From: a virus
Direction: 5' to 3' (one strand)
DNA length: 64,000 nt
Virus record (IMG/VR): IMGVR_UViG_3300025133_000038
Coordinates: 1-64,000 of that record
The notes beneath the pieces are model-generated. The model was not told the DNA's origin and did not search any database. It saw only the letters and a program-made list of their open reading frames with translations. Position numbers and translations under genes: made by a program. Positions within the stretch are counted from its first letter, which is position 1. Every line of letters starts with the position of its first letter. Positions 1 to 64,000 of the stretch are shown piece after piece.

Positions 1-15
1 CTTTGGTAGTAGGGG

Positions 16-43
16 TTTACATCGTCGCCGTAAGTCGTATAAT
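16..43 (+). promoter_or_regulatory. sigma70-like promoter (16-bp spacer)
   Basis: TTTACA-N16-TATAAT. Confidence 0.65.
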
Positions 44-172
44 AGTATAGGGTTACGACGATTCCCCAGGAAGAGGCGGCTAGTTACATTGAGGTGCTAA
101 AGACCCCAGTGTGAGTACTACCTATGGTGGCTGAGATATGCCAATTGGGGGAGAGATATGTCCTCTCTAATA

Positions 173-430
173 TAGAGCGATGCGACTGCGAATGGAAGTA
201 GTCAGCGAGTTTCGCCAGCCGGTGAGCTGCCGGATGTGATTTCAACAGTATGGGGAGTGGTGTGTCTCGTCTGAGCTAGAGCGATGCGTTTAGGAGTGTT
301 TGTAGTCAGCGAGTATTGCCTGCCAGTGAGCCTGGAGATGATTTCCACAGCATGTGGGAGAGGTGCGTCTTGCCTAAGCTAGAGCGATGCGACTACGAAT
401 AGATGTAGTCAGTGAGTTCCTGGAGCCGTG
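173..430. repeat. Degenerate tandem repeat, about 103-104 bp x3
   Basis: TAGAGCGATGCG-N13-GTAGTCAGYGAGT at 173, 277 and 380; the rest of units 1 and 2 also align. Confidence 0.9.
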
Positions 431-667
431 TTAGATTGGGCCTAGAGTGGAACCTAATACATCATCAGGTCTTGCAGGGAGAAAAGGGTTAGCCTCAGGT
501 GTGGGCAACTCATCCTGCATGGGAATGATAAAGACTGGCTTATCAATGGTGATTGTCTTAGTTGTGGGCGCGACAGAGCGAGTACTGTTGTACCTATCCA
601 GGGCGAACATGCCTAGGGAGGTGCCAAGTAGAAAGGCTGTTAGTAGCCCTAAGGTAGAATGCTTCAT
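431..667 (-). CDS. Small exported/membrane hypothetical protein
   Basis: Hydrophobic N-terminus; AAGGAG RBS upstream on - strand. Confidence 0.7.
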   Translation of the reverse strand: MKHSTLGLLTAFLLGTSLGMFALDRYNSTRSVAPTTKTITIDKPVFIIPMQDELPTPEANPFLPARPDDVLGSTLGPI

Positions 668-689
668 AATATCTCCTTGTTAGATTGAG

Positions 690-758
690 TAGCTCAGGAG
701 GGAGTCGAACCCACTCGTTTAGGTTTAGAAGACCTAACGCCTATCCTCAGGCTGAGCC
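690..758 (-). tRNA. tRNA-Arg(TCT), shortened D arm
   Basis: GGCTCAG/CTGAGCT acceptor; TAGGT-CTTCTAA-ACCTA anticodon arm; GTTCGAC T loop. Confidence 0.85.
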
Positions 759-976
759 ATACAGGTGCTTGAACCTAGCCACTGGGGGTGTTATTCCAGG
801 TTCCAATCAGGATGAGACTCCACGCCGCGTGGGAATGATTACCCACCGCAAACGCTTCAGCGCCACAAATCAACTTACATTGAGAGGATAGGGTTTTTCG
901 GAGCCTACCCTCAAAGCACCATGTTTCATGGCGTAGTAACCTCCTGTTGCTCAGGTGCGACCTGAACAGAGCAGAC

Positions 977-1199
977 CAAGGTACGATGGAATCGAACCAC
1001 CTTTACGCCGTGTTTCAAAAGGGGTATTGTTGCAGAGGATAGAAATCACTCGAAAGCCCTACAACACGACCGGGGAATTGTGGATAACATCTTTTAGCGT
1101 CAACTCTCTAGGAGTGTATAGCCTACTTTGTCTATTAAATTCAACCCTGCGTCGTCAGAAGGCGAGGAAAGTTCCCACTGACCCGCCCTCAAATACCCT
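977..1199 (-). ncRNA. About 223-nt structured RNA with tRNA-like ends and a long rod domain
   Basis: T arm GGTGG-TTCGATT-CCATC; AGGGTAT/GTACCTT closure; long imperfect hairpin 1019-1200; own promoter. Confidence 0.6.
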
Positions 1200-1216
1200 T
1201 TGTGTCTTGTACTCCT

Positions 1217-1244
1217 ATTATACACCTAAAAGTCGCCCTGTCAA
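1217..1244 (-). promoter_or_regulatory. sigma70-like promoter, leftward
   Basis: TTGACA-N16-TATAAT on - strand. Confidence 0.85.
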
Positions 1245-1419
1245 GGTGCGAGATTCATAATATCTTGCTTTTTGGTCCCAGTCTCATTTTGAGACGATTC
1301 TGTAGTCTGGACATATCTCCGAACTACCAGCTCTCTGAAAATTTCAAAACTTAGAACAGTAAAAGCCACTAGGCGAGCTAATCAAAACCCTCTCTTTTGG
1401 CTTCCCCTCTTATGTGTCC

Positions 1420-1447
1420 ATTATAAATGATATGAAAATTTTGTCAA
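1420..1447 (-). promoter_or_regulatory. sigma70-like promoter, leftward
   Basis: TTGACA-N16-TATAAT on - strand. Confidence 0.8.
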
Positions 1448-1451
1448 GGGG

Positions 1452-1479
1452 TTGACTTTCCACTTTTATCCTCTAAAAT
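1452..1479 (+). promoter_or_regulatory. sigma70-like promoter
   Basis: TTGACT-N16-TAAAAT. Confidence 0.7.
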
Positions 1480-1573
1480 AGAACATGTGAAGTAAAGGGA
1501 TGGGAGTTAAACTTAGTTAGTGTTTACTAATTTGATTCGTCCCATCAAACATTGCTCTCTTCCTCTGCAAGAC

Positions 1574-1602
1574 ATTATAGACTCAAACGGGTGTCTTGTC
1601 AA
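1574..1602 (-). promoter_or_regulatory. sigma70-like promoter, leftward (17-bp spacer)
   Basis: TTGACA-N17-TATAAT on - strand. Confidence 0.7.
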
Positions 1603-1667
1603 GGTGCTAGGGGCGGTATTTTCGGGTTTCTGAGAAAAACTTTCTGGGAAAAGTTGTCGTCTGAGCC

Positions 1668-1695
1668 TTGACTTCTCCTCTGGATGCCCTATAAT
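1668..1695 (+). promoter_or_regulatory. sigma70-like early promoter
   Basis: TTGACT-N16-TATAAT upstream of first early gene. Confidence 0.85.
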
Positions 1696-1746
1696 GGGAG
1701 TATAAGAGACAAGGAAACGGAAACTTGAAATTAGCAAAGGAAAATC

Positions 1747-1989
1747 ATGTCAAAAATTGAAAAAATCGTCGTTGAGCCGATGTACGCTATCACCGTTACT
1801 AAGCAACAGGCCGAGATTATCCGCCTGTTTACGGGTAATGTTATGTGTTCCGACCGAGATAATGCGGAACAGTGTGCAGCTTATGATGCTTGTGCCGAGT
1901 TGTATAACTCGCTTGGCGAGGCCCAAGTCAACATGCCGCCTAACCTAGATTTATTGAAAAACATCCAACTACAGAACAATACATGGTAG
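1747..1989 (+). CDS. Hypothetical early protein
   Basis: ORF with AAGGA RBS after promoter. Confidence 0.8.
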   Translation: MSKIEKIVVEPMYAITVTKQQAEIIRLFTGNVMCSDRDNAEQCAAYDACAELYNSLGEAQVNMPPNLDLLKNIQLQNNTW

Positions 1990-2235
1990 TAATACTCATA
2001 GCTTGTAGCTTAATGTTCATTGTATTCTCTTTTTTACTCGAATAGAGGCCCCTTTCTTCCTGCATGAATCACTTTTAGCCTGAATCTAAGCGGTTTTAAG
2101 CCCGTGTGTAGCGGAATTGCGCTTGCCCGTCATGCGTATGGTCAACCTACCACTTTACAGTTGCCACTAACTAACTCTATAGCCTCTATAGTTATCTTCT
2201 ATGTTGCTATGGTCTAATTATGAAGGAAAATAGGG

Positions 2236-2418
2236 ATGGATATTTACGACCCAGAACGTCATAGACTCGAAAAAACAAGGCTTAAAGCCGAAACTAAGCT
2301 CTACAATGAGCTATCCTCATTAGGGACAGCAATGTATATGTGTGCATGGATGTTATTCATCCTTTTGAGTGGCTGTGTAGCCCTAATCTGGGACCAAGTG
2401 AACCAACTCTACAATTAG
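2236..2418 (+). CDS. Small membrane protein
   Basis: RBS; C-terminal hydrophobic segment. Confidence 0.65.
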   Translation: MDIYDPERHRLEKTRLKAETKLYNELSSLGTAMYMCAWMLFILLSGCVALIWDQVNQLYN

Positions 2419-2473
2419 GCCCAATACCCACCATTTAGACCAATTAGGTATCACATTGGGTAATTAACCCACA

Positions 2474-2755
2474 ATGGAGAGATATATGAGGTTAAATAGG
2501 ACTGCCTACTTAAAGAACCCACAAGAATACCCAAAAACAGCGTGCGACTTTCCCTGTATCCTAATCACTATTGATGATGGTGAGCTTGTATCACAAGACA
2601 TTACCATCTTCGATGAGGAGGATATAAAGATTTGCCAGTATATGACTTTGGATAGGCACTTTGCTCAGGTCAAACACCTGTTGTATTACGATATGCAGGG
2701 GCGTGTTGAGTTGGACGGTGCAATCCTTATTAAGCCTAGAGAGGTAATCAAATGA
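2474..2755 (+). CDS. Hypothetical protein
   Basis: ATGA overlap with next ORF. Confidence 0.7.
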   Translation: MERYMRLNRTAYLKNPQEYPKTACDFPCILITIDDGELVSQDITIFDEEDIKICQYMTLDRHFAQVKHLLYYDMQGRVELDGAILIKPREVIK

Positions 2756-2991
2756 AAACACCAGAAAGACTTCGTAAAATAGCCATGTGGTTAGAAGTAA
2801 GCCAAAGTAGAGGTGTTATTAAACACGTTAGCTCGGATATTGAGACTCTAATTGACGCAGCAAAAGAGATTGAATTGCAGAATGAGCTTACACAATTATT
2901 GTTCGCTGAACTTGAAAAGAAAAGCAATAAGATTGAAGCACTTCATCGTGAACTAAATCCTGATATGTATGACTATGCGAAAGGGTGCTAA
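2752..2991 (+). CDS. Hypothetical protein
   Basis: GAGG RBS; coupled ORF. Confidence 0.75.
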   Translation: MKTPERLRKIAMWLEVSQSRGVIKHVSSDIETLIDAAKEIELQNELTQLLFAELEKKSNKIEALHRELNPDMYDYAKGC

Positions 2992-2992
2992 A

Positions 2993-3253
2993 ATGAAAAA
3001 GCTACCTGAGATGCTAAGACGCTGGAATACGTTCGAGACTGTCTACAATGAGTTCTGTAGGGGCCTGTGGCAACATAGTAGTCAGGAACATGCCCTTTAC
3101 GTGGATTCGCTGGTGGCGGCTTGTACTGGCCGTGGGAATAACCAGAGACAGCTTGACCTTCATGGTCTGTCTCCTGAGTGGGTGAATAGGTATATCAATA
3201 TGGCTTGGGATGACTTTGAGAAACAGTGGGCCTTGGATGAGGCGAAAGGATAG
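2993..3253 (+). CDS. Hypothetical protein
   Basis: Start directly after previous stop. Confidence 0.75.
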   Translation: MKKLPEMLRRWNTFETVYNEFCRGLWQHSSQEHALYVDSLVAACTGRGNNQRQLDLHGLSPEWVNRYINMAWDDFEKQWALDEAKG

Positions 3254-3257
3254 TTAA

Positions 3258-3521
3258 ATGTCTACAAAAGTAAGCGTAGTAACGGCAGAACCCAGACCAG
3301 TTCACATGAGGCTCGTTGACGCTCCAACCTTGGAGTTGTTGCAGGAGGTTCATGGCTTTCAAAGGCTACTTATAACTTCTGGCAGAAAAGATAATCGTAT
3401 GGTCATCTTTTTTAATAACGATGGTATGAGTTGGGGTAGTGCTAGTGCTGTGGGTAATCAAGATATAGCGGTTCGACGAGCACCATTAGGTTCACAAGTA
3501 ACTCTCGAAGGGGGTAAGTAG
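3258..3521 (+). CDS. Hypothetical protein
   Basis: AAAGGATAGTTAA RBS motif. Confidence 0.75.
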   Translation: MSTKVSVVTAEPRPVHMRLVDAPTLELLQEVHGFQRLLITSGRKDNRMVIFFNNDGMSWGSASAVGNQDIAVRRAPLGSQVTLEGGK

Positions 3522-3522
3522 T

Positions 3523-3684
3523 ATGAGCTTTAATCAATTAGAGGAAAACGCTGAGCTTAACAAGAAGGTGATTCTATTGCAGGCCCGCATTAACATGCAG
3601 GATATTGCCATTCAGAAACTTTCAAGGGAGCTTAAAGAGAGTAAGGCGGCCCATCAGGAAACCCTAGAAGAGTATCTCTATTAA
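3523..3684 (+). CDS. Small coiled-coil hypothetical protein (53 aa, not in ORF track)
   Basis: ATG-TAA ORF MSFNQLEENAEL... fills the gap exactly. Confidence 0.7.
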   Translation: MSFNQLEENAELNKKVILLQARINMQDIAIQKLSRELKESKAAHQETLEEYLY

Positions 3685-3696
3685 AGGATAGTTAAT

Positions 3697-3891
3697 ATGT
3701 TTAATAAGGTACAAGCCAACCTATGTGCAGCTACCATCATCGACGACCTATGTGGGCGTAACGGACTGATGGAGGAGTGGGATAACCTTGACGAGGATAT
3801 TCAGACCGAGATTATTTTGGAGATTCGAGATAGAATCTTAGACCAAGACCCTGGCGAAGAAGAATATGAAACTTTGGGTATGGTTTATTAG
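3697..3891 (+). CDS. Hypothetical protein
   Basis: AAAGGATAGTTAA RBS motif. Confidence 0.75.
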   Translation: MFNKVQANLCAATIIDDLCGRNGLMEEWDNLDEDIQTEIILEIRDRILDQDPGEEEYETLGMVY

Positions 3892-3913
3892 GACTTTGAA
3901 AGGATAGTTAAAA

Positions 3914-4111
3914 ATGCTAAAGGTAACAATTGAGGCGACGAGCATGGATGGGTTGGAGCAAGCTGAGATGCTACGTGACCATATCTGCTATCATATCGAC
4001 AACGAACTTATGTGTGAGTTGGAGGGTAGTGAGTGGTCTGGTCATTCAGGTGGCGACGACGCTTATTTTGGGCTAGAGGATAGTATTATTCAGGTGAGGG
4101 TGGTTAAATGA
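3914..4111 (+). CDS. Hypothetical protein
   Basis: AAAGGATAGTTAA RBS motif. Confidence 0.75.
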   Translation: MLKVTIEATSMDGLEQAEMLRDHICYHIDNELMCELEGSEWSGHSGGDDAYFGLEDSIIQVRVVK

Positions 4112-4296
4112 GCGACACAGTAATTTCAGACCTAAGAGACATCGTGGACTTCCATGAGAATACCATTACCGTTCTACGCGAGCAAATCAAACGTCTCGAA
4201 ATGGAGAGGGAAGAAGCGTTAAACGAGGCGTATGATTACAGACAGGAAATCATGGACCTTGAAGAACATGTTAGAAACCTAGAAAGGGCGCTATGA
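4108..4296 (+). CDS. Coiled-coil hypothetical protein
   Basis: ATGA overlaps at both ends. Confidence 0.75.
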   Translation: MSDTVISDLRDIVDFHENTITVLREQIKRLEMEREEALNEAYDYRQEIMDLEEHVRNLERAL

Positions 4297-4445
4297 TTCA
4301 AACAATTAGTCTATTTTGCGTAATCTGGTTTACACCAGTAATCTTAATCAGGGGCTTTCGAGGGCAGGAAATACCAGCATATATGTTTATGTGTATGGCT
4401 ATGGCATGGGTCGCGTTCGTTCATTCTATGGGGTGGCTAGTCTAA
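4293..4445 (+). CDS. Small membrane protein (50 aa, not in ORF track)
   Basis: MIQTISLFCVIWF... coupled to both neighbours. Confidence 0.6.
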   Translation: MIQTISLFCVIWFTPVILIRGFRGQEIPAYMFMCMAMAWVAFVHSMGWLV

Positions 4446-4798
4446 TGATAGTACTAACGAAGTCTCTCAAGGTGACAAAGATACTTAAAAAGACTCAGGC
4501 TGCCTTCTTCAATCAGCTAGTAGTTGATGACATTATCCACCTAGCCTTTGAACTAAAAGATAGTTACTACAAGGCATCTTTGAGTTGTACGTGCGACAGG
4601 CTCTTGCGAGAATACCATGTTACTGCGAACTCAGCAGCAGTGAGGCTTAAAGAGTACTTTGAGGTTGAGGAAGTGGATACTAATGATTCTTCTGAACTAA
4701 GCATGAAAGACCGAGAGATTGCCCACCTAAAAGAACGACTAGGGGCTATGTATGTTGAGAATACTGAGCTTCGCAATAAGAGAGGAAGGTTTTCATAA
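4445..4798 (+). CDS. Hypothetical protein
   Basis: TAATG coupling at both ends. Confidence 0.7.
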   Translation: MIVLTKSLKVTKILKKTQAAFFNQLVVDDIIHLAFELKDSYYKASLSCTCDRLLREYHVTANSAAVRLKEYFEVEEVDTNDSSELSMKDREIAHLKERLGAMYVENTELRNKRGRFS

Positions 4799-4998
4799 TG
4801 TCTGGTAAATTTTTTGCTCATAACGTATTGAGCTTATTGACGTTGATTTGTGGCATTAGCTTCGCTCTTGTCGCTAATTTGTACTTCACATTTGAGAGAT
4901 TGAGTATGGACAATGTCGTACAGATAGCATTAACAACTATTATCTTCTGTTGCCTGTGCTGGGGGCAGAAGCTAGTAGGGGAGGATAAAAACTTATGA
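4798..4998 (+). CDS. Small two-TM membrane protein
   Basis: Two hydrophobic segments. Confidence 0.65.
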   Translation: MSGKFFAHNVLSLLTLICGISFALVANLYFTFERLSMDNVVQIALTTIIFCCLCWGQKLVGEDKNL

Positions 4999-5186
4999 AA
5001 ATTTGGGAATTGCTTGAGATACTAAGAGAGTGTAACTGCAACGCAGAAGTCAAGATACAAGGCAATACTTGGGTGCTTGATGACGGTACGTGGATGTGCG
5101 ACGACCCTGTGGGTATCATGGGCATCACTCCGGTCGAGACCACTGAGCGTAATCACTGTACTGAGGTAATCATTCAGAAGCTCTAG
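4995..5186 (+). CDS. Hypothetical protein
   Basis: GGAGG RBS. Confidence 0.7.
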   Translation: MKIWELLEILRECNCNAEVKIQGNTWVLDDGTWMCDDPVGIMGITPVETTERNHCTEVIIQKL

Positions 5187-5248
5187 GAGGCCGTTCTGGG
5201 CGTTGCCCTGGAATACGATTGGGAACCCGAAAATTTTTTGGCAGAGCC

Positions 5249-5276
5249 TTAGCGGGTCGCCAGGACGCTCTATAAT
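5249..5276 (+). promoter_or_regulatory. sigma70-like promoter (weak -35)
   Basis: TTAGCG-N16-TATAAT with upstream CCCGAAAATTTTTT tract. Confidence 0.55.
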
Positions 5277-5296
5277 TTACCTGAGAGGCAAATAAG

Positions 5297-5710
5297 ATGA
5301 AAAAGTATGTAATAACCGTAGGAACGTGGGACATGAACGATGGCGGCTTAATTGGGGACGTTAGTTTTCTCCTGCCAGACGAACAGTGTGCCTTACCTGC
5401 TTTTGAGAGGGATAAGTCTATCTTAGATGTTATCAGGAATAGTGAGACTATTCTTGACGCTATTAAAGAGGCTCAGGCTGACGACCTATTCTATCAGACT
5501 CTTGAGGACTATGGTTATGGTTCATGGTATGATGATGAACCTGCTCCAGAATGTAGTGAATTAAAAGTTAAGAGCGTTAGCTGGGTACACTACAACCTAA
5601 ATATTTGTATCCAGTACGAAGACCAAACCGTTATCATTAACGGTGAGGAAGAGACTATGGAACTTATTCTTGAACTTCAATGTGAAACACGGGAGCTAAC
5701 TAATGTCTAA
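5297..5710 (+). CDS. Hypothetical acidic protein
   Basis: ORF after promoter with RBS. Confidence 0.8.
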   Translation: MKKYVITVGTWDMNDGGLIGDVSFLLPDEQCALPAFERDKSILDVIRNSETILDAIKEAQADDLFYQTLEDYGYGSWYDDEPAPECSELKVKSVSWVHYNLNICIQYEDQTVIINGEEETMELILELQCETRELTNV

Positions 5711-6065
5711 GAAACATAAGCCTACTAAGAATCAAATGTCGGTCCTGCGAAGATTAGAGGCGGGAGATTTTCTATGCGCTCACTTTGGCTGTTCAATGAA
5801 TGGGTATGTTGCCTTTGTTGACTCTAATCAGAGGCTTCCGGGCGGTAGAGACACAGTACTTCACAACATTACCTTTACATCCCTAAGAGAACATGGATAC
5901 ATTGAGGAAGATTCCACATATAATTCATGGGAGGGCGATGCTCCTAAAGATACCACTTATTTTTCCAATAGGGATTCAGGAGGGCAGCATGTTGAGACAG
6001 TCCTCTACTTTAGGCTTGCTCAGGCAGGAAAGAACAAAATCATAGAAGCTACAAGGTTAATTTAA
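5703..6065 (+). CDS. Hypothetical protein
   Basis: Coupled ORF. Confidence 0.75.
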   Translation: MSKKHKPTKNQMSVLRRLEAGDFLCAHFGCSMNGYVAFVDSNQRLPGGRDTVLHNITFTSLREHGYIEEDSTYNSWEGDAPKDTTYFSNRDSGGQHVETVLYFRLAQAGKNKIIEATRLI

Positions 6066-6280
6066 TGAAGGTACTAATTCGCTATATGGGTGATAAGGGT
6101 GCTATCGGCCAACAGGTTGCAGGTAGAACGATTGGGCGATTGCAGGGTGGATGTGCTGTAGACATTCATGGTGTTGTCTTTGCCAAGTTCGAGAGAATTA
6201 AGGTTGATGCAGGAAGAACGGGCAAATGGCAGGAGATTGAGTTTACTATTGAGGAGGAAGAAATCCATAAAAAACCATAA
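6065..6280 (+). CDS. Hypothetical protein
   Basis: TAATG coupling. Confidence 0.7.
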   Translation: MKVLIRYMGDKGAIGQQVAGRTIGRLQGGCAVDIHGVVFAKFERIKVDAGRTGKWQEIEFTIEEEEIHKKP

Positions 6281-6287
6281 GAGGGGG

Positions 6288-6315
6288 TTGCCTTTGGTTG
6301 TTCTTCCCCTATAAT
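6288..6315 (+). promoter_or_regulatory. sigma70-like promoter
   Basis: TTGCCT-N16-TATAAT. Confidence 0.7.
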
Positions 6316-6355
6316 AAGAGAACAAAGCAACGAAACACACATTTTGGAGGCTCAA

Positions 6356-6565
6356 ATGAGCGAAAACGAACAAAATTTTGACTTTTCCCTTGTCACCTTT
6401 GGCGAGTTGGAGGAAATGGAACGATTCATGGCTGACGTTGATGGTAAAAGCATAACCTTTAAGAAGGTTAAAGGCTCTTTCAAAGGTATCGACTATGATG
6501 CTATTGATTCTAAGAACAGCGAATGTTGGGAGTTTGACTCTAGTGATGAGGTGATGCGAGTATGA
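6356..6565 (+). CDS. Hypothetical protein
   Basis: GGAGG RBS before ATG 6356. Confidence 0.75.
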   Translation: MSENEQNFDFSLVTFGELEEMERFMADVDGKSITFKKVKGSFKGIDYDAIDSKNSECWEFDSSDEVMRV

Positions 6566-6828
6566 GTAAGCAAACAATTAAAGTTGGTGTGTACTGTCAA
6601 GACAATGGCGACGGTAGTAATGGGACGACCTTGTATCCAACCCTTGCTGATGCTAAACAGGCTCAAGCAGAGCGTAATCAGTGGGAGACTCCTGAAGATA
6701 TTCCAGATGACTATGACCTTTGCTACTATGAACATGGTAGCGTACAAGAGGATACACTTCAAGTAGAAGTTCATGCTGATGGTAGTGTTACTTTGGCATC
6801 ATCCTACTATGTTGAAGGGGGTGCCTAA
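6562..6828 (+). CDS. Hypothetical protein
   Basis: ATGA coupling. Confidence 0.75.
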   Translation: MSKQTIKVGVYCQDNGDGSNGTTLYPTLADAKQAQAERNQWETPEDIPDDYDLCYYEHGSVQEDTLQVEVHADGSVTLASSYYVEGGA

Positions 6829-7581
6829 ATGAAAATCAGTTACGTTATTGGGGACATAACAGAGACAGTTAAGAGAGATAAGCCTCGTTGTATTGGGCAT
6901 TGCGTTAATAATCAAGGCGGTTGGGGTTCAGGTTTCGTCCTTAGCCTTGATAAGAAATGGCCTCATATCGGTGACTGGTATCGTTATTGGGCGTGGGGCA
7001 AAGACTTTAAGCCGTTCTTTAAGGAGGATGATACTGGCTACGGTATGAGAGAGGGAATGACTGGTAAGTTTGAGCTTGGTCAGGTACAATGGGTTAAAGC
7101 AGATGAAAACACTACTGTATTTAACATCGTTGGTCAACACCGTACTGGTATTCGAGAAATTGCTGGTATTCGTATTCCTCCCGTAGACTATCGCTCATTA
7201 CGAGAGGGTTTTGCTCGAATCAAAGAGTTTTATCTAAAGAGCGTTAAGCAAGACAACGCTTTTGACCTAGACTTAGTAAGGCTAGGCTGTGGACTTGCAG
7301 GTGGTAAGTGGAGCGAGATTGAGAAGATTCTCAATGAGGTCTTTGGCGACACTCTTATGGACATTACAGTATATGACTTTGCTCCTGGCATCCCCATCCT
7401 TGAAGAAAAGCATTTTGAGATAAAGATTCATTTGAGAGCTATCTCAGTTAGCAATGAAGTGTCGGACCCCGAAATTTTTTGGGATGGTGCGGTATGGTCT
7501 CTTGATGAGTCTATTAATCATAGGCACGTTCAATATCATAATGTATACAGATTAAAAATAGATTTTACAGGAGATAGGTAA
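6829..7581 (+). CDS. Macro domain protein (ADP-ribose binding/hydrolase, Poa1p/TARG1-like)
   Basis: GDIT, HCVNNQGGWGSGF and RLGCGLAGGKW motifs. Confidence 0.85.
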   Translation: MKISYVIGDITETVKRDKPRCIGHCVNNQGGWGSGFVLSLDKKWPHIGDWYRYWAWGKDFKPFFKEDDTGYGMREGMTGKFELGQVQWVKADENTTVFNIVGQHRTGIREIAGIRIPPVDYRSLREGFARIKEFYLKSVKQDNAFDLDLVRLGCGLAGGKWSEIEKILNEVFGDTLMDITVYDFAPGIPILEEKHFEIKIHLRAISVSNEVSDPEIFWDGAVWSLDESINHRHVQYHNVYRLKIDFTGDR

Positions 7582-7832
7582 TGGAAGCGACGAGAAAAAC
7601 AGAGGTAGTAACGGTTGGTGTTACTTTGGAGCTAACTGCTTTTGAGGCATCAGTACTCAAGTTGGTTTGTGGGTCTGTGGGTGGACTAGGTAAGCATAAG
7701 GATGTTGCTACTAAGGTCTATGATGTTTTAACCCAGGTTGGGGTTGATACTGTTAAAGATGGATATACACTCAAAAGTGAGTACGGAGGTCTCTACCTTA
7801 ACGAACAAGAAAAAGACGACATTCCCTTTTAG
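7581..7832 (+). CDS. Hypothetical protein with DDIPF C-terminus
   Basis: Coupled ORF with SSB-like acidic tip. Confidence 0.7.
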   Translation: MEATRKTEVVTVGVTLELTAFEASVLKLVCGSVGGLGKHKDVATKVYDVLTQVGVDTVKDGYTLKSEYGGLYLNEQEKDDIPF

Positions 7833-7841
7833 GAGATAGTT

Positions 7842-8036
7842 ATGAATGAGTATGAGATGGTTATAGGATGGGGTGACGACAAGGAATACACCGTAACAGT
7901 ACAGGCTACCAGTTACGCAGATGCAGAACGAGTCTGTCGCCTCACATGGCATAACCACAAAGAAATTCTATCAATTAAGATGCTCCATCGGGGCATCGTA
8001 CCACATGACCTATCAAGTGGAACATCGGAGTCATAA
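7842..8036 (+). CDS. Hypothetical protein
   Basis: AGGAG RBS. Confidence 0.65.
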   Translation: MNEYEMVIGWGDDKEYTVTVQATSYADAERVCRLTWHNHKEILSIKMLHRGIVPHDLSSGTSES

Positions 8037-8037
8037 A

Positions 8038-8328
8038 ATGATTGTCGGTAAGAACCATCGTAAGAAAGTGGAGCAGAGAAAGAGGGATGTGCGAAAGAGT
8101 AGAGCGTGGCGCAAATGGGGTGCTGCCCGCGTTTTGGATGTAGCTATGCGTTACCTAAGAACTGAACATGGTTGTATCGTATCTCAAACTTTTGTCTATG
8201 GGCCTCTCTATGAGACTACAGGGGTAGAGAAGGTTAGGACTCACGTTACTATTCCAAGTGGTGGTAGGTATACTGTCACGATTGAGAAGGTTTTACCTGA
8301 TGAAGAATACAGACAGAGAGGATTCTAA
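8038..8328 (+). CDS. Hypothetical basic protein
   Basis: ORF between neighbours. Confidence 0.65.
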   Translation: MIVGKNHRKKVEQRKRDVRKSRAWRKWGAARVLDVAMRYLRTEHGCIVSQTFVYGPLYETTGVEKVRTHVTIPSGGRYTVTIEKVLPDEEYRQRGF

Positions 8329-8329
8329 G

Positions 8330-8614
8330 ATGGACATGGACCTATTAGCGGCACGCATATTAAACCAAAGAGACACTGTTCATATAGAGCAGAAGAACCT
8401 TGGCGACCTATTAAGGCGTTGTACTCACCGTATAGTTAATGATAGAGATTCTGCTCATTGTAATGTGTGCGGGATTAACTTCGGATGGTGGTGTCCTGAT
8501 AGCGACAACCATCAGTGCGACTACTTCCATCAAGCCGAAGGTGAAGCAGAAGGAATAGGAACGTGGGACTATGATGAATGTATCCACTGTGGTGGACCGG
8601 AAGAGAGGAAATAG
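8330..8614 (+). CDS. Cys-rich (zinc-binding) hypothetical protein
   Basis: CxxC pairs. Confidence 0.7.
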   Translation: MDMDLLAARILNQRDTVHIEQKNLGDLLRRCTHRIVNDRDSAHCNVCGINFGWWCPDSDNHQCDYFHQAEGEAEGIGTWDYDECIHCGGPEERK

Positions 8615-8761
8615 TATGATTTTTGGATGGCAGGGTAGGCCCAAGTATAGAATTATATGGTATTGGCGACCTCGCATTATTATTCAACGAGGTTGGGTCC
8701 ATGTGTGTTGGCTAGGTCAATGCTGCGAGTGGATGACCGATAAATTTAATAGGGAAAGACA

Positions 8762-9454
8762 ATGAAAGACTACCTACGCATCATCGGTGATGTTCATGGT
8801 CTAGTGTCGCTCAAGCGACCGAATGGGCGAAACAAGGGCAAGAACTATATGAATGTGGCTCAAGCCGCAGAGTATAGCATCCAGCTTGGTGATATGGCTT
8901 TCGACTATAGTGACCTGAATAAGCTAGACCCACTTAAACATACCTTCTTTGGTGGCAACCATGATAATTATGATGTTATTGCTTCTTCACCTCATAATCT
9001 TGGTGACTATGGAGAGACATCCGTAGGAGGTGTAGACTTCTTCTTCTGTCGGGGTGGATTCTCTATTGATAAGAAGTATAGAGTAACCAACGAGCAAATG
9101 AGTGGACATAAGACTTGGTGGCAAGAGGAACAGCTATCTTATGCAGATGGGATGATGGCTCTTAAACTATATGAAAAAACTAAGCCTAGCTTAATGATTA
9201 CCCATACTTGTCCTACTGTAATAGCTGGACTCATTGGTAATCCTCAAGTGTTGGCAAACTTTGGGTATGACCCAGCTACGTTCAACACAATGACGCAGCG
9301 ATTGCTACAAGCTATGTTTGAGGCACATCAACCCAAGGTCTGGGTATTCGGACACTTTCATCGTAACTGGGAACAAACAGTCAACGGCACAAAATTTATC
9401 TGTATTGATGAGCTTGCTCATCTTACTCTTAATGAAGATGGAGAGATAGTATGA
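8762..9454 (+). CDS. Calcineurin-like metallophosphoesterase
   Basis: GDVHG, GD, GNHD, TH and GHFH motifs. Confidence 0.9.
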   Translation: MKDYLRIIGDVHGLVSLKRPNGRNKGKNYMNVAQAAEYSIQLGDMAFDYSDLNKLDPLKHTFFGGNHDNYDVIASSPHNLGDYGETSVGGVDFFFCRGGFSIDKKYRVTNEQMSGHKTWWQEEQLSYADGMMALKLYEKTKPSLMITHTCPTVIAGLIGNPQVLANFGYDPATFNTMTQRLLQAMFEAHQPKVWVFGHFHRNWEQTVNGTKFICIDELAHLTLNEDGEIV

Positions 9455-9981
9455 GTGAAGAAGTAACAGAGACAGCTTTAACCCCTCAACAGCAAATCCA
9501 AGAGAAAATGGTGGAGTCACTGGAGGCTATGCAGGAGTATGCTAACGCAACAGGAGAGTTTGTTGCGGAACAGGCTCCTTTGGTTGTTCAAGAGATTCAT
9601 ACTTGGGGGATGATTGAGTCGATTGGCTGGGGTTTCTTCTGGCTAGTAGCTAGTTTGTTACTTATTCTTGGCGGTCGCAAGTTAAGAACCTTAATCGGGA
9701 AAAACTGGTATGAAGAAGAATTAAATGCTCTTTCTGACAAGAGACAAGCCTCTGGAAATAGATTAGACTATACAGATGAAAGTCGTATAAGGGTCTTAAA
9801 TGAGAACAATACGTGTTCAAGTATATTTGCTCAGGTGGTGAGCATTGCTATGTTCGTATTCTCTTTCTTGTTCTTCGTATGGTTTGTCCTACCAAATTTT
9901 TTCACGGCAGCATACATTCACTTTGCCCCTCGTCTATACCTTATCGACCAACTGGTTGAAATGACCCAAAGGATTTTTTAA
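9451..9981 (+). CDS. Membrane protein
   Basis: Two TM segments. Confidence 0.75.
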   Translation: MSEEVTETALTPQQQIQEKMVESLEAMQEYANATGEFVAEQAPLVVQEIHTWGMIESIGWGFFWLVASLLLILGGRKLRTLIGKNWYEEELNALSDKRQASGNRLDYTDESRIRVLNENNTCSSIFAQVVSIAMFVFSFLFFVWFVLPNFFTAAYIHFAPRLYLIDQLVEMTQRIF

Positions 9982-10544
9982 TGAACATTAAGAAAATTTT
10001 CAGCGGCTACTACAACATGTTCCAAAAGGATAGGTATAGCTGGGCCTCTCGCGGAGATGTTCCTTGGTGTGAAGATGGAGGGATGCGTATAGATTGTGTA
10101 TCTATTGTTGCCAAGCATGAGAAGGGCACTGTTGTAATCAAACAGGTGAGAGATGTTATCGACGACGAGATATGGGAGTTCCCTGCTGGTAAGGTCGATA
10201 GGGGTGAGTCGGCTATTCAGGCAGCAAAGAGGGAGCTATTAGAGGAAACAGGATTAACTTTGCTTCCTGGGGCACTTCAGCTTAACTGGGCGTTCCCTTC
10301 CGCTGGTATGATTGATGAGTGCCATACCATTGTTGTCGGTCATTGTACTGGTGAGATAACCAATGAGCATAATGAGGGCGACGAACAGATTGAGGTCTTC
10401 CTTATGAGCGATGAGGAGTTGATTAACCTCAAGAAAGGCTATGAAAATTGCTCTGATTGTATCAGTGCGGGGTTGCTCCACCATATTGTGGGCCTCCACT
10501 TTCAAAGATTACTAAATTCATTCAACTATGTTGATGGAGAATAA
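9981..10544 (+). CDS. Nudix hydrolase, ADP-ribose pyrophosphatase-like
   Basis: EFPAGKVDRGESAIQAAKRELLEETG Nudix box. Confidence 0.9.
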   Translation: MNIKKIFSGYYNMFQKDRYSWASRGDVPWCEDGGMRIDCVSIVAKHEKGTVVIKQVRDVIDDEIWEFPAGKVDRGESAIQAAKRELLEETGLTLLPGALQLNWAFPSAGMIDECHTIVVGHCTGEITNEHNEGDEQIEVFLMSDEELINLKKGYENCSDCISAGLLHHIVGLHFQRLLNSFNYVDGE

Positions 10545-10545
10545 G

Positions 10546-10758
10546 ATGCTTGATATGTTTCTGGTGTTATTTCTAACGCCGATGTATCTCATAGGCTATC
10601 TGGCTGGCTTCCTATGGAGGTCGATAGGCTCAGGGTTCTATGAGGGTTTTAATGCTGTTCAGCTTAGTGCGGAAAAGCGGTTGTTACAAGAGTTTAAAGA
10701 AGTTTGTGAGGCTCACGGCCTTGACCCATTAGATTTTAACGAAGAGGGAGAAGTATGA
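10546..10758 (+). CDS. Small membrane protein
   Basis: GGAG RBS; N-terminal TM. Confidence 0.65.
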   Translation: MLDMFLVLFLTPMYLIGYLAGFLWRSIGSGFYEGFNAVQLSAEKRLLQEFKEVCEAHGLDPLDFNEEGEV

Positions 10759-11045
10759 TGAAGTACTATGTTTCACTAGGTAATCATAACCGTATGACCA
10801 TTAGTATTGGCAATCCTATTGCAGCCTGCCTAAAGGCATTAGAAAGATTTGACCTTATTGACCCTCCTACCTCTTTCAAGGTATCCCAAATTGGATACGA
10901 AGTACATAATGATAGTACAGAGGAAACGTATTTCTTAAATGCTATCATGGAAATCAAACAACTCTCTCAGGAGCCTCTTGAGGGCATCGACGAGACTGAG
11001 GATTTTGGCCTAGATAATCCCGAAAATTTTTCGTCGGGGGCTTGA
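10755..11045 (+). CDS. Hypothetical protein
   Basis: Coupled ORF; N-terminus MKYYVS shared with 24440..24643. Confidence 0.7.
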   Translation: MMKYYVSLGNHNRMTISIGNPIAACLKALERFDLIDPPTSFKVSQIGYEVHNDSTEETYFLNAIMEIKQLSQEPLEGIDETEDFGLDNPENFSSGA

Positions 11046-11069
11046 CATTTGCCTAGCATCCACTAAAAT
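11042..11069 (+). promoter_or_regulatory. sigma70-like promoter
   Basis: TTGACA-N16-TAAAAT. Confidence 0.8.
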
Positions 11070-11123
11070 AGGACTATAAGAGAGAACGAAACCCTTTGAC
11101 CTTTGACTTTTGGAGACTCGAAA

Positions 11124-11318
11124 ATGAGCAAATCAGGCGAACAGACAATCAACGTGGCTTTGACCGAAAACCAGTGGAGTGCGATTTTACGGACGATTGG
11201 GATGCGACAGCGAGAGTGTCAGAGCGTTACGTCTGAGTTTAAGCAACATGAGAAGTTTGCTAAGTTGGACGTTGAGTACGAGAAGTTGAAGATGAACATT
11301 GTAGCACAAATTAGCTAG
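11124..11318 (+). CDS. Hypothetical protein
   Basis: GGAG RBS. Confidence 0.7.
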   Translation: MSKSGEQTINVALTENQWSAILRTIGMRQRECQSVTSEFKQHEKFAKLDVEYEKLKMNIVAQIS

Positions 11319-11343
11319 TTTTGGACTTGTTTGGAGAGTAATT

Positions 11344-13470
11344 ATGAAGATTGAGAATAGTGATATTGAACTACATAGTAGTCGTTTGGGTGAGTCCCAT
11401 GTCTACAAAGTAGCACAAAACGCTCAGATTATGAAGATGCTTGCTGATAATGTGTATTCAGATAAGGTGCTTGCTCCGATTCGTGAGTTGAGTACCAATG
11501 CTCTGGATGGTCATACTAAGGGTGGAAACGTAGGTCAGCCGTTTGACGTATACCTACCAACTCGCCTAAGTCCCACTTTCCGTATTCGTGACTATGGTTG
11601 CGGTATGGACCGTGAGCAACTCACTAAGATGTATACCACCTATGGTGAGTCGGACAAGAACGACAGTAACGATTTCAATGGCTGTATGGGTATCGGGAGT
11701 AAGTCTCCCTTTGCTTATGCTCAGTCGTTCACCACTACCTCCTACCATAACGGTAAGAAGTATGTGTGTATCAACTCTAAGAACGAGGAAGATATTCCTG
11801 TTCTACAATTCGTTATTGATGGGGTTGATACTGATGAACCTAATGGAATCGACATTAGCTTCGCAGTCAAAGCCAACGATGTGTATAAGTTTGAGGAAGC
11901 GGCACAAAGGTTGTACCGTCACTTCCCTGTGATGCCTAACATCAAGACTGGTGTTTGTGTCATTCCTGAGAGAGAGTATCTCTATGAAGGTAAGAACTGG
12001 CGTATCCTGGCTCATAGTGGAGAAAGCGTTGCGGTCATGGGGTGGATTGAATACCCTGTTGCCACTAAGCACTTCTCCAAGCATAACGATGACAACTACT
12101 ACTGGCGTAGACAAGACGATACTCCTGAGGCACAGTTGCTCTCAATGGGTATCGAGATGGACTTCGAGATTGGTGAAGTTGAAATGGATATGGCTCGTGA
12201 GTCACTCCAGTACAACAAGAAGTCTATCGACAACATTAAGGCTCGACTGAAGGAAATCTTAGCCTTCCTAAAGGCTGAAATGTCTAAGTCTTTCGACGAC
12301 TGTGAATCCCTATGGGATGCTCGCGTTCGATACCAGGACTTGACTTCAGGTAAGATGCAGACCCTTCAGAAGTTGATGGGGTTGCAGAAGCCAGAGTACA
12401 ATGGTGTAGACCTAAGTAAGTCTGTTGACCTTGGTGGTCTTACTGGTTGTCACTTTGTTAAGTTTCGTAACGATGGGCTGAAGAAGGCTCGTCGTACAGA
12501 TAAGATTACTGACTATCATCCTTCTGGGACTGCAACTCTCAGTAAGTTTGACTTTTATGAAAACGATATGAAGCGTGGGGAGTATTCTGCCTGCGACCGT
12601 GTTGTTATGGATAGCGACACAGACTGTCATACTGTCTACCTGTGTAAGTTTGATGATGACACAGCTCGACAAAACTTCATTGATGAAATGGGGTGGTTGG
12701 ATGACTCCTTCCTAAAGAAAACCAGTTCTGCCCCTCAGCCAAGTGCTAAGGCTAGAGCAGCGAAAGAGAACGTATTCAAGTACCGTCTGGATAAGGCGAC
12801 CACTGGGTACACTTCTAGTCGCTATGCTAAGGATTGGTGGAAACCTGAGAAGGTTGAGTTTAGTGATGGTGGCGTGTTTGTAGAGATTAACGCTTTCCGT
12901 TGTCGCTCTGCGAGTGGTACGGATAGGTCTTCCAATGAGATTGGACAGATGATTAAGCTGTTAGAGGTTCTTGGTGTTACTCCTCCTAGTGAGGTAGTCG
13001 GCATCAAAACTGTTGCTGTCAAAAAGTATCGTAAGTCGAAAGACTGGGTTGACGTTCTTGATTGGGTTAAGGAAAAGTTTAACGCTTACCTGAAAGCCAA
13101 TAAGGTTGGTGAGTTAATTGCTAACATTCAAGAGCTGGAAAGTTTTCAGGGCGACAAGTATCGCTCGATTATCAAGATTGCAAATGGCAGTTTTGACAAG
13201 AGAAGTCCTCTCCATTCCTTTTGGGCAAAGGTAGAGGAACTAGAGAAGGTGAAAGCGAGTAGCGGTACTAAGTGTTCTAGTGCCCAGAAGTTGGCTAACA
13301 TCATGCGGCTAGACCTAGCTGGTGATGCAAAGTACAACCTCGAAAACGAAGAGGCTGCCATCCTTAATCGGTATGGTATGCTTGAAGTAATCGAATCGTG
13401 GGATGTAAGGAATCACGGTGCGAAGATTGTTAGTTATGTTAACCTTATTGACAAATGTGAGGGAATTTAA
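11344..13470 (+). CDS. rIIA: rIIA-like protein (N-terminal GHKL ATPase)
   Basis: YSDK..IRELSTNALD, DYGCG, GIGSKSPF motifs; 708 aa; followed by rIIB. Confidence 0.9.
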   Translation: MKIENSDIELHSSRLGESHVYKVAQNAQIMKMLADNVYSDKVLAPIRELSTNALDGHTKGGNVGQPFDVYLPTRLSPTFRIRDYGCGMDREQLTKMYTTYGESDKNDSNDFNGCMGIGSKSPFAYAQSFTTTSYHNGKKYVCINSKNEEDIPVLQFVIDGVDTDEPNGIDISFAVKANDVYKFEEAAQRLYRHFPVMPNIKTGVCVIPEREYLYEGKNWRILAHSGESVAVMGWIEYPVATKHFSKHNDDNYYWRRQDDTPEAQLLSMGIEMDFEIGEVEMDMARESLQYNKKSIDNIKARLKEILAFLKAEMSKSFDDCESLWDARVRYQDLTSGKMQTLQKLMGLQKPEYNGVDLSKSVDLGGLTGCHFVKFRNDGLKKARRTDKITDYHPSGTATLSKFDFYENDMKRGEYSACDRVVMDSDTDCHTVYLCKFDDDTARQNFIDEMGWLDDSFLKKTSSAPQPSAKARAAKENVFKYRLDKATTGYTSSRYAKDWWKPEKVEFSDGGVFVEINAFRCRSASGTDRSSNEIGQMIKLLEVLGVTPPSEVVGIKTVAVKKYRKSKDWVDVLDWVKEKFNAYLKANKVGELIANIQELESFQGDKYRSIIKIANGSFDKRSPLHSFWAKVEELEKVKASSGTKCSSAQKLANIMRLDLAGDAKYNLENEEAAILNRYGMLEVIESWDVRNHGAKIVSYVNLIDKCEGI

Positions 13471-13471
13471 G

Positions 13472-14470
13472 ATGAGTAAAATCGAAGGCGTAGAGTTCAG
13501 TTATGTTGGTGGCGAGTTGACCATTTTTACCCTGTCGGATGGGGCTTCCTATCCGCTGGGTAAAGACCACCCTTCTTATGGTCAGATTAAGAAGAATCTT
13601 CGTACACTAACCGAGGATGAGGCAAGGGAATTGCTGGATGCTAAAAAGGCAACTGAAGCGTTCTTGAACTCTGGCTCAGGTGATGGTACGAATAAGGCTA
13701 CTGTGAAGGATGGCGTTGTATACTACAATGGCCTTCAGGTTCACAATGCTGTAGCTACACGTATCGTGGACCAGATGCAGGCAGGGTTGGATTCAACCAA
13801 CTTGCTGCGATTCCTAGAGCGTGTTGACCTTAACCCGTCCTATCAGTCGGCCCAGGAGCTATTTGACTTCCTTGACCGTAAGGGACTACCCATTACCGAG
13901 GATGGATGTTTCCTCGCCTACAAAGCTGTCCGAGATGACTTCAAGGACATCTACAGTGGAACCATCGACAACTCACCTGGACAGGTGGTTAAGATGAAGC
14001 GTGGCAAGGTTGACGACAACCGTAACCACCACTGTTCGCAAGGATTGCATGTGGGTGCAATGGAGTACGTTCGCTGGTATGGTAGTCGGGATGGCCGAGT
14101 TGTATTAGTCAAGGTTGACCCAGAGCACTGTGTCTCTGTGCCTAACGATTGCGAGTACAAGAAGTTGCGTACTTGTCAGTACGAAGTACTTAGCGAGTTC
14201 ACTGGTGAACTATTCGGTGCAGTCTACACCTCAAGAGGTGAGGAAGTTGTTAGTCCTCTGGACGACGAGGATTACGACTGGGGCTGGGCAGATAACGACT
14301 ACGACGAAGATGACTACGACGACTACGATGAGGACGACTCCTTCAGTGAAGGTGATGTTGTCAGCGAGACTGTCGGAGAGTTGGAGGCTAAGGTTGAAGA
14401 GCTAACCAGACAGTTAGCAGATGTTAAAGCTAGCCCGTCTTATCGAACCCCTAACCGGGATAATTGGTAA
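13472..14470 (+). CDS. rIIB: rIIB-like protein
   Basis: NPS...ELFDFL..LPITEDGCFLAYKAV, CSQGLH, VSVPND; acidic tail. Confidence 0.9.
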   Translation: MSKIEGVEFSYVGGELTIFTLSDGASYPLGKDHPSYGQIKKNLRTLTEDEARELLDAKKATEAFLNSGSGDGTNKATVKDGVVYYNGLQVHNAVATRIVDQMQAGLDSTNLLRFLERVDLNPSYQSAQELFDFLDRKGLPITEDGCFLAYKAVRDDFKDIYSGTIDNSPGQVVKMKRGKVDDNRNHHCSQGLHVGAMEYVRWYGSRDGRVVLVKVDPEHCVSVPNDCEYKKLRTCQYEVLSEFTGELFGAVYTSRGEEVVSPLDDEDYDWGWADNDYDEDDYDDYDEDDSFSEGDVVSETVGELEAKVEELTRQLADVKASPSYRTPNRDNW

Positions 14471-14476
14471 TCTAAA

Positions 14477-14512
14477 AGGCAGGGGTCTCACTGAGGCCCC
14501 TGTCTCTTTTTA
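14477..14512 (+). terminator. Rho-independent terminator
   Basis: AGGCAGGGGTCTC/GAGGCCCCTGTCT hairpin plus T run. Confidence 0.85.
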
Positions 14513-14532
14513 ATTTTGAGAGGAATGATAGT

Positions 14533-14829
14533 ATGGCTACCTTTTGCCTAATGATTCTTGGTATTCTTTGTAATATTTGGCGTGCTTTTGTTTTAGCCTG
14601 TGCTGCCGTGTGGTTCTTGCCAGACTTAGGAGTAAGCGTTCCTGAAAACTCATGGTCTTTAAGTTATGTGGCTCTTGTATCGTATCAGCTAATAAGCTCT
14701 AGGGTTCCAATGACTGAAAAGGAAATTGAGATAGACGGAGAATATGTCTTTCTTTGGACTTTTACCCACTTCTTTGTTACTACGATAACTCTGATTACTC
14801 TTAGTGTCGCCAGATACCTGTTCTTTTAA
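14533..14829 (+). CDS. Membrane protein
   Basis: Multiple hydrophobic segments. Confidence 0.7.
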   Translation: MATFCLMILGILCNIWRAFVLACAAVWFLPDLGVSVPENSWSLSYVALVSYQLISSRVPMTEKEIEIDGEYVFLWTFTHFFVTTITLITLSVARYLFF

Positions 14830-14838
14830 GGGGCTGAG

Positions 14839-15210
14839 ATGAAACTGACACCCTATGACCATGATACAGAGTTACGATACAAATGCCCGCACTGTGAGTT
14901 CGCTCATTATAAACCCCTAAAGGAAGTGCTAAGACCGAATCCGGTCATCGACTGCTACTGCGGTAAGACAGTTGAGCTTGAGCAGCTAACCAATGCTAAG
15001 TTCACGGCTACTCCTGTCAGTCAAGTGAAAGTGCCAGTGAGTTCTAGTGTTGATACCAAATCTGCCTATCGGCTGATTAGGGCACAGGGCTACACTATGG
15101 AAGTGTCAGACACCATAATGAAAAAAGGTTTGACAAAGAATCCTCAGAGTACTGGGGAATTGGTTAGATTTGCACTTGCGGAGTTAAACGATGGAACTGA
15201 GACCAACTAA
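14839..15210 (+). CDS. Zinc ribbon fused to RuvA domain III-like module
   Basis: CPHC..CYC N-terminus; C-terminal AYRLIRAQGY...ELVRFALAEL resembles RuvA CTD; overlaps ruvB. Confidence 0.65.
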   Translation: MKLTPYDHDTELRYKCPHCEFAHYKPLKEVLRPNPVIDCYCGKTVELEQLTNAKFTATPVSQVKVPVSSSVDTKSAYRLIRAQGYTMEVSDTIMKKGLTKNPQSTGELVRFALAELNDGTETN

Positions 15211-16105
15211 ATTTGATGATATTATCGGACAAGAACATATTAAAGAAGTCCTTGAGATACTCGTAGGAGCTTCCGAGAAACGTAAAGAGGCATTACCCCA
15301 CGTTCTATTTGAGGGTCCACCGGGACTTGGTAAGACTACTCTAGCCCGCGCTCTAGCTAATGAGGCAGGCAGGAGAATTGTAATCGGCAATGGTGCAAAC
15401 ATTGGTAGTATGAAAAAGATGCTGCCCTATGTCATGGATATTCAAGAGGGTGACATTCTGTTTATCGACGAGATTCACAGACTGCCAATACCCATCCAAG
15501 AATTTTTGCTGACTGTCATTGAAGACTTCAGGGTAGACCTGTCTGACGGCGTTGATACGACCTCGATTGAACTGCCTAAGTTTAGCTTTGTCGGTGCTAC
15601 GACAGAGGGTGGCACGCTGCTAGCCCCACTCAGAGATAGGTTCAAGCAGAAGCTACAGCTAGAGCTATACTCCAATGTCCACCTCTATGAGATTGGTAAG
15701 GGCAATGCTAAGAGGCTCAACCTGAACATGAGCGAGGAGGGTTTGCTCCACTTGGCTAGAGTGTCGAGAGGAACCCCGCGAGTCCTGAACTCAGGATTAG
15801 AGTGGATGAGAGACTATTGTACCTCAAAGAACATTAGTCAGGCAGGGAAAGAGACTGTGGTGAAAGCCCTCGCCATGACGGGTGTTGATGAGCATGGGCG
15901 AACTAAGCAGGACAGGTTGTACCTGAAGGCTCTGGCTGGTATCATTACTAAGACTAGGAACCCTGTTGGATTGGCTACTATTGTGGCTCAGACAGGATTG
16001 AAGGCTGAGGATATTACTCAGGTAATTGAACCTTTTCTCCTGCGAAACAAAATGGTGTTACGAACTCCTAGAGGAAGGGTAATTGGACAATGGAAGCCGA
16101 CATAA
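15191..16105 (+). CDS. ruvB: Holliday junction branch-migration ATPase RuvB
   Basis: LRPTKFDDIIGQ, GPPGLGKTT, FIDEIHRL, PLRDRF, SRGTPR, RTPRGR. Confidence 0.95.
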   Translation: MELRPTKFDDIIGQEHIKEVLEILVGASEKRKEALPHVLFEGPPGLGKTTLARALANEAGRRIVIGNGANIGSMKKMLPYVMDIQEGDILFIDEIHRLPIPIQEFLLTVIEDFRVDLSDGVDTTSIELPKFSFVGATTEGGTLLAPLRDRFKQKLQLELYSNVHLYEIGKGNAKRLNLNMSEEGLLHLARVSRGTPRVLNSGLEWMRDYCTSKNISQAGKETVVKALAMTGVDEHGRTKQDRLYLKALAGIITKTRNPVGLATIVAQTGLKAEDITQVIEPFLLRNKMVLRTPRGRVIGQWKPT

Positions 16106-16287
16106 TCAACGTAGTCCTAGATTGCATGTTTCTTTCGTTCTACATTACCTGTATTGGCATTGCAGTACTTATGACTGTTTGTTTTATTCATATGGTTGTG
16201 AATAGTATAAATAAGATGATGTTAACAGGGAAGCCAGTCAAGAGATACAAGCAGGGAAAACCCCCTTATCCAGAGGACTTAAAATGA
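16090..16287 (+). CDS. Small membrane protein
   Basis: TM segment; coupled to next ORF. Confidence 0.6.
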   Translation: MEADIINVVLDCMFLSFYITCIGIAVLMTVCFIHMVVNSINKMMLTGKPVKRYKQGKPPYPEDLK

Positions 16288-16592
16288 TTCCTGACGAAGT
16301 ACCAATCTTTACTAAGGATGACCTCCTGCCTATGGGTAGTGAGGTCTACGAGGTTGACGATAAGGCAACGACCGTGGGTTGGCTAAAACAGTTGTTTCTC
16401 TATGGGACCAGCGAGAAAATGTCAATCACTCCTGCTGACCAGAAGGACTACAAGATGGCAGTAGATGCCTTTAAGAAGGCTAATGGTATTGGCGGTAGAA
16501 TACTACTAGATGACTGGGAAGAGACTACGACCGTCGCCAAACAGGTGAAGGCGTTAAATAAATGCATGAAGGAGTTAGACTATGCTCAGTAA
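16284..16592 (+). CDS. Hypothetical protein
   Basis: GAGG RBS; ATGA overlap. Confidence 0.75.
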   Translation: MIPDEVPIFTKDDLLPMGSEVYEVDDKATTVGWLKQLFLYGTSEKMSITPADQKDYKMAVDAFKKANGIGGRILLDDWEETTTVAKQVKALNKCMKELDYAQ

Positions 16593-16815
16593 AAATTGGT
16601 TTGGTATGGACCCTCATCCAACAGACAAATACATAAGTGGTCTCAATAGTTTTGAGAATGTCCAAAAAATAGCTGTCGAGTTTCGTCATAACTATCAAGC
16701 AATTTGTAATTGTATTGGCGAAAAAGCAGTGCAGGATTTGCTTCGAGCCTCATTTGCTGCTGGTGAAATAGAAGAAATGAGAAGTGCAAAAGCTTGGGAC
16801 TCTAAGTATAGTTAG
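16582..16815 (+). CDS. Hypothetical protein
   Basis: GGAG RBS. Confidence 0.7.
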   Translation: MLSKNWFGMDPHPTDKYISGLNSFENVQKIAVEFRHNYQAICNCIGEKAVQDLLRASFAAGEIEEMRSAKAWDSKYS

Positions 16816-17492
16816 TTGTTTTTAGCTATAAGTTTACACCACTTAATAAAGTCTTCTTGTGGTGAATCCCACTTCATAGTATTGATTGCTTTATGTATCC
16901 ATTGAACATTACCCTCAATATAACCCTGTGATGAATCAATGCGGTCAAGAGATGCTGTTGTGTCTTTGTTTCGAGATACTAATTTTATTGGAGACCCTGA
17001 TATATTACACTTATGGTCCTGTTGGGTAAGTAGTTTATCTATATATTCCATAGTGATAGAGAACTCAAGGTTTCTACGTTCGGCCCCATGTTTAATGGAA
17101 AGAAAATAAGCATTAGGAATATGTCCTATTCCTTTCCAGTTTCCGTGATTTGCACCCTTTGTACTAATCCTACAACCGCAACTTCGGTATGATTTATTTA
17201 GTAACCTGCAAGTTGGAAGAACAATTTCTTTTCCACAATCACACAAACACTTACAACCACCATGAACATACTCAATAACTAAAAGACCTCCAAATCTTTG
17301 GTTTAAGAGTCCACTTTTACTAGAAATGGGAAGGCTGTTAGGTCTATTCTTTCTACTGTTTGAGCGTAGTATGACCCCAGCCTTATTTAATTTATTGAGA
17401 ATGGTCGATTTGCTACACTGATATTTCTTCGCTATTTGTCTGGAAGACAATCCATTGTAGTAATCTTCTGTTATTTTATCTATATCTAACAT
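16812..17492 (-). CDS. Free-standing HNH-type homing endonuclease with N-terminal HTH
   Basis: CLCDCG, SCGC, SLDRIDSSQGYIEGNVQW..INTMK; antisense to surroundings. Confidence 0.85.
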   Translation of the reverse strand: MLDIDKITEDYYNGLSSRQIAKKYQCSKSTILNKLNKAGVILRSNSRKNRPNSLPISSKSGLLNQRFGGLLVIEYVHGGCKCLCDCGKEIVLPTCRLLNKSYRSCGCRISTKGANHGNWKGIGHIPNAYFLSIKHGAERRNLEFSITMEYIDKLLTQQDHKCNISGSPIKLVSRNKDTTASLDRIDSSQGYIEGNVQWIHKAINTMKWDSPQEDFIKWCKLIAKNN

Positions 17493-17550
17493 GTAATTTT
17501 CTCCGTTAAGTTAATAAATGTCCACACTATTATAATGGATACACCAAATC

Positions 17551-17982
17551 ATGCCAAAAGGCGTTAAACAATGTAATTCTTGCGGGGAACCTACTGGGCC
17601 TGCGGCTAAGTACTGTGCGTGCGGTGCTGAATTTATCTTTGCCCCAAAGCTAATCAAGCAGAACAAGGTACTCAAAGGTCCGTTCGACTGGCGAGAGTTG
17701 AAGAAGGGTGAGTTCATTAAGTCAGTGGGTGGTCATGGCCCCTTCTATCCGTACAAGGATGTTGACAGCGGAGAGACAGAAATTATACCTATGGGTCACT
17801 ATGGGATATTTAGAGTGTCTTTTGTTGACGACAAAGGTATTGGTACACATCAAGTATTTACCAACCAGGATAATGGTGGGTTTTGCTATTTGTATATGGG
17901 TGAGCCAAGGTTAAGTAAAGAAACGGGCAATGTAATGAGGCCCCACAAAATTAAAAAGGTCATTAGAAGGAAGGGAAAATAA
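17551..17982 (+). CDS. Zinc-ribbon hypothetical protein
   Basis: CNSC..CACG N-terminus. Confidence 0.75.
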   Translation: MPKGVKQCNSCGEPTGPAAKYCACGAEFIFAPKLIKQNKVLKGPFDWRELKKGEFIKSVGGHGPFYPYKDVDSGETEIIPMGHYGIFRVSFVDDKGIGTHQVFTNQDNGGFCYLYMGEPRLSKETGNVMRPHKIKKVIRRKGK

Positions 17983-18132
17983 TGTTCAGTCCAATACTAG
18001 CAGTTGTTATCCTCCTATGCGTCTTGTACGGCATCCACGACGGCAATGTGGCGATGCGAGAGACGAGAGAGGGCAAACGGCCAGCCGCTAAGAAAATAAG
18101 TAGCCGTTACAGCTACGCGATATTTTTTTGGC

Positions 18133-18160
18133 TTGACATGTAGAGATTTGGGTCTATAAT
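18133..18160 (+). promoter_or_regulatory. sigma70-like promoter
   Basis: TTGACA-N16-TATAAT. Confidence 0.85.
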
Positions 18161-18367
18161 AGAGACAAAGAAACAATTTGTGTTCGACCGGAACACCAGT
18201 AATGGGGTCGGAGACAGAGAGGGTGTTGCATAACTAATGTCGTTGTGTTACTGCCTGCCTAGATAAAATACCTACAAATTACTAATTTGGGGTCTGAAAA
18301 CGTAACAGTTATGAGCTTCGAGCTTGTGACACGGTGGGTAGTAACATTAACGATTAAGGTTTATGAT

Positions 18368-18730
18368 ATGGTAGACAATGCTACTTCAAAATTTTTAGAC
18401 GCATTAAAGACACTAAACTGGATAGAAGCAGAGAACTCTGGTTATTCAACCTTTACAACAATTCAGTTGCACGCAAGGTCTCCCTCTGGTAAAGAGGTTC
18501 GTCTTATGATGCATGTTTATGATGAGCGTAGAGATTTTAATCTTTGCGTAGGCCATAGGTTTATCTTAACCAATGAAACCAAAGAGAGGCTACATGAGGT
18601 TTGGGACGAGGTATATGAATCAGCCTACTCAAACAAAATCTCTAAACTTGCTAAAGAAGCAGAGGAAAAAGTAAAGAGATTTAAAGAAAGAGAACAAGAA
18701 GAAATCAACACATTATTGGAGGAGTTCTAA
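18368..18730 (+). CDS. Hypothetical protein
   Basis: AAGG RBS; coupled to next ORF. Confidence 0.7.
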   Translation: MVDNATSKFLDALKTLNWIEAENSGYSTFTTIQLHARSPSGKEVRLMMHVYDERRDFNLCVGHRFILTNETKERLHEVWDEVYESAYSNKISKLAKEAEEKVKRFKEREQEEINTLLEEF

Positions 18731-19077
18731 TGCCATACATTAGTAAAGAAGATAGAAAGTTCATTGATGATGAACTTAATCATTGGGTAGACGAAAGACA
18801 AGATACCTTACGTGGGATTGGTCTGGATTTTCAAGACCTAGCACACATTCTACGGAATGTTCCCTCCGATAAGACTAAGGGGGCGTTCAATTACTTTGTG
18901 AGTCGATTGTGGTCGCAGGTGTTCAACGTCCGCGAACTGGGCTATACGGACCTCTCAGACGCTATTGCGGTCTTTGGAGACATGGAAGCAGAGACGAGAC
19001 GACGACTGATGGATACTTATGAAGATTTCTGTATCACTGGGAATGGCGATTTACCTGAGTGGGAAAATATTAAATGA
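18730..19077 (+). CDS. Conserved phage hypothetical protein (MPYI...NGD type)
   Basis: MPYISKEDR, GAFNY, RRRLMDTYED..NGD pattern. Confidence 0.75.
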   Translation: MPYISKEDRKFIDDELNHWVDERQDTLRGIGLDFQDLAHILRNVPSDKTKGAFNYFVSRLWSQVFNVRELGYTDLSDAIAVFGDMEAETRRRLMDTYEDFCITGNGDLPEWENIK

Positions 19078-19688
19078 CGAATAGACTAAGAGGGTCAATG
19101 GCCTACCTTGCTGGTCCTATGGACCTAGTTCCTGACCGAGGTGTTGAATGGCGCATCGAAATATCAGAGTTTTTGTGGAAGATGGGAATAGGGGTGTTGA
19201 ATCCCTGTGACAACCCAGTAACAGACTCCCTTAAAGAGAATGATGGGTACTACGAACTAATCAAAGAGTTAAAGAAACAAGGCCGGTATGATGAGGTTGA
19301 GACGCTGGCTAAGAAGATAGTCAGGACAGACCTACACCTCATCGACCTATGTAACTTCTGCATTGTATATATTGATACGGACGTTCACTCGTCAGGTACT
19401 AATACGGAGTTGACTTACGCCTCGCTTGAGAAGAAGCCTGTAATTCTAATGTGTAAGCAGGGTAAGGCCGAGGTTCCCAACTTCTTATGGGGTATTGGGC
19501 TTGGACATAATAAATTCTTCAGTAATTGGAACGAAGTCAAAGAATACTTACTTCTTGTCGCCTATCAAAGACCTAATGCCGTTCCAGACTTTAGCGATTG
19601 GAGATTTATAGATTATAGTAAGGTATTTGGACCATGTTTAAATCAAGAGGAAAGCTACGCTACGGTAAGACCCGGTTTTGGGTTGTAG
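19074..19688 (+). CDS. Nucleoside 2-deoxyribosyltransferase-like / nucleotide N-glycosidase
   Basis: YLAGPM, WR, NP, D..., SSGTNTE motifs. Confidence 0.8.
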   Translation: MTNRLRGSMAYLAGPMDLVPDRGVEWRIEISEFLWKMGIGVLNPCDNPVTDSLKENDGYYELIKELKKQGRYDEVETLAKKIVRTDLHLIDLCNFCIVYIDTDVHSSGTNTELTYASLEKKPVILMCKQGKAEVPNFLWGIGLGHNKFFSNWNEVKEYLLLVAYQRPNAVPDFSDWRFIDYSKVFGPCLNQEESYATVRPGFGL

Positions 19689-20014
19689 TAGATTGTGATA
19701 TTGGTTTTTGCGATTACTATAAGAAATTGTATAGTCAGGCTACCCATAGGACTCGTCAGTTAATGGCTCCTATGTGGGGAGCGCATATTACAGTAGTAAG
19801 AAATGAAGTCCCGCCTAAACTAGTGCGATGGAACGCGCACGAGGGAGAAATAATAGAGTTCACATGGTATCCTGGTGTAGATAATAATGGGGTGCATTAC
19901 TGGCTTGATGTTGAGTGTGAAAGATTGTATGAGATTAGGGTTGAGTTAGGACTAGGTAAAGAACCTATCTATCCTTTCCATATGACTATCGGAAATAGAA
20001 AGCATGGCATATGA
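19634..20014 (+). CDS. 2H phosphoesterase family protein
   Basis: Two HxT motifs (HITV, HMTI). Confidence 0.75.
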   Translation: MFKSRGKLRYGKTRFWVVVDCDIGFCDYYKKLYSQATHRTRQLMAPMWGAHITVVRNEVPPKLVRWNAHEGEIIEFTWYPGVDNNGVHYWLDVECERLYEIRVELGLGKEPIYPFHMTIGNRKHGI

Positions 20015-20723
20015 GAAGGTTGGACAGAAAGAAATGAGCAACAAGCTAAATAAAAAAATTATGAAGTTTCATAATGCAGGCAAAGGATACGATGCTGTAA
20101 TTTTAACCTGTGGGCCATCATTAAATAATTATACCGAAGAACAGATATTGTCTTATTGTTCTAACAAGGTTGTCTTATGTGTTAAGCAAACCATAGATAT
20201 AGTACCTAATTTAAAGAGTTACTTTCATTTCTTTAATAAGTCTCACATGCCTAGTGATGGTAAGTACAAATATACACAAGACCCTCTATTGTCAATAGGC
20301 AGCGATAGTGTTACTTCTCAGGGGCTACCTAAGCATGATGTTTTCACTAAGATTGGAAAAATGAACAGTATGAAAAATTCTGTGTGTGGAGGTGTTAAGT
20401 TAGACCCATACAGATACTCTGTTCAAAAAGACAAACCTTGCGGTCCAGGAATAATGTTTGAAACAGTTTTCTTTTTCGCTCAACATTTAGGGGTTAGGTC
20501 TGTTACTATGATTGGGTGGGATGGATACTCAAAAGGATGCAAAAAACATAATCATTTTTATGAAACTAAACAGGCATCCCGCTGCACCTTTATAAAAGAA
20601 CATAATGAAGCTGCCGTTCCTGGGAGCAGACACATCTACGAATGGCTAAAGACACACAACTGTAAACTACAGATAGTGGGAGAGAGCCACATGCATAAAG
20701 ACATACCAAGGATTGAAATATGA
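20004..20723 (+). CDS. DUF115/Maf-like putative nonulosonate transferase
   Basis: AVILTCGPSL and LGVRSVTMIGWD..HFY motifs; next to neuB. Confidence 0.65.
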   Translation: MAYEKVGQKEMSNKLNKKIMKFHNAGKGYDAVILTCGPSLNNYTEEQILSYCSNKVVLCVKQTIDIVPNLKSYFHFFNKSHMPSDGKYKYTQDPLLSIGSDSVTSQGLPKHDVFTKIGKMNSMKNSVCGGVKLDPYRYSVQKDKPCGPGIMFETVFFFAQHLGVRSVTMIGWDGYSKGCKKHNHFYETKQASRCTFIKEHNEAAVPGSRHIYEWLKTHNCKLQIVGESHMHKDIPRIEI

Positions 20724-21547
20724 AAACGTATATCATAGCTGAAATTGGAATCAACCATAATGGTTCCTTGATGGATGCACTAGAACTAATGTGTGTAGCA
20801 CAACATGCTGGTTGTCATGCCGTAAAATTCCAAAAGCGTAATCCTGATGTTTGTGTACCAGAACACCAAAAGTGTATTGGTAAGGATACCCCCTGGGGGA
20901 CCATGTCCTACCTTGAATACAAAAAGAAGATAGAGTTTGATAAGCGTCAATTTGACGCAATCGACACCTATTCTAAAGACATAGGTATTGAGTGGTCAGC
21001 GAGCCCGTGGGATATAGACTCATTAGATTTCCTAATGCAGTACGACCTACCCTGGATTAAACTACCATCGGCAATGATAACGAATACTGAGTTGGTATCA
21101 CATTGTGCTGCTACTCACAAGAAGTTGATTATCTCAACAGGTATGTCAACAGAACAAGAGATTGATGATGTGGTCAAGCAGGTGAAGAGATACCATGACA
21201 ATTTCGTACTTATGCACTGTAATTCGACCTATCCTGCTCCTGTAGAGGAAATTGACCTATCTTGTATCAAGAAACTACAAGCCAAATATTTGTGCCCAGT
21301 TGGATATTCAGGACATGAGCTTGGGACAACGGTGACTTCTGCTTCTATTTATATGGGGGCGACCTATATTGAGCGACACATCACCTTAGACAAGGATAAT
21401 TGGGGAACTGACCAAGAGTGTTCCCTTGAGCCTTTAGAGCTACGGCTTCTAGTCGGGGAGATTCAGTTACTAGAACTAGCTAGGGGTAAGGGTATAATTG
21501 GTGTTACAGAGAGCGAAAAACCAGTGAGAAAGAAACTTAGAGGGTGA
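20720..21547 (+). CDS. neuB: N-acetylneuraminate/nonulosonate synthase (no SAF domain)
   Basis: IIAEIGINHNG, VKFQKR, STGM, HCNSTYP, GYSGHE, IERHITL. Confidence 0.95.
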   Translation: MKTYIIAEIGINHNGSLMDALELMCVAQHAGCHAVKFQKRNPDVCVPEHQKCIGKDTPWGTMSYLEYKKKIEFDKRQFDAIDTYSKDIGIEWSASPWDIDSLDFLMQYDLPWIKLPSAMITNTELVSHCAATHKKLIISTGMSTEQEIDDVVKQVKRYHDNFVLMHCNSTYPAPVEEIDLSCIKKLQAKYLCPVGYSGHELGTTVTSASIYMGATYIERHITLDKDNWGTDQECSLEPLELRLLVGEIQLLELARGKGIIGVTESEKPVRKKLRG

Positions 21548-22242
21548 AAGATAAAAGTAAAATAGTCCTGATGACACAGGCTCGCCTGTCGTCGCAGAGA
21601 ATACCGCAAAAGATGATACTTCCGTTTGGACCTGATGACAAGAGTTTATTCCGCATATGTCTTGAGAAACTAGAACTTATTAAGGATATGACGGGATATA
21701 ACACATATGTTTCTATTCGTGAGGAAGAACTTCTTGAAGATACTAAGTTTGAGAAACAGGAAATACAAACCAAGATATTCAGAAGAAGTGAACAGTCTGC
21801 TGTCGCAGATACGGGTTTAACCTCAATATATGAGTGGTATCAGAGATTCTTAGACGAAGGGTATGAATATGTCATAATGGTTAATGCCTGTATGCCTTTC
21901 TTAAAGACCGACACGATAGTAAACTTTTTCGATGTGTTTGCTGAAAGTTCAGACGAGGGTATGTTCGGGGTAATCTCAAAAAAGGATTACTTCTGGGGTC
22001 CACACGGCCTCCTGAACGAGTGGCCCGTTGGTCAAGACCTAATGAATACCAAAGCTGTAGCACCGACCTGTCAGGCCGCTCACGCCCTCTACGCGAGCCG
22101 TATAGACGCGATTCCGCAGGGATACTGGATGGCGAGGATGCCAGAGGAAATGCCCAAACTCTTTCCTCTGCCTGAATATGAATGTTTAGATATTGATGAA
22201 CAGTGGCAGTTTGATATGTGTAAGAGACTATACAACAAATGA
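21544..22242 (+). CDS. neuA: CMP-nonulosonate synthetase (acylneuraminate cytidylyltransferase)
   Basis: QARLSSQRIPQK, C.PF, DID motifs; follows neuB. Confidence 0.85.
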   Translation: MKDKSKIVLMTQARLSSQRIPQKMILPFGPDDKSLFRICLEKLELIKDMTGYNTYVSIREEELLEDTKFEKQEIQTKIFRRSEQSAVADTGLTSIYEWYQRFLDEGYEYVIMVNACMPFLKTDTIVNFFDVFAESSDEGMFGVISKKDYFWGPHGLLNEWPVGQDLMNTKAVAPTCQAAHALYASRIDAIPQGYWMARMPEEMPKLFPLPEYECLDIDEQWQFDMCKRLYNK

Positions 22243-22850
22243 TAAAACTAAAGAACAGCGTGTTTCTCCATGTCCCTAAGACTGGTGGTAAGTGGGTTTC
22301 TTCAATATTAACAAGCCCTCCAATAAATGCCTCCGTGATGAAAGGAACTAAGAATGTTGTAGTGGTAGGTCACTCGATACACAATATAGAGTATGACTTA
22401 GATAAGCCCTGTTTTTGTTTCGTTAGACATCCTCTCAGTTGGTATCGGTCATATTGGAGCTTTCGATGGGCAACCAATACGTGGAACAGAACACACAATA
22501 ACAATTTACTGCCTATGTTCGATATGTTTTGCAAAGACCATAATTTTGCGACATATGTAGACAAGGTGATTAGTTGGAATGAGCATAATGGCTCCGTTTT
22601 AAATTCGCTATATGGTTATTTCACTCCTCATTGTGATTTTATAGGTAGGCAAGAGACACTTCAGGAGGATTTGGAGAGGGTATTATCGTTGTACGAAGGG
22701 ATAACCCTTAAAGACTTTCCAGACAAGAAAAACGAAAGTCCCTCACTTGTGAAATTCAATCCAGGCCAGCTAGATAAGCTGATGAAGTTAGACAGAAGCA
22801 TAATAGACCAATTCAACTACGACTACATTCCAGATGAGTTTCAAACATGA
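22239..22850 (+). CDS. Sulfotransferase (family 2)
   Basis: FLHVPKTGG and FVRHPLSWYRS PAPS-binding motifs. Confidence 0.85.
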   Translation: MIKLKNSVFLHVPKTGGKWVSSILTSPPINASVMKGTKNVVVVGHSIHNIEYDLDKPCFCFVRHPLSWYRSYWSFRWATNTWNRTHNNNLLPMFDMFCKDHNFATYVDKVISWNEHNGSVLNSLYGYFTPHCDFIGRQETLQEDLERVLSLYEGITLKDFPDKKNESPSLVKFNPGQLDKLMKLDRSIIDQFNYDYIPDEFQT

Positions 22851-23557
22851 AGTGCCATTGCTGTGAAGGTGAATATAAGCCACAAGATAAAGATTTCGTT
22901 TATAGAGAGTGTTCGGTCTGTAGGCATAGGTTTCGCCCCTATAAAGACAGTATAGGCTTTCATACTACAGAATATAGGACTAAAACGACCTCTCATCGTG
23001 TTAAAAATGAGTTTGATGCAGACAGGAAGGTGTTGCCAGCGTTTCACGAGTCCAGGCGATGGATTTCTAAGAGTAGGGTTGACAAAGTACGAGACTTCGT
23101 ATACAATGAAGATAAGTTGCTCGACGTTGGCTCAGGAGGTGGGAGTTTTGCTAGTCATGTAGCTTTGTTGGTAGATACTGTCCATTGTTTGGACTTAGAC
23201 CCTAGCTTAACTGATGAATCGACTAGATTGGGATTCACAACGTGGAATGCGGACTTTTTGGCTGCTGATGTTGATTCTCACTACGATGTGGTGACTAATT
23301 GGCATGTTCTTGAACATACAGATGACCCGATAGAGATTTTATGGAAGGTATACAGTTTAAACCCAAGAGTATTCTTCTGTGAGGTTCCTACAAACAGGCC
23401 ACTACCAGCAGTATTTTGCGGCCATGTCCATATGTTTACTAGAATGTCTATGGAGGCTCTGTTCACTAGGGTGTTCAATGAAGTAACAGGATATTCATTC
23501 ACAATAACTGAGGGTATTCAAAAACCCGCTATAACAGCTACAGTAAAGAGACTATGA
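22847..23557 (+). CDS. Class I SAM-dependent methyltransferase
   Basis: N-terminal Cys pairs; LDVGSGGG; HVLEH. Confidence 0.9.
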   Translation: MKCHCCEGEYKPQDKDFVYRECSVCRHRFRPYKDSIGFHTTEYRTKTTSHRVKNEFDADRKVLPAFHESRRWISKSRVDKVRDFVYNEDKLLDVGSGGGSFASHVALLVDTVHCLDLDPSLTDESTRLGFTTWNADFLAADVDSHYDVVTNWHVLEHTDDPIEILWKVYSLNPRVFFCEVPTNRPLPAVFCGHVHMFTRMSMEALFTRVFNEVTGYSFTITEGIQKPAITATVKRL

Positions 23558-23916
23558 GAAAAACATTCTTTATAGATATTGATGGAACCGTCCTTTATCA
23601 GGATACTCCAGAAGAACAAGAAAGATATGGTCCTGAACAAAGAATAACAGATGCCCTCCCAGGGGCCTTAGATAAACTTAAAGAGCTAGAGGCGCAAGGA
23701 CATTGCATTGTCTTTGTCTCTGCAAGAAAAGAAAGCCTTAGAGACTTGACAGTTAAACAGTTGGGAAAATGGAATTTACCATACGACCACTTAATTATGG
23801 GAATTGGACAAGGAGAGCGAGTATTGATTAACAACAGAAAAACAGGAGACAAGGAAGATAGGGCGAGAGCCTTTAACGTAAACATGAATGAGGGTTTAAC
23901 TGACCTTCTGGTGTAA
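23554..23916 (+). CDS. HAD-family phosphatase
   Basis: FIDIDGT and SAR motifs. Confidence 0.85.
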   Translation: MRKTFFIDIDGTVLYQDTPEEQERYGPEQRITDALPGALDKLKELEAQGHCIVFVSARKESLRDLTVKQLGKWNLPYDHLIMGIGQGERVLINNRKTGDKEDRARAFNVNMNEGLTDLLV

Positions 23917-23927
23917 AATACTTATAT

Positions 23928-24247
23928 GGGGATGAACTGGTATCGACTGACAATGAGAACAGATTATTTGCACGTAGTGGGTGATTCGAAGGGCCACTTA
24001 AAAAATCAAATCAACAACATTAACTGCAAACTTAAATGTAAGCGTAATGACAGGTGCCCTAGCTGGCACAAGCCGTTCCTTGACCGGAACAAAAACCCGT
24101 TCTTTAACCGGAACTTTCGCCCTAGCTGCGTAAGCCAAAAGCTGGACAGAGTGATGATAGTTGTCAATAACTTAAATTGACTAAACGTGTAGACGGTAAA
24201 CATAGTAATGTTGTGCAGCTACGAGGGTTCGACTCCCTCCATCTCCA
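23928..24247 (+). ncRNA. ssrA: tmRNA
   Basis: GGGGATG/CATCTCC-A acceptor with G3.U70; GAGGG-TTCGACT-CCCTC T arm; tag ORF 24026-24133 ending FALAA-stop. Confidence 0.95.
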
Positions 24248-24303
24248 CTTATGTTTCCCTCATCTCCACTTTTGGAGAATTTGGGAATTTTTTCCACAAC
24301 CCC

Positions 24304-24331
24304 TTGACAAAACCGATTTTAGGTGTATGAT
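24304..24331 (+). promoter_or_regulatory. sigma70-like promoter
   Basis: TTGACA-N16-TATGAT. Confidence 0.8.
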
Positions 24332-24341
24332 AGGGGAGCAA

Positions 24342-24413
24342 GGCCCATTAGTCTAGTGGTTAGGACGCTAGCTTCTCAAGCTAGAATCAGGAGTTCAATT
24401 CTCCTATGGGCTA
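24342..24413 (+). tRNA. tRNA-Glu(CTC)
   Basis: Cloverleaf; CTAGC-TTCTCAA-GCTAG. Confidence 0.95.
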
Positions 24414-24439
24414 CTAAAACACTAAGTAAGAAAGCTAAA

Positions 24440-24643
24440 ATGAAGTACTACGTATCAAACATTAAACATAGCATCGTCCTAGATGCTGAGAGCAAACAGC
24501 TCGCCGCAGATAAGTTTGCAGGTATCCTGCACGCTCGCGGTATTGATGCGTCTGGACTCGTTGATGTTAATGAGAAGGGGTTTCCGAATCCCTATGCTTT
24601 TAACTATGATACGATTAACCTCGTAGAGATTAGCGCAGCTTAG
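24440..24643 (+). CDS. Hypothetical protein
   Basis: ORF after tRNA. Confidence 0.7.
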   Translation: MKYYVSNIKHSIVLDAESKQLAADKFAGILHARGIDASGLVDVNEKGFPNPYAFNYDTINLVEISAA

Positions 24644-24723
24644 TTGGTGACGCTTGAAAAATTTTATACTTTCTACCGTCCTAGATTAAACGAGACAAAT
24701 CCTGAGAAAATTTTTTGAACCCC

Positions 24724-24751
24724 TTGACAAATTGGAAATTTCATCTAAAAT
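24724..24751 (+). promoter_or_regulatory. sigma70-like promoter
   Basis: TTGACA-N16-TAAAAT. Confidence 0.75.
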
Positions 24752-24909
24752 GAAGAAGTCAGAACGAAAGCGAGTTCGACAGGAACGAAACTTGCGTAAG
24801 AACAAGAGAAGTATGGGGGCATTTGATGTTGACCCTGATGGTCGTAACGACAAGGAAGTTCGTAATGCTGATATTGAATATGCAGACGCTTTAGTAAGGG
24901 AAATTGAAG

Positions 24910-25179
24910 ATGACTATGCAGGCAAGGTATCTCGTTCGTCCAGACGATAGTATGATTTTTGAGTATGTTGAGGAATATGGTGTCTATCAGATAAGGAATG
25001 GTCCTACTGACCTAAAAGGTAATAGACCTAAGCCGTATGCTCACTTTACTTACGAAAACTTGACTGAGAACTATGATTTCTTTCCAATCTCAGTAGGTGA
25101 GTTCTCCTTTTGGGAGGAAAAGAATAAGAAGCATTATCAAGAAATGCAACAAGAGTTAAATAAGAAACACTATGGGTGA
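24910..25179 (+). CDS. Hypothetical protein
   Basis: ORF; start uncertain. Confidence 0.65.
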   Translation: MTMQARYLVRPDDSMIFEYVEEYGVYQIRNGPTDLKGNRPKPYAHFTYENLTENYDFFPISVGEFSFWEEKNKKHYQEMQQELNKKHYG

Positions 25180-25246
25180 GGTAGCTCAGTCCGGTAGAGC
25201 AGGGTCGCGCGGCCCGTGTGCGTTGGTTCAAATCCAACCCTTCCCA
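25174..25246 (+). ncRNA. tRNA-like RNA lacking an anticodon loop
   Basis: Canonical D arm (TAGCTCAG..GGTAGAGC) and T arm; anticodon stem GGGTC/GGCCC closed by 4-nt GCGC. Confidence 0.8.
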
Positions 25247-25454
25247 CTTTGATGGCCGAGGCATGGTTGTCATACTAAGAGTTTGAAGCTGCGCAGCACG
25301 AAGCACAACGGAGTTGCAACTCCTAGTAAGCTAAGTAAAGCACTTAGTAGAGGGTTCAAATCCCTTAGGCTTGTTTATAATATCCCGCTGGGGGATTACT
25401 GTTGAAAGACACCCCAAGAAATCCACGACGGGATTAAAAAATATCGTGGAAGAT

Positions 25455-25529
25455 GGTGCGGTAGCTCAGTCTGGTAGAGCGATTGGTTGAAGCCCAGTGA
25501 CAGCGGAGGTTCAAATCCTCCTCGTACCA
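25455..25529 (+). tRNA. tRNA-Phe(GAA)
   Basis: Cloverleaf; ATTGG-TTGAAGC-CCAGT. Confidence 0.95.
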
Positions 25530-25535
25530 CTTTAA

Positions 25536-25608
25536 CGCCTAGGGTCCAAATGGTAATGGAGTCGGATTGTCTATCCGAATGCTGCGGGTTCGATTCCCGT
25601 CTGGGTGG
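25536..25608 (+). tRNA. tRNA-Asp(GTC)
   Basis: TCGGA-TTGTCTA-TCCGA. Confidence 0.9.
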
Positions 25609-25639
25609 CTTACTAACGGTTTTTGCAGAAAGAGACATT

Positions 25640-25864
25640 ATGAATACGACATTTGTATTATGGATGATTGCTGCTAATCAAGCAGGTTGGGCTTTGGGGT
25701 ATACTCTATTAGCCAACGATATGATGCCTGAGATTCCTATTAAGAAGGTTGACTGGGCTGAGCGGGCTGCTAGACCACTATCTACCAATACGGGTGATAG
25801 CTGGACCAACCAAGCTAATGAGAAGTTAAATAAGATTGCGATGGTGAGAATCTATGATAACTAA
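25640..25864 (+). CDS. Hypothetical protein
   Basis: ORF between tRNAs. Confidence 0.6.
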   Translation: MNTTFVLWMIAANQAGWALGYTLLANDMMPEIPIKKVDWAERAARPLSTNTGDSWTNQANEKLNKIAMVRIYDN

Positions 25865-26063
25865 AGATATTGAAGATGCAGCAAAAGAACACTTAAGAAA
25901 ATATCCTAATTTTGATATTGAGTCTTTTCTTGAATGGGCTTTGAATAAAAAACGTAAGGGTTGGATGACACAGATGGTTAATAAGCATGGTGTTGACATC
26001 TCTTTCTTAAACAAGAAACGTAAAAGACAGAGAAGTTTCATTCGTTATGTTGAATCTTCTTGA
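25854..26063 (+). CDS. Hypothetical basic protein
   Basis: Coupled ORF. Confidence 0.6.
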   Translation: MITKDIEDAAKEHLRKYPNFDIESFLEWALNKKRKGWMTQMVNKHGVDISFLNKKRKRQRSFIRYVESS

Positions 26064-26068
26064 GATAC

Positions 26069-26141
26069 GCTCTAGGGTCCAAATGGTAATGGAGGCTGAT
26101 TGTCTATCAGCACGTTGCGGGTTCGACTCCCGTTTGGAGCG
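26069..26141 (+). tRNA. tRNA-Asp(GTC), second copy
   Basis: GCTGA-TTGTCTA-TCAGC. Confidence 0.9.
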
Positions 26142-26207
26142 CTAATGGTTCCGTAAGGAACCTCTTGGTTTGGGTGACGCTTCCAAGTAAAACAAAACGC
26201 GAAGCTA

Positions 26208-26293
26208 GGGAGGTATTCCACATGGGTGTCTGTAAAACACTTGGCCTTGTTGTATGTGGTGGTTGCCGGGGGGTTCAATTCCCTTACTTCCCA
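26208..26293 (+). tRNA. tRNA-Tyr(GTA), D-armless
   Basis: GGGAGGT/ACTTCCC; GGTGT-CTGTAAA-ACACT; long variable region; D region only 10 nt. Confidence 0.8.
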
Positions 26294-26297
26294 CTTT

Positions 26298-26392
26298 AGT
26301 GACGTTGGGATAGTCTGGTAATCCACCTGTCTTGGAAACAGGAGCCTACAAGCCGAACTTGTGGGTCGTCGGTTCGAATCCGACCGTCGCTA
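26298..26392 (+). tRNA. tRNA-Pro(TGG) with long variable arm
   Basis: CCTGT-CTTGGAA-ACAGG; 9-bp extra arm GCCTACAAG/CTTGTGGGT. Confidence 0.85.
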
Positions 26393-26394
26393 CT

Positions 26395-26618
26395 GCGGCT
26401 TTGCTGCCATTAGGATAATGGGTGAGGAGTATGAGGGAGAAGGTTTACCGCCGACTCCTGCAATCTACCCATGAATACGGTGGTGGGTGGTACAAAGTTG
26501 CTCGGTGGCTTTGCCGCATAAGTTAGTCTTAGTGACATAGGAAGGGTTGGATTTGCCGTCCAAGGTCAGTACTCTCACTAAGGGTTATTTCTTATGTGGG
26601 TGGCACATGGTCGCCACA
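26395..26618 (+). ncRNA. Structured intergenic RNA (two rod hairpins)
   Basis: GCGGCTTTG/CAAAGTTGC, ATGGGT/ACCCAT, AGGAGT/ACTCCT; CTTAGTGA/TCACTAAG. Confidence 0.5.
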
Positions 26619-26619
26619 T

Positions 26620-26691
26620 GGTCTGTAGGTGTAATGGTTGCATTGCGAGCTTTTAACTCGTTAGGACGGAGTTCGACTCTCCGGCGGACCA
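26620..26691 (+). tRNA. tRNA-Lys(TTT)
   Basis: GCGAG-CTTTTAA-CTCGT. Confidence 0.9.
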
Positions 26692-26705
26692 CTTAGGAGA
26701 ATATT

Positions 26706-26936
26706 ATGGATATATGGACACTCAATAAGGAAGAAACGGATAGGGTTCAGACCCTAGCTGAAAAAATGCTGGATGATAGGCGTTTGACGGGTGAAGAAAG
26801 AAGGCGTTTCTATGCAACCGCTATCTCCTTTGCTCTTTCTACCTTAAAGGGTAAGGATGTTGGGTTTAATCATGTCTTACTTAAAATGGAAATAGGGGAG
26901 CTACTCAATGCAAAGCAAACATGCTCACTGTCCTGA
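26706..26936 (+). CDS. Hypothetical protein
   Basis: AGGAG RBS. Confidence 0.75.
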   Translation: MDIWTLNKEETDRVQTLAEKMLDDRRLTGEERRRFYATAISFALSTLKGKDVGFNHVLLKMEIGELLNAKQTCSLS

Positions 26937-27105
26937 ACACATTACATATCCTGCCAATAAGATGCTTCCCAAGGAAGCCCTGGCGACAGAGACAAATAAC
27001 GAAGGAAGAATATTGCGTAGCCGTTCACAGGCAAGCAGTAAAGAAATAAAAAGGATTCACACTAGAAGGTCTAGGCGATTTCTAAAAGATAACTTAGACT
27101 ACTAA
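26908..27105 (+). CDS. Hypothetical basic protein
   Basis: GGGAG RBS. Confidence 0.55.
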   Translation: MQSKHAHCPEHITYPANKMLPKEALATETNNEGRILRSRSQASSKEIKRIHTRRSRRFLKDNLDY

Positions 27106-27319
27106 AACAGAAAGAGTTACTGTGTCATGCGAACTAAGAAGAGTAAATATCTCTCCACTTGGGAGCATATTCAGTTAGAATTTTGGAGTAAACTATTCAT
27201 ATGGTCGTGCAAGTCAAGAGTTCGCACTATATGCGTACCAGAAATAGTATGTAATTGGATTGACAAACAGGTATGGAAACAACTTAGAAAGATTCCTAAA
27301 TAAAAAGGTGCAACCTATT

Positions 27320-27598
27320 ATGTTAAAAAAACTATGGAACGATGAAATCGGCGGTATTATTTCAGCCGAGTATATTATGCTTAGCGGCATATTGGTGGCG
27401 GGGTTAGTGACTGGCTTGACAGGCGTTCGTACCGCTATGTTGAACGAGCTAGAGAATGTATCGAATGGGATTAGTTCCATCAATCAAAGCTACTATTATG
27501 ATGGTGTTGAGGGGCCTGGGGCAATGACTGCTGGTTCTTCCTACGAAGACACAAATAGTAATGAGAGATGTATTATTGTAGCTGAAATTAATGAGTGA
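27320..27598 (+). CDS. Flp family type IVb pilin (Planctomycete type)
   Basis: MLKKLWNDEIGG|IISAEY prepilin site with E+5, hydrophobic helix, EL..V..I..NQSY tail. Confidence 0.85.
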   Translation: MLKKLWNDEIGGIISAEYIMLSGILVAGLVTGLTGVRTAMLNELENVSNGISSINQSYYYDGVEGPGAMTAGSSYEDTNSNERCIIVAEINE

Positions 27599-28059
27599 TT
27601 TTGTAGTATACACATTTCCTGTAGGACGAGTACCCACAAGAAGTTGCACCTTGTGTTCTGATTGTGGGGGTGTCCTTTACTTTGATGAAGACCTTTATTG
27701 CAAGAATTGTGCTTTTCCAGAGAAGCTGAGGGAAGAGATTAGGGAGTTGTTGAATGACAAGAATGGGTAGTATCGGCTCAATAATGTATAGCTATTGTAA
27801 TAGCTGTAAGCATTGGTATAAGAGTGATGGTGGTTGTTCTAGGTGTGTTTACTTTTTGGAATTGAAAGAAGAGATTGGAAAGCTGTTAAATGGACATTAA
27901 GTTTGAGTATGATGACAATATTTTGGATACTATTAACAAAATCAATAAGGCCCTACATGAGCATAAGTTGCAAGTTGTCTTTATTGATGAGGAACGAGAT
28001 GATGGTATCATCGAAGGAAACATAGAAAAGAGAGAAGACATAGTCTTCGTATAAAGTAT

Positions 28060-28134
28060 GGGGGTGTAGCCCAACTGGAAAGAGGCATCACGCTTAGAAC
28101 GTGACCAGTGCAAGTTCGAGTCTTGTCACCCCTA
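28060..28134 (+). tRNA. tRNA-Leu(TAG) with short variable loop
   Basis: TCACG-CTTAGAA-CGTGA; 5-nt variable loop. Confidence 0.9.
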
Positions 28135-28138
28135 CTTG

Positions 28139-28211
28139 GCAGATATAGTATAATTTGGCAGTACCACGGTTTCGTACTCCGTAAGTTTCGGTTCGAGTCC
28201 GAATGTCTGCT
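28139..28211 (+). tRNA. tRNA-Thr(CGT)
   Basis: GCAGATA/TGTCTGC; loop TTCGTAC. Confidence 0.8.
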
Positions 28212-28227
28212 CTTACAAGGAATCCTT

Positions 28228-28599
28228 ATGAACGAAGATTATAAGATACCCGTTGAAGCTATGGTCAACGAGGAACTCCTATTAGAGGTAGCACTATTCG
28301 CTGCTACTACTAGAAGTAAAAATGTTAAGTTAGAAGGAGCAGAAGCCATAATAACTCGCTATGTTATGAACCAACTGCTCGATGAAATGACTGTTGATGA
28401 ATTGTTTTTAATGGACAAGCAAGTTATTGCAGATATGTGTAATGAGCTATTAGCAGATTATGCTATGACTAGCTTAGCTATGCTTGGATTACTAGATGCT
28501 GGTATTGATGAAAATGGTGATATTGAATATACGACAACTGAACTAGGGAAGGTTGTCAAAGAATACTCTGACAAACACCCGCTTAACGAGCAAGAGTAG
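28228..28599 (+). CDS. Hypothetical acidic protein
   Basis: AAGGA RBS. Confidence 0.75.
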   Translation: MNEDYKIPVEAMVNEELLLEVALFAATTRSKNVKLEGAEAIITRYVMNQLLDEMTVDELFLMDKQVIADMCNELLADYAMTSLAMLGLLDAGIDENGDIEYTTTELGKVVKEYSDKHPLNEQE

Positions 28600-28619
28600 T
28601 CTTGCAGGAGTAAGAGTTG

Positions 28620-28895
28620 ATGGTCTTGAAGTACGAAGATTACAAGGCTGGGGCTAAAGCCGCTAAAGTAGCCCATGAAAAGACTAGACTACAAAGAGTA
28701 AATGACACACAAGAGAAGATTGACGGCGTTTTGAAAAGACTGGGTAGATGTACCTTTAGTGTAGAACGCGAGATTGCTGAGGAAATCCACGATGCCTATA
28801 GGGTGGCGGGCTGGAAGGTTAGGGGCGAACACAGCTATGCTCCTGGCGACCAACTATTATTAGTTATAACACCAGTTGAGGACAAAAGAAGATGA
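28620..28895 (+). CDS. Hypothetical protein
   Basis: AGGAG RBS. Confidence 0.7.
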   Translation: MVLKYEDYKAGAKAAKVAHEKTRLQRVNDTQEKIDGVLKRLGRCTFSVEREIAEEIHDAYRVAGWKVRGEHSYAPGDQLLLVITPVEDKRR

Positions 28896-29187
28896 ATCAT
28901 ATTGGACCTACTATTGCGACCGTTGCTATTTGGGCTTCTGTAGCCATTTCAAGTATTTTTATTGGAGAGGCTGTTGTGGCGGTGTCTATATTCGCATTGT
29001 TCGCAACGATGACTATTTGGGGAGTAGCAACATGACAATGGCGTGTATATGTGGGGGAGTATTAGAGTGGACGGTGGTAATCGCCCTCATCACTATTATT
29101 TCTTCCCTGCTCGACAAATTTAGGATTAAACGCTTAAAATGTAGGTGTAAATGTAAGGATATTGGGGATATTTAAGTATCCCCTTGA

Positions 29188-29272
29188 TGTAGAGGGAGTA
29201 CGTTGGTGTACTGAGCGGACTGTTAATCCGTCGCCCGTTAAAAGGTCACAGGTTCGATTCCTGTCTCTACAG
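29188..29272 (+). tRNA. tRNA-Asn(GTT) with enlarged variable region
   Basis: TGTAGAG/CTCTACA; GCGGA-CTGTTAA-TCCGT; 16-nt variable region. Confidence 0.9.
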
Positions 29273-29299
29273 CTTTGTTAGATACAACTCTAAAGAAGT

Positions 29300-29310
29300 G
29301 GTGTATAATA
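29300..29310 (+). promoter_or_regulatory. GGTGTATAATA promoter without -35 (putative second/late class)
   Basis: Motif recurs near 23910, 41227, 47714 and 61707 ahead of transcription units. Confidence 0.55.
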
Positions 29311-29355
29311 TTTGTGTAATATTACGCCAAGTGAACTCTTTAGAGGACAAATAAA

Positions 29356-30093
29356 ATGAGGAAAACAGCTAAGATTGGGTTTTTCGCCCTATTAGCGGTG
29401 TTTATAACAGCACCTATCTTCGGGGCTATCACAGCGCCCGATAAGGTTGATGCTCATAAGCCGATTATTATTGAAGCATCTGATGGTGCTGACGTATACA
29501 TTTGGCATGTGCCTAAACCTGCAATCAGAATCGTAGTAGATGGCGGTCGCGGTCTACACGTATGGGCTCCTCCTGGTAAGTATGAGATTAGACTAACCAC
29601 CATTTCGGTTGATGTTCAAGTTGACCCTAATTGGAAGCCTGATGGTGAGAGTGTTCCAGACCTAAAGAAGAACATTCAATACGATGAGCATTTTGCTACT
29701 GTTGAAGTTGTTGGTTCTGGACCAGCTCCAAACCCTAACCCTAATCCAAATCCCAACCCTAATCCTGCTCCTTCTAATGCTTTCAAGCAAAACGTAGAAG
29801 CTGCACTAACTAAGGTTGATGCCGCTGGACTTACTTTTAAGAGTAAGGTTGCAGCTATTTATTCAAACATCGCTCAAGAGGCTGAAGCTCAGCCAGATGC
29901 TTGGGGCGTAGCAGATATGGTAAACCAAGCTAAGGTTCGCGTAACTGCAAAACTACCGAGTACTGCACTTAAGTCATGGTCAGGATTCTGGCCTGGGCTT
30001 GGTAAGTCATTTAAAGAACTAGGTTTAGATTCTACTGACCTCGATGGTCATATCGACGCCTTTAAACAAGTAGTAGAAGTTCTGGAGAACTAA
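29356..30093 (+). CDS. Secreted/virion protein with (PN)n linker
   Basis: Signal peptide; beta-rich domain; PNPNPNPNP linker; helical C-terminal domain. Confidence 0.8.
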   Translation: MRKTAKIGFFALLAVFITAPIFGAITAPDKVDAHKPIIIEASDGADVYIWHVPKPAIRIVVDGGRGLHVWAPPGKYEIRLTTISVDVQVDPNWKPDGESVPDLKKNIQYDEHFATVEVVGSGPAPNPNPNPNPNPNPAPSNAFKQNVEAALTKVDAAGLTFKSKVAAIYSNIAQEAEAQPDAWGVADMVNQAKVRVTAKLPSTALKSWSGFWPGLGKSFKELGLDSTDLDGHIDAFKQVVEVLEN

Positions 30094-30097
30094 TAAT

Positions 30098-30448
30098 ATG
30101 AGTATTGAAAAGTTCGCAGAGGAAGTCTGCGATACCTGTAACACAGAGAACTATGGTTCCATTACTGGAATTATGGCAATTATCGAAGTAATCATGGAGC
30201 TAATCCAAGGTTGTCAAGAAAACAGAAATACCTTTGTTCAGTCAGCAGCTAACCCTACTCGACTACAACAGGTTGGTCTAAGGATTCATGTTCGTAGAAC
30301 AATGGGTGTTCGTGGTCGTAAGAATGTTAAACGAGCAGCTCAGGCTATGATTGATAAAGCCGCAACAATGGATGAAGCAGCATTGGGTGCTATTCACGAC
30401 GAAGGTGTGGCAGCAATGAATCCAGCCGTTGATTACGACTTCGGATAA
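30098..30448 (+). CDS. Hypothetical protein
   Basis: In operon with peptidase. Confidence 0.8.
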   Translation: MSIEKFAEEVCDTCNTENYGSITGIMAIIEVIMELIQGCQENRNTFVQSAANPTRLQQVGLRIHVRRTMGVRGRKNVKRAAQAMIDKAATMDEAALGAIHDEGVAAMNPAVDYDFG

Positions 30449-30451
30449 ATC

Positions 30452-31429
30452 ATGCCAGTTTTTGATTATGACTTTACCCCGACTCCTAAACAGTTAACAG
30501 AGATTTACGACGGTGGTTTTAAGGGCGTTATCCATGATGCTGCATCTTATGCGGCATTAAGGACTGTTGCCCCTCGCTTCTATGATGTCTTTCCAGGCGC
30601 CAAGGGAGCAGGTAAGGGAAGAGTATCTCTTCCTTATAAGGCAGCTTTGACGCTTGACCCTGAATTTGGGGGCTATGAGAGCCAAACCACTGGTGACTGT
30701 GTTAGTCATTCCACGCGAAATGCTGGTATGATGGATTACTGTATTGATGCGATGTTCGGAGAAACAGAGTTCAAGGGACGCTTAGCCACAGAAAACATCT
30801 ATGGTTATCGTGGACATGGTGGGCAGGGAGCCAACTGTTCTCGTTTAGCACTGTATGTATCACAAGAAGGTCCAGGTGGATTCTTAGTAAGAGCAAAATA
30901 TGATGATGGCGGGAGAAATTCCGTTGACCTAAGCCGCTATAATAGCCGCACTGGTCACAACTGGGGTCGCCCAGGAACACCAAGTTGGCTTAATAAGATT
31001 GCGGCTAAGAACAAGGCTTTTAGCGTATTCTCGGTTAAGTCTTCTGACGAAGCAAGAGATGCGATAGCTTCTGGCTACGGCATCTCAATGTGTTCTGGAT
31101 ATGGCTTCAGGTCGAATAGAAATGAAGATGGCCTATGTGAACGCTCAGGTGGATGGAATCATGCTATGGCGTGGGTTGGTGTCGATGATACCGATTGGGC
31201 ACATCAAAAGTATGGTGGACCCCTATTTATGATTCAGAACTCTTGGGGTGAATGGAATAGTGGACCAAAAAGGCATGAACAGCCTGATGGCTCATTCTTC
31301 GTTCGACCTAAGATTTCATCTGCTATGATTAACGGTGGAGGTGGATATGTTATCTCCTCTGTGAGGGGTTACAATAGGGAGTTGACATATGATGTTACCT
31401 CTCAAGTCCTCGAATTGAGCAAGGCTTAA
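30452..31429 (+). CDS. Papain-like (C1) cysteine peptidase
   Basis: QTTGDCVS (Q/C), HAM (H), QNSWG (N) catalytic motifs. Confidence 0.85.
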   Translation: MPVFDYDFTPTPKQLTEIYDGGFKGVIHDAASYAALRTVAPRFYDVFPGAKGAGKGRVSLPYKAALTLDPEFGGYESQTTGDCVSHSTRNAGMMDYCIDAMFGETEFKGRLATENIYGYRGHGGQGANCSRLALYVSQEGPGGFLVRAKYDDGGRNSVDLSRYNSRTGHNWGRPGTPSWLNKIAAKNKAFSVFSVKSSDEARDAIASGYGISMCSGYGFRSNRNEDGLCERSGGWNHAMAWVGVDDTDWAHQKYGGPLFMIQNSWGEWNSGPKRHEQPDGSFFVRPKISSAMINGGGGYVISSVRGYNRELTYDVTSQVLELSKA

Positions 31430-31431
31430 AA

Positions 31432-31659
31432 ATGAAAAAGACCATTACTACATTAGCGTTTTTACTAGCTGTTGGCTTATCCTACGATATGTCACCTGTG
31501 TCATATAATATGGCTCCATCGGCTAATTACGATTTTGAGCCAGTAATAGTTGAAGAAGTCGAAGAAGTCAAGCCTGAACCAAAGGCTCCTGAAGTCCCCA
31601 AAAAGGCCACTGTTAAGACCACACAGAGCCGCCGAGGGTGGTTTAGGCGTAGGAGGTAG
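31432..31659 (+). CDS. Small exported protein with basic C-terminus
   Basis: Signal peptide; RRGWFRRRR end. Confidence 0.7.
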   Translation: MKKTITTLAFLLAVGLSYDMSPVSYNMAPSANYDFEPVIVEEVEEVKPEPKAPEVPKKATVKTTQSRRGWFRRRR

Positions 31660-31677
31660 ACAAATCCTTGAATCAAA

Positions 31678-31710
31678 GGGAGTCGCCTCACAGCGGCTCT
31701 CTTTTTTTTT
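31678..31710 (+). terminator. Rho-independent terminator
   Basis: GGGAGTCGC/GCGGCTCTC hairpin plus T9. Confidence 0.85.
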
Positions 31711-31730
31711 GGATTTATTTTCCACAGGGC

Positions 31731-31758
31731 TTGACATTTTGTATTTTAGGTGTAAGAT
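31731..31758 (+). promoter_or_regulatory. sigma70-like promoter
   Basis: TTGACA-N16-TAAGAT. Confidence 0.75.
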
Positions 31759-31771
31759 AATCAAAGACAAG

Positions 31772-31845
31772 CGGGAAGTGGCGAAGTTTGGCATCGCACT
31801 TGGTTTGGGACCAAGGGACCGCAGGTTCGAATCCTGTCTTTCCGA
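31772..31845 (+). tRNA. tRNA-Pro(TGG), canonical
   Basis: CTTGG-TTTGGGA-CCAAG. Confidence 0.95.
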
Positions 31846-31877
31846 CTTAATAAACTAGGACAATAAAGGAACAAGAA

Positions 31878-32240
31878 ATGGCAGATAAGAAGCAGGAAGT
31901 ACCAGTAGTACTGGTTACGATAACATCAGGTCAAACAATCGTTTGTCGAGCAAGAGCTATTACTGGTGGTGAGAGTAAACCCGTCAAGAGTATTGATTTG
32001 AATGCTACTCACTACAAGCTAGCTAATCCAGCGTTTATCGCTCAGGCTGGTGATGGTGGTTTGGGACTTGAGGCATGGCCCATGTTCTCGACTGAAGACC
32101 TTGAGGAAGTTGTTGTTAAGACACAAGATGTGATTTGTATTGTGGAAGCACACTCATCACTAAGTAAAGGCTATAAGGCTTTTGCAGATGAAGAGACGGT
32201 TATCACTCCTAAGAAACCTGGATTGATATTACCTAAGTAG
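31878..32240 (+). CDS. Hypothetical protein
   Basis: AAGGA RBS. Confidence 0.8.
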   Translation: MADKKQEVPVVLVTITSGQTIVCRARAITGGESKPVKSIDLNATHYKLANPAFIAQAGDGGLGLEAWPMFSTEDLEEVVVKTQDVICIVEAHSSLSKGYKAFADEETVITPKKPGLILPK

Positions 32241-32256
32241 GCTAACGCCTACGTTT

Positions 32257-32328
32257 GGCCCATTCGTCTACTGGAAGGACTGTTAGTTTTTCAAGCTAGC
32301 AACGAGAGTTCGAATCTCTCATGGGCTA
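32257..32328 (+). tRNA. tRNA-Glu(TTC)
   Basis: TTAGT-TTTTCAA-GCTAG. Confidence 0.9.
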
Positions 32329-32332
32329 CTAT

Positions 32333-32409
32333 GGCGGTGTTGAGGTTGTTGGCAGCCTTGCCTGGTTTTCACCCAGGAGATAGCGTGGGTTCGATTCCCA
32401 TCATCGTCA
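32333..32409 (+). tRNA. tRNA-Glu(TTC), second divergent copy
   Basis: CCTGG-TTTTCAC-CCAGG. Confidence 0.85.
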
Positions 32410-32585
32410 CTAAGGAGATATGATTATGTATGTTGATGAAAGGTATTGCGAACACTGTCAAGAGAATACTATGCAAAAGTGTGTTGACAGTGAACATGAA
32501 AGAGATAGTTCAGCAGACTGGGAGAAGTGCCTAACTTGTGGTTGGGAGTATCACGGTATGACTGGAAAAAGAGAATATTATGATT

Positions 32586-32656
32586 GGTCCTCGCGCTGAG
32601 GTTCAGCGAGTATCCCTGATAAGGACACTGGCAGGTTTCAATTACCTGGGGGACTA
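32586..32656 (+). tRNA. tRNA-Ile(GAT), atypical
   Basis: GGTCCTC/GGGGACT; loop CTGATAA; CAGGT-TTCAATT-ACCTG. Confidence 0.75.
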
Positions 32657-32831
32657 CTTTGATTACGAGGAGTGGTTGAGAGAGGCGACGGCGAACGAAA
32701 AGCATACCGAAAGGTGGAGGCCGTGTGTAGTAATCAATAATATTGGATTCAAAGTAAGCTAAGTAGTATAACTAAGTAAGAAAGTATGTATCAGTCTAAT
32801 TTACTGTTACTTTTCTTACAAGGAGAATGCT

Positions 32832-33140
32832 ATGAAGGTTTACAATGTTGGTGGTGATTGTTTAGAAGGTGGGTGGGAGTGGGACCATGTTGTTGCTGAA
32901 AAGTATGACTGGTTTGTATATTCATACAGTGACAATGGGTATGATGGAGATGGAGAAGCAGTAGGTTACAGGGATGGAATCCTATACTTCTACAATCTAT
33001 GTCATTGTTCTTGTTACGGTCCACTAGACGGTGGTGGGTCTGCTACTTCGGTAGAAGACTGGAAGACCAGCGTTGACATCCATGATGTGGATACTCGTGA
33101 TGGAGACATCCGAGCGAAGCTGATTGAGTTGCTAAGCTAA
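32832..33140 (+). CDS. Conserved phage hypothetical protein
   Basis: GYDGDG..HCSCYGP motif; AAGGAG RBS. Confidence 0.8.
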   Translation: MKVYNVGGDCLEGGWEWDHVVAEKYDWFVYSYSDNGYDGDGEAVGYRDGILYFYNLCHCSCYGPLDGGGSATSVEDWKTSVDIHDVDTRDGDIRAKLIELLS

Positions 33141-33184
33141 CACTATGAGGCCCCACTGAGCCAGCCTGGCAAATCAGTGAACAT

Positions 33185-33253
33185 GGGGGTACTTCATGGG
33201 TGAGCGCTGACTTTTGCAAAGTCGGACGGCGGGTTCGATTCCCGATACCTCCA
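33185..33253 (+). tRNA. tRNA-Ala(TGC), short D arm
   Basis: GGGGGTA/TACCTCC with G3.U70; loop TTTGCAA. Confidence 0.85.
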
Positions 33254-33268
33254 CTAAAGGAGATTAAT

Positions 33269-33544
33269 ATGAGCGAAGTACTTATACTTCAGTATATTGA
33301 ATACGTTGACGATGTAGAAGAACGAAATGAAATCATTGGGGTTTACTCTGATTTTGAAAAGGTTCAAGACGCCATTGTCTCAACTGTTGGAGAGGGACAG
33401 TATTCTCTATATAGAATGAGAGCTATGGAGTGGGACGAAGATGGTAATAGGGTGGCAGAGTTTGTTAAGGCAGATAGAAGAGTCTGTAAAGTGTTTTGGG
33501 CATCCGAAATGAAGATAGACCAGAAACCGAGTATAAAAATATGA
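33269..33544 (+). CDS. Hypothetical protein
   Basis: AAGGAG RBS. Confidence 0.7.
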   Translation: MSEVLILQYIEYVDDVEERNEIIGVYSDFEKVQDAIVSTVGEGQYSLYRMRAMEWDEDGNRVAEFVKADRRVCKVFWASEMKIDQKPSIKI

Positions 33545-33756
33545 GCGAGCAAGAAGATTGGGAAATTCCCACTGAGGTAGCAGCAGAGTGCTGGGAGGCT
33601 GGAGCATCAATGCAAAAGTCTTTTGAAGCGAGTCCTTTGCTAAATGCTGAGGGTAAAGAGAAGTTGAAGGAAGAGATTCGTAAAACCATTGAGATGTTTG
33701 GGAGCCATGCTCCTGTGAGACTATCTCATTGGATTGACTACTTGAATGGAGTTTAA
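33541..33756 (+). CDS. Hypothetical protein
   Basis: ATGA coupling. Confidence 0.7.
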   Translation: MSEQEDWEIPTEVAAECWEAGASMQKSFEASPLLNAEGKEKLKEEIRKTIEMFGSHAPVRLSHWIDYLNGV

Positions 33757-33761
33757 GATAT

Positions 33762-33831
33762 AGGTCGCTCCTCCTGGGAGAGGCTTTCGGTTCCAACCCG
33801 AAAAGACGGGGTTCGACTCCTCGGCGGCCTG
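33762..33831 (+). tRNA. tRNA-Trp(CCA), short D arm
   Basis: AGGTCGC/GCGGCCT; TTCGG-TTCCAAC-CCGAA. Confidence 0.85.
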
Positions 33832-33927
33832 CTTTGCCTCGCGCGGCAATTGTCCTAAGTAAGACACTAAACTACTAGGTGAAGACCAATACCTGTCGAG
33901 AGTAATTAACTCGACGAAGAGATAACC

Positions 33928-33999
33928 TATACTATAGTGTAATTGGAAACATACTTGGTGGAGAACCAGGAGATGCCAGTTCGAGTCAGGCTAGTAAAG
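33928..33999 (+). tRNA. Degenerate tRNA (nominal Leu GAG, G33), possible pseudogene
   Basis: D and T arms present; mismatches in acceptor and T stems; loop TGGAGAA. Confidence 0.5.
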
Positions 34000-34014
34000 T
34001 TTCTCAGGTCTTAT

Positions 34015-34088
34015 GGGTTGCAGGTGTTATTGGTAGCATTCCAGACTCTTAATCTGAGAGGTCGCGGGTTCGAATCCCCGGCAACCCA
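34015..34088 (+). tRNA. tRNA-Lys(CTT)
   Basis: GGGTTGC/GCAACCC; loop CTCTTAA. Confidence 0.9.
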
Positions 34089-34482
34089 CTTACTTTAATT
34101 AAAGGAAAAATTATGTATTGGTTACTAAATCTATTGATGCCTGTTTGTGGAGAATGTAGGTCTTTGAAGATGGTTGATATTTCGCCTACTTCGGAGTTTA
34201 GGAAGTTCTTCCTTTGTAAGAGTTGTGGCAGTACTAAGAACTATAGGGCAAGATAATGAGCGGATGGGATAAATACGATTTTGCTATGGATAAATTCCAT
34301 CTTTGGATGTTAGAAGAATTTTGCGATATTTTGCTTGAAGAGCATATAGATGAAATCGCCCTAAAGGCAGTTAAGATATTTAGAGAAGAATGTGAACTTC
34401 AAAATAAGGAGACTATTGAGCCGAAACGCTAGGTGAATGCCCACCAAGGTCGGAGCGTAATAATATAAAAACTGACAAACAT

Positions 34483-34553
34483 GCGTGTGTCGTATAATGG
34501 TATTACCTAAGGTTTCCAACCTTATGACGGGAGTTCGATTCTCCCCACACGCT
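34483..34553 (+). tRNA. tRNA-Gly(TCC)
   Basis: TAAGG-TTTCCAA-CCTTA. Confidence 0.95.
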
Positions 34554-34554
34554 C

Positions 34555-34657
34555 TTGAAGTAGTATGGGACCGTAAGGCCATACCTCATCGCCCCTCATC
34601 TAATAGGTGATACATGTGTCGATAAGCCGGATATGGGTATAGCGTAAGATACTTCAA
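34555..34657 (+). ncRNA. Multi-branched structured RNA between tRNAs
   Basis: TTGAAGTA/TACTTCAA closing stem with three internal hairpins. Confidence 0.5.
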
Positions 34658-34661
34658 ACCA

Positions 34662-34733
34662 GGGCCATTATTTCAATGGTTAGAATATCTGCTTGACGTG
34701 CAGATGATAAAGGTTCGATTCCTTTATGGCCCA
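34662..34733 (+). tRNA. tRNA-Val(GAC)
   Basis: TCTGC-TTGACGT-GCAGA. Confidence 0.95.
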
Positions 34734-34737
34734 CTAT

Positions 34738-34809
34738 AGCTTCCTAGTGTAATGGATAGCACGCAAGTTTCCTAAACTTTTAGTAGGAGTTCGAATCTCC
34801 TGGGAGCTA
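34738..34809 (+). tRNA. tRNA-Arg(CCT)
   Basis: Loop TTCCTAA; AGCTTCC/GGGAGCT. Confidence 0.9.
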
Positions 34810-34977
34810 CTTGATGGCAACCTATGTATGTAGTAAGTGTGGAGCTTCTTTTGAGTCAAAAGCAAAGAAGCAACCAAAATGTGTTTTATGTAAGGCTTGT
34901 AAGCCTAGATTAGAAAAAGGTAAGAAACCACCTAAAAAACCTGGCGGTGGCTGACGTTAACATAAGGAGTCACGGTC

Positions 34978-35232
34978 GTGGCTAAAGCTAAAGTAAAATA
35001 CAGACAGTGTACGTTAGAGTTAACGGTTGACCAAGGAACAGTAGTTAAAGATGTTGCCTGGATACCCTCTAAGTATGCAAAATTGAACGGATTCGTAAAA
35101 ATCCAAAAGAATGGGGTTTGGGTCAATGGATGGAAGGTTACTGGTGTCGGCTCACATGAAATCGACGAAGTTCCCGATATTAACAAGCAAATTCGCGGTC
35201 ATAGAAAAAACACTGGAGATTCGCTACGATGA
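34978..35232 (+). CDS. Hypothetical protein
   Basis: AAGGAG RBS with GTG start. Confidence 0.75.
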   Translation: MAKAKVKYRQCTLELTVDQGTVVKDVAWIPSKYAKLNGFVKIQKNGVWVNGWKVTGVGSHEIDEVPDINKQIRGHRKNTGDSLR

Positions 35233-35675
35233 GTAAAGATTCTAAGATTGATTTTATTAGAAAGCTGTCTGAGTCTAAAATAGCAAAAACAAAAGTTGAT
35301 GCAGCGAAAGGGTGGGTTGTTAGAAGGGGCGAATTAGCAAAGAAGTGGTTTATCGACCAAGCTAAGAAGGCGAAAACGGCGTGGACTACTGTGGTGGCGG
35401 TTGCTGCCCTATTAGGGTATAATCTTAGTATTACGCCTATTGAGGAACCAGTGATTGTGGAGCCCGCGAAGCCCTCTGCTGTCATTAATAAAGAGGTTGA
35501 GGAGATAGTTGAGTTGGTTGAGGAGATTAAGGAAGAGGTGAAGCCAGAAGTGCAAGAACCAGAAATTAAGCCTGAAACCAAAGCTGTCCGAATCAAGGAT
35601 GGCGGCACAACGGTCATTATCAACGGAAAAGAGTACCAAAATGGACAAGTCGAAAAAGACGAAGCAGACTACTAA
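35229..35675 (+). CDS. Single-pass membrane protein
   Basis: TM segment and E/P-rich linker. Confidence 0.75.
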   Translation: MSKDSKIDFIRKLSESKIAKTKVDAAKGWVVRRGELAKKWFIDQAKKAKTAWTTVVAVAALLGYNLSITPIEEPVIVEPAKPSAVINKEVEEIVELVEEIKEEVKPEVQEPEIKPETKAVRIKDGGTTVIINGKEYQNGQVEKDEADY

Positions 35676-35685
35676 GTAGTCAAAT

Positions 35686-35757
35686 GCGCCTGTCGTATAG
35701 TGGTTATTATGGAACATTGCCAATGTTCAGACAGCAGTTCGATTCTGCTCAGGCGCA
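35686..35757 (+). tRNA. tRNA-Gly(GCC)
   Basis: GAACA-TTGCCAA-TGTTC. Confidence 0.95.
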
Positions 35758-35759
35758 CT

Positions 35760-36455
35760 ATGAAGACAATAGCTATAACACTACACAAGAGAGCTGATTA
35801 CACTAAACAGGTATTAGACGCCCTCTCCTCTTGCGAGGGAATTGAAGACTATCATGTCATTATGTCTATAGACGGATATGACGCAGATGTGACTAATGAG
35901 GCAAATGCCTTTTCTTCCTGCAAGACTAAAGAAGTGTTAAATCACGAGATTTACGGATGTAGCCTAAATACCTACTTTGTGCTAGATAGGGCATTTTCCA
36001 AATCGGACTATGTTATCCATATTGAGGATGACACTGTTCCTTCGGTTGATGCTCTCCGTTACTTTGAGTGGGGCTATCAGCATATGCTGAATAGGGAGAT
36101 ATTCTCCATAGGTGGATATAACAGAGAAGGTACTATTGACAGTTCTGCCTCTGAGCTAAATACAGCAGAGGGTTTTATCTGTTGGGGTTGGGCGACTTGG
36201 AAGAATAGATGGGAGTGGGTAAAGTTTAACCTAAACCACTATCCAGACCTTTCATGGGCTGTTCGAGTTAATCATACTGTAAATACTAAGAGGATGAAAC
36301 ATATTTTCCCTGATGTTTCACGAATACAGAATGTTGGTGCCAGAAACGGCGTTCACATAACTGAAGAAGAACATGCTGATATTCATCACGTTAAACATTG
36401 GATGGGTGATAGAAAGCCATATTTTGGGGACTATTTACTTAAAAGTGGTCACTAA
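35760..36455 (+). CDS. GT-A fold glycosyltransferase
   Basis: SIDG, IEDD, CWGWATWKNRW, PDVSRIQNVG motifs. Confidence 0.85.
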   Translation: MKTIAITLHKRADYTKQVLDALSSCEGIEDYHVIMSIDGYDADVTNEANAFSSCKTKEVLNHEIYGCSLNTYFVLDRAFSKSDYVIHIEDDTVPSVDALRYFEWGYQHMLNREIFSIGGYNREGTIDSSASELNTAEGFICWGWATWKNRWEWVKFNLNHYPDLSWAVRVNHTVNTKRMKHIFPDVSRIQNVGARNGVHITEEEHADIHHVKHWMGDRKPYFGDYLLKSGH

Positions 36456-36550
36456 CTCTGAAATGTCCGAAAAATTTTTGCCCTTTTAGTGATTTTACCT
36501 AAAAGTGGTCGGTAGCTTCTGAAAGTCCCGAAAAAATTTTCACCTCTTAG
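36434..36550. repeat. Imperfect 60-bp tandem duplication of promoter-upstream sequence
   Basis: TTTACYTAAAAGTGGTC...CTGAAA..CCGAAAAATTTT at 36434 and 36494. Confidence 0.8.
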
Positions 36551-36552
36551 GG

Positions 36553-36580
36553 TTGACAGGACGAGATTTTCCTCTATAAT
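36553..36580 (+). promoter_or_regulatory. sigma70-like promoter
   Basis: TTGACA-N16-TATAAT. Confidence 0.85.
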
Positions 36581-36618
36581 GGGGGAATGGGAAACGAGAA
36601 CCTTTAAGGATTTTATTA

Positions 36619-36843
36619 ATGAGACCTGACTTAACGAGAAAAGAAAAGATTAAGTGTGCCATAGGAGCAGTAATGCTTATTTTTGGGGGCGTTGGCTTAC
36701 TAGGAATGGCAGTTCTTTATTCTGAAATAGTAACTCTTATCTTTGCATTTATTGTCCTTGCTTTTGCTCTTATAGCTTTTACTTACGTTGTATATGATTG
36801 TCTTTGTATGCGAATAGAAAACAAAAAGAGGTATAAAAAATGA
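36619..36843 (+). CDS. Two-TM membrane protein
   Basis: Hydrophobic segments; RBS. Confidence 0.75.
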   Translation: MRPDLTRKEKIKCAIGAVMLIFGGVGLLGMAVLYSEIVTLIFAFIVLAFALIAFTYVVYDCLCMRIENKKRYKK

Positions 36844-36911
36844 ACACAGTTTTGAAAGGGTACTCTGATGATTAGGAGGTAACTACTAATCTAACTTAAA
36901 GGAGTACTATT

Positions 36912-37523
36912 ATGAAAAACCGCAATGGTGATTTTCATCACCGTAGGCCGAAAACTACAGCGGAACGAAGAGCAAACCAGGATGTTGACCATAAGGCATA
37001 TGTCCGAGGGAAGAGAACACCAAGAATGCTTCCCAACTCTTACGATGACCTTTGTTCTAATCCACCTCGAAAGAGCTGGAAGTGGCAACAAAGACGTAAG
37101 AAACAGTACCATGAGGCACAAGTCACTAAGCACAGAGTAGAGTTCTCTGCTGATGAGTGGGAGGAAACATGGGCTGTAGAAGAATACCTTCGTAAAAATA
37201 ACATTCGTTATCATATCGAAGAGACTAGGGGAGACCCTATTCACCACAGAAGAGAGATACAAGAAAGAGTTGGTGTTGGACACCCTCGCCCAAAGTATCA
37301 CTTCTACTGGGGTAGAGACGAAAATAAATGTCTTATTAGAGTAAGAGGCCATCAAATAGGATGGGAATACTGGGAATATAAATGGGTTGGCACTGGTAAG
37401 TTCAAAGAGTGGACGACCAGAGACACAATCTCAGTTGAAGTATCCTGGTGGTATGATAAAGATATTGGCTTGGACTATATCCTAGCCAAAGTACAGCACT
37501 ATCGCTATCGTCGATGGTACTAG
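36912..37523 (+). CDS. Hypothetical basic protein
   Basis: AAGGAG RBS; LPNSYDD..KSWK..RKKQY motif. Confidence 0.8.
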   Translation: MKNRNGDFHHRRPKTTAERRANQDVDHKAYVRGKRTPRMLPNSYDDLCSNPPRKSWKWQQRRKKQYHEAQVTKHRVEFSADEWEETWAVEEYLRKNNIRYHIEETRGDPIHHRREIQERVGVGHPRPKYHFYWGRDENKCLIRVRGHQIGWEYWEYKWVGTGKFKEWTTRDTISVEVSWWYDKDIGLDYILAKVQHYRYRRWY

Positions 37524-37530
37524 TACGGAT

Positions 37531-37609
37531 GAGGTTAGAGACTAATGCTTCATGGTGGAGTGCCGATTTGCAACGTCGGTGTCAAGCGGTTCGATTCCGT
37601 CTTTCCTCT
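37531..37609 (+). tRNA. tRNA-Cys(GCA)-like, degenerate acceptor
   Basis: GCCGAT-TTGCAAC-GTCGGT; GGTTCGATTCC; U discriminator; mismatched acceptor. Confidence 0.55.
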
Positions 37610-37679
37610 TTATGCGAGAGAGTAGACTGCCTGAAAGGGTGAATGAGGATTCTCACTTAATGTGACTCGCATATTTAAT

Positions 37680-37749
37680 GGCTGGTCCAATGGATTGTGG
37701 CTTCGGGTCTACGAAACCTGACTGATTGGTTCGATTCCAATACTGGCTA
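37680..37749 (+). tRNA. tRNA-Arg(ACG), short D arm
   Basis: CGGGT-CTACGAA-ACCTG. Confidence 0.85.
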
Positions 37750-37781
37750 CTTAACTAGGACAATATTAAAAGGAAATTGTT

Positions 37782-38207
37782 ATGAATTGCGATAAGCAGA
37801 TTAGATTAGCACATGCCGCAGGCGTCTTCGATGTACGTGGAAGCATTCTCCTTCGTAAGAGTTACGTTGGTAAGAATACTCCCAGGGTTTTAGAAGTAAG
37901 GCTCACTGGCATTGAAAAGATTTGGCCTGTTATGGAGTACCTACAGTCAGAGTTTGGCGGCATCATCACTAATGGTGTGAAAGATGGTAGTCGTAAGAAT
38001 TGGGTGTTAGTGGGTCAAAAAGCTCAAGACTTTTTAGGGCAGATAGAGCCCTACTTTAAGAACACTAAGCGTATCGCAAGGGCTTCATTCATTCGCCGCC
38101 GCCTTCGTCTTAGAGATAAGAACTATAAAGGTCTCGGTAAACGAGAGTATGACAGACGAGAGAAGATGGAAGCGGATTGGGATACTCTATTTATTGGAGG
38201 TAGATAG
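37782..38207 (+). CDS. LAGLIDADG-like homing endonuclease domain protein
   Basis: HAAGVFDVRGSI, LQSEFGG, FL.QIEPY..K pattern. Confidence 0.7.
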   Translation: MNCDKQIRLAHAAGVFDVRGSILLRKSYVGKNTPRVLEVRLTGIEKIWPVMEYLQSEFGGIITNGVKDGSRKNWVLVGQKAQDFLGQIEPYFKNTKRIARASFIRRRLRLRDKNYKGLGKREYDRREKMEADWDTLFIGGR

Positions 38208-38434
38208 GATGGTTTATAATGTTATTTTGTAGTGATTGTGCAAACGAAAGAGAGTGGCCTGATGATGCAGTCGTTAGGTCGTTTGGTATATGTGAGCTAT
38301 GTAATACGGTATCACACTGTAATGATGTAGAGGTAGAGTATCTACCTCCTGATGCATTGCTTTTGGAGGAATAAGATGGGTGTTCTATCATGTAGACGAC
38401 ATTTTTGTCCCTCGTAATACTTATGGTTAAGAGA

Positions 38435-38519
38435 GGTGACGTGGTGGAACTGGATATACACATAATGCTTAAACCATTACGCCCATTGAGGATTGAGGGT
38501 TCGAGTCCCTCCGTCACCA
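38435..38519 (+). tRNA. tRNA-Leu(TAA)
   Basis: TAATG-CTTAAAC-CATTA; long variable arm. Confidence 0.95.
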
Positions 38520-38593
38520 CTTATCGTTTAATATTTTTACCTCTGTAGGTAGAAGTTTGAGTACCGAAATCAGGGGCCTTGGGATGGTATAGT

Positions 38594-39019
38594 ATGGATA
38601 AGACATGTACTAATTGCAAAAAGACGTTAAGTATTACTAGTTTTTCTTTTAAAAATAAGAAGAAGAACATTCGTCATGCTCGTTGTAAACCTTGTGTAAA
38701 TTTTTTTGGTAGTAAACACTACAGGGCTAACTTAGAGGAGTATAAAGCACGTTCTAAGAAGCATAGACCCTTATTAAGAAAACGCAACAAGAAATATTTT
38801 AACGAATACAAAGAGTTAAAAAGGTGTAAGTATTGTTCAGAAAGTACTGCTGTTTGTCTTGACTTTCATCATCGTGATGCTAGTCAGAAAGAGAGTGCTA
38901 TCTCTCGTTTGATTGCATCAAATCATAGTATTGAAACTATATTGAAAGAAGTATCGAAGTGCGATGTTGTTTGTTCTAACTGTCATCGCAAGATACACGC
39001 TGGTATTATTAAAGAGTAA
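38594..39019 (+). CDS. HNH homing endonuclease
   Basis: CxxC pairs; LDFHH..KC..CSNCHRKIH. Confidence 0.9.
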   Translation: MDKTCTNCKKTLSITSFSFKNKKKNIRHARCKPCVNFFGSKHYRANLEEYKARSKKHRPLLRKRNKKYFNEYKELKRCKYCSESTAVCLDFHHRDASQKESAISRLIASNHSIETILKEVSKCDVVCSNCHRKIHAGIIKE

Positions 39020-39024
39020 TCGCT

Positions 39025-39109
39025 GGGCGAGTGGCGGAATTGGCAGACGCGCGAGGTTTAGGCCCTCGTTCCCCACAAAGGAGTGCAGGTTCGATTCCTG
39101 TCTCGCCTA
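39025..39109 (+). tRNA. tRNA-Leu(TAG), canonical
   Basis: CGAGG-TTTAGGC-CCTCG; long variable arm. Confidence 0.95.
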
Positions 39110-39359
39110 CTAAATAGGATAAAGCCATGAGAATACTTTGGTGTAAATTGTTCCATCGCAAATGGTGGTTTCTTAATACTAAAATACGAATGCGTTGTGC
39201 ATGGTGTGGAAGATACTGGGAGAATAAGAAATGAGCATTGAAGACTACTTGACTAACCACCTTCGTGAAGAGGAGGGGTTACACTTTGAGTTTGACGATG
39301 ACGAGTCGCACATTGAGAAACTAGCAACGAAAGTTTTCCCGAATAATTTCGACCAGGGC

Positions 39360-39387
39360 TTGACTTCTTTCGAGGATGGTCTATAAT
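39360..39387 (+). promoter_or_regulatory. sigma70-like promoter
   Basis: TTGACT-N16-TATAAT. Confidence 0.75.
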
Positions 39388-39657
39388 GGATGAACAAGAA
39401 CCAACGAAGCTCCTTTGTAAGACAGAGTGCCCAGGTTGTAAACAGGTTTGGTCAAGAGAGATTTGGCCTGAGATGCCTTTGGGTGTCATGGCTCTTACCT
39501 TGTGCCCTGACTGTGACGAAGGTGAGAAAGTTACCTTGATTGGTAATTCTAAGGCGTGGGATGATATTAAGTGGCAGCTAGGAGATATGACTGACGGGTA
39601 TCCCTCTAATAGAGGGTTTGATACCATTCATGTTCCAACTTATAGGGTAGACGATAA

Positions 39658-40014
39658 ATGAGTACAGAATACTACTTAGTATGTCCAGACCAAAGAAAAG
39701 TGCTGGAACTTTACAAAGAACATCAGTATCTATATACACTTAACAGTATTGATTGTTATGTTGGTGGATACGAGAGCTTTCTAAAGGATTTACATGCAGA
39801 AGATTGGTTTAGTCCTAAATATGATGCTGCTGCTATTCTTACAAAAGTAATTGCTTTTCTTAAGGATTGTGATGGTGAAGAAATACTACACTTGAATGAC
39901 AACGAGTGGATTGATTGGTGGTATGAGAATATTGCCCATCAATACGATGATACGATTGGTATTCCTGGTATGTCTAAGGCGTACCCAGATGATTGGACTG
40001 TTTATTATTGGTAA
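39658..40014 (+). CDS. Hypothetical protein
   Basis: ATGA coupling. Confidence 0.7.
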   Translation: MSTEYYLVCPDQRKVLELYKEHQYLYTLNSIDCYVGGYESFLKDLHAEDWFSPKYDAAAILTKVIAFLKDCDGEEILHLNDNEWIDWWYENIAHQYDDTIGIPGMSKAYPDDWTVYYW

Positions 40015-40188
40015 AGGTGATTAAGTGGACGTTGGATTGAAGATTGAGGGAAGGGACGACTGTCCTTTCTGTGGTGGTTTAAAAGAGCTACCTGTTTGTG
40101 CTTGGTGTGAAGAAGGTGCTAAGCACTCACACTGTGATGACAGTTGGACAAAACCTTGTGAGTATTGCGAAGATAAGGAAGTGGTACA

Positions 40189-40875
40189 ATGAACAAAGAA
40201 ATTAAATTCTACCAAGTAGGTGGTTGCGTGCGAGACGAAATCCTTGGGCTAAAGTCTAAGGACATCGACTACTCTGTAGTTGCACCCTCCTATGCGGCAA
40301 TGAAGCTAGAGATTCAGAAGCGAGGTGGAGAAATCTTCCTTGAGAACCCTGAGTTCCTAACAATTCGGGCTAAGGTTCCTGGTATGGGAGCTTGTGACTT
40401 CGTTTGTTGCAGGAAGGACGGTGCTTATTCTGATGGGCGTCACCCTGAGAGCGTAGAGATGGGTTCTCTTGAGGACGACCTTGGGCGTCGTGACTTTACA
40501 ATGAATGCGATTGCTAAGGGCGAAGACGGTAAGCTGATTGACCCTTTCGGTGGTCAGCGTGACATTGAGCGTCAGGTGATTGAGTCCGTTGGTATGGCTG
40601 AGGACAGGTTCCGAGAGGATTACCTGCGTATCCTGCGGGCTGTTCGGTTCGCTGTTACAAAGCGTATGGAACTGTCTGAGGAGGTTGAGCGAGCTTGCTC
40701 TAAGCTATACAGGGGAGTGCTTAAGGTTTCTGTTGAGCGTATTCGTGAGGAGCTACACAAGGCTTTCATGTGCGACACAATGGAAACACTTGGTCTACTG
40801 TCTCAGTATGGACTAGACGAGGTAGTGTTCAGTAAGAAGGTTGGCCTTCGACTCAAGCCTACACTGGAGAAGTAA
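40189..40875 (+). CDS. cca: tRNA nucleotidyltransferase (CCA-adding enzyme, class II, compact)
   Basis: VGGCVRD, DID, RRDFTMNA, EDYLRILRAVRF, ERIREE motifs. Confidence 0.9.
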   Translation: MNKEIKFYQVGGCVRDEILGLKSKDIDYSVVAPSYAAMKLEIQKRGGEIFLENPEFLTIRAKVPGMGACDFVCCRKDGAYSDGRHPESVEMGSLEDDLGRRDFTMNAIAKGEDGKLIDPFGGQRDIERQVIESVGMAEDRFREDYLRILRAVRFAVTKRMELSEEVERACSKLYRGVLKVSVERIREELHKAFMCDTMETLGLLSQYGLDEVVFSKKVGLRLKPTLEK

Positions 40876-40876
40876 G

Positions 40877-41242
40877 ATGGAAGTACTTGAAAAACTAAGG
40901 TTAAAAGAAGACAAACTCAAAGTTAGTTTAGCTAAAGTAGAAGGGCAGATTAAATATCAACAATCTTTAACTACAGTTACTTGTATTTCTCATTGCAACC
41001 ATGACTATGAGGACACTAATAAGAATGGGTGTGGTAAGACGAGTCAGATTAAAGACTTAGAATACATCCAAACCCACTGGTATGAAGACCCTTATAGTTG
41101 TATGGCTGGTGATAGATGGCATGAGGCTGAGGGGCAGTTCAACTGTCCACATTGTGGTAAATTAAATAGATTGTATAAGCGCGAAGAGATACAAAAGCTC
41201 AAGCATTTATTCAAATCTATAAGAAAGGTGTATAATAAGTAA
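40877..41242 (+). CDS. Zinc-binding hypothetical protein
   Basis: GGAG RBS; Cys motifs. Confidence 0.75.
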   Translation: MEVLEKLRLKEDKLKVSLAKVEGQIKYQQSLTTVTCISHCNHDYEDTNKNGCGKTSQIKDLEYIQTHWYEDPYSCMAGDRWHEAEGQFNCPHCGKLNRLYKREEIQKLKHLFKSIRKVYNK

Positions 41243-41248
41243 TAGTAT

Positions 41249-41334
41249 GGTAGATGCGTCCGAGTTGGAGAGCGGAGCGAAGTTGTGACCTTCGTGTGCG
41301 TAAGCACTAGCGAGTTCGAGTCTCGTCATTTACC
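41249..41334 (+). tRNA. tRNA-His(GTG) with G-1 and a long variable arm
   Basis: GGTAGATG/CATTTACC; CGAAG-TTGTGAC-CTTCG; GTGC-GTAA-GCAC extra arm. Confidence 0.9.
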
Positions 41335-41339
41335 CTTAT

Positions 41340-41425
41340 GGAGAAGCGGCACAGTATTGGTGAGGTGCAGCGGTTTGCTAAACCGTGGTCGTAAGGGCCT
41401 GTGGGTTCAATTCCCTCCTTCTCCG
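41340..41425 (+). tRNA. tRNA-Ser(GCT)
   Basis: GCGGT-TTGCTAA-ACCGT. Confidence 0.9.
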
Positions 41426-41454
41426 CTTACATTAATGAAATAAAGGAGTATAAA

Positions 41455-41703
41455 ATGGGTCGATTGAGAAAAAGATTGGACGGACTAGAAGGACATGCTC
41501 ATAGTACTATGTCTAGTGCTGACGCAAAGATAGAGAGAGTCGCCGGTTTGGTAGAGGATTTTATCCTTGACCTTCAAGACGGCATGGGTATCACGCTAGA
41601 AAGAACTGGTGAGGATTCTATTTATGATTTTCTTATTGGTAGGGTTGATAAGCTACCTCTCAAGGTAGTGATTGACATTTCAGAGGATGAACCAGAAGTT
41701 TAA
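41455..41703 (+). CDS. Hypothetical protein
   Basis: AAGGAG RBS. Confidence 0.75.
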   Translation: MGRLRKRLDGLEGHAHSTMSSADAKIERVAGLVEDFILDLQDGMGITLERTGEDSIYDFLIGRVDKLPLKVVIDISEDEPEV

Positions 41704-41727
41704 TCAAATTCCATCTACTAATTTAAT

Positions 41728-41760
41728 AGGGACGCTGTAATGGTGTCCCTTTTCTTTTTG
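41728..41760 (+). terminator. Rho-independent terminator
   Basis: AGGGACGCT/GGTGTCCCT plus T run. Confidence 0.75.
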
Positions 41761-41774
41761 TATAGGTTCAAACG

Positions 41775-42260
41775 ATGAACGAAAAAGAAGATGTTGTAGG
41801 TAAGCGTAGGACTAACCTTCTACGCCACATTGACAACGTAAGAAACAACTGCATTTTATTGTCAGCAAAACTCATTGAGAATGGAGAGATTGAGTTGGGC
41901 CATCAGCTAATAGCTAAGGGCTACGGTCACGACCAATCAAAATTCTATGGTATAGAGTGGACCTATCTTAATGAAGAAGCTAGGGAGAAATACCCCGACT
42001 TGTTTAAGGCAGCGCTCCTACAGCACGTTAGCGGCAACCGCCATCACCCAGAGGCATGGGCTGGTGGTATTAAGCAGATGGACAGGCTACACAGAGCAGA
42101 GATGGTATGTGACTGGGCCGCGCGTTCCTCAGAGTTTGGTAAAGACCTAAGGGAATGGATAAAAAAAGAAGCTACCAAACGCTTCGACTTCTCATTACAA
42201 AGCGGTGCCTACAAAGAGATTAAGGGGTTGGTTGATATGCTCCTAGATAACTCATTCTAA
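41775..42260 (+). CDS. HD-like phosphohydrolase (DUF5662-like)
   Basis: HI..V, HDQSK, H..NRHHPE, EMVCDW motifs. Confidence 0.8.
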   Translation: MNEKEDVVGKRRTNLLRHIDNVRNNCILLSAKLIENGEIELGHQLIAKGYGHDQSKFYGIEWTYLNEEAREKYPDLFKAALLQHVSGNRHHPEAWAGGIKQMDRLHRAEMVCDWAARSSEFGKDLREWIKKEATKRFDFSLQSGAYKEIKGLVDMLLDNSF

Positions 42261-42307
42261 ACCCCCTCTGGGGGTCTTTCTTTTCCTGCAAAAATTTCTT
42301 CTGCCCC

Positions 42308-42335
42308 TTGACAGGGAGCGTCTATCGTCTATAAT
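42308..42335 (+). promoter_or_regulatory. sigma70-like promoter
   Basis: TTGACA-N16-TATAAT. Confidence 0.85.
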
Positions 42336-42356
42336 AGGTCTATCAAGGAGAGCGAT

Positions 42357-42899
42357 ATGAAAATACAACAACTCAAAATCATTCAAGACGAATTAAGAAA
42401 CCCTAAAGACATTATCCCTATGGCTAAGTTTGTAGTTGGGGGTGGTATCTTTTGTTTGGGTCATCTGGCTGAGTATTTAGATGTACTACCAAGCGAGGAC
42501 TTGCTAATAGAACTGGTCCGCTTCCCAGATGGTGAGGTATACGTCCATGATGGACACCACAGGGCTGTGGCTATTTACCTAGCAGGTAGGAAGTTCCTCC
42601 ATGAGGACGAGTACTACCTAGTAGAGAGAAGCTATGAAGACTATCAAGACATAGTCTTTATGAGAAACGGTTACTACTTTGGGTACGTCACCCCCTTTAA
42701 TGTAAAGAGTGAGGCTAGGTTCGGAGACATTAGTGCCTGGAAGCACCGAGTCAAAAACATTTACTTTGAACAAAGCCCACAACATGCTAAGCATTTAATT
42801 GAAACAAGACCAGATTTATATAAGAGGGCAAAGAAGTTCTCTTCCGTTGAGGAACTAGCAAATGAAACTAGACATTACAAAAATCGAACAGGCAATTGA
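42357..42899 (+). CDS. ParB/Srx-like N-terminal domain protein
   Basis: YVHDGHHR motif. Confidence 0.7.
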   Translation: MKIQQLKIIQDELRNPKDIIPMAKFVVGGGIFCLGHLAEYLDVLPSEDLLIELVRFPDGEVYVHDGHHRAVAIYLAGRKFLHEDEYYLVERSYEDYQDIVFMRNGYYFGYVTPFNVKSEARFGDISAWKHRVKNIYFEQSPQHAKHLIETRPDLYKRAKKFSSVEELANETRHYKNRTGN

Positions 42900-43983
42900 A
42901 GACGGCTGGGTTACAAAGCGTAAGCACCCTACTGCTGACTTGTGGATTCTAAACTACTCTAAGCAGACTCAGTTTGAGTTCTACTGGGAGCCAGGAACTA
43001 CAATGACATGCCGTGGGCTAATTGTTGATGAAAAGTGGTCGGTTGTTTCACGACCTCTCGAAAAATTTTTCACACTAGACCAGCTTACTAGCATGAGAAA
43101 TAAGGTACACCACCTGTATGGTATGAAGTTTAAGAACATGTTCAAGGGTAACTTTCGATGCTTTGACAAGCTAGATGGTTCCTTGGGTGTCTTGTACCCA
43201 TTGGGTGACAAGGTGTGCGTTGCTACTAGGGGTTCGTTCGAGTCAGAAATGGCTGTTCGTGCTACTGAAATGTTAGAGGGGATGGGTCTAGCTGACCACT
43301 CTAAGTGGAAGACTGTTCATGGTGAGAGTTTGCTCGATGAAATGACTGTCATGGTGGAGATTATCTATCCAGACAACCAAATCGTTGTAGACTATAAGGG
43401 TGAAGAAAAGTTAGTCTTACTAGCTGTGGTTGACAAGAGAACAGGTAAGGATGACTGGTCTATGTACCGCATGTTTTCAAAAAAGTTTGAACCAGCTAAA
43501 GAGTTCTTCCACGTTCAAACTCTCGAAGACCTAACAGAAGAAGACTACAATGGACAAGAAGGTTATGTCCTAGTCTTTGACAATGGGTTACGAGTGAAGT
43601 GGAAGTACGAAGAGTACAAGAGGCTCCATCGTATCGTTACTGGACTAAGTGAAAACACAGTCTGGGAATGGTTGCGTGATGGTGTGGATATTAAAGATGT
43701 CCTAAAGGATGTGCCTGATGAGTTCTACAAGTGGGGCAAAGAGGTAGCATCAAGATTAAAGAGCAGGTTTAACGAGATTAACGAAGAAGCACACGATGCC
43801 TTTGTTAAGTACAATACGTTTAATGTTTCTCGTAAAGAACTTGCGGCTTGCATCAACCAATTTAAGTATAAAGGATTAGTTTTCTCTCTTGCAGACGGTA
43901 AGAGCATTAACCTATCCATATGGCAAATTATTAAACAGGAGATGAAGGATGAAAAAAGACATTCGCAACTTAAAGAAGGGTGA
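42862..43983 (+). CDS. T4 Rnl1-like RNA ligase
   Basis: CRGLI..RPLEKFF, KLDGS, ATRGSF, EII, EGYV motifs. Confidence 0.9.
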   Translation: MKLDITKIEQAIEDGWVTKRKHPTADLWILNYSKQTQFEFYWEPGTTMTCRGLIVDEKWSVVSRPLEKFFTLDQLTSMRNKVHHLYGMKFKNMFKGNFRCFDKLDGSLGVLYPLGDKVCVATRGSFESEMAVRATEMLEGMGLADHSKWKTVHGESLLDEMTVMVEIIYPDNQIVVDYKGEEKLVLLAVVDKRTGKDDWSMYRMFSKKFEPAKEFFHVQTLEDLTEEDYNGQEGYVLVFDNGLRVKWKYEEYKRLHRIVTGLSENTVWEWLRDGVDIKDVLKDVPDEFYKWGKEVASRLKSRFNEINEEAHDAFVKYNTFNVSRKELAACINQFKYKGLVFSLADGKSINLSIWQIIKQEMKDEKRHSQLKEG

Positions 43984-44548
43984 TATTGTCACCTTCAAGG
44001 ATGGAGAAACTATTGCGGATGTTCTAGCTGAAACAGGTAAGGCTGTTCTCGGCCAAGATTTAAGGGTCGAGAACGTCCTTACTATTAATCAGTCTCATGG
44101 TCTTGTTAGGTGGACTCGCGTTCATTTTACAAAGTCTGAGAAGACCCTAATAATTAAAGAGGTTGAAGACCTATGCGACGTAAGGATATGTTCTGCCCCA
44201 GAAAGTTTTGAGTGTGGAGACAGACAAGACCTTGATGATTCAGGTTGGTTAGAATATCTTTTTGACTTTGAGGAAGAGCAGACTTTAACAGAGCGTGACT
44301 TCCTAAGGCTCTTAAGTATGGACTATGATAATGAAGAGGCTGTAGAATTTAAGATTAAGGGCGGTGTCCTTTATGGTGAAGATAAGAAGGGTCGATTCTG
44401 CGGAGTAGCAGAATGGTCTGCCCTCTCTGATACTGACTACCCAGAAGTCATGGCGATTGAAATTGGTGGTGAGGACAGTGAGAGTGGTGGATACATTGAG
44501 TTGTACCAGGGTATTAACATGTTTGAAGAGGAGTATGAAGTATTATGA
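43949..44548 (+). CDS. Acidic hypothetical protein (possibly DUF2491/DUF4178-like PspA partner)
   Basis: Beta-rich acidic protein coupled to the PspA-like gene. Confidence 0.55.
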   Translation: MKKDIRNLKKGDIVTFKDGETIADVLAETGKAVLGQDLRVENVLTINQSHGLVRWTRVHFTKSEKTLIIKEVEDLCDVRICSAPESFECGDRQDLDDSGWLEYLFDFEEEQTLTERDFLRLLSMDYDNEEAVEFKIKGGVLYGEDKKGRFCGVAEWSALSDTDYPEVMAIEIGGEDSESGGYIELYQGINMFEEEYEVL

Positions 44549-45255
44549 GTTTAATTGGAATTGTTATTGCTGTTGTTGCTGTGGGTATCTTTGCTGTATA
44601 CTTGTTCCCTAAGCTAAAGTATCGAGCCCGAGACGTTCAGGATGCTATCAATAATAAGCTATCTGACCCAGTAAAAGACCACGGGCATCAGATTGATGAC
44701 GCTAAAGATGCCGTCGTCAAGGCACAAGAAGAAGTTTTAGCTGCTATCACCTCCAACAAGGGGTTGAAACAAAGAGTTGAAGCATCAAAGAGGGAGATTA
44801 AGAGATACTCAGACCTATCTGTTAAGGCAGCTAGTGATGGAAATACTGAGGCGGTAACGACGTTCGTAAAAGAAAAGCAGCGCGCCGAGGCAAGAGCTAA
44901 GACATTTGCTCGTCAGATTGAGGCGAACGAACATATTATTTCTACTGTTAGGCAGCAGTTGGAAGTTCGTAAGGACCAAATAGAAGATGCTGAAATTAAC
45001 AGGGAGATTCTTGAAGTTCAGTTGGTAGGCTCTAAGATGCGTCAAGACATGGCTAAGTTAGGGTCTGGGTTGGGTGAGACAGACTTGGGTGGACTAGGTT
45101 CACTACAAGAGCATGTAAATGCAGAGACAGCAAGAGCAGAGGCTTTCGAGGAAGTCTATGGTAAGGCTGATGTTGACCTTGAAGCTAAGTATAGTCAAGA
45201 GGGAGACAGTGTTGATGATGAAGTGCAGAAGTTGCTTGCCGCAGCTAAGGAATAA
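44545..45255 (+). CDS. PspA/IM30-family coiled-coil protein with N-terminal TM
   Basis: DP..QIDDA; long coiled coil; E.ARAEA..DLEAKY..VDDEVQKL. Confidence 0.75.
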   Translation: MSLIGIVIAVVAVGIFAVYLFPKLKYRARDVQDAINNKLSDPVKDHGHQIDDAKDAVVKAQEEVLAAITSNKGLKQRVEASKREIKRYSDLSVKAASDGNTEAVTTFVKEKQRAEARAKTFARQIEANEHIISTVRQQLEVRKDQIEDAEINREILEVQLVGSKMRQDMAKLGSGLGETDLGGLGSLQEHVNAETARAEAFEEVYGKADVDLEAKYSQEGDSVDDEVQKLLAAAKE

Positions 45256-45266
45256 GAAAGGAAATT

Positions 45267-45728
45267 ATGATAGGTAAACATGAGTTTGCGGAGTGGACTA
45301 GAAGAGTTCAGGCAATTATAGACAATATAATTATTCCCTGGGAGATACATCTTCTTGAGGATAAAATCTTTAAAGATACAAACGGTAACGGTAGGCTATA
45401 CCTACAGATTCAGTTTGATGACATTGATAATGTGACTGGAGAGGAAGGCTACAGGGCCTACTGTCGCAAGTTCTACTTGTCTCCACACATGACTACTCAA
45501 GAAGTTGTTCGTACTGCATGGAAGGCTTACGAAGCTGCCGTAATACATGAGGCTTCGGAAAAATTTAAATTCCTAGGTCAAATGATTTACGGCCCACACA
45601 TTAGCGTTGGTGCATTGGCTAGTATTGCTAATGAGAGAGACGTTCGTATTGGTGATGTTGAACCTACTAAACCTAAAATGACACAGGCCGTATTTGCCTG
45701 GGCTGAAGCTGGAGGAACTAATGGCTAA
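45267..45728 (+). CDS. Conserved phage hypothetical protein
   Basis: RKFYLSPHMT..EVVRTAWKA..HEA.E.F motif. Confidence 0.8.
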   Translation: MIGKHEFAEWTRRVQAIIDNIIIPWEIHLLEDKIFKDTNGNGRLYLQIQFDDIDNVTGEEGYRAYCRKFYLSPHMTTQEVVRTAWKAYEAAVIHEASEKFKFLGQMIYGPHISVGALASIANERDVRIGDVEPTKPKMTQAVFAWAEAGGTNG

Positions 45729-46185
45729 GATATGGATTATGAGGGGGCTTCCTGGCTCTGGCAAGAGTACGAAGGCTATTAAAATTTGTAAAAATAATAA
45801 TTGGCCCACCATAGTAAGCTCAGATGACTACTTTATAGCAGGTGATAACTACTACTTTGACCCGATGAAGCTGGGCTCAGCACACCGCTGGTCACAATGG
45901 AAGGTTCGTCAGCTAATCAATGCTGGTCGAGATGTTATCCTAGACAACACTAACCTACAGTGGAAAGAGATGAAGTCCTACATAGTTAATGCTCTTGAGG
46001 CTGGCTACGAGGTAGAGATTGTTGAGCCTGATACGGAGTGGGCCTGGAACATCGACAAGTTAATTGAGAAGGGTAGTCATGGGGTTCCTCGTGACACCTA
46101 CGAGAGTATGATGGCTCGCTACGAACCGCTGGCTGACATACTTGTGAAGCTAGAGAAAGAAAGGGCTAAGTACGATGGATGCTAA
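45721..46185 (+). CDS. Polynucleotide kinase-like P-loop protein (AAA_33)
   Basis: RGLPGSGKST, SSDDYF, DNTN, HGVP. Confidence 0.85.
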   Translation: MAKIWIMRGLPGSGKSTKAIKICKNNNWPTIVSSDDYFIAGDNYYFDPMKLGSAHRWSQWKVRQLINAGRDVILDNTNLQWKEMKSYIVNALEAGYEVEIVEPDTEWAWNIDKLIEKGSHGVPRDTYESMMARYEPLADILVKLEKERAKYDGC

Positions 46186-46378
46186 CCTAAACATGTGGGA
46201 CTACTGGAGAGATAAGTACGGCCTTACTGAAGCTATTGAGGAATACTTTCCTGACTTGCTTGGTAAGAACAAGGACGTTCAGTATGGCATGGCTATGGTT
46301 CGTGCTGGAGAAGCCCTAATTGAAAAGACAATGAATAAGCTCGTCGCGGAAGACGATGCATTCTATGAGGATGAATAA
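46175..46378 (+). CDS. Hypothetical protein
   Basis: Coupled ORF. Confidence 0.65.
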   Translation: MDANLNMWDYWRDKYGLTEAIEEYFPDLLGKNKDVQYGMAMVRAGEALIEKTMNKLVAEDDAFYEDE

Positions 46379-46380
46379 GA

Positions 46381-46962
46381 ATGAAGATTTACATAACATC
46401 AGATACTCACTTTAACCACACTAACATCTGTGGTCCCGCCATCTCCTCATGGGACGGTGGATACAGACACTTTTCTTCCCTGCAAGAAATGAATGATACT
46501 ATCATCGACAACATCAATGCTGTCGTTGGTAAGAATGATGTACTCTATCACCTGGGAGACTTCGCCTTCGGAAATAAGAAGGAAATCCCTACTCTGAGAG
46601 AGCGTATCAACTGTGGTACAATTCACCTCCTGTATGGCAACCATGATGAGGCTATTGAGCATAAGTTTCCTGAATATCAGAAGCTCTTTGCTTCAACAGG
46701 CCACTATGTTGAGAAGCGTGTCAATAAGAAGAAGGTTTGTATGTTTCACTATCCTATTGCTGCGTGGAATGAGAATGGTCGTGGGTCTATCAACCTACAT
46801 GGTCACTCTCATGGTAACTTTAAGGCAGTAGGGCGTCAGCTAGACGTTGGTGTTGACTGTCACGACTTCAAGCCTCTGTTGCTTGAGGATGTGGTTGCTC
46901 AGGTCAGGGAGTTGGATGTTATTACTGTTGACCATCATACTAGGGAGACTAACTATGGATGA
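46381..46962 (+). CDS. Metallophosphoesterase
   Basis: SDTHF, LGD, GNHD, HYP, HGHSH, DVGVD. Confidence 0.9.
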   Translation: MKIYITSDTHFNHTNICGPAISSWDGGYRHFSSLQEMNDTIIDNINAVVGKNDVLYHLGDFAFGNKKEIPTLRERINCGTIHLLYGNHDEAIEHKFPEYQKLFASTGHYVEKRVNKKKVCMFHYPIAAWNENGRGSINLHGHSHGNFKAVGRQLDVGVDCHDFKPLLLEDVVAQVRELDVITVDHHTRETNYG

Positions 46963-47137
46963 TATAGAATATGTTGTTGAATGGGATTTGTCTGCTGAGG
47001 CACTAACAAAAAGGATTAACTTAAGGTTAGGGTCAGGGTGGAAATTTCATGGAAGCCTAGTTTGCTCTCAACATCGTTTATATCAAGCTATGATTAAAAC
47101 TAAGGGGGATGAGGCTGACGAGCCGAATCCTAGGTAG
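46955..47137 (+). CDS. Small DUF1737-like protein
   Basis: IN..L.SGWK.HGS..LYQAMIK pattern. Confidence 0.55.
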   Translation: MDDIEYVVEWDLSAEALTKRINLRLGSGWKFHGSLVCSQHRLYQAMIKTKGDEADEPNPR

Positions 47138-47247
47138 TGTGTAGGATAGGTGGGAGACTGAGAAGCATAGGCACAAGTCATGTGGAGTCGTTCTTGAAAT
47201 ACCACCCGCTACCTTTCCTTTTTTCTCAGAAAAACCCGTCGTCCCCC

Positions 47248-47275
47248 TTGACAAAACGGTTCCATCCCCTATAAT
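47248..47275 (+). promoter_or_regulatory. sigma70-like promoter
   Basis: TTGACA-N16-TATAAT. Confidence 0.85.
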
Positions 47276-47310
47276 AGCTTTATACGAGACAGGAAACAAC
47301 GGAGGTCACT

Positions 47311-47529
47311 ATGAAGGCTGGAGATATTGTTTATATTAAGTCTGAGCTAAAGCAAGGACATGTTGAAGGTTTCGAGATTACCAGTGAGTATAAAGCCACC
47401 CTTCCTCTCTATGATTGGTGGCTAAGAATTGAAAGATATGGGGAGCCGGATTCGTTCGCCCCCTACAAAGAAAGTGAGTTGACATTAGACCATGAAATAT
47501 ATAGTTCAAGACATGAAACTAAGCGATAG
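47311..47529 (+). CDS. Hypothetical protein
   Basis: GGAGG RBS. Confidence 0.75.
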   Translation: MKAGDIVYIKSELKQGHVEGFEITSEYKATLPLYDWWLRIERYGEPDSFAPYKESELTLDHEIYSSRHETKR

Positions 47530-47735
47530 TCACCCAACTAATCCTGGGGAAAAAGTCTTTCGCCTGTTGAATCTCCACACCAGACTGCTGAGCCTGGGAT
47601 ATTACACCAGCTTTGATGCGTGTGTGAAGATGTGCCAGAAAAAGAATGAGAAAGAATCACCATTACCGTCTTAAGTATCCCTTAGGATATTTTAGATACT
47701 TTTTGGGAGAATAAGTGTATAATATGATACGAATG

Positions 47736-47807
47736 GGGCGATTAGTATAATGGTCACTACGGCTGGCTTACATCCAGCAGCAGGGGGTTCGATTCCCTCA
47801 TTGCTCA
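47736..47807 (+). tRNA. tRNA-Val(TAC)
   Basis: GCTGG-CTTACAT-CCAGC. Confidence 0.9.
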
Positions 47808-47940
47808 CTCCCGTCATTGCGGTGGCATGTTGCCGACAGACGTAAGATAAGCGTAACACATGCAGTTACTGGACACGACTATAGAAGTGTCTAGGTAGGA
47901 AAAGGGTTGGCTTGGAAACCGACTACGTCCTACCGAGCTT

Positions 47941-48029
47941 GGAAGGTAGGCAACTATTGGTTCGTTGCGCTGGTTTTGAAAACCAGTTGTCGTAATGGCA
48001 GGGATTGGGTTCGATTCCCCCACCTTCCG
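47941..48029 (+). tRNA. tRNA-Ser(TGA)
   Basis: CTGGT-TTTGAAA-ACCAG; long variable arm. Confidence 0.9.
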
Positions 48030-48061
48030 CTTAATAAACAAACTTTAGATAGAGAGATAAC

Positions 48062-48433
48062 ATGGCTGGTACATTTACCCTTACTCTGTATGGTACGTTA
48101 GTCAACGGAGAACACACTGAGACATTTGGTACTTCCTCTAAGTCAAGTATTGTTCAGACTGGTCAGGGAGTTCAGGGTTCAACCGTTGCGGTTGGCACTT
48201 CTGAAGAGGTTATGGTCACTGGTGATATTACTACAGAAGGTATCATATATTTGAAGAATCTTGATTCTGTAAACTACGTTACGTATGGTCCTGAAAATGC
48301 TGGCTCCCTAGTTAATTTTGGTAGGATTGCTGCTGGTGAGGAGGCTTGGCTTAGACTTGAGCCAGGAATCACATTTAGGTGGATTGCTAATACTGCTGAA
48401 GTTAAAGTTTTAATGAAATTGTTTGAGGACTAA
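48062..48433 (+). CDS. Hypothetical beta-rich protein (possibly virion-associated)
   Basis: T/G/V-rich composition; KNLD motif. Confidence 0.7.
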   Translation: MAGTFTLTLYGTLVNGEHTETFGTSSKSSIVQTGQGVQGSTVAVGTSEEVMVTGDITTEGIIYLKNLDSVNYVTYGPENAGSLVNFGRIAAGEEAWLRLEPGITFRWIANTAEVKVLMKLFED

Positions 48434-48444
48434 GGTTCTCTTTT

Positions 48445-48513
48445 GCTTCTGGTTACTGGTGTACGTCGCTGTCTTGTAAACAGCTAACCTCCGTTCGATT
48501 CGGAGTAGAAGCT
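48445..48513 (+). tRNA. tRNA-Thr(TGT), short D arm
   Basis: GCTGT-CTTGTAA-ACAGC. Confidence 0.85.
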
Positions 48514-48515
48514 CT

Positions 48516-48627
48516 TGCGGGTGGTAGGTCGGTTGAATCACTAAACTAAGAAAATGTCTAGTGGGTTCTTAATCTTGCTAAGCCTCATAAGCTAAGTATA
48601 AGCAGGTTCGACTCCTGTACTCCGCTA
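48516..48627 (+). tRNA. tRNA-Met(CAT)-like with about 40-nt hairpin insertion in the D loop
   Basis: GCGGG../..CCGC acceptor; loop CTCATAA; GCAGG-TTCGACT-CCTGT; GAATCACTA/TAGTGGGTTC insert. Confidence 0.7.
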
Positions 48628-48630
48628 CTT

Positions 48631-49200
48631 GTCCCACTGTCATCGGGACACAAAACTAGTTTACCCTTTCGGAATGACGGGTGATTAGACTGCTTGCAGT
48701 ATAGATGAAAGGTCGTTCTAAACTTCCTCTTCCATGAGGGAGAATAGAGCATGGAGACTAGAGGATAAAACCTGTGGCAGGGTAGAAACCTCTCAGTAGC
48801 TAGACGGTAAGAGTGAGGGTGCCATCCCTTATGTCTGCTGAAAGGAACGATAGTTTTTGGGTGTTTTCCTGATGTACGTCATCGGTTCATAGCAAATGAA
48901 TCTGGGAAATAAAATACCATAGCAGTAGGAGGAAGTGCCTACGGTTGTTGGCGAAAGCTGATGATGCTGCTCGAAAGAGGTAAGCTAGACGGACTTCCCA
49001 GGTCTTGAAGGTTTACGAATGAAGGGTGTGGTGGCTGCAACCACTATGTTTTAAATCCAGAACTTCTACTGCTAATTCAGCGTGCTGTTGCGTGGGTGAG
49101 AACTCAACAACAGGGGTGAAGTTTGCGAAGGCTGTTATAGGTCGTGTAGTACTCCGAGAGGAGGTCACAAACTGAGAACATAAACTGCTAAAGTTCTCTT
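48631..49200 (+). ncRNA. Large ornate ncRNA (about 570 nt), GOLLD/ROOL-class candidate
   Basis: No credible ORF; many nested helices including a 12-bp long-range stem 48920-48931/49063-49074; GNRA loops; flanked by tRNAs. Confidence 0.7.
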
Positions 49201-49206
49201 TTTTAT

Positions 49207-49277
49207 ACCAGTGTCCCAAGGTCAGGGAGTGTGCTTTCATAAGGCATTACGCTGAGGTTCGAGTCCTCTCACTGGTA
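49207..49277 (+). tRNA. tRNA-Met/Ile2(CAT)
   Basis: ACCAGTG/CACTGGT; GTGCT-TTCATAA-GGCAT. Confidence 0.85.
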
Positions 49278-49377
49278 CTTATATGAGGGGACGGTACAAA
49301 TGGCTGTCAGCAGAAGCTAGACTCAAGCGGGCTGTGGTATGCGTCGTGCAAGGGTCATTCCCCGCAACCCTCTCCAT

Positions 49378-49448
49378 TGGTCATTAGTGTAATGGTAGCA
49401 CTAGAGACTCTGAATCTCTCAGTCTAGGTCCGAATCCTAGATGACCAG
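49378..49448 (+). tRNA. tRNA-Gln(CTG)
   Basis: AGAGA-CTCTGAA-TCTCT; T loop TCCGAAT. Confidence 0.9.
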
Positions 49449-49465
49449 CTTAAAGGACAAAAACT

Positions 49466-50119
49466 ATGGACGAAGTAATACTGATGCACCCCATGAAGAC
49501 CGGGGGGCGCACACTGATAGTTAAACTCAGGAAGCATGGAATGTTATATGCTGATGGACTATTAGCTCACGATACACTTAAAGAAGTTGTGGGAAGAGTT
49601 GGTGGATATGATTCGTTTGTATCCCGCACCTCCCTCATGGTGGCAAGAAACCCCTACTCAAGGTTGGCTTCTTTCCATCGCTTCTGCGCGAGGCTACCTA
49701 AGTCTCATGCTTACGAGTATTGTCTTACTTCATTTGAAGATTTTGTCTTAGAGCATAAAGATATATTAACAACACTATGTACTCCCCAACATAAATACTT
49801 TATGTATGAGGGTAAGTGTATAGTAAATTACATAGCAAAGTTTGAGAAGTATGGACCAGAAGTAACGTGGTTCTTAAGAAGCATTGGGATTAATGACCCA
49901 ATTAAGACAGATAACTTTCGTATGTGGAAGGAGAAGTATACTCCTGAGACACAACGTATTGTTTATGAGGCTTTTGAACAAGATTTTAACCTGCTCGACT
50001 ATGAGTTTGAGATTGATGAGGAAGAGGTTAGGTTTAAGCCTGTAAGGTCTCTACCTAATATTCAGGATGAGTTGAAGTTGCTCTATCCTAAGAAGCATTG
50101 GTTCTTTTGGACAAAGTAA
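49466..50119 (+). CDS. Sulfotransferase (family 2)
   Basis: HPMKTGG, RNPYSRLAS, PQ, DF..LDY motifs. Confidence 0.85.
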   Translation: MDEVILMHPMKTGGRTLIVKLRKHGMLYADGLLAHDTLKEVVGRVGGYDSFVSRTSLMVARNPYSRLASFHRFCARLPKSHAYEYCLTSFEDFVLEHKDILTTLCTPQHKYFMYEGKCIVNYIAKFEKYGPEVTWFLRSIGINDPIKTDNFRMWKEKYTPETQRIVYEAFEQDFNLLDYEFEIDEEEVRFKPVRSLPNIQDELKLLYPKKHWFFWTK

Positions 50120-50126
50120 TTAATAT

Positions 50127-50200
50127 GGACTATGGCTCCTCTGGTTGGGGAGGCCGCTCTTATAAGGCGGATGTGCGGGGTTCGATTCTCCGATAGTCTA
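50127..50200 (+). tRNA. tRNA-Ile(TAT)
   Basis: CCGCT-CTTATAA-GGCGG; GGACTAT/ATAGTCT. Confidence 0.85.
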
Positions 50201-50408
50201 CTGAGTTTGATAGTATGGGTTATGTGTCGCATGGCGAATAAACTATACCTACAAGCTCTTGCGTTCGCCCTCTCTGGTAAGGGGCTGAGTCGAGGGTTGC
50301 CATGCAAGCAACTGATACAGACTCCTTGACTGTGACCAGCACAGGACATGACGCTTCTAAACGGTATGGAGATGACTTACGAAGTTTGAGGGTTGGTGGT
50401 GGGAACAT

Positions 50409-50476
50409 AGCGGTGATACTGGTGTATACGGGAGGCTTTGAACTTCCTAGGCTTAGTCCGATTCTAAGTGCCGCTG
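50409..50476 (+). tRNA. tRNA-Gln(TTG), minimal D arm
   Basis: AGCGGTG/TGCCGCT; GGAGG-CTTTGAA-CTTCC. Confidence 0.8.
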
Positions 50477-50501
50477 CTTTTTTGATTCAAGAGTAAAGAT
50501 T

Positions 50502-50729
50502 ATGGATTTATTAACTTACTATGGGGTGGACTGGCTTGCTGAAGCACTGGTCCTTATTGGATATGCTCTTATAGTATACAAATCCCGCAACGGTTGGTTA
50601 GTGTCTGCTACTGGCAGCCTAACCTTCGTTGCATTCGGATTTATGTCTGGTAGCATCGCAGTGATACTATCAAGCCTGGTATTCCTAGCATTAAACATAC
50701 TAGGATACAAGAACGGTAAGCCTGATTAG
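50502..50729 (+). CDS. PnuC-like 3-TM transporter (half-size)
   Basis: DW..L.LIG..L..K.R.GW; three TMs; LNILGY. Confidence 0.65.
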   Translation: MDLLTYYGVDWLAEALVLIGYALIVYKSRNGWLVSATGSLTFVAFGFMSGSIAVILSSLVFLALNILGYKNGKPD

Positions 50730-50791
50730 TATAGCGGTTATTATTTAACTTTGGTATAGTTAAGAGGACAGTTCGACTCTGTCATTAGGCT
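50720..50791 (+). tRNA. tRNA-Thr(GGT)
   Basis: TAACT-TTGGTAT-AGTTA. Confidence 0.9.
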
Positions 50792-50793
50792 CT

Positions 50794-51552
50794 ATGATTA
50801 AACAATATATATGCCCTAAATGTTATATCGAGTGGGGCAGACCAACAAAAAAACAACAAACAAATCTTTTGTGCAGGGATAAGTGTAATCCTGTTGACAA
50901 AAGTAATCCTGTTGACAAAAGTAATCCTGTTGGTAAGAAACAACAACCAAAAGTAGTAAAGAAGTTAGAGCCTATAGATGCTTTCTTCTTACATCCTGCT
51001 AAGACAGGTGGTACTGCCATAAAGGCTGCTGTAAAACAAACTAATATGAACTGGGGATGGCCTAAAAAACCAGGGTTTGCTAAGTGTTGTTCTTCGACGC
51101 ATTCCAAAACAGAAGAACTTTTTAATAGAAATATTCTTTCAAAGGATATGTTTATAGTAACCTCAATAAGAGACCCTTGGGAAAGATGTGTTTCTTATTA
51201 TTATTTTTGTCAAAGAACTAAACAGGGTGGAGCTAGAAACATGGGATTTAAACCCTTCTGTTTAAATGTCATACCTGATTATAAAAGATTTAAGCATATG
51301 TTTCCCTGTTGGGAGTATGCTCAGTATGCTGATGCTACAATAGACTTTAATCATATGCAAAGAGATTTTGATTCTGTTTGTAAAAAATTAAATAAAGAGA
51401 GTATTACTATACCAATAGTTCAAAAGATGGTTACTAATTATGAAAAACCTTATCTTGATAATTACGACCAAGAAACATTAGACTTTGTTGAGGAAATGTT
51501 TATGGATGACATTGTTCATCTAGGCTATAGGAAACCAACGCTTGAGGAATAA
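50794..51552 (+). CDS. Sulfotransferase (family 2) with N-terminal Cys-rich/repeat extension
   Basis: HPAKTGG and RDPWERCVSYY; NPVDKS repeats. Confidence 0.85.
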   Translation: MIKQYICPKCYIEWGRPTKKQQTNLLCRDKCNPVDKSNPVDKSNPVGKKQQPKVVKKLEPIDAFFLHPAKTGGTAIKAAVKQTNMNWGWPKKPGFAKCCSSTHSKTEELFNRNILSKDMFIVTSIRDPWERCVSYYYFCQRTKQGGARNMGFKPFCLNVIPDYKRFKHMFPCWEYAQYADATIDFNHMQRDFDSVCKKLNKESITIPIVQKMVTNYEKPYLDNYDQETLDFVEEMFMDDIVHLGYRKPTLEE

Positions 51553-51726
51553 ATTATGATGTTCAGCCCACCTATTTTGAGTAATCAAATACTAGATAGT
51601 ATTCATCCCCCTATCTTATTAGAAAATGAAAGTAAGACAGAATTTCCTTTGGATTTTTTACTCTCTCATAGTGAACAACTAAAGAAAGAACTGCGGTTGC
51701 TCTTAGAGAAAAACGATACAATACCT

Positions 51727-51810
51727 GGAAGATAAGCGAATGGTTAGCAGACTCCTTGGAAAGGAGTTGCCCTGAAATACGGGTTGCGGGTTCGAGCCCC
51801 GTGTCTTCCG
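51727..51810 (+). tRNA. tRNA-Ser(GGA)
   Basis: ACTCC-TTGGAAA-GGAGT; long variable arm. Confidence 0.9.
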
Positions 51811-51837
51811 CTTAGTGGACCTGCAATTTCACTACAC

Positions 51838-51869
51838 AGCTCACGTACATATGTGCGTGGGCTTTTTTT
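51838..51869 (+). terminator. Rho-independent terminator ending the tRNA region
   Basis: AGCTCACGTAC/GTGCGTGGGCT plus T run. Confidence 0.8.
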
Positions 51870-51898
51870 ACACACCTACAGAAACAAAGAGAGATACT

Positions 51899-52384
51899 AT
51901 GCTAGACTTACAATTTAAAAGACTGGACGATGCTGCTACACTACCAACCAAATCAAATCCTAAGGATATGGGCTGGGATATTTATGTTGTTGCCGATGTT
52001 AGTTTTCGTAGTCTTCCAGTAAGTGGGTGCGGCCCTAATTGCACCAGCTACATTAAGACAAAAACCCTTATGCCAGGACAATCACATAAGTTTAAGACAG
52101 GTATCGCCTGTGCTATCCCAGACGGATATGGTATGATGTTCTGGGATAGGAGTGGTCTTGGGTCGAAGGGCGTTCATAGATTAGCTGGGGTTATTGACTG
52201 TACTTATCGGGGTGAATGGCAGATTTGTTTAACCAACCTGGGCGGTAGGGCTATTAAAATTACAGAGGGCGACCGCATCGTACAGGGTGTTCTTCAACAG
52301 ATGGTTGAGGCTGAGGCTCGCTGGGTTGATGAGTTGGATGAGACTGAGCGCGGCGAAGGTGGATTTGGTTCAACAGGAGCATAA
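51899..52384 (+). CDS. dut: Trimeric dUTPase
   Basis: GWD, DRSGL, GVIDCTYRG, RIVQ, RGEGGFGSTG. Confidence 0.95.
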   Translation: MLDLQFKRLDDAATLPTKSNPKDMGWDIYVVADVSFRSLPVSGCGPNCTSYIKTKTLMPGQSHKFKTGIACAIPDGYGMMFWDRSGLGSKGVHRLAGVIDCTYRGEWQICLTNLGGRAIKITEGDRIVQGVLQQMVEAEARWVDELDETERGEGGFGSTGA

Positions 52385-52385
52385 G

Positions 52386-53114
52386 ATGAAAAATACAGTG
52401 ATTATTTTGGGAGCCTCTTATAGATGTGGCTCCACCTTTGTCCAGAGACTATTAAATTCGATTCCAGATGTGTTAATCCTAGGTGAGGAAAACATGGTTC
52501 TACCTAGCTCAGGGAAAAGTATATCTTCCTCATTGAGGAACGAAGAGGGGGCTAAGGAGCAGAAAGAAAAGGTCTTGGGTGGTGAGGATTGCTGGCAAGC
52601 TAATCTTGGTATGGAACCAGAGTCAGTAAGCAGAGCAGCAGGGGCATATTACTATCAGTGGTTTATGGATTCCTATAAGAGTATGGGGTATGAAAAATCT
52701 CCAAGCACTATGGGTTTTAAGAGTTTATTTGCAACAAGAGATACTCTTGGCGGGGCAATAAATATCTTTAAAAACCCGTATATTATCTTTTTACACAGAA
52801 ACCTTAGGGATTCTTTTGCTTCATATAGTAAGTGTTCATGGAAAGGGTATAACTTTAGAGAGTTTTGTGGTATGTGGCAAGATTCTATGGCTTTAATGAC
52901 AAGTCCCTACGATGATATTCTTAGTTCGCGAGTCAAATATGAAGACATTAAAGACTTTGGGTGGCTTAAAGATATGGAAGACAAACTTGGCCTAGATATT
53001 GACTGGGATAAAATAGATAAGGTGGCAAGTTCTAAAATTAGAAACGCTAAGCCTGAGCAAGACGTAGAGCTTGACGAGAAAGATAAGATTGTACTGGAGA
53101 ATCTATGCCCTTAA
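52386..53114 (+). CDS. Sulfotransferase family protein
   Basis: GASYRCGSTFVQRLLN, GFK, HRNLRDSFAS, KYED. Confidence 0.8.
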   Translation: MKNTVIILGASYRCGSTFVQRLLNSIPDVLILGEENMVLPSSGKSISSSLRNEEGAKEQKEKVLGGEDCWQANLGMEPESVSRAAGAYYYQWFMDSYKSMGYEKSPSTMGFKSLFATRDTLGGAINIFKNPYIIFLHRNLRDSFASYSKCSWKGYNFREFCGMWQDSMALMTSPYDDILSSRVKYEDIKDFGWLKDMEDKLGLDIDWDKIDKVASSKIRNAKPEQDVELDEKDKIVLENLCP

Positions 53115-53373
53115 ATTTAAATTCTTTCTCATGTGGGTGTTGGGAATCTCTTGATGAGAATGATACAGTCGTCGATAAAGGGTGCTGTTTGAGACATGAA
53201 ATAGAGATGCTTTTGGAGGATAATCGTGACAAAATGCACAGTGTGTAAGGTTCCTGTTGCAAAGTACTGCACTCATTGCAGCAAATGCATGGATACTTTA
53301 GAGGTCCAAGACTGGAGAACATACGAAGGGACTCTTCTAAGAAGAGAGATTAAAGAACTATTGGAGACTAACG

Positions 53374-54450
53374 ATGGAAGAAAATGAAAATAAAACAATG
53401 AGCTTCATGGGAGCTAGGCAACCAACGGGTTATGGGATTGCTGGAACGAGTGTAGCCTGTGCCTTTCATAATCTCGGTCACAAAATTACCTTCCATGATA
53501 TAGCTGGACAAGCCGTTTATTATAACAGCCATAAAGAGCAATTAATACTAGAAGAGATAGTCAACCAGGGTGTTATGTTTAATTATGACGCTCCGTGCGT
53601 TAAAATGTGGCACCAGTTCAATATGGATAAGTGGATTGGTAGAGGTAAGAAGATTGGCTGGCCCATCTTTGAGCTAGATAGTTTTAACGAGGTTGAAATG
53701 CATCACCTTGCTTTCCCTGATGAACTAATAGTCTGTTCACAGTGGGCAGCCGACATAATCGAGGCTGAGCTTAAGCGTAAGGCACACGTAGTCCCTCTTG
53801 GTGTAGACCCCTCAGTATTTTATCCTGGAGAAAAAGAGCGAGACGACAGTAAACCATTCACCTTCTTAAATATGGGTAAGTGGGAAGTCCGTAAGGGACA
53901 CGATGTATTAGCCGACATATATAATATGGCCTTCCGCAAGGATGACAATGTTAAGTTGGTGGTACACGCCCCTTTTGCAGCGTCTGAAAAAGAAAGACAA
54001 GACTGGATTTCTTACTACAAGAACACTAAGATGGGGGACTCTATTGAGTTCTTACAAAGAAAACTCCCAACTCATAAAGAGGTGGCTCAGTGTATGAGGG
54101 AGCATGACTGCGGTATCTTCCCTGCCAGAGCCGAAGGTTGGAATATGGAGTTGCTAGAGATGATGGCTGTCGGTAAGCCTGTCATCGCCCTTAATGCTAG
54201 TGCCCAAACTCAGTACTGCACTGAGGATAACTGCCGTCTAGTTGACTTTGAGGAGCTAGAGCCAGCAGTAGACGGTATTTGGTTCCACGGTCAAGGTTCA
54301 TGGCCTAAGATTGATACCAAGCAGATGCAGGATATGGCAGACCATATGCGTGCTGTGTATGAGAACTGGCAGTTTAACGAAGCTGGTGTTCAGACTGGTC
54401 AAGCCTTTTCTTGGGAAAATTCAGCGAAAATACTTGCCGAAATTTTGTAG
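53374..54450 (+). CDS. GT-B (GT4) glycosyltransferase
   Basis: RKGHD and EGWNMELLEMMAVGKPVI. Confidence 0.9.
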   Translation: MEENENKTMSFMGARQPTGYGIAGTSVACAFHNLGHKITFHDIAGQAVYYNSHKEQLILEEIVNQGVMFNYDAPCVKMWHQFNMDKWIGRGKKIGWPIFELDSFNEVEMHHLAFPDELIVCSQWAADIIEAELKRKAHVVPLGVDPSVFYPGEKERDDSKPFTFLNMGKWEVRKGHDVLADIYNMAFRKDDNVKLVVHAPFAASEKERQDWISYYKNTKMGDSIEFLQRKLPTHKEVAQCMREHDCGIFPARAEGWNMELLEMMAVGKPVIALNASAQTQYCTEDNCRLVDFEELEPAVDGIWFHGQGSWPKIDTKQMQDMADHMRAVYENWQFNEAGVQTGQAFSWENSAKILAEIL

Positions 54451-54457
54451 GTAGCTC

Positions 54458-54485
54458 TTGACAAATGCCAGCTATCCCCTATAAT
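54458..54485 (+). promoter_or_regulatory. sigma70-like promoter
   Basis: TTGACA-N16-TATAAT. Confidence 0.85.
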
Positions 54486-54520
54486 TTAGGAAACAACCGA
54501 GTTCTTTTGGAGATTGAATA

Positions 54521-55717
54521 ATGAATGGTATTGCGATGGCAAGAAAGTTTTCCCCTCTTTATAAGATTGATAGTAAGGGGAAGGTTAGGGTTTGGGAAAT
54601 TAGTATTTCTGATGGAGTAGGTCTCTATCCTCAGTATATTATTCGTCATGGGGTTCATGGGGGCAAAATGGTGAAGACATCAACCGACATTAAGGTTGGT
54701 AAGAATATTGGTCGTGCTAATGAGACAACAGCAGCAGAGCAATGTTCGATGGAGGCACAATCTTTGTGGAACAAGCAGCTAAACCGTAAGGGTTATAGTC
54801 AGGCTATCCCTTCATCTGGTACGATTCAAAAGTTTAGTCCAATGCTAGCTAAATCATACAACAAACCTGGGACTGACCTAACAGACTTGAAAGACGGTCA
54901 TCATATTGGATACCCTTGTCTCTATCAACCTAAACTAGATGGTATCCGCTGCATAGCTAGTACCGATGTTCATTCTAATGGTGCATATAGTATCTACCTT
55001 AAGTCAAGACAGAATAAGGTATTTTACTCTCTTCCTCATATCTGTGATGAAATTCAAAACATGAAATACTTTCAGGTTACTGGCTCAAAACTCTATCTGG
55101 ATGGAGAACTCTATGTCCACGGCGATGAGTTTCAAGACCTAGTCTCTGCAATTAAGAGAGATAAGCCTAGTGAGGATAGCCCTAAGGTTCAATACCACAT
55201 CTACGATGTCTACGATAGAGATAATCCTGACTGGCCCTGTGATGAGCGAATGAAGTGGCTGGAGCAAAATCTTGTCACCAGCGACACAATCAAACTTGTC
55301 AAAGCAGAGACCCTTAACAATGCTAGTGAGGTTCGCACCCAACTAGACGCTCAGATTAAGCTGGGTTATGAAGGTATTATGCTTCGCAACACAGATGGTG
55401 TCTACAAGGCGAGAGGTCGAAGCAAAGACCTACAGAAGGTCAAGCTGTTCATCGACGAGGAGTTTGAGATTGTAGACGCTAAGGAAAACAAAGGTAAGAT
55501 GGCAGGTCAATGCACCTTCATCTGTAAAACTAAAGACGGACACACCTTCGGGGTTAAACCAGAGGGTACTGATGCAGTAAGAAAACAGTATTGGGTGGAC
55601 TGGCAGGCTGGCACTCTGATGGGCAAAATGCTCACAGTACGCTTCTTTGCCTGGACCACAAGTAAGAAGAGTGTACCAAGATTCCCAGTGGGAATTGCCA
55701 TAAGGGATTATGAGTGA
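54521..55717 (+). CDS. ATP-dependent DNA ligase
   Basis: PMLA, QPKLDGIR, DGELY, EGIMLR, PRFP. Confidence 0.95.
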   Translation: MNGIAMARKFSPLYKIDSKGKVRVWEISISDGVGLYPQYIIRHGVHGGKMVKTSTDIKVGKNIGRANETTAAEQCSMEAQSLWNKQLNRKGYSQAIPSSGTIQKFSPMLAKSYNKPGTDLTDLKDGHHIGYPCLYQPKLDGIRCIASTDVHSNGAYSIYLKSRQNKVFYSLPHICDEIQNMKYFQVTGSKLYLDGELYVHGDEFQDLVSAIKRDKPSEDSPKVQYHIYDVYDRDNPDWPCDERMKWLEQNLVTSDTIKLVKAETLNNASEVRTQLDAQIKLGYEGIMLRNTDGVYKARGRSKDLQKVKLFIDEEFEIVDAKENKGKMAGQCTFICKTKDGHTFGVKPEGTDAVRKQYWVDWQAGTLMGKMLTVRFFAWTTSKKSVPRFPVGIAIRDYE

Positions 55718-56862
55718 TGAAATACCTTAATAAGATTAAGCAGATAGTTGGCTCTAAAAAGAAGGTCGTACTAACCGTCACTGGTGGTGGGACCGGAGTG
55801 TTTGGACACCTACTAAACTATGGTGGTGGGTCGGAGTTCCTAGTAGAGGGTATTATCAACTACTCTATGGAGAGTACTCAAGACCTAATAGGTACACCAG
55901 ACAGTTATGTTAGTAAGGAGGCCGCCCTTAAGTTGGCGGTAGCTGCCTACCAACGGTGTGTCAAGCTGGGTGTTGACCCTAAGGAAGCACACGGAGTATC
56001 AACAACGGCCAAGCTGGTGACTGAGGGTGAGCGAGAGGGTAGGGTCCATGAGATTTACGCGGCCTACCACTCAAACGACAAGTCCTCGTATGTCCACCTG
56101 AGGTTTGAACATGATAGGTCTCGCGTGCAAGAGGAGTATCTCTGTGAGAACTTTATCTTAGATGCCCTAAACCAATGGTTCTGTGGGGTGGACATTGCTG
56201 ATAAAAAGAACGGTCTTTTTACCTGCATGAAAAAGCCAGAGGTTATAGTGGGAGATACGTGTGAGACTAGCCCTGAAATAAAAGAAATAATTCGCGACAA
56301 CCGGAAAGTAATCGTTATTCATAAGTCTGAGGGCACTTGGAGCCAGCGAGATTTGGAGAAGAGTCGTCCCCTTATTTTTCCTGGGTCGTTTAATCCTATT
56401 CATGCTCAACACCTAAGGATGGCTGACGCTGCCTATAAGAAAACAGATAAGCAGGTATGGCTAGAACTATCTATAGGTAATACAGACAAGCCAGCTCTTG
56501 ATTATATTACTTTGAGGGATAGAGTCTTAGATATTATAAATAAGGTTGCCTCTAGGGATAGTGTCGCTGGGGTAGTCATTTCTAATGCACCACTCTTTAT
56601 CCAAAAAGCTGAGGCTATCAACAGTTGTGCTACCTTTCTAATGGGGATGGACACATTCAATAGAATGAATGAAAAGAAGTATTATCCCAAGGAAACTAAA
56701 CATATCCTTGATGGCTATTGGGTAAAGCTAATGGTCTTCAGTAGGAAGGGAGACAAGAGAATTTATCCTTCTGAGTTTGGAGACATAACAACTTTCATTT
56801 CAAAGCAAGAGTATAAAGATACCGGACTATCGTCCACACAGATTCGCAACGCTAAAAATTAA
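55714..56862 (+). CDS. CinA-like domain fused to NadD/NMNAT-like nucleotidyltransferase
   Basis: VTGGG..GGS N-domain; FPGSFNPIHAQH, GMDT, SSTQIR C-domain. Confidence 0.8.
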   Translation: MMKYLNKIKQIVGSKKKVVLTVTGGGTGVFGHLLNYGGGSEFLVEGIINYSMESTQDLIGTPDSYVSKEAALKLAVAAYQRCVKLGVDPKEAHGVSTTAKLVTEGEREGRVHEIYAAYHSNDKSSYVHLRFEHDRSRVQEEYLCENFILDALNQWFCGVDIADKKNGLFTCMKKPEVIVGDTCETSPEIKEIIRDNRKVIVIHKSEGTWSQRDLEKSRPLIFPGSFNPIHAQHLRMADAAYKKTDKQVWLELSIGNTDKPALDYITLRDRVLDIINKVASRDSVAGVVISNAPLFIQKAEAINSCATFLMGMDTFNRMNEKKYYPKETKHILDGYWVKLMVFSRKGDKRIYPSEFGDITTFISKQEYKDTGLSSTQIRNAKN

Positions 56863-56874
56863 GAGGCACTACAG

Positions 56875-57519
56875 ATGAGTATTGATATAGTAGCAATTGG
56901 AGACCAACTGATTGAATATCCCGAAGCTAAAGAAGAGAACTTCGAGGTATCTTTTGATAAATATCTAACCATAGCAAAGAAAACAATAAGAACTTTTGCT
57001 GCTAGGTTTCGTCCAGGTCTAGTAGAACAAATGATGAAGAGCGATGACGCTATTTCCAATGTAGCAACAGCTATTATGATGGCTGACTGGAGATGGAGTT
57101 CTGAGTATAAGAGCAGTACTGGCAAAGTAAGAACTAAGTATTGCTATCGTAATCAGTGTGCCATCTGGGCTATTCAAGCCTACGTTGGTAGACAAGCTAA
57201 GGCTCCAAGGGTTGATTCCTTAGATAGAACCCTGACTCACGACAGCGAAAAAGAAAATAGTCTTTCACATAAGATTCCTTCAAAAGATTTGGGACCGCAG
57301 GAACAAGCAGAGAGTAATGAGAGTAAGAAGGTTTTAGATAAGATTCTTAATCGTTCAGGTCTAACAAACAAACAAGATAAGTATATTAAGCAGTACCACA
57401 TGGAGGGCTTGACGTATCAGCAGATTGCTGACCAAGTAGGTTCAACGAGAGAAGCTGTTCGTCAAATTGTAGATAGAGCAATGAGTAACATTCGTCAATT
57501 CGGAGACATCCATGAGTAA
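56875..57519 (+). CDS. Phage sigma70-family RNA polymerase sigma factor
   Basis: Region-4 HTH LTYQQIADQVGSTREAVRQIVDRAMSNIR; region-2-like core. Confidence 0.8.
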   Translation: MSIDIVAIGDQLIEYPEAKEENFEVSFDKYLTIAKKTIRTFAARFRPGLVEQMMKSDDAISNVATAIMMADWRWSSEYKSSTGKVRTKYCYRNQCAIWAIQAYVGRQAKAPRVDSLDRTLTHDSEKENSLSHKIPSKDLGPQEQAESNESKKVLDKILNRSGLTNKQDKYIKQYHMEGLTYQQIADQVGSTREAVRQIVDRAMSNIRQFGDIHE

Positions 57520-58051
57520 TATTCAAAAAGATTTAGCATTTGGTCGGGCAGCAGAAGATAGGGTCGTTAAGCTATACAAGTCCAGCGGCTTCGACTCTAA
57601 CATCCAACCAAACAAAGGTAAATTTTCTGACTGGGATATTGAAAGTAAATGCCCTATAAAAGGAACTTTGCTTTTTCACAACTTTACCACTGAGGTGAAG
57701 CATGATGCGTATGCTGCTCGTAGTGGTAACATTGCAATCGAAATGTTTAACCCTAAGTCTGGCAAACCTAGTGGTTTAATGGCTACAAAAGCAGACTTAT
57801 GGGTACACATCATATCGGACGGTGTTTATGTTGCTAACACAGAGCGGTTGAAAAAGTGGGTAAATGACACGCCCCCTAAGAGAGTTATAACTGCGGGTGG
57901 TGATGGCAATGCGACACTTTATCTGTATAGTATTGATGTTATCTTCGATGAAACAGAGGGCTCATTGTTCACAGAGATAGATGAATTGGACTCAGACAGC
58001 AGAAGAGAGGTAATTTTTGGCTGTTTAAATGAAGATTTACGGATGCTTTAA
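57512..58051 (+). CDS. PD-(D/E)xK nuclease-like protein
   Basis: AE, WD, EVK.D, GNIAIE, PSGL..TKAD.W. Confidence 0.75.
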   Translation: MSNIQKDLAFGRAAEDRVVKLYKSSGFDSNIQPNKGKFSDWDIESKCPIKGTLLFHNFTTEVKHDAYAARSGNIAIEMFNPKSGKPSGLMATKADLWVHIISDGVYVANTERLKKWVNDTPPKRVITAGGDGNATLYLYSIDVIFDETEGSLFTEIDELDSDSRREVIFGCLNEDLRML

Positions 58052-58083
58052 TAACTAACCACTTAATTTAGGGTATAATACTA

Positions 58084-58431
58084 GTGAACGTACAAATAAA
58101 ACTATTGATATTAAGCCTCGACTATAAAGACAACTCTGTTTTTATCTTGTCTGACGAGGAAAGCGAGGCTAAATTGCCTTCTGTCACCCTTAAAGAGGGT
58201 GACTTAGACAGGCAAATAAAGAGATTATTTAAGGAGTATTGTAATCTTAGTTGGGGTTTTATCTCTTGTGAACTAACAGATGTTAAACAGAAAAAAGATA
58301 TTCTTGAAGTTTATTACGGGATTATCGTTCCTAATGATATCATTATGAACAAAGGCTATAAATACATTGTTGGCCCTGCTGAGGGTGAGGAACTTAGGAC
58401 TTTAGTTAGTGGAGTGGCGAATACATTATGA
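58084..58431 (+). CDS. Hypothetical protein (degenerate Nudix-like fold possible)
   Basis: GTG start; coupled ORF. Confidence 0.6.
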   Translation: MNVQIKLLILSLDYKDNSVFILSDEESEAKLPSVTLKEGDLDRQIKRLFKEYCNLSWGFISCELTDVKQKKDILEVYYGIIVPNDIIMNKGYKYIVGPAEGEELRTLVSGVANTL

Positions 58432-58874
58432 GTAGATTTTTAGATAGGCTTGTTGGACTAGACCTACCAACAGCAGAGCGTTTACTAGAGATACAAGCAC
58501 AAAAACTTCTCCAAGACAGGGCATTAGAGATGGCTTCCCGGTCGCCCGAGTCTATTGAGTTGGGTGGTCTTGCTAGTGATTCTCTTGCCCAGGTTAAGAT
58601 TGTACTGAAGTCAGACAATGACTGTAATGTTATTCTAGAGATAGCGGAAGACCTAAGTACACAAGAGGAGGCTTCAGCTATTGCTCGAATGCTATTCTCT
58701 CTTAATGAGGGTAAGATGAAGGGGACGTTTGCTGGTATCATTCAGCAACAGATGCTAACTGATGTTAGGGACACTAATTTTGGTCAGGCTATTATGGATG
58801 CTTGGGAACAAGAGTATGCTGAGCATGATGATGACTGTGTCCCTCCCTCTCAAGCACTAACGGGAGCACCCTAA
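58428..58874 (+). CDS. Hypothetical protein
   Basis: Coupled ORF. Confidence 0.75.
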   Translation: MSRFLDRLVGLDLPTAERLLEIQAQKLLQDRALEMASRSPESIELGGLASDSLAQVKIVLKSDNDCNVILEIAEDLSTQEEASAIARMLFSLNEGKMKGTFAGIIQQQMLTDVRDTNFGQAIMDAWEQEYAEHDDDCVPPSQALTGAP

Positions 58875-59830
58875 TGTTAGCATACTTAGGCATAGTAAAC
58901 TATGTAGTTAGATGTGGCGTCCGTAAGAAGAACAGAACTGGTATCGACACCATCGTTGTTCCTAATATGCACTTCAATCACGATATGAGTGAGGGATTTC
59001 CCGCTCTGACTACTAAGAAGTTGGCCTTCAAGACACTGAGTGTGGAGCTTGAGGGTTTTATTGGTGGTATCACAAGTAAGAAGTGGTATCAGGAACGTGG
59101 TTGTAAGATTTGGGATGAGTGGGCTAATCCTGAGGCCGTTAATGAAGTGGTCAGGGGAGATTGGAACGTCATTAGTAATGGTGTTGACTACCCCTTTCCA
59201 GATAGGAAGAAGATACAGGCGAGACTTAATGACCTTGGACCTATCTATGGTTATCAGTGGAGAAGATTCAACGTCCCTTATGACTCAGACGAATACATCC
59301 TACACTCAGGCCAGCCAGAGTGTCCCGTCAATGAGAAGTTAGAACCTCACGACGAACCCTACGACCAACTAGCAACCATAGTTAAAACACTAAAGGAAAA
59401 CCCTAACGACAGGCGTATGGTCTGCTCAGCATGGAATCCCAATCAACTAAGTCAGATGGCCCTGCCACCATGTCACTTTGTGTGGGAGCTAACCCACGTT
59501 GACGGAACACTAAACTTACACTGGACCCAGCGGTCATGCGACCTGATGCTCGGTGTCCCCTTTAATATTGCAAGCTATGCTCTACTACTAGAGCTACTAG
59601 CTAAAGAAGCTGGCATGAAGCCAGGAAATCTCAGTGGTATGTTGTGTGACTGCCATATATATGAGAACCAAATTGAAGGAGCTAAGCTTCAACTGAAGCG
59701 AGAGCCCCTTAAACTACCTACTTTAAAAATCTCTAACTTTACCAATATTTTTGAATGGACACACGAAGACGTAGAATTGATTGACTATAATAACCTCGGC
59801 AAGATTGACTTTGGTGGAGTAGCGGTATGA
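58874..59830 (+). CDS. thyA: Thymidylate synthase
   Basis: RTG, LGPIYGYQWR, MALPPCH, QRSCD..LGVPFN, DCHIY. Confidence 0.97.
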   Translation: MLAYLGIVNYVVRCGVRKKNRTGIDTIVVPNMHFNHDMSEGFPALTTKKLAFKTLSVELEGFIGGITSKKWYQERGCKIWDEWANPEAVNEVVRGDWNVISNGVDYPFPDRKKIQARLNDLGPIYGYQWRRFNVPYDSDEYILHSGQPECPVNEKLEPHDEPYDQLATIVKTLKENPNDRRMVCSAWNPNQLSQMALPPCHFVWELTHVDGTLNLHWTQRSCDLMLGVPFNIASYALLLELLAKEAGMKPGNLSGMLCDCHIYENQIEGAKLQLKREPLKLPTLKISNFTNIFEWTHEDVELIDYNNLGKIDFGGVAV

Positions 59831-60441
59831 GGAATAACATGTCTGAAAAGAAGAAAACGTCACCCCAAGAAATAATCAAGAGAGCGCATAAGTCTGCTTC
59901 TATGGCTATCGGAGATAACTTCGAAGCTATAACTGCTGATGAAGCACACACTAGAACAGATGACAAGCGGTTCATTGCTTGGGAGAAATGGGTTGACCCA
60001 TATGGAGACAACTGGGAAGAGCATGAATGGCCTGGGGCTTTTAGTCCTGGTGGTGCTGAGATGGAATTTGACGAAGATAATATCGAAGAGGTAGGTATGC
60101 CTATCGACCTAGGTAGAAATATCCGAATCTTAAATACTCCGCTTGGTATTATTCCACTAACCGAAGAGAGTAAACCTAGTACTGTATTCAACTTCTGGCT
60201 AGCTGTAACCAACTTTCCAATTACTAGAAAGATGGTCTCTATTCTAGACGATGTAGAAGGAGTAGAAATACTAACTATCTATACCAGGTACAGATTCCGT
60301 ATTAGTATAGGTAAGTTGTTTAAGGACCGTGAAGTAATGGACAGGATTAATAGAAGAATGGCCGCATACCTTGAACACAAAGAGAGTAAAAAATGCCAAT
60401 TAAACTTAACGGGCGAACTCTACAGGAAAAAAGCCAACTAA
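59827..60441 (+). CDS. Hypothetical protein
   Basis: Coupled ORF. Confidence 0.8.
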   Translation: MRNNMSEKKKTSPQEIIKRAHKSASMAIGDNFEAITADEAHTRTDDKRFIAWEKWVDPYGDNWEEHEWPGAFSPGGAEMEFDEDNIEEVGMPIDLGRNIRILNTPLGIIPLTEESKPSTVFNFWLAVTNFPITRKMVSILDDVEGVEILTIYTRYRFRISIGKLFKDREVMDRINRRMAAYLEHKESKKCQLNLTGELYRKKAN

Positions 60442-61073
60442 TATCTGATATACACGACCACTCTATAAACTATGAGTCTCGTGAGATATACATGCACTCT
60501 GCCTTTCAAGAAGAGGAGGAGGGTGTTGACTTTAGGATGTGTACTAAGTTAGTAAAGAACCTAAACATCCTATTTCACATGTCTCCCACTGAACCTATCT
60601 TGATTCATCAGCTTACGGTTGGTGGAGACTGGAACTATGGAATGGCAATGTATGATGCTATTAAGTCATGTTCATCTTCTATCACTGTCCTTGCTTATGG
60701 ACATGCAGGCTCAATGAGTAGCCTTATCTTTCAAGCGGCTGACTATCGCGTCCTGATGCCTAACTGTGAGTTTATGATTCACGAAGGGCAGATGGGTGCC
60801 GATGGAACAACCAAAGGTTTCTTATCTGTAGCTGAACAGCTAAAGAAAGACAACAAGACCATGATTGACATCTATCTTGAGAAGACCAAGAAGGGTGAGA
60901 AATGGAAAGGTAAGACAGACAACTGGATTCGCAAACAACTACAAACAAAGATGGACCTCAAACAAGAATGGTACTTAAACTCAAGGAGCGCTGTGGAATA
61001 TGGATTTGCAGATGCTGTTCTTGGAGATGAGAACTATGAGAACATCGAAGTATTATTAAGGCACGAGGAATAA
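60393..61073 (+). CDS. clpP: ClpP-like protease subunit
   Basis: GG..G.AMYD, AGSMSS (Ser), FMIHE (His), AVEYGFAD. Confidence 0.85.
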   Translation: MPIKLNGRTLQEKSQLISDIHDHSINYESREIYMHSAFQEEEEGVDFRMCTKLVKNLNILFHMSPTEPILIHQLTVGGDWNYGMAMYDAIKSCSSSITVLAYGHAGSMSSLIFQAADYRVLMPNCEFMIHEGQMGADGTTKGFLSVAEQLKKDNKTMIDIYLEKTKKGEKWKGKTDNWIRKQLQTKMDLKQEWYLNSRSAVEYGFADAVLGDENYENIEVLLRHEE

Positions 61074-61715
61074 ATGTATGTAGAATTAGCCTGCTTAGAC
61101 AAAACCTCTACAGCAGATGACACAAGAAAACATGTTTTTGCAGCGAGCGAACTAGCCCTAAACGGAGTAGTGGTTCTACCGCCCTATATCACCGAGGCAA
61201 GACAGTATGTTCCAGACATGGTATTAGCGGCGCCTATAGACTATCCTTATGGGACTATGGATACCAAAATACGGGAACATGCTGTGCTTTCAGCACTCAG
61301 AAAAGGAGCCAATACGGTTGATTTGGTTCTGAACCATACGATGGTGGTGAATAAGAGGCTTGAGGCCATGCTCGATGATATTGAGACATGTCAAAAGATA
61401 TGCTATGAGAATAGAGCCGCCCTCAGAATCATGCTAGAATATAGAATATATGATAATTCTAAGCTATTTCTTGACACGCTGGATATGCTAGAGCTAATAG
61501 GGGTTGAATACGTTCTTCCTGCAACAGGGCTTAGGGTAGATAATTTTACCGATAGTCTTATGGCCTCTAGAGGTATGACTCAAAGAAATAACCTTAAAAT
61601 CATAATGAATGGTGGGATTTTTACCAAAGAACAGTATGAAATAGTTAAAAAGGCTGGTATTTATGGAATTAGATTTACGTCCATTCCACTGGTTCAAAAT
61701 ATTTTCGGTGTATAA
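61074..61715 (+). CDS. DeoC-like aldolase fold protein, catalytic Lys apparently absent
   Basis: DYPYG, GA.TVDLVLN, RIMLE; YVLPATG in place of FVKTSTG. Confidence 0.7.
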   Translation: MYVELACLDKTSTADDTRKHVFAASELALNGVVVLPPYITEARQYVPDMVLAAPIDYPYGTMDTKIREHAVLSALRKGANTVDLVLNHTMVVNKRLEAMLDDIETCQKICYENRAALRIMLEYRIYDNSKLFLDTLDMLELIGVEYVLPATGLRVDNFTDSLMASRGMTQRNNLKIIMNGGIFTKEQYEIVKKAGIYGIRFTSIPLVQNIFGV

Positions 61716-61793
61716 TAGAATGAAGAAGAATAAGGATTTGATTATAGGAATTACACAGGATAGGTGTTAGTAGCAATATAAAGGTAAATTCAA

Positions 61794-62687
61794 ATGGCTA
61801 CAAAAAACATCACAGCTTTCAAGATTGTCAACCCAGCAGCAGGTAACGATTATTTCGATACATCCGCTACCGCTACTACGAGTTCGACACAACCTACCCT
61901 TAATGTTGGTAGGGCTACAAACTTAGGTACATCCGCAAGCACTACAAGTGCAGGCATGACCCGTATTGATATGGGTGACGGTGGACGTACTATCTTTGGT
62001 TCACAAGTACTTGTTTCTGCTCGTCAGGGCGTTCAAGGTGCTGACGTATCCGGCTCAACAGCTATCACTAGTGTCGCAGATAGTAGCGGCTTAGCTTTGT
62101 TTACTTTGACCAGTCACGGTCTAAGTGTTGGAGATAGCATCGTTGTTTTAGATGATGGTACTAATAAGGGTGTTACGGGTCCACAAAGAGTTATTGAGGT
62201 TCCTCTCTCTAGTACTTTCCGCACAGACAAGGCATATGCCGCTGCTGTTGGAAGTCTAACCTACGGTACTGTCCAAGGCGACTTCGCCACAATGACAGCG
62301 GGACAATATGTTGCCCGTCGTGTTAGCGGTATGACTCTTCGTGGTACAGCAAGCAACATTCTTAGGAGTGGTGGTTCTGACTATGCGATTCGTCGTTCTA
62401 TTCATAAAGTAGAAACCGCATTCCGTCACGACGGTGTTGCTACTGCTATCCGTGCTGGTTATTGGGATGAGTACAGTGCTACGTTCACTACTGCCCCAAC
62501 AGCTACTAATAGCAGCGTTGGAAATGTCGCTGGCTCTACCGTTACTGATGGTACTGCTGACCATGCAGCCCAACCTACTCGCGCTATTCCAGGTGAACTG
62601 GTTTATCGTCAGAGTGGTGCGCAAACTGCTGGTGTTGCTGCCGCAGACGGTGTCCAACTTGATGACTATGTCGCAAAGACTGGATAA
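61794..62687 (+). CDS. Putative virion structural protein (T/S/A/G-rich)
   Basis: Composition; HGLSVGD motif; GGTGTATAATA upstream and terminator downstream. Confidence 0.7.
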   Translation: MATKNITAFKIVNPAAGNDYFDTSATATTSSTQPTLNVGRATNLGTSASTTSAGMTRIDMGDGGRTIFGSQVLVSARQGVQGADVSGSTAITSVADSSGLALFTLTSHGLSVGDSIVVLDDGTNKGVTGPQRVIEVPLSSTFRTDKAYAAAVGSLTYGTVQGDFATMTAGQYVARRVSGMTLRGTASNILRSGGSDYAIRRSIHKVETAFRHDGVATAIRAGYWDEYSATFTTAPTATNSSVGNVAGSTVTDGTADHAAQPTRAIPGELVYRQSGAQTAGVAAADGVQLDDYVAKTG

Positions 62688-62696
62688 TCTAGCTTA

Positions 62697-62739
62697 AGAG
62701 GTCTGCCTAGTGGAAAAACTAGGTAGACCTTCTTTTTTT
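62697..62739 (+). terminator. Rho-independent terminator
   Basis: AGGTCTGCCTAGT/ACTAGGTAGACCT plus T run. Confidence 0.85.
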
Positions 62740-62768
62740 ACCTTATCCATACCTGAGAGAGTGCAACT

Positions 62769-63095
62769 ATGGACAAAAAGTATATAGAGTATATAGCAAC
62801 TGTCATGATTACAATTGTTATAAGTATGACGGGCTTCTGGATGATGATGGGAAGAAACTATGTCACCAGAGCAGAAGTGAATGTCATAGCTGAAGAAAAG
62901 ATGCGTTCGGTAGACGGCAAATTAAACCTATATCTTAAAAGAGAAGATAAGTTAGAGGTTATAATTAACCAGAATACGAATGCTATAAATGAATTTAAAG
63001 TTCAATCTGCAATCTTAAACCAAACTCTTCAACATATGCAAAAGCAAATGGAAAACAGAGACCTTGCGTTTGATAAATTAAGGGATGCTATGTAA
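62769..63095 (+). CDS. Single-TM coiled-coil protein (holin-like topology)
   Basis: N-terminal TM followed by coiled coil. Confidence 0.65.
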   Translation: MDKKYIEYIATVMITIVISMTGFWMMMGRNYVTRAEVNVIAEEKMRSVDGKLNLYLKREDKLEVIINQNTNAINEFKVQSAILNQTLQHMQKQMENRDLAFDKLRDAM

Positions 63096-63775
63096 TGGAA
63101 AGAATACTAATGCCGTATGAGCAAGGGAAAGTCCTTGTTAATGAGGCTGACGTTCTATTATTTAGGGGAACTGGTTGGGCTAGTTATTTTTTAAGCCGAA
63201 GCGGTAAGAGTACGTACACCCATGTAGCTATGGCCTCATGGATTAATGGGCGTGCTAATACCCCTGATGGTATTCTTGAGTGTGTAGAATTTAGGGAGGG
63301 CAGCCCTGTAGCGGGGCTGTTCAACTCTAATGCTGCTGGTAGTGGGCGTGCCGTTAACTTGAGCCGGGAAGTTGATAAATATCCTGGTTGTATTGACGTA
63401 TATCGCCCTATACCCTATTGCACTAAGTGGGTCTTTGATGAAGAGAACGAAGACCTCAAATTGGAAAGAACATTCCTTGTTCATAAGGATGTTACAGATA
63501 CAATGAGAAGGCTTACAGGTCTTCCCTATGGTTGGAGAAGAATCTGGTGGCTTGCCAAGCAAAGCATGGCTGGCTTCAGATTGTTCACAAACGTAGAAAG
63601 CCTACAGGATGATGAAAGCGGAGACATAATCTATCCAGTATGCAGTACTGCTGTCGCCTATTGCTTTAATAAAAACGGGTTCGACCTTATCAATAACAAG
63701 TCCGACGAGTGGACAGAACCAGGGGACGTTGCTCGTTCAGCGAGACTTTCTTATCTTTTCACGCTCGAACCTTGA
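63095..63775 (+). CDS. Permuted papain-like amidase (YiiX/NlpC-P60-like)
   Basis: ADVLLFR, YTHVA (His), GLPY, VCST (Cys), PGD. Confidence 0.75.
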   Translation: MERILMPYEQGKVLVNEADVLLFRGTGWASYFLSRSGKSTYTHVAMASWINGRANTPDGILECVEFREGSPVAGLFNSNAAGSGRAVNLSREVDKYPGCIDVYRPIPYCTKWVFDEENEDLKLERTFLVHKDVTDTMRRLTGLPYGWRRIWWLAKQSMAGFRLFTNVESLQDDESGDIIYPVCSTAVAYCFNKNGFDLINNKSDEWTEPGDVARSARLSYLFTLEP

Positions 63776-63799
63776 CAAAATCGCTTTATCCTCTATAAT
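63772..63799 (+). promoter_or_regulatory. sigma70-like promoter
   Basis: TTGACA-N16-TATAAT. Confidence 0.85.
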
Positions 63800-63838
63800 A
63801 AGAGTGTTGAAACCAGATTCTCAAAAGGGAGTTAGTCT

Positions 63839-64000
63839 ATGAAGTTTCTTGTTTTTCTTACTGTTTTGTTGAGTTCCACCATTTCCTATGGTTTGGATAC
63901 AATTCATGTAGACAACCTTGTTGTTACGGAAAACGTAGACCTTATAGAAACCAACCACTTCTATGATGATGCTGGTAGGCTTGTTTTCGACCAAGCAATC
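63839..64000 (+). CDS. Exported hypothetical protein (5' part, runs off window)
   Basis: GGGAG RBS; MKFLVFLTVLL signal peptide; open to window end. Confidence 0.7.
   Translation, partial: MKFLVFLTVLLSSTISYGLDTIHVDNLVVTENVDLIETNHFYDDAGRLVFDQAI

Follow-up and report, generated by a model that had tools for sequence, protein, structure and literature searches.

What a phage gains from a tmRNA tag of its own has, to our knowledge, been shown by nobody, and the locus described here raises this question in an unusual form. The window, a stretch of 64,000 nt from the 119-kb record of an uncultured marine phage (79% complete), contains a tmRNA gene with a tag reading frame of 35 codons. A preliminary description had attributed the length of the tag to internal duplication and had joined the tmRNA to a phage ClpP in the same window as a phage-customized rescue-and-proteolysis circuit. 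Is the frame genuine, how did it become so long and does the protease-like gene belong to the same system? A survey of phage genomes counted ssrA in 402 of 18,146 and describes marine phage tmRNAs as thought to sustain hijacked translation or to recycle amino acids (PMC9004378). Coordinates below refer to the plus strand of the window unless stated otherwise.

A one-piece tmRNA gene at the head of a tRNA array

The phage tmRNA claimed at 23928–24247 was recovered by both programs used, as a one-piece gene that begins with the 5′ G and closes with the discriminator A. ARAGORN placed it at 23928–24248, and the covariance model RF00023 of Rfam matched 23928–24250 over model positions 1–374 (86.7 bits, E 3.1e-32; curated gathering score, 47 bits), with an identical result when the whole 119-kb record was searched. 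Read from the sequence, a 7-bp acceptor stem pairs 23928–23934 (GGGGAUG) with 24240–24246 (CAUCUCC); it includes a G3:U pair and is followed by the discriminator A at 24247. The T-arm of the tRNA-like domain (GAGGG UUCGACU CCCUC) lies at 24223–24239 in the Rfam alignment. The same alignment sets pseudoknot 1 at 23977–24008 with high posterior probability (GUGG/CCAC and UGAUU/AAUCA, pairings from the sequence), and a 17-nt single-stranded leader ending UUAACU follows on its 3′ side. A 3′ CCA is absent from the gene, with CTT after the discriminator. For membership among tmRNAs, CCA is no requirement, as a figure legend describes the position as ‘not always encoding CCA’ (PMC11915505).

The central part of the RNA is reduced. 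After the tag, a pseudoknot domain of ~41 nt (24134–24174) stands against 106 positions in a profile of related tmRNAs, whose positions 132–237 found no match in the window. A single hairpin is predicted there by folding (24163–24168 with 24176–24181), in a region of low posterior probability in the Rfam alignment, and pseudoknots 2–4 were not recognized between helix 5 and helix 2. The pseudoknot number is reported to vary among accepted tmRNAs (PMC1168896). In total, the gene measures 323 nt, compared to 307–313 nt in the shortest relatives, and the part after the stop comprises 117 nt versus 175–251 nt in relatives.

Downstream, 24255–24293 holds a nested hairpin resembling a terminator, with a run of T after it (fold −14.3 kcal/mol, z −2.2); its 5′ arm nearly duplicates the 3′ end of the tmRNA, CATCTCCACTT being present at both 24240 and 24261. 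A consensus promoter scan gave no promoter directly upstream of the tmRNA and a promoter-like site, TTGACA-16-TATGAT, at 24304–24331. The tmRNA stands at the head of an array of 35 tRNA genes (24342–51811; ARAGORN, with 23 at the Rfam gathering score). Within the array, 40189–40875 encodes the head domain of a CCA-adding tRNA nucleotidyltransferase (PHROG 24229 at 4.6e-52; NCBIfam NF009814 over positions 23–210 of 396 with 147.7 bits, short of the cut-off of 290), an enzyme that may supply the missing CCA of the tmRNA. The record also carries an RNA ligase and a polynucleotide-kinase-like phosphatase. Neither SmpB nor ClpX was detected in the 119-kb record (79% complete), with ClpX searched at E values up to 1. 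Best isolate matches to the phage polymerase were ~33% identical, and none of the RNA runs searched for the stretch was listed as carrying it.

The resume codon and the tag reading frame

Starting with GCA at 24026–24028, the tag frame (24026–24133) extends over 35 codons to the stop TAA at 24131–24133 and translates as ANLNVSVMTGALAGTSRSLTGTKTRSLTGTFALAA, ending FALAA-TAA, while the other two frames over the region are full of stops. The 35-codon frame with C-terminal ALAA reported earlier is, thus, confirmed by translation. Its stop is located in the loop of helix 5, which folding predicts as 24122–24127 pairing with 24139–24144.

Translation most likely resumes at GCA 24026, the codon after TAACT that had been proposed, as the Rfam register, the family profile and the codon position in relatives agree on it. 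The Rfam register sets the consensus GCaAAC on 24026 with high posterior probability and, when checked on the relatives L069 and L084, reproduces the accepted resume codon in both. The family profile alignment runs through the resume site and the pseudoknot 1 region. At gene position 99, the codon lies close to the 86–96 seen in relatives, and the first six tag residues, ANLNVS, resemble ANDNVS of L069, L086 and L099. Relatives carry TTTAAAC or TTTAACT before the resume codon; U at −5 and A at −4 in the window match U85 and A86, named as resume determinants in PMC1168896. On the resume codon, the two programs gave a split answer, with the Rfam register supporting 24026 and ARAGORN choosing GCC 24056, ten codons downstream in the same frame, for a tag of 25 residues.

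Relatives with short tags

The closest tmRNAs, which share the 5′ 20-mer GGGGATGAACTGGTATCGAC, occur in five viral and 23 metagenome loci. The same 20-mer gave no hit in 185,579 bacterial species genomes, and the degenerate pattern AN(D/N)NVxFDYALAA-stop likewise gave none in the 185,579-species genome collection. Members of this family (L065–L069 and L080–L101) are identical to the window tmRNA over the first 21 nt and share its tRNA-like domain, the layout of helix 2 and pseudoknot 1, the resume context (codon preceded by TTAAAC or TTAACT) and tags that start A-N-x-N-V/S and end ALAA. They differ in encoding CCA, in a pseudoknot domain ~65 nt longer and in the tag itself, which is acidic in the family and basic in the window owing to the insert described below. 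Comparison with these related phage tags supported the earlier view that the window tag is long: in 21 of 22 ARAGORN one-piece calls, the family tag has 13–14 residues (for example, ANDNVSFDYALAA), the exception being L090 with 20, and the tag frame of the window is 63–66 nt longer.

None of the five phage records carrying family tmRNAs shares the RIIA of the window. No close relative of the tmRNA or of 20000–30000 was found among GenBank phages, and the same applied to the viral tmRNAs L024, L034 and L069. A search for related loci using the protein at 22847–23557 returned none.

Growth of the tag by an in-frame insertion

A family profile built from 17 sequences matched the window tmRNA in a 5′ block (E 7.5e-12) and a 3′ block (E 4.5e-10). 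Profile positions 1–126 align to gene positions 1–138, and positions 113–131 align again to gene positions 188–206, leaving between the blocks a stretch without counterpart in the family. The end of the family tag is, thus, matched twice. The first copy (GCCCTAGCTG, 24056–24065) reads A-L-A-G with no stop after it and aligns to profile positions 115–126, which represent the ALAA codons of the family. The second copy (24119–24133, profile positions 113–131) provides the working stop, A-L-A-A-TAA. GCCCTAGCTG is, thus, present at 24056 and 24119, 63 nt apart, in agreement with the reported second sequence that occurs twice. As 4.6% of shuffles contain an exact 10-mer repeat, this repeat alone would be marginal; it gains backing because both copies align to the same profile positions.

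The intervening stretch contains a tandem duplication encoding SRSLTGTKTRSLTGT, with units at 24070–24090 and 24094–24114 and a period of 24 nt (eight codons). At the center of the repeat are CCGTTCCTTGACCGGAAC (24073) and CCGTTCTTTAACCGGAAC (24097), and its two 21-nt units agree at 18 of 21 positions (86%); no counterpart was found in the family profile. Of 2000 dinucleotide shuffles of the gene, none had a repeat inside 40 nt reaching 18/21, bearing out the duplication seen at first inspection. The small hairpin reported for each unit was likewise recovered, with 5 bp each and −6.3 and −3.7 kcal/mol, and a C-to-T difference between the units preserves it through a G-U pair. Over its full length, the tag region is no more stably folded than shuffles (z −0.13). 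The periods of the two repeats, 63 and 24 nt, are both divisible by three.

Because the family tag end is matched twice at a distance of 63 nt, sequence comparison indicates that the tag grew from ~14 to 35 residues by a 63-nt (21-codon) in-frame insertion containing the 24-nt tandem duplication. Internal duplication, the origin first proposed for the tag, contributes to this growth, and the proposal is refined here to an insertion with a copy of the tag end on either side.

Two possible sources of the insert were rejected. A MAFFT alignment hinted at pseudoknot 2 of the relatives, and local alignments gave mostly z < 2; for the 49-nt insert against the post-tag regions of 20 family members, the best was a 10-nt match in L084 with z 3.25 and p 0.013, uncorrected for 20 comparisons. 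A dispersed repeat was also considered. The hairpin unit occurs in the 119-kb record only at the two tag sites and in one chance hit (98332, minus strand, three mismatches). In the viral collection, a degenerate 18-mer of the unit matched three loci and an 18-mer of the tag start matched five, and none of these eight loci holds a tmRNA according to ARAGORN and Rfam.

The long frame in other samples

The same long frame is present in contigs from four other runs and is, therefore, no assembly quirk. A contig from run X4 (24007–24485) and contigs from run X3 (23869–24341) show no differences, and one from run X11 (24049–24199) shows one. Run X6 yielded a 7565-nt contig of a diverged relative with at least 28 substitutions inside the tmRNA. 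Among the substitutions listed, a single one falls within 23974–24133, the synonymous 24121 C>G (GCC to GCG), and none in pseudoknot 1; outside the conserved frame segment, the X6 tmRNA differs at about one site in six. Base pairs were judged by hand on the Rfam structure line. Double changes keep the pairs 23953/24211, 23973/24187 and 24224/24238, the last being a T-arm change of 24224 A>C with 24238 T>G, while at least two changes would break pairs in the Rfam register (23955 with 24209, and 24218). About 15 nt of the terminator-like region are missing from this relative. As the near-perfect identity of 23974–24133 exceeds the expectation for a neutral spacer, it suggests selection on the insert or recent exchange of the segment.

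The ClpP-like gene

The phage ClpP reported for the window corresponds to an ORF at 60393–61073 of the ClpP protease family S14 (Pfam PF00574, E 6.7e-25; 88.5 bits, cut-off 20.2). This part of the claim stands, although the ORF scores best as a head-maturation protease. Every curated ClpP cut-off is far above its scores, with 40.8 bits for TIGR00493 clpP (cut-off 308.6) and 64.4 bits for the best ClpP model, NF009205 (cut-off 228). The top NCBIfam match is the ClpP-related head-maturation protease NF045542 (76.7 bits, cut-off 120) and the top PHROG is phrog_94 (1.8e-30). Alignment at the positions that we take to be the catalytic triad in solved ClpP chains places the catalytic Ser (AGSM) and His (MIHE), and the position of the catalytic Asp is taken by Glu in each of the two alignments shown. 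Alignment to ClpP does not extend to the N-terminal 44 residues.

Relatives of the ORF (37–40% identity) were found at ten viral loci, two of them annotated (L113 and L117, 37–38% identity); in both, the gene immediately precedes that for the large terminase. Loci L109 and L112 share only the same pattern of ORF sizes. In the present phage, the ORF has thymidylate synthase on one side and a DeoC-like gene on the other, and a search of the record for terminase homologs gave none. A neighboring gene for 297 residues (61794–62687) had no match in Pfam, PHROGs or NCBIfam and corresponded in the Atlas to unnamed viral clusters only, with a poor model (pLDDT 0.38). By its matches, the ORF is more likely a head-maturation protease than a member of the tmRNA system. 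The suggested rescue-and-proteolysis circuit did not withstand these comparisons, given the scores below the ClpP cut-offs, the relatives beside terminase and the absence of ClpX and SmpB from the record.

A probable working tmRNA with a lengthened tag and its alternatives

We consider it likely that the gene encodes a working phage tmRNA of the one-piece type within a translation-maintenance package and that the 63-nt insertion lengthened its tag by residues that are tolerated as a spacer. The tmRNA would probably be transcribed with upstream genes, receive its 3′ CCA post-transcriptionally from a CCA-adding enzyme of the phage or the host and be charged with alanine through the G3:U pair. 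Its partner would be the SmpB of the host; this compatibility is assumed, as the record lacks SmpB. On a stalled ribosome, translation would resume at GCA 24026, append (A)ANLNVSVMTGALAGTSRSLTGTKTRSLTGTFALAA and end with release at TAA 24131, and the unchanged C-terminal ALAA would deliver the product to host proteases for ssrA tags. In evolutionary terms, an ancestor with a tag of 13–14 codons would have gained the in-frame insertion, and the most economical reading of the extra 21 residues, which are basic and rich in Ser, Thr and Gly, is a tolerated spacer ahead of the degron.

Other accounts differ in what the insertion is for. It may have been kept for the RNA rather than for the peptide, a possibility we rate as unlikely: 63 nt with three small hairpins would offset the ~65 nt lost from pseudoknots 2–4 and keep the loop between the helix 2 strands long or stable enough, with the peptide an open by-product ending ALAA. 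The near-normal total length fits this idea, with the longer frame set against the shorter post-stop part, as does the large-scale loss of profile positions 132–237; moreover, as far as the listed changes show, X6 conserves the nucleotide sequence of the frame along with its synonymous sites, and the C-to-T change between the units leaves the hairpin paired. However, these hairpins have little stability, and shuffles fold as well as the tag region does. L084 combines a 33-codon tag with a full-length post-stop part of 186 nt, and there is, therefore, no general trade-off between long tags and pseudoknots. Pseudoknots 2–4 are dispensable in E. coli. We regard as rather improbable that selection instead maintains the 21-residue insert as a functional module, within a broader, undescribed phage habit of lengthening and rewriting tmRNA tags. 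This account is kept alive by the X6 changes listed, which leave the frame almost intact while the flanking tmRNA diverges; tags of 24–35 residues also occur in mycobacteriophage Bxz1 and in viral tmRNAs of no fewer than five unrelated lineages. If it held, the basic, Ser/Thr-rich SRSLTGTKTRSLTGT between an adaptor-type N-terminal part and ALAA would alter the fate of tagged proteins, possibly by changing which adaptor or protease is used, by slowing release so that host proteases stay occupied or by offering a site for modification, and the insert would also give back the RNA length that disappeared with the pseudoknots.

The remaining alternatives concern the frame and the partners of the RNA. 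That ARAGORN is right and translation resumes at GCC 24056, giving ALAGTSRSLTGTKTRSLTGTFALAA (25 residues), appears quite improbable. The program made this call itself, and the frame is the same and equally open; yet the codon lies within a hairpin stem in the fold, has C rather than U at −5, sits at gene position 129 compared to 86–96 in all relatives and aligns to the family tag end instead of the resume site, and the Rfam register, which holds for L069 and L084, indicates 24026. We give very little credence to the circuit of the preliminary description, in which the Ser/Thr/Arg-rich tag routes proteins to the phage ClpP at 60393 or shifts adaptor use. The Clp protease domain with Ser and His in place, the location among nucleotide-metabolism genes and not beside recognizable head genes, and an insert that parts the N-terminal portion from the retained ALAA degron and turns an acidic family tag basic would all suit it. 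Against it stand the head-maturation protease as top curated match, the terminase neighborhood of both annotated loci among the ten, the Glu at the Asp position, the unaligned N terminus, the lack of ClpX in the record and a distance of 36 kb from the tmRNA; furthermore, a weak ClpP-like match occurred in only one of five records with family tmRNAs. Similarly far-fetched, in our view, is an RNA that no longer tags and acts through its tRNA-like domain alone, for example, by titrating host SmpB as is reported for the DS6A mini-tmRNA, with the frame a drifting relic. The reduced pseudoknot domain, the unencoded CCA and the atypical frame could be read in this way, and a phage precedent is described that consists of the tRNA-like domain only and inhibits tmRNA (PMC4131195, PMC11915505). 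A relic would not be expected to keep 35 codons open across an insertion with both periods multiples of three, to retain ALAA together with a stop in the loop of helix 5 or to have its frame as the best-conserved gene part in X6, where the sole listed change is synonymous.

Known systems and significance

E. coli SsrA has four pseudoknots, an encoded CCA and a tag of 10 codons (ANDENYALAA), whereas the window tmRNA has one clear pseudoknot, no encoded CCA and 35 codons. Both use a GCA resume codon with U at −5 and A at −4, and both combine a tag that starts AN and ends ALAA with a stop in the helix-5 loop and the G3:U alanine identity, as far as described for E. coli in PMC1168896 and PMC8012679. 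Marine myophages such as Melnitz and pelagiphages share the habitat, but their tmRNAs are circularly permuted, two-piece molecules with short tags, some with a glutamine riboswitch (PMC9004378), whereas the window tmRNA is one-piece.

Long phage tags are already on record. Mycobacterium phage Bxz1, listed among phages with ssrA genes in PMC4131195, also carries a one-piece tmRNA inside a tRNA array (NC_004687, 100059–100495), and its long tag, ATDTDATVTDAEIEAFFAEEAAALV, has 25 residues. This tag is acidic and ends ALV, whereas that of the window is basic and ends ALAA; the host of Bxz1 is an actinobacterium, and the window tmRNA had no match in the phage collection, hence no sequence similarity to Bxz1 was found. 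Further long-tag one-piece viral tmRNAs (L014, L023–L026, L033, L034, L038, L040, L042 and L084; 24–33 residues, with 33 in L084) reside in large viral contigs, often beside tRNAs, and long tags account for 10 of 15 one-piece calls among 53 loci sharing the 3′ 26-mer. These tags are unrelated to that of the window and mostly acidic, several end ELV, LAV or VTA and not LAA, and no internal duplication was noted in them by eye. Since tags of 24–33 residues recur in viral tmRNAs and the published range of tags extends to 35 residues at most (PMC8012679), the length is less exceptional than had been assumed, while remaining long relative to the 13–14 residues of its kin. The expanded tag of the window is nonetheless unusual.

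For phage biology, the ORF at 60393 illustrates that a Clp-family gene in a phage may more often be a capsid protease than a partner of ssrA tags. The tmRNA offers a natural comparison, a phage-only family with tags of 13–14 residues in which one member has 35 and a shrunken pseudoknot domain. It raises the questions of how tag length and spacing ahead of ALAA relate to degradation and how frame length relates to lost pseudoknots, and, as the insertion can be delimited to the base and short-tag kin exist, both the tag-spacing and the pseudoknot-compensation questions are directly testable.

A phage tmRNA at the head of a tRNA array

The window covers positions 1–64,000 of an IMG/VR virus record of 119,350 bases (completeness rating 79%), whose gene content points to a large lytic-type phage. 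Its genes include rIIA, rIIB, a clamp loader, RNA and DNA ligases, a CCA-adding enzyme head domain, thymidylate synthase, ribonucleotide reductase, PhoH, a UvsX-like recombinase and a DnaE-like polymerase interrupted by HNH endonuclease genes. The polymerase occupies two ORFs of 626 and 553 residues (record 81366–86903; 367–5904 of locus L063, part of this record), between which lie an HNH or homing endonuclease gene and an exonuclease-like ORF; more homing endonuclease genes are dispersed across the replication module. No close relative was found among the GenBank phages searched.

ARAGORN identified 36 RNA genes in the window, all on the plus strand: one tmRNA (23928–24248), then 35 tRNAs. 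The Rfam tmRNA model matched end to end at 23928–24250 (86.7 bits, cut-off 47, E = 3e-32), and the phage tmRNA of the preliminary description is thus borne out by both tools. Rfam recovered 23 tRNAs at gathering score compared with 35 for ARAGORN, including an Rfam-only tRNA at 25175–25246. The array contains tRNA-Tyr and tRNA-Pro(tgg) of 96 nt each (26199–26294 and 26298–26393), yet neither is a class II type, as well as a tRNA-Arg(acg) of only 66 nt (37685–37750) and a tRNA-Ile(tat). Directly upstream of the tmRNA, 20720–23557 encodes a NeuB-family sialic-acid-type synthase (E = 4.7e-72), a cytidylyltransferase and a methyltransferase, and several glycosyltransferases occur elsewhere (53374–54450 and record 87930–94935); together, these genes suggest that the phage may make or modify a nonulosonic-acid sugar.

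The G3:U pair is present in the tmRNA acceptor stem, and position 24247 is the discriminator A. Relatives (uncultured marine viral tmRNAs sharing the same 5′ 20-mer) encode the 3′ CCA, whereas the window tmRNA has CTT at this place; the phage CCA-adding enzyme (head domain at 40189–40875) may supply the missing end. A nested hairpin with a T-run 3′ of the gene (24255–24293) looks, by its fold, like a terminator. Its 5′ arm repeats the tmRNA 3′ end: the last 11 nt and three more (CATCTCCACTTATG) recur 21 nt downstream as CATCTCCACTTTTG (24240–24274), which could be a recombination remnant. About 15 nt of the hairpin stretch are absent from a diverged relative in sequencing run X6. A consensus promoter scan detected none directly upstream of the tmRNA, and a near-perfect consensus promoter lies at 24304–24331, ahead of the first tRNA.

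Tag frame and resume codon

Translation from GCA 24026 yields ANLNVSVMTGALAGTSRSLTGTKTRSLTGTFALAA up to the stop TAA at 24131–24133, and the remaining two frames of the tag region are closed by stops, confirming the 35-codon frame described before. ARAGORN agreed on the frame but set the tag start at GCC 24056, giving 25 residues, whereas Rfam settled on 24026. Five lines of evidence favour GCA 24026, the resume codon originally proposed. The Rfam consensus AAUAAuU-GCaAAC aligned with the highest posterior probability to ACAUUAACU-GCAAAC; the same register coincides with the ARAGORN resume codon in the relative L069 and falls on the sole sensible resume codon in L084. The U at −5 and A at −4 of GCA 24026 agree with the determinants U85 and A86 as given in PMC1168896; GCC 24056 has C at −5 and lies inside a hairpin stem. 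Resume codons occupy gene positions 86–96 in every ARAGORN-called relative, compared with 99 for 24026 and 129 for 24056. Lastly, the initial residues ANLNVS resemble ANDNVS of relatives.

The frame is internally repetitive, as had been noted. A 21-nt repeat (18/21 identical) with a 24-nt period has the 18-mers at 24073 and 24097 as its core, and none of 2,000 dinucleotide shuffles of the gene produced an 18/21 repeat within 40 nt. GCCCTAGCTG is likewise present twice, at 24056 and 24119, a repeat that is marginal alone because 4.6% of shuffles contain some exact 10-mer repeat. The described hairpins held up locally, with a 5-bp hairpin possible in both repeat units (−6.3 and −3.7 kcal/mol), but over the whole tag region the fold is no more stable than in shuffles (z = −0.13). 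A further exact repeat, AACTTAAAT (9 nt, direct), has one copy at the start of the tag frame (24029–24037) and another in the reduced pseudoknot domain, within the loop of its single hairpin (24169–24177); it may be due to chance.

Origin of the long tag in a short-tagged family

Five viral contigs and 23 metagenome loci contain the 5′ 20-mer of the gene, two of these metagenome loci being the same contigs as two viral ones; among 185,579 species genomes, it has no match. ARAGORN called one-piece tmRNAs in all five viral loci and 17 of the 23 metagenome loci. Tags have 13–14 residues in 21 of these 22 calls, the exception being L090 with 20, and read ANDNV(A/G/S/T/E)FDYALAA, ANDNVALDYALAA, ANNNVAFDYALAA, ANDNSVNFDYALAA or ANTNTEFDS(A/V)ALAA; most tags of relatives are short compared with the 35 residues in the window. 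Among the six metagenome loci without a one-piece call, Rfam detected tmRNAs in L080, L082 (cut at the contig end), L084 and L102, while L085 comprises only 22 nt of the gene and L088 received a permuted call from ARAGORN. The L084 tag reads as 33 residues. L102, for which ARAGORN made no call, contains a high-GC tmRNA on the minus strand (176–620; Rfam 109.8 bits), whose frame, read by eye from GCC, gives ANVNNVSTPD, an in-frame TAG, LNDSSIEAFMGSIESEQLVAAA and a stop. This represents either a short tag without degron or TAG readthrough, which, if true, would suggest stop-codon recoding.

A family profile built from 17 sequences aligned to the window gene in three pieces. Profile positions 1–126 cover gene positions 1–138, running through the resume site and ending at the first GCCCTAGCTG, which corresponds to the ALAA codons of the family. 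Positions 113–131 aligned again at 188–206, the second GCCCTAGCTG copy plus stop, and positions 238–310 matched 248–322. The window gene thus has two copies of the tag end at a distance of 63 nt (21 codons), the first of them lacking a stop. Nothing in the family profile corresponds to the stretch between the copies, which includes the 24-nt (8-codon) tandem duplication. Both periods are divisible by three, and removal of one 63-nt period would leave 14 codons (ANLNVSVMTG directly followed by ALAA), the family norm. The pseudoknot domain (profile 132–237) is reduced to ~41 nt. The part after the stop has 117 nt compared with 175–251 nt in relatives, while the total length of 323 nt is close to that of the shortest relatives (307–313 nt).

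Occurrence and constraint in four sequencing runs

Sequencing runs containing the stretch are labelled marine metagenome; the four compared in detail comprise three marine metagenomes and one coded organism. Contigs from X4 (24007–24485) and X3 (23869–24341) showed no differences and one from X11 (24049–24199) a single difference, at 24144; the long-tag tmRNA exists in nature. The X6 relative, on a 7565-nt contig, differs across 23916–24700 by 41 substitutions and 34 gap letters. Among the substitutions listed, a count that leaves out three substitutions and seven indels, 28 lie inside the tmRNA: 27 in 23928–23973 and 24134–24250, and one in the 160 nt of 23974–24133 (24121 C>G, GCC to GCG, synonymous). 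Judged by hand on the structure line of the Rfam alignment, base pairing survives in three double changes (23953/24211, 23973/24187 and 24224/24238), 24241 A>G converts U-A to U-G, and at least two changes would break pairs in the Rfam register (23955 with 24209; 24218). The pattern of changes thus indicates structural selection on the RNA in both lineages. Pseudoknot 1 and the entire long frame are either strongly constrained or were exchanged between lineages in recent times.

A ClpP-like gene distant from the tmRNA

The preliminary description had tentatively joined the tag and a phage ClpP into a customised rescue and proteolysis circuit, which our data do not support. A Clp protease domain is present in the ORF at 60393–61073, yet all curated ClpP models scored far below their cut-offs (TIGR00493, 40.8 compared with 308.6). 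Best matches were the ClpP-related head-maturation protease NF045542 (76.7 bits, below its cut-off of 120) and PHROG 94. Ser and His align with catalytic residues; in the two alignments inspected, Glu stands in place of Asp, and the initial 44 residues are unaligned. Relatives occur in ten viral loci, one with 99% and nine with 37–40% identity. In both annotated ones (L113 and L117), the large terminase follows immediately downstream of the gene; L109 and L112 share this ORF-size pattern, no more than that. In the window, its neighbours are thymidylate synthase on one side and a DeoC-like gene on the other, and a search of the record found no terminase homolog. From these comparisons, a capsid protease is the better guess, and nothing ties the gene to the tmRNA 36 kb away. 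Neither SmpB nor ClpX was found in the record. Only one of five records with family tmRNAs has a ClpP-like match, a weak one.

Record G007, in which a ClpP-like gene likewise adjoins terminase, contains a sub-threshold tmRNA match at 954–1165 of its locus L118 (40.5 bits, cut-off 47). It shows a 5′ acceptor strand, pseudoknot 1 and the frame AEPSFALAA-stop, after which comes a terminator-like hairpin, with no 3′ tRNA-like half visible; the match could represent a tmRNA gene that is truncated or split.

Discussion

Phage tmRNAs are documented in Bxz1-like mycobacteriophages and phage G (PMC4131195), in huge phages (PMC7162821) and in 402 of 18,146 phage genomes (PMC9004378). We confirmed the Bxz1 tmRNA within its tRNA array; it has a 25-residue tag compared with 35 in the window. 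Reported tags range from 8 to 35 residues (PMC8012679), which places our frame at the upper edge; a length of 10 is the most frequent (PMC11915505). The mRNA-like domains span 48–126 nt (PMC1168896). Among 53 viral loci with the 3′ 26-mer of the window gene, ARAGORN called 15 one-piece and 29 permuted tmRNAs and none in nine; ten of the 15 one-piece tags have 24–31 residues. Tags of 24–33 residues recur in unrelated one-piece viral tmRNAs (loci L014, L023–L026, L033, L034, L038, L040, L042 and L084), several of which have ELV, LAV or VTA in place of a terminal LAA. The listings of a literature search on phage and viral tmRNA contained no paper with long phage tags as its topic.

The phage tmRNA of the window and its 35-codon frame are thus both genuine. 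The insert may serve as a spacer, may compensate for lost RNA length or may encode a functional peptide. The long frame is coupled with a shrunken pseudoknot domain, and the long tag arose within a tmRNA lineage confined to phages, through an in-frame insertion that involves duplication and can be delimited.

Follow-up and report, generated by a model that had tools for sequence, protein, structure and literature searches.

A conserved 576-nt element in the tRNA array of an uncultured marine T4-like phage, probably encoding a new large structured non-coding RNA

The locus, its borders and its flanking tRNA genes

The window, i.e. the whole 64,000-nt stretch of DNA analysed here, is taken from a 119-kb IMG/VR virus record, of which it covers the first 64 kb. 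It carries 35-36 tRNA genes in an array and one tmRNA gene together with T4-type genes (rIIA, rIIB, gp44 clamp loader, RNA ligase 1, DNA ligase and thymidylate synthase). The public sequencing runs that contain positions 48631-49206 are marine, and a search for a close cultured phage found none (RNA ligase identity <35%); the source is an uncultured marine T4-like phage. The tmRNA gene (23928-24248; 86.7 bits), with a predicted tag peptide ending in ...FALAA, heads the array of 35 tRNA genes. Just upstream of the tRNA/RNA island are the genes for RNA ligase 1 (42862-43983) and a calcineurin-like metallophosphoesterase (46381-46962); this synteny is kept in both clades described below, and the two genes may constitute a tRNA-repair module. 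Moreover, the block 52395-53094, inside the ORF 52287-53114, shows 26-53 differences per 100 nt relative to L002, a relative that is otherwise 93-99% identical, which suggests mosaic replacement of one gene.

A preliminary description of this DNA had pointed to a long ORF-free stretch with nested helices between two CAT tRNAs. We find no conserved ORF in 48631-49206, where the stop-to-stop frames are at most 102 codons long and differ among the homologues. With respect to the flanking genes the description was half right: a tRNA-Met(CAT) is called downstream, but the gene upstream is only tRNA-like (Table 1), and the flanking genes in the other clade are tRNA-Thr and tRNA-Gln. The tRNA-like gene is present in the window clade only and absent from the L010 clade; the bin covering its D-region insert (48495-48594) has 25 differences and small deletions relative to L002, the remaining gene being nearly identical. 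The close relative has the same 92-nt unassigned spacer between tRNA-Met and tRNA-Gln (49285-49376) without a single difference; L010 lacks this spacer and has tRNA-Gln directly after the RNA.

The edges of the homology coincide exactly with tRNA ends. No promoter was predicted directly 5' of the RNA, which is therefore probably transcribed together with the tRNAs, for example from the promoter at 47248. In one metatranscriptome run a single 163-nt contig spans 48982-49144 with two differences, and DNA carry-over is a possible source of this contig. The motif GACAC(A/T)AAACTA occurs at 33863-33874 and at 48647-48658, in both places after a small hairpin just 3' of a tRNA; its occurrence is not clearly above chance (with one mismatch allowed, the count is equalled or exceeded in 7 of 100 shuffles). 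A Shine-Dalgarno-like AGGAGG at 48926, positioned 2 nt before a GUG that opens just 8-9 codons, was rejected.

Table 1. Coordinates in the window of the RNA element, its predicted parts and the adjacent features
Feature	Coordinates	Strand	Remarks
Sigma-70 consensus promoter	47248-47275	+	12/12 positions; nearest upstream candidate for the tRNA/RNA transcript; pattern match only
tRNA-like gene, 112 nt, CAT loop	48516-48628	+	Not called by ARAGORN; Infernal 15.5 bits vs tRNA-Sec
Whole RNA element, 576 nt	48631-49206	+	Homology block common to L010, L031 and L032; no Rfam match
5' hairpin GUCCC/GGGAC, 9-nt loop	48631-48649	+	Stem invariant in 4/4; one A>G in the loop; starts 2-3 nt past the tRNA-like gene
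Helices 2 and 3 (48656-70/48676-88; ACUG-CUUG-CAGU hairpin)	48656-48700	+	Covariation
Hypervariable region, helices 4-7	48708-48809	+	48% identity between clades; all four helices covary
Helices 8 and 9, hairpin with invariant loop UGCCAU (48820-25)	48806-48839	+	Consensus fold
Most conserved core, three-way junction, helices 11-14, including the GAUG-UACGU-CAUC hairpin	48860-48918	+	91% core identity
Candidate 11-bp alternative or long-range helix, 5' strand	48877-48887	+	Partner 48956-48966; pairable in all 4 sequences
Multi-branched domain, four inner hairpins, two GNRA loops, CUGCAA loop	48920-49074	+	Closed by the 12-bp helix 48920-31/49063-74
Helix 22, long hairpin including CUGUUG/CAACAG	49080-49117	+	13 pairs all kept, 1 changed on both sides and 3 on one
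Helices 23-25	49120-49173	+	Helix 23 spans 54 nt, 1 compensatory pair
Terminal hairpin GAGAAC/GUUCUC and U run (helix 27)	49174-49206	+	1 compensatory pair, A-U to G-C; ends 1 nt before tRNA-Met
tRNA-Met(CAT)	49207-49278	+	Downstream flank, 31.4 bits

Homologues and searches for known RNA families

Four distinct versions of the element were recovered and these belong to two clades, one with the window and L032 and the other with L010 and L031. Within the first, the close relative (L002, L011 and L032) differs at 6 of the 576 positions; because divergence along that locus is mosaic, the similarity to L002 says little on selection. The second was reached through contigs of the runs X8 and X4, for which the match to the window is limited to 48630-49205 and the flanks are unlike it. 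In the 32-kb contig of run X8 the matching parts correspond to 48630-48684 and 48795-49205 (67 differences and 11 gaps) and the middle is unalignable. A search with letters from its flanks identified L010 in IMG/VR as its counterpart, and L031 was added by a metagenome scan; the runs X10 and X17 covered the stretch only in part.

In L010 the RNA is located directly between tRNA-Thr(tgt) and tRNA-Gln(ctg), and the same two tRNA genes bracket it at a distance in the window. The next relative, L035, was found via the neighbouring phosphoesterase (50% identity), and here only 5 nt separate tRNA-Thr(tgt) from tRNA-Gln(ctg) (12389-12536) and the RNA is missing, which makes this an 'empty site'. The occupied site in L010 and the empty site in L035 indicate that the RNA is a discrete cassette, which occupies a tRNA slot and is either complete or missing altogether.

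Between the clades the RNA is 75% identical overall (440/586), with 91% identity in the core (columns 221-330) and 48% in an internal region of approximately 100 nt. For the orthologous neighbouring tRNAs the corresponding values are 64-83% and for the flanking proteins 27-52% (RNA ligase 37%, phosphoesterase 52% and sulfotransferase 27%). Hence, the RNA is conserved like a tRNA and unlike neutral DNA, while recent transfer of the cassette could explain part of the high identity.

To look for further members we used nhmmer and R1, a covariance model of 48860-49074. In the 80 loci with homologous phosphoesterase genes, which had been obtained by a profile search, no credible copy was detected. 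Among 48 whole viral records the only match was in that of L010 itself (0 of the 47 others; the records of L031 and L032 are outside this set), and a second copy in the present genome was not found. A scan with 18-mers of contigs from prokaryote genomes gave 38 stretches and no homologue (best nhmmer E-value 0.0038, seed only), a 16-mer scan of viral contigs gave 20 stretches of which 18 were chance matches, and a 20-mer scan returned the two known records only. Searches with the 123-aa, 217-aa and RnlA proteins singly returned the close relative plus one contig with 41% identity and without tRNA genes. The sequence AGCTAGACGG, present twice in the window, was used in a gapped motif scan that gave five stretches, none of them related by blastn; two of the five are in tRNA arrays, the one in L007 is a long direct repeat, and the sequence was dropped as a signature because it is not conserved in L010. 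The absence from the 47 records and the 80 loci means that the family is small or that the search was too shallow.

The preliminary description had proposed either a divergent member of the GOLLD and ROOL classes or a new class, with Infernal cmscan as the way to tell them apart. At gathering thresholds all 4227 models of Rfam 15 gave nothing in 48631-49206. With permissive filters and E<=10 no family was predicted for the element, either in the window (48400-49400) or in its L010 homologue (3030-3780), and this includes the covariance models for GOLLD (RF01998) and ROOL (RF03087). The rows inside the element were at chance level (isrN, 13.3 bits; a human lncRNA model, 14.4 bits), while those outside it are the matches of the flanking tRNA genes to tRNA models. 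RNase P RNA, group I/II introns, tmRNA, OLE, HEARO, raiA, 6S RNA and self-cleaving ribozymes likewise had no Rfam 15 match in the element. Thus, in both clades GOLLD, ROOL, OLE, RNase P RNA, introns and self-cleaving ribozymes are undetectable at this level, and the outcome, no match together with covarying homologues of a conserved and discrete RNA, favours the new class. Finally, blastn of the stretch against 50,697 phage records gave nothing. Our literature search found no paper describing an RNA at 48631-49206, which does not prove that there is none; the supplementary lists of PMC10690425, with 8,495 candidate RNAs from IMG/VR, might include it.

Consensus fold and covariation

For the four sequences RNAalifold predicted 158 pairs, 33 of which are changed on both sides yet kept. 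The consensus that we counted, derived from the same alignment on which its pairs were then counted, has 156 pairs in 27 helices, and 99.0% of the 623 cells are paired. Pairs changed on both sides number 31, spread over 19 helices, compared with 1-8 when the partners were slid by 1-3 columns (36-48% pairing in these controls). None of 500 shuffles reached the observed value on four of five measures; on the fifth, further pair types, 49 were observed vs a shuffle mean of 53.1, and 459 of the 500 shuffles were as high. Nearly all of this covariation rests on one divergence, because the four sequences represent two clades only.

Folds of single sequences were also compared across the clades. The fold of the window transferred to L010 kept 18 of 24 doubly changed pairs and that of L010 transferred to the window 20 of 26, with 4-15 of 12-23 kept in the shifted controls; this support is real but moderate, as expected of whole-length minimum free energy folds. 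The z-score for whole-length folding is -1.96 for the + strand and -0.86 for the - strand, so the thermodynamic signal alone is weak. The consensus includes 23-29 G-U pairs among the 156, and therefore only the + strand fits. Several helices face competing alternative pairings. In addition, many candidates for long-range helices have one or two compensatory pairs each; with two clades these are indistinguishable from chance and were set aside, except for 48877-87/48956-66.

In the 5' part, both partners have been replaced in two pairs of helix 2, where L032 also has G-C in place of a G-U pair, and helix 3 has one compensatory pair. The pairing AAAACTA/TAGTTTT of the preliminary description is unsupported, and instead the local helix 48656-61/48683-88 covaries; TCGTTCT/GGAACGA, which is down to four pairs in L010, also lacks support. 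These are the two unsupported ones among the nine helices of that description. In the hypervariable region every pair in helices 5 (5/5) and 7 (4/4) is changed on both sides while the loop sequences UUCCAU and GUGGCA persist; two such pairs occur in each of helices 4 and 6. The loop GUGGCA (48774-79) is fully complementary to the loop of helices 8 and 9, and on this complementarity, read from the sequence, the two are candidates for a kissing-loop interaction; both loops are invariant and hence give no covariation test. For TCCATG/CATGGA, five of six pairs are kept with one compensatory change, but it lies within the loop of a better supported hairpin and stands as a pseudoknot candidate only.

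The pairs of the core (48860-48918) are all invariant except for one change from U-A to U-G. The domain 48920-49074 has the same architecture when the window and L010 sequences are folded separately (z = -2.08 and -2.74, respectively). Its closing 12-bp helix, which had been noted before, is confirmed with three pairs changed on both sides, and the previously seen GAAA tetraloops are also borne out: that at 48953-56 is kept, and that at 48973-76 is changed from GAAA to GCAA with the stem covarying. The pairings GTGGT/ACCAC, CTGTTG/CAACAG and TTCC..GGGAA all appear in the consensus fold, with invariant pairs or wobble changes only. GGAAGT/ACTTCC is kept via wobble but competes with a covarying local hairpin. 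Hammerhead-like words (CUGAUGA...GAAA, 48958-76) are not conserved in L010, have no support in Rfam and were rejected.

The partners 48881 (A>G) and 48962 (T>C) in the 11-bp helix candidate constitute two of the six substitutions between the window and L032, and together they change an A-U to a G-C pair. The simulated chance of such a coincidence is 0.003-0.007 for helices of 10-11 bp and 2% for 8 bp, a post hoc figure. Two local hairpins with support of their own compete with the 11-bp helix, which could represent an alternative state or an intermolecular contact.

Towards the 3' end, the inner hairpin at 49152-63 consists of unrelated sequences in the window, L010 and L031, each of them self-complementary. 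The terminal hairpin followed by a T run had been described correctly, and one compensatory pair supports it. Its loop, AUAAACUGCUAAA, is 13 nt long and invariant in all four sequences, and the terminator scan missed the hairpin because the loop is longer than 8 nt. This loop (49180-49192) holds ACUGCUA, which in both clades is pairable with the 5' strand of the 12-bp helix (48920-48926), with two wobbles in L010, and may thus form an alternative pairing.

Interpretation and relation to other phage RNAs

For this sharply bordered + strand element, conserved and covarying in two clades and absent from Rfam, our preferred explanation, which we consider probable, is that 48631-49206 encodes a large structured non-coding RNA of a new family, found in one small lineage of T4-like phages that are marine and uncultured. 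Its gene occupies a tRNA 'slot' of the phage tRNA operon, and the RNA would be co-transcribed with the tRNAs and then be excised by tRNA-processing enzymes of the host. The 5' end would result from 3' processing of the upstream tRNA, and the 3' end from RNase P cleavage at the downstream tRNA-Met or from termination at the RNA's own hairpin and U run. The predicted product would fold into about 26 helices, arranged as a 5' part with a fast-evolving insert, a near-invariant three-way junction, the multi-branched domain closed by 12 bp and a 3' part. We envisage a stable folded RNA particle that may act in trans for the translation and tRNA-supply programme of the phage, conceivably as a scaffold or decoy for a protein or through self-assembly as in GOLLD and ROOL. 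The RNA ligase 1 and metallophosphoesterase genes in the island fit a role in tRNA supply or protection of translation, as context only. That the stretch yields one single RNA appears somewhat more plausible to us than its division.

Division would mean a chain of small RNAs that fold independently and are separated by processing, a pattern known from other phage tRNA arrays; candidate modules are 48631-48700, 48708-48858, 48860-48918, 48920-49074 and 49080-49206. The consensus fold is indeed built from local domains: no helix joins the two ends and the longest one spans 155 nt. The T4 tRNA cluster provides a precedent in two separate small stable RNAs. These are annotated as rnaC (species 1, 139 nt) and rnaD (species 2, 119 nt), both stable RNAs of unknown function directly after a tRNA; the present element likewise abuts a tRNA in the tRNA cluster of a T4-type phage, but they are four to five times smaller. 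A search of the T4 tRNA region with R1 and filters off gave 9.1 bits at best, elsewhere than rnaC/rnaD, and nhmmer gave no match. However, the four versions all contain the complete set of modules in one order, L035 lacks the whole set, adjacent helices are only 0-5 nt apart, and the stretch has no tRNA-like element inside. Moreover, the candidate 11-bp helix with its compensatory pair links two modules, and a 10-bp candidate links 48656-65 with 48979-88. We therefore regard the chain as unlikely, yet still to be reckoned with.

According to another explanation the stretch would be a cis-acting or non-functional spacer, i.e. a cassette for processing or termination of the tRNA operon, or recently transferred DNA in which similarity reflects recency. 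The hairpin and U run at the end, the presence or absence as a block between relatives and the narrow distribution agree with this. On the other hand, a terminator needs approximately 35 nt and not 576, the doubly changed pairs show selection on the fold along the whole length, and the identity of the RNA is no higher than that of the best conserved neighbouring tRNA, which argues against very recent transfer; together these make a spacer improbable.

To our knowledge only a handful of bacterial or phage RNAs exceed 500 nt with elaborate conserved folds, and the two known from phages are GOLLD and ROOL. ROOL is approximately 580 nt and GOLLD often >800 nt, and both build RNA-only cages, the purpose of which is still unknown. 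Like ROOL, the present RNA is large, ornate, phage-borne, near tRNAs and without a known function; it differs in having no match to the covariance model, and these marine T4-like phages represent other hosts and another habitat. Like GOLLD, it is located in a phage tRNA array and has a conserved and a less conserved part; here also a covariance-model match is lacking, and the hints of self-pairing are only short palindromes in invariant loops. A cryo-EM preprint on OLE, ROOL and GOLLD (10.1101/2024.12.08.627333) describes ROOL as an ornate RNA that phages and prophages encode, in many cases close to tRNA islands, with pseudoknots and a poorly conserved internal linker. It describes GOLLD as a phage RNA near tRNAs, in which one part is conserved and another less so and palindromic kissing loops mediate assembly, one studied example being marine and downstream of a tRNA-Met (10.1101/2024.12.08.627333). 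The present element shares with these families the context (phages and tRNA islands), the size range of ROOL and a variable internal region, which according to the same preprint both have (10.1101/2024.12.08.627333). A highly divergent member of either would fit these features, but the failure of either model to match at E<=10 in the window or L010 leaves this reading, already disfavoured, with very little probability.

Least credible of all is that one or more small proteins are encoded: the window and L010 both have an open + strand frame of 49-53 codons, but in L031 this frame carries a 1-nt deletion, the open frames differ among the four versions, the indels among the homologues are 1, 2, 3 and 6 nt, and the substitutions by codon phase (29/22/18) lack 3-base periodicity.

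If, as under the preferred reading of a new RNA family, the element is unrelated to GOLLD and ROOL but matches them in size and genomic niche, this would suggest that phage tRNA islands repeatedly carry large folded RNAs as accessories. The element would also represent a new and compact subject for structural work, and since the flanking tRNAs fix its borders within a few bases, in vitro transcription and direct testing are possible. A more speculative and rather doubtful extension is that it constitutes a third, unrelated self-assembling RNA-only particle of phage tRNA islands, in which the invariant palindrome-bearing loops and the 11-bp helix 48877-87/48956-66 would act between molecules or switch between monomer and assembled states. 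The loops in question are CUGCAA (49035-40) and UACGU (48875-79), which contain the palindromes UGCA and ACGU, respectively.
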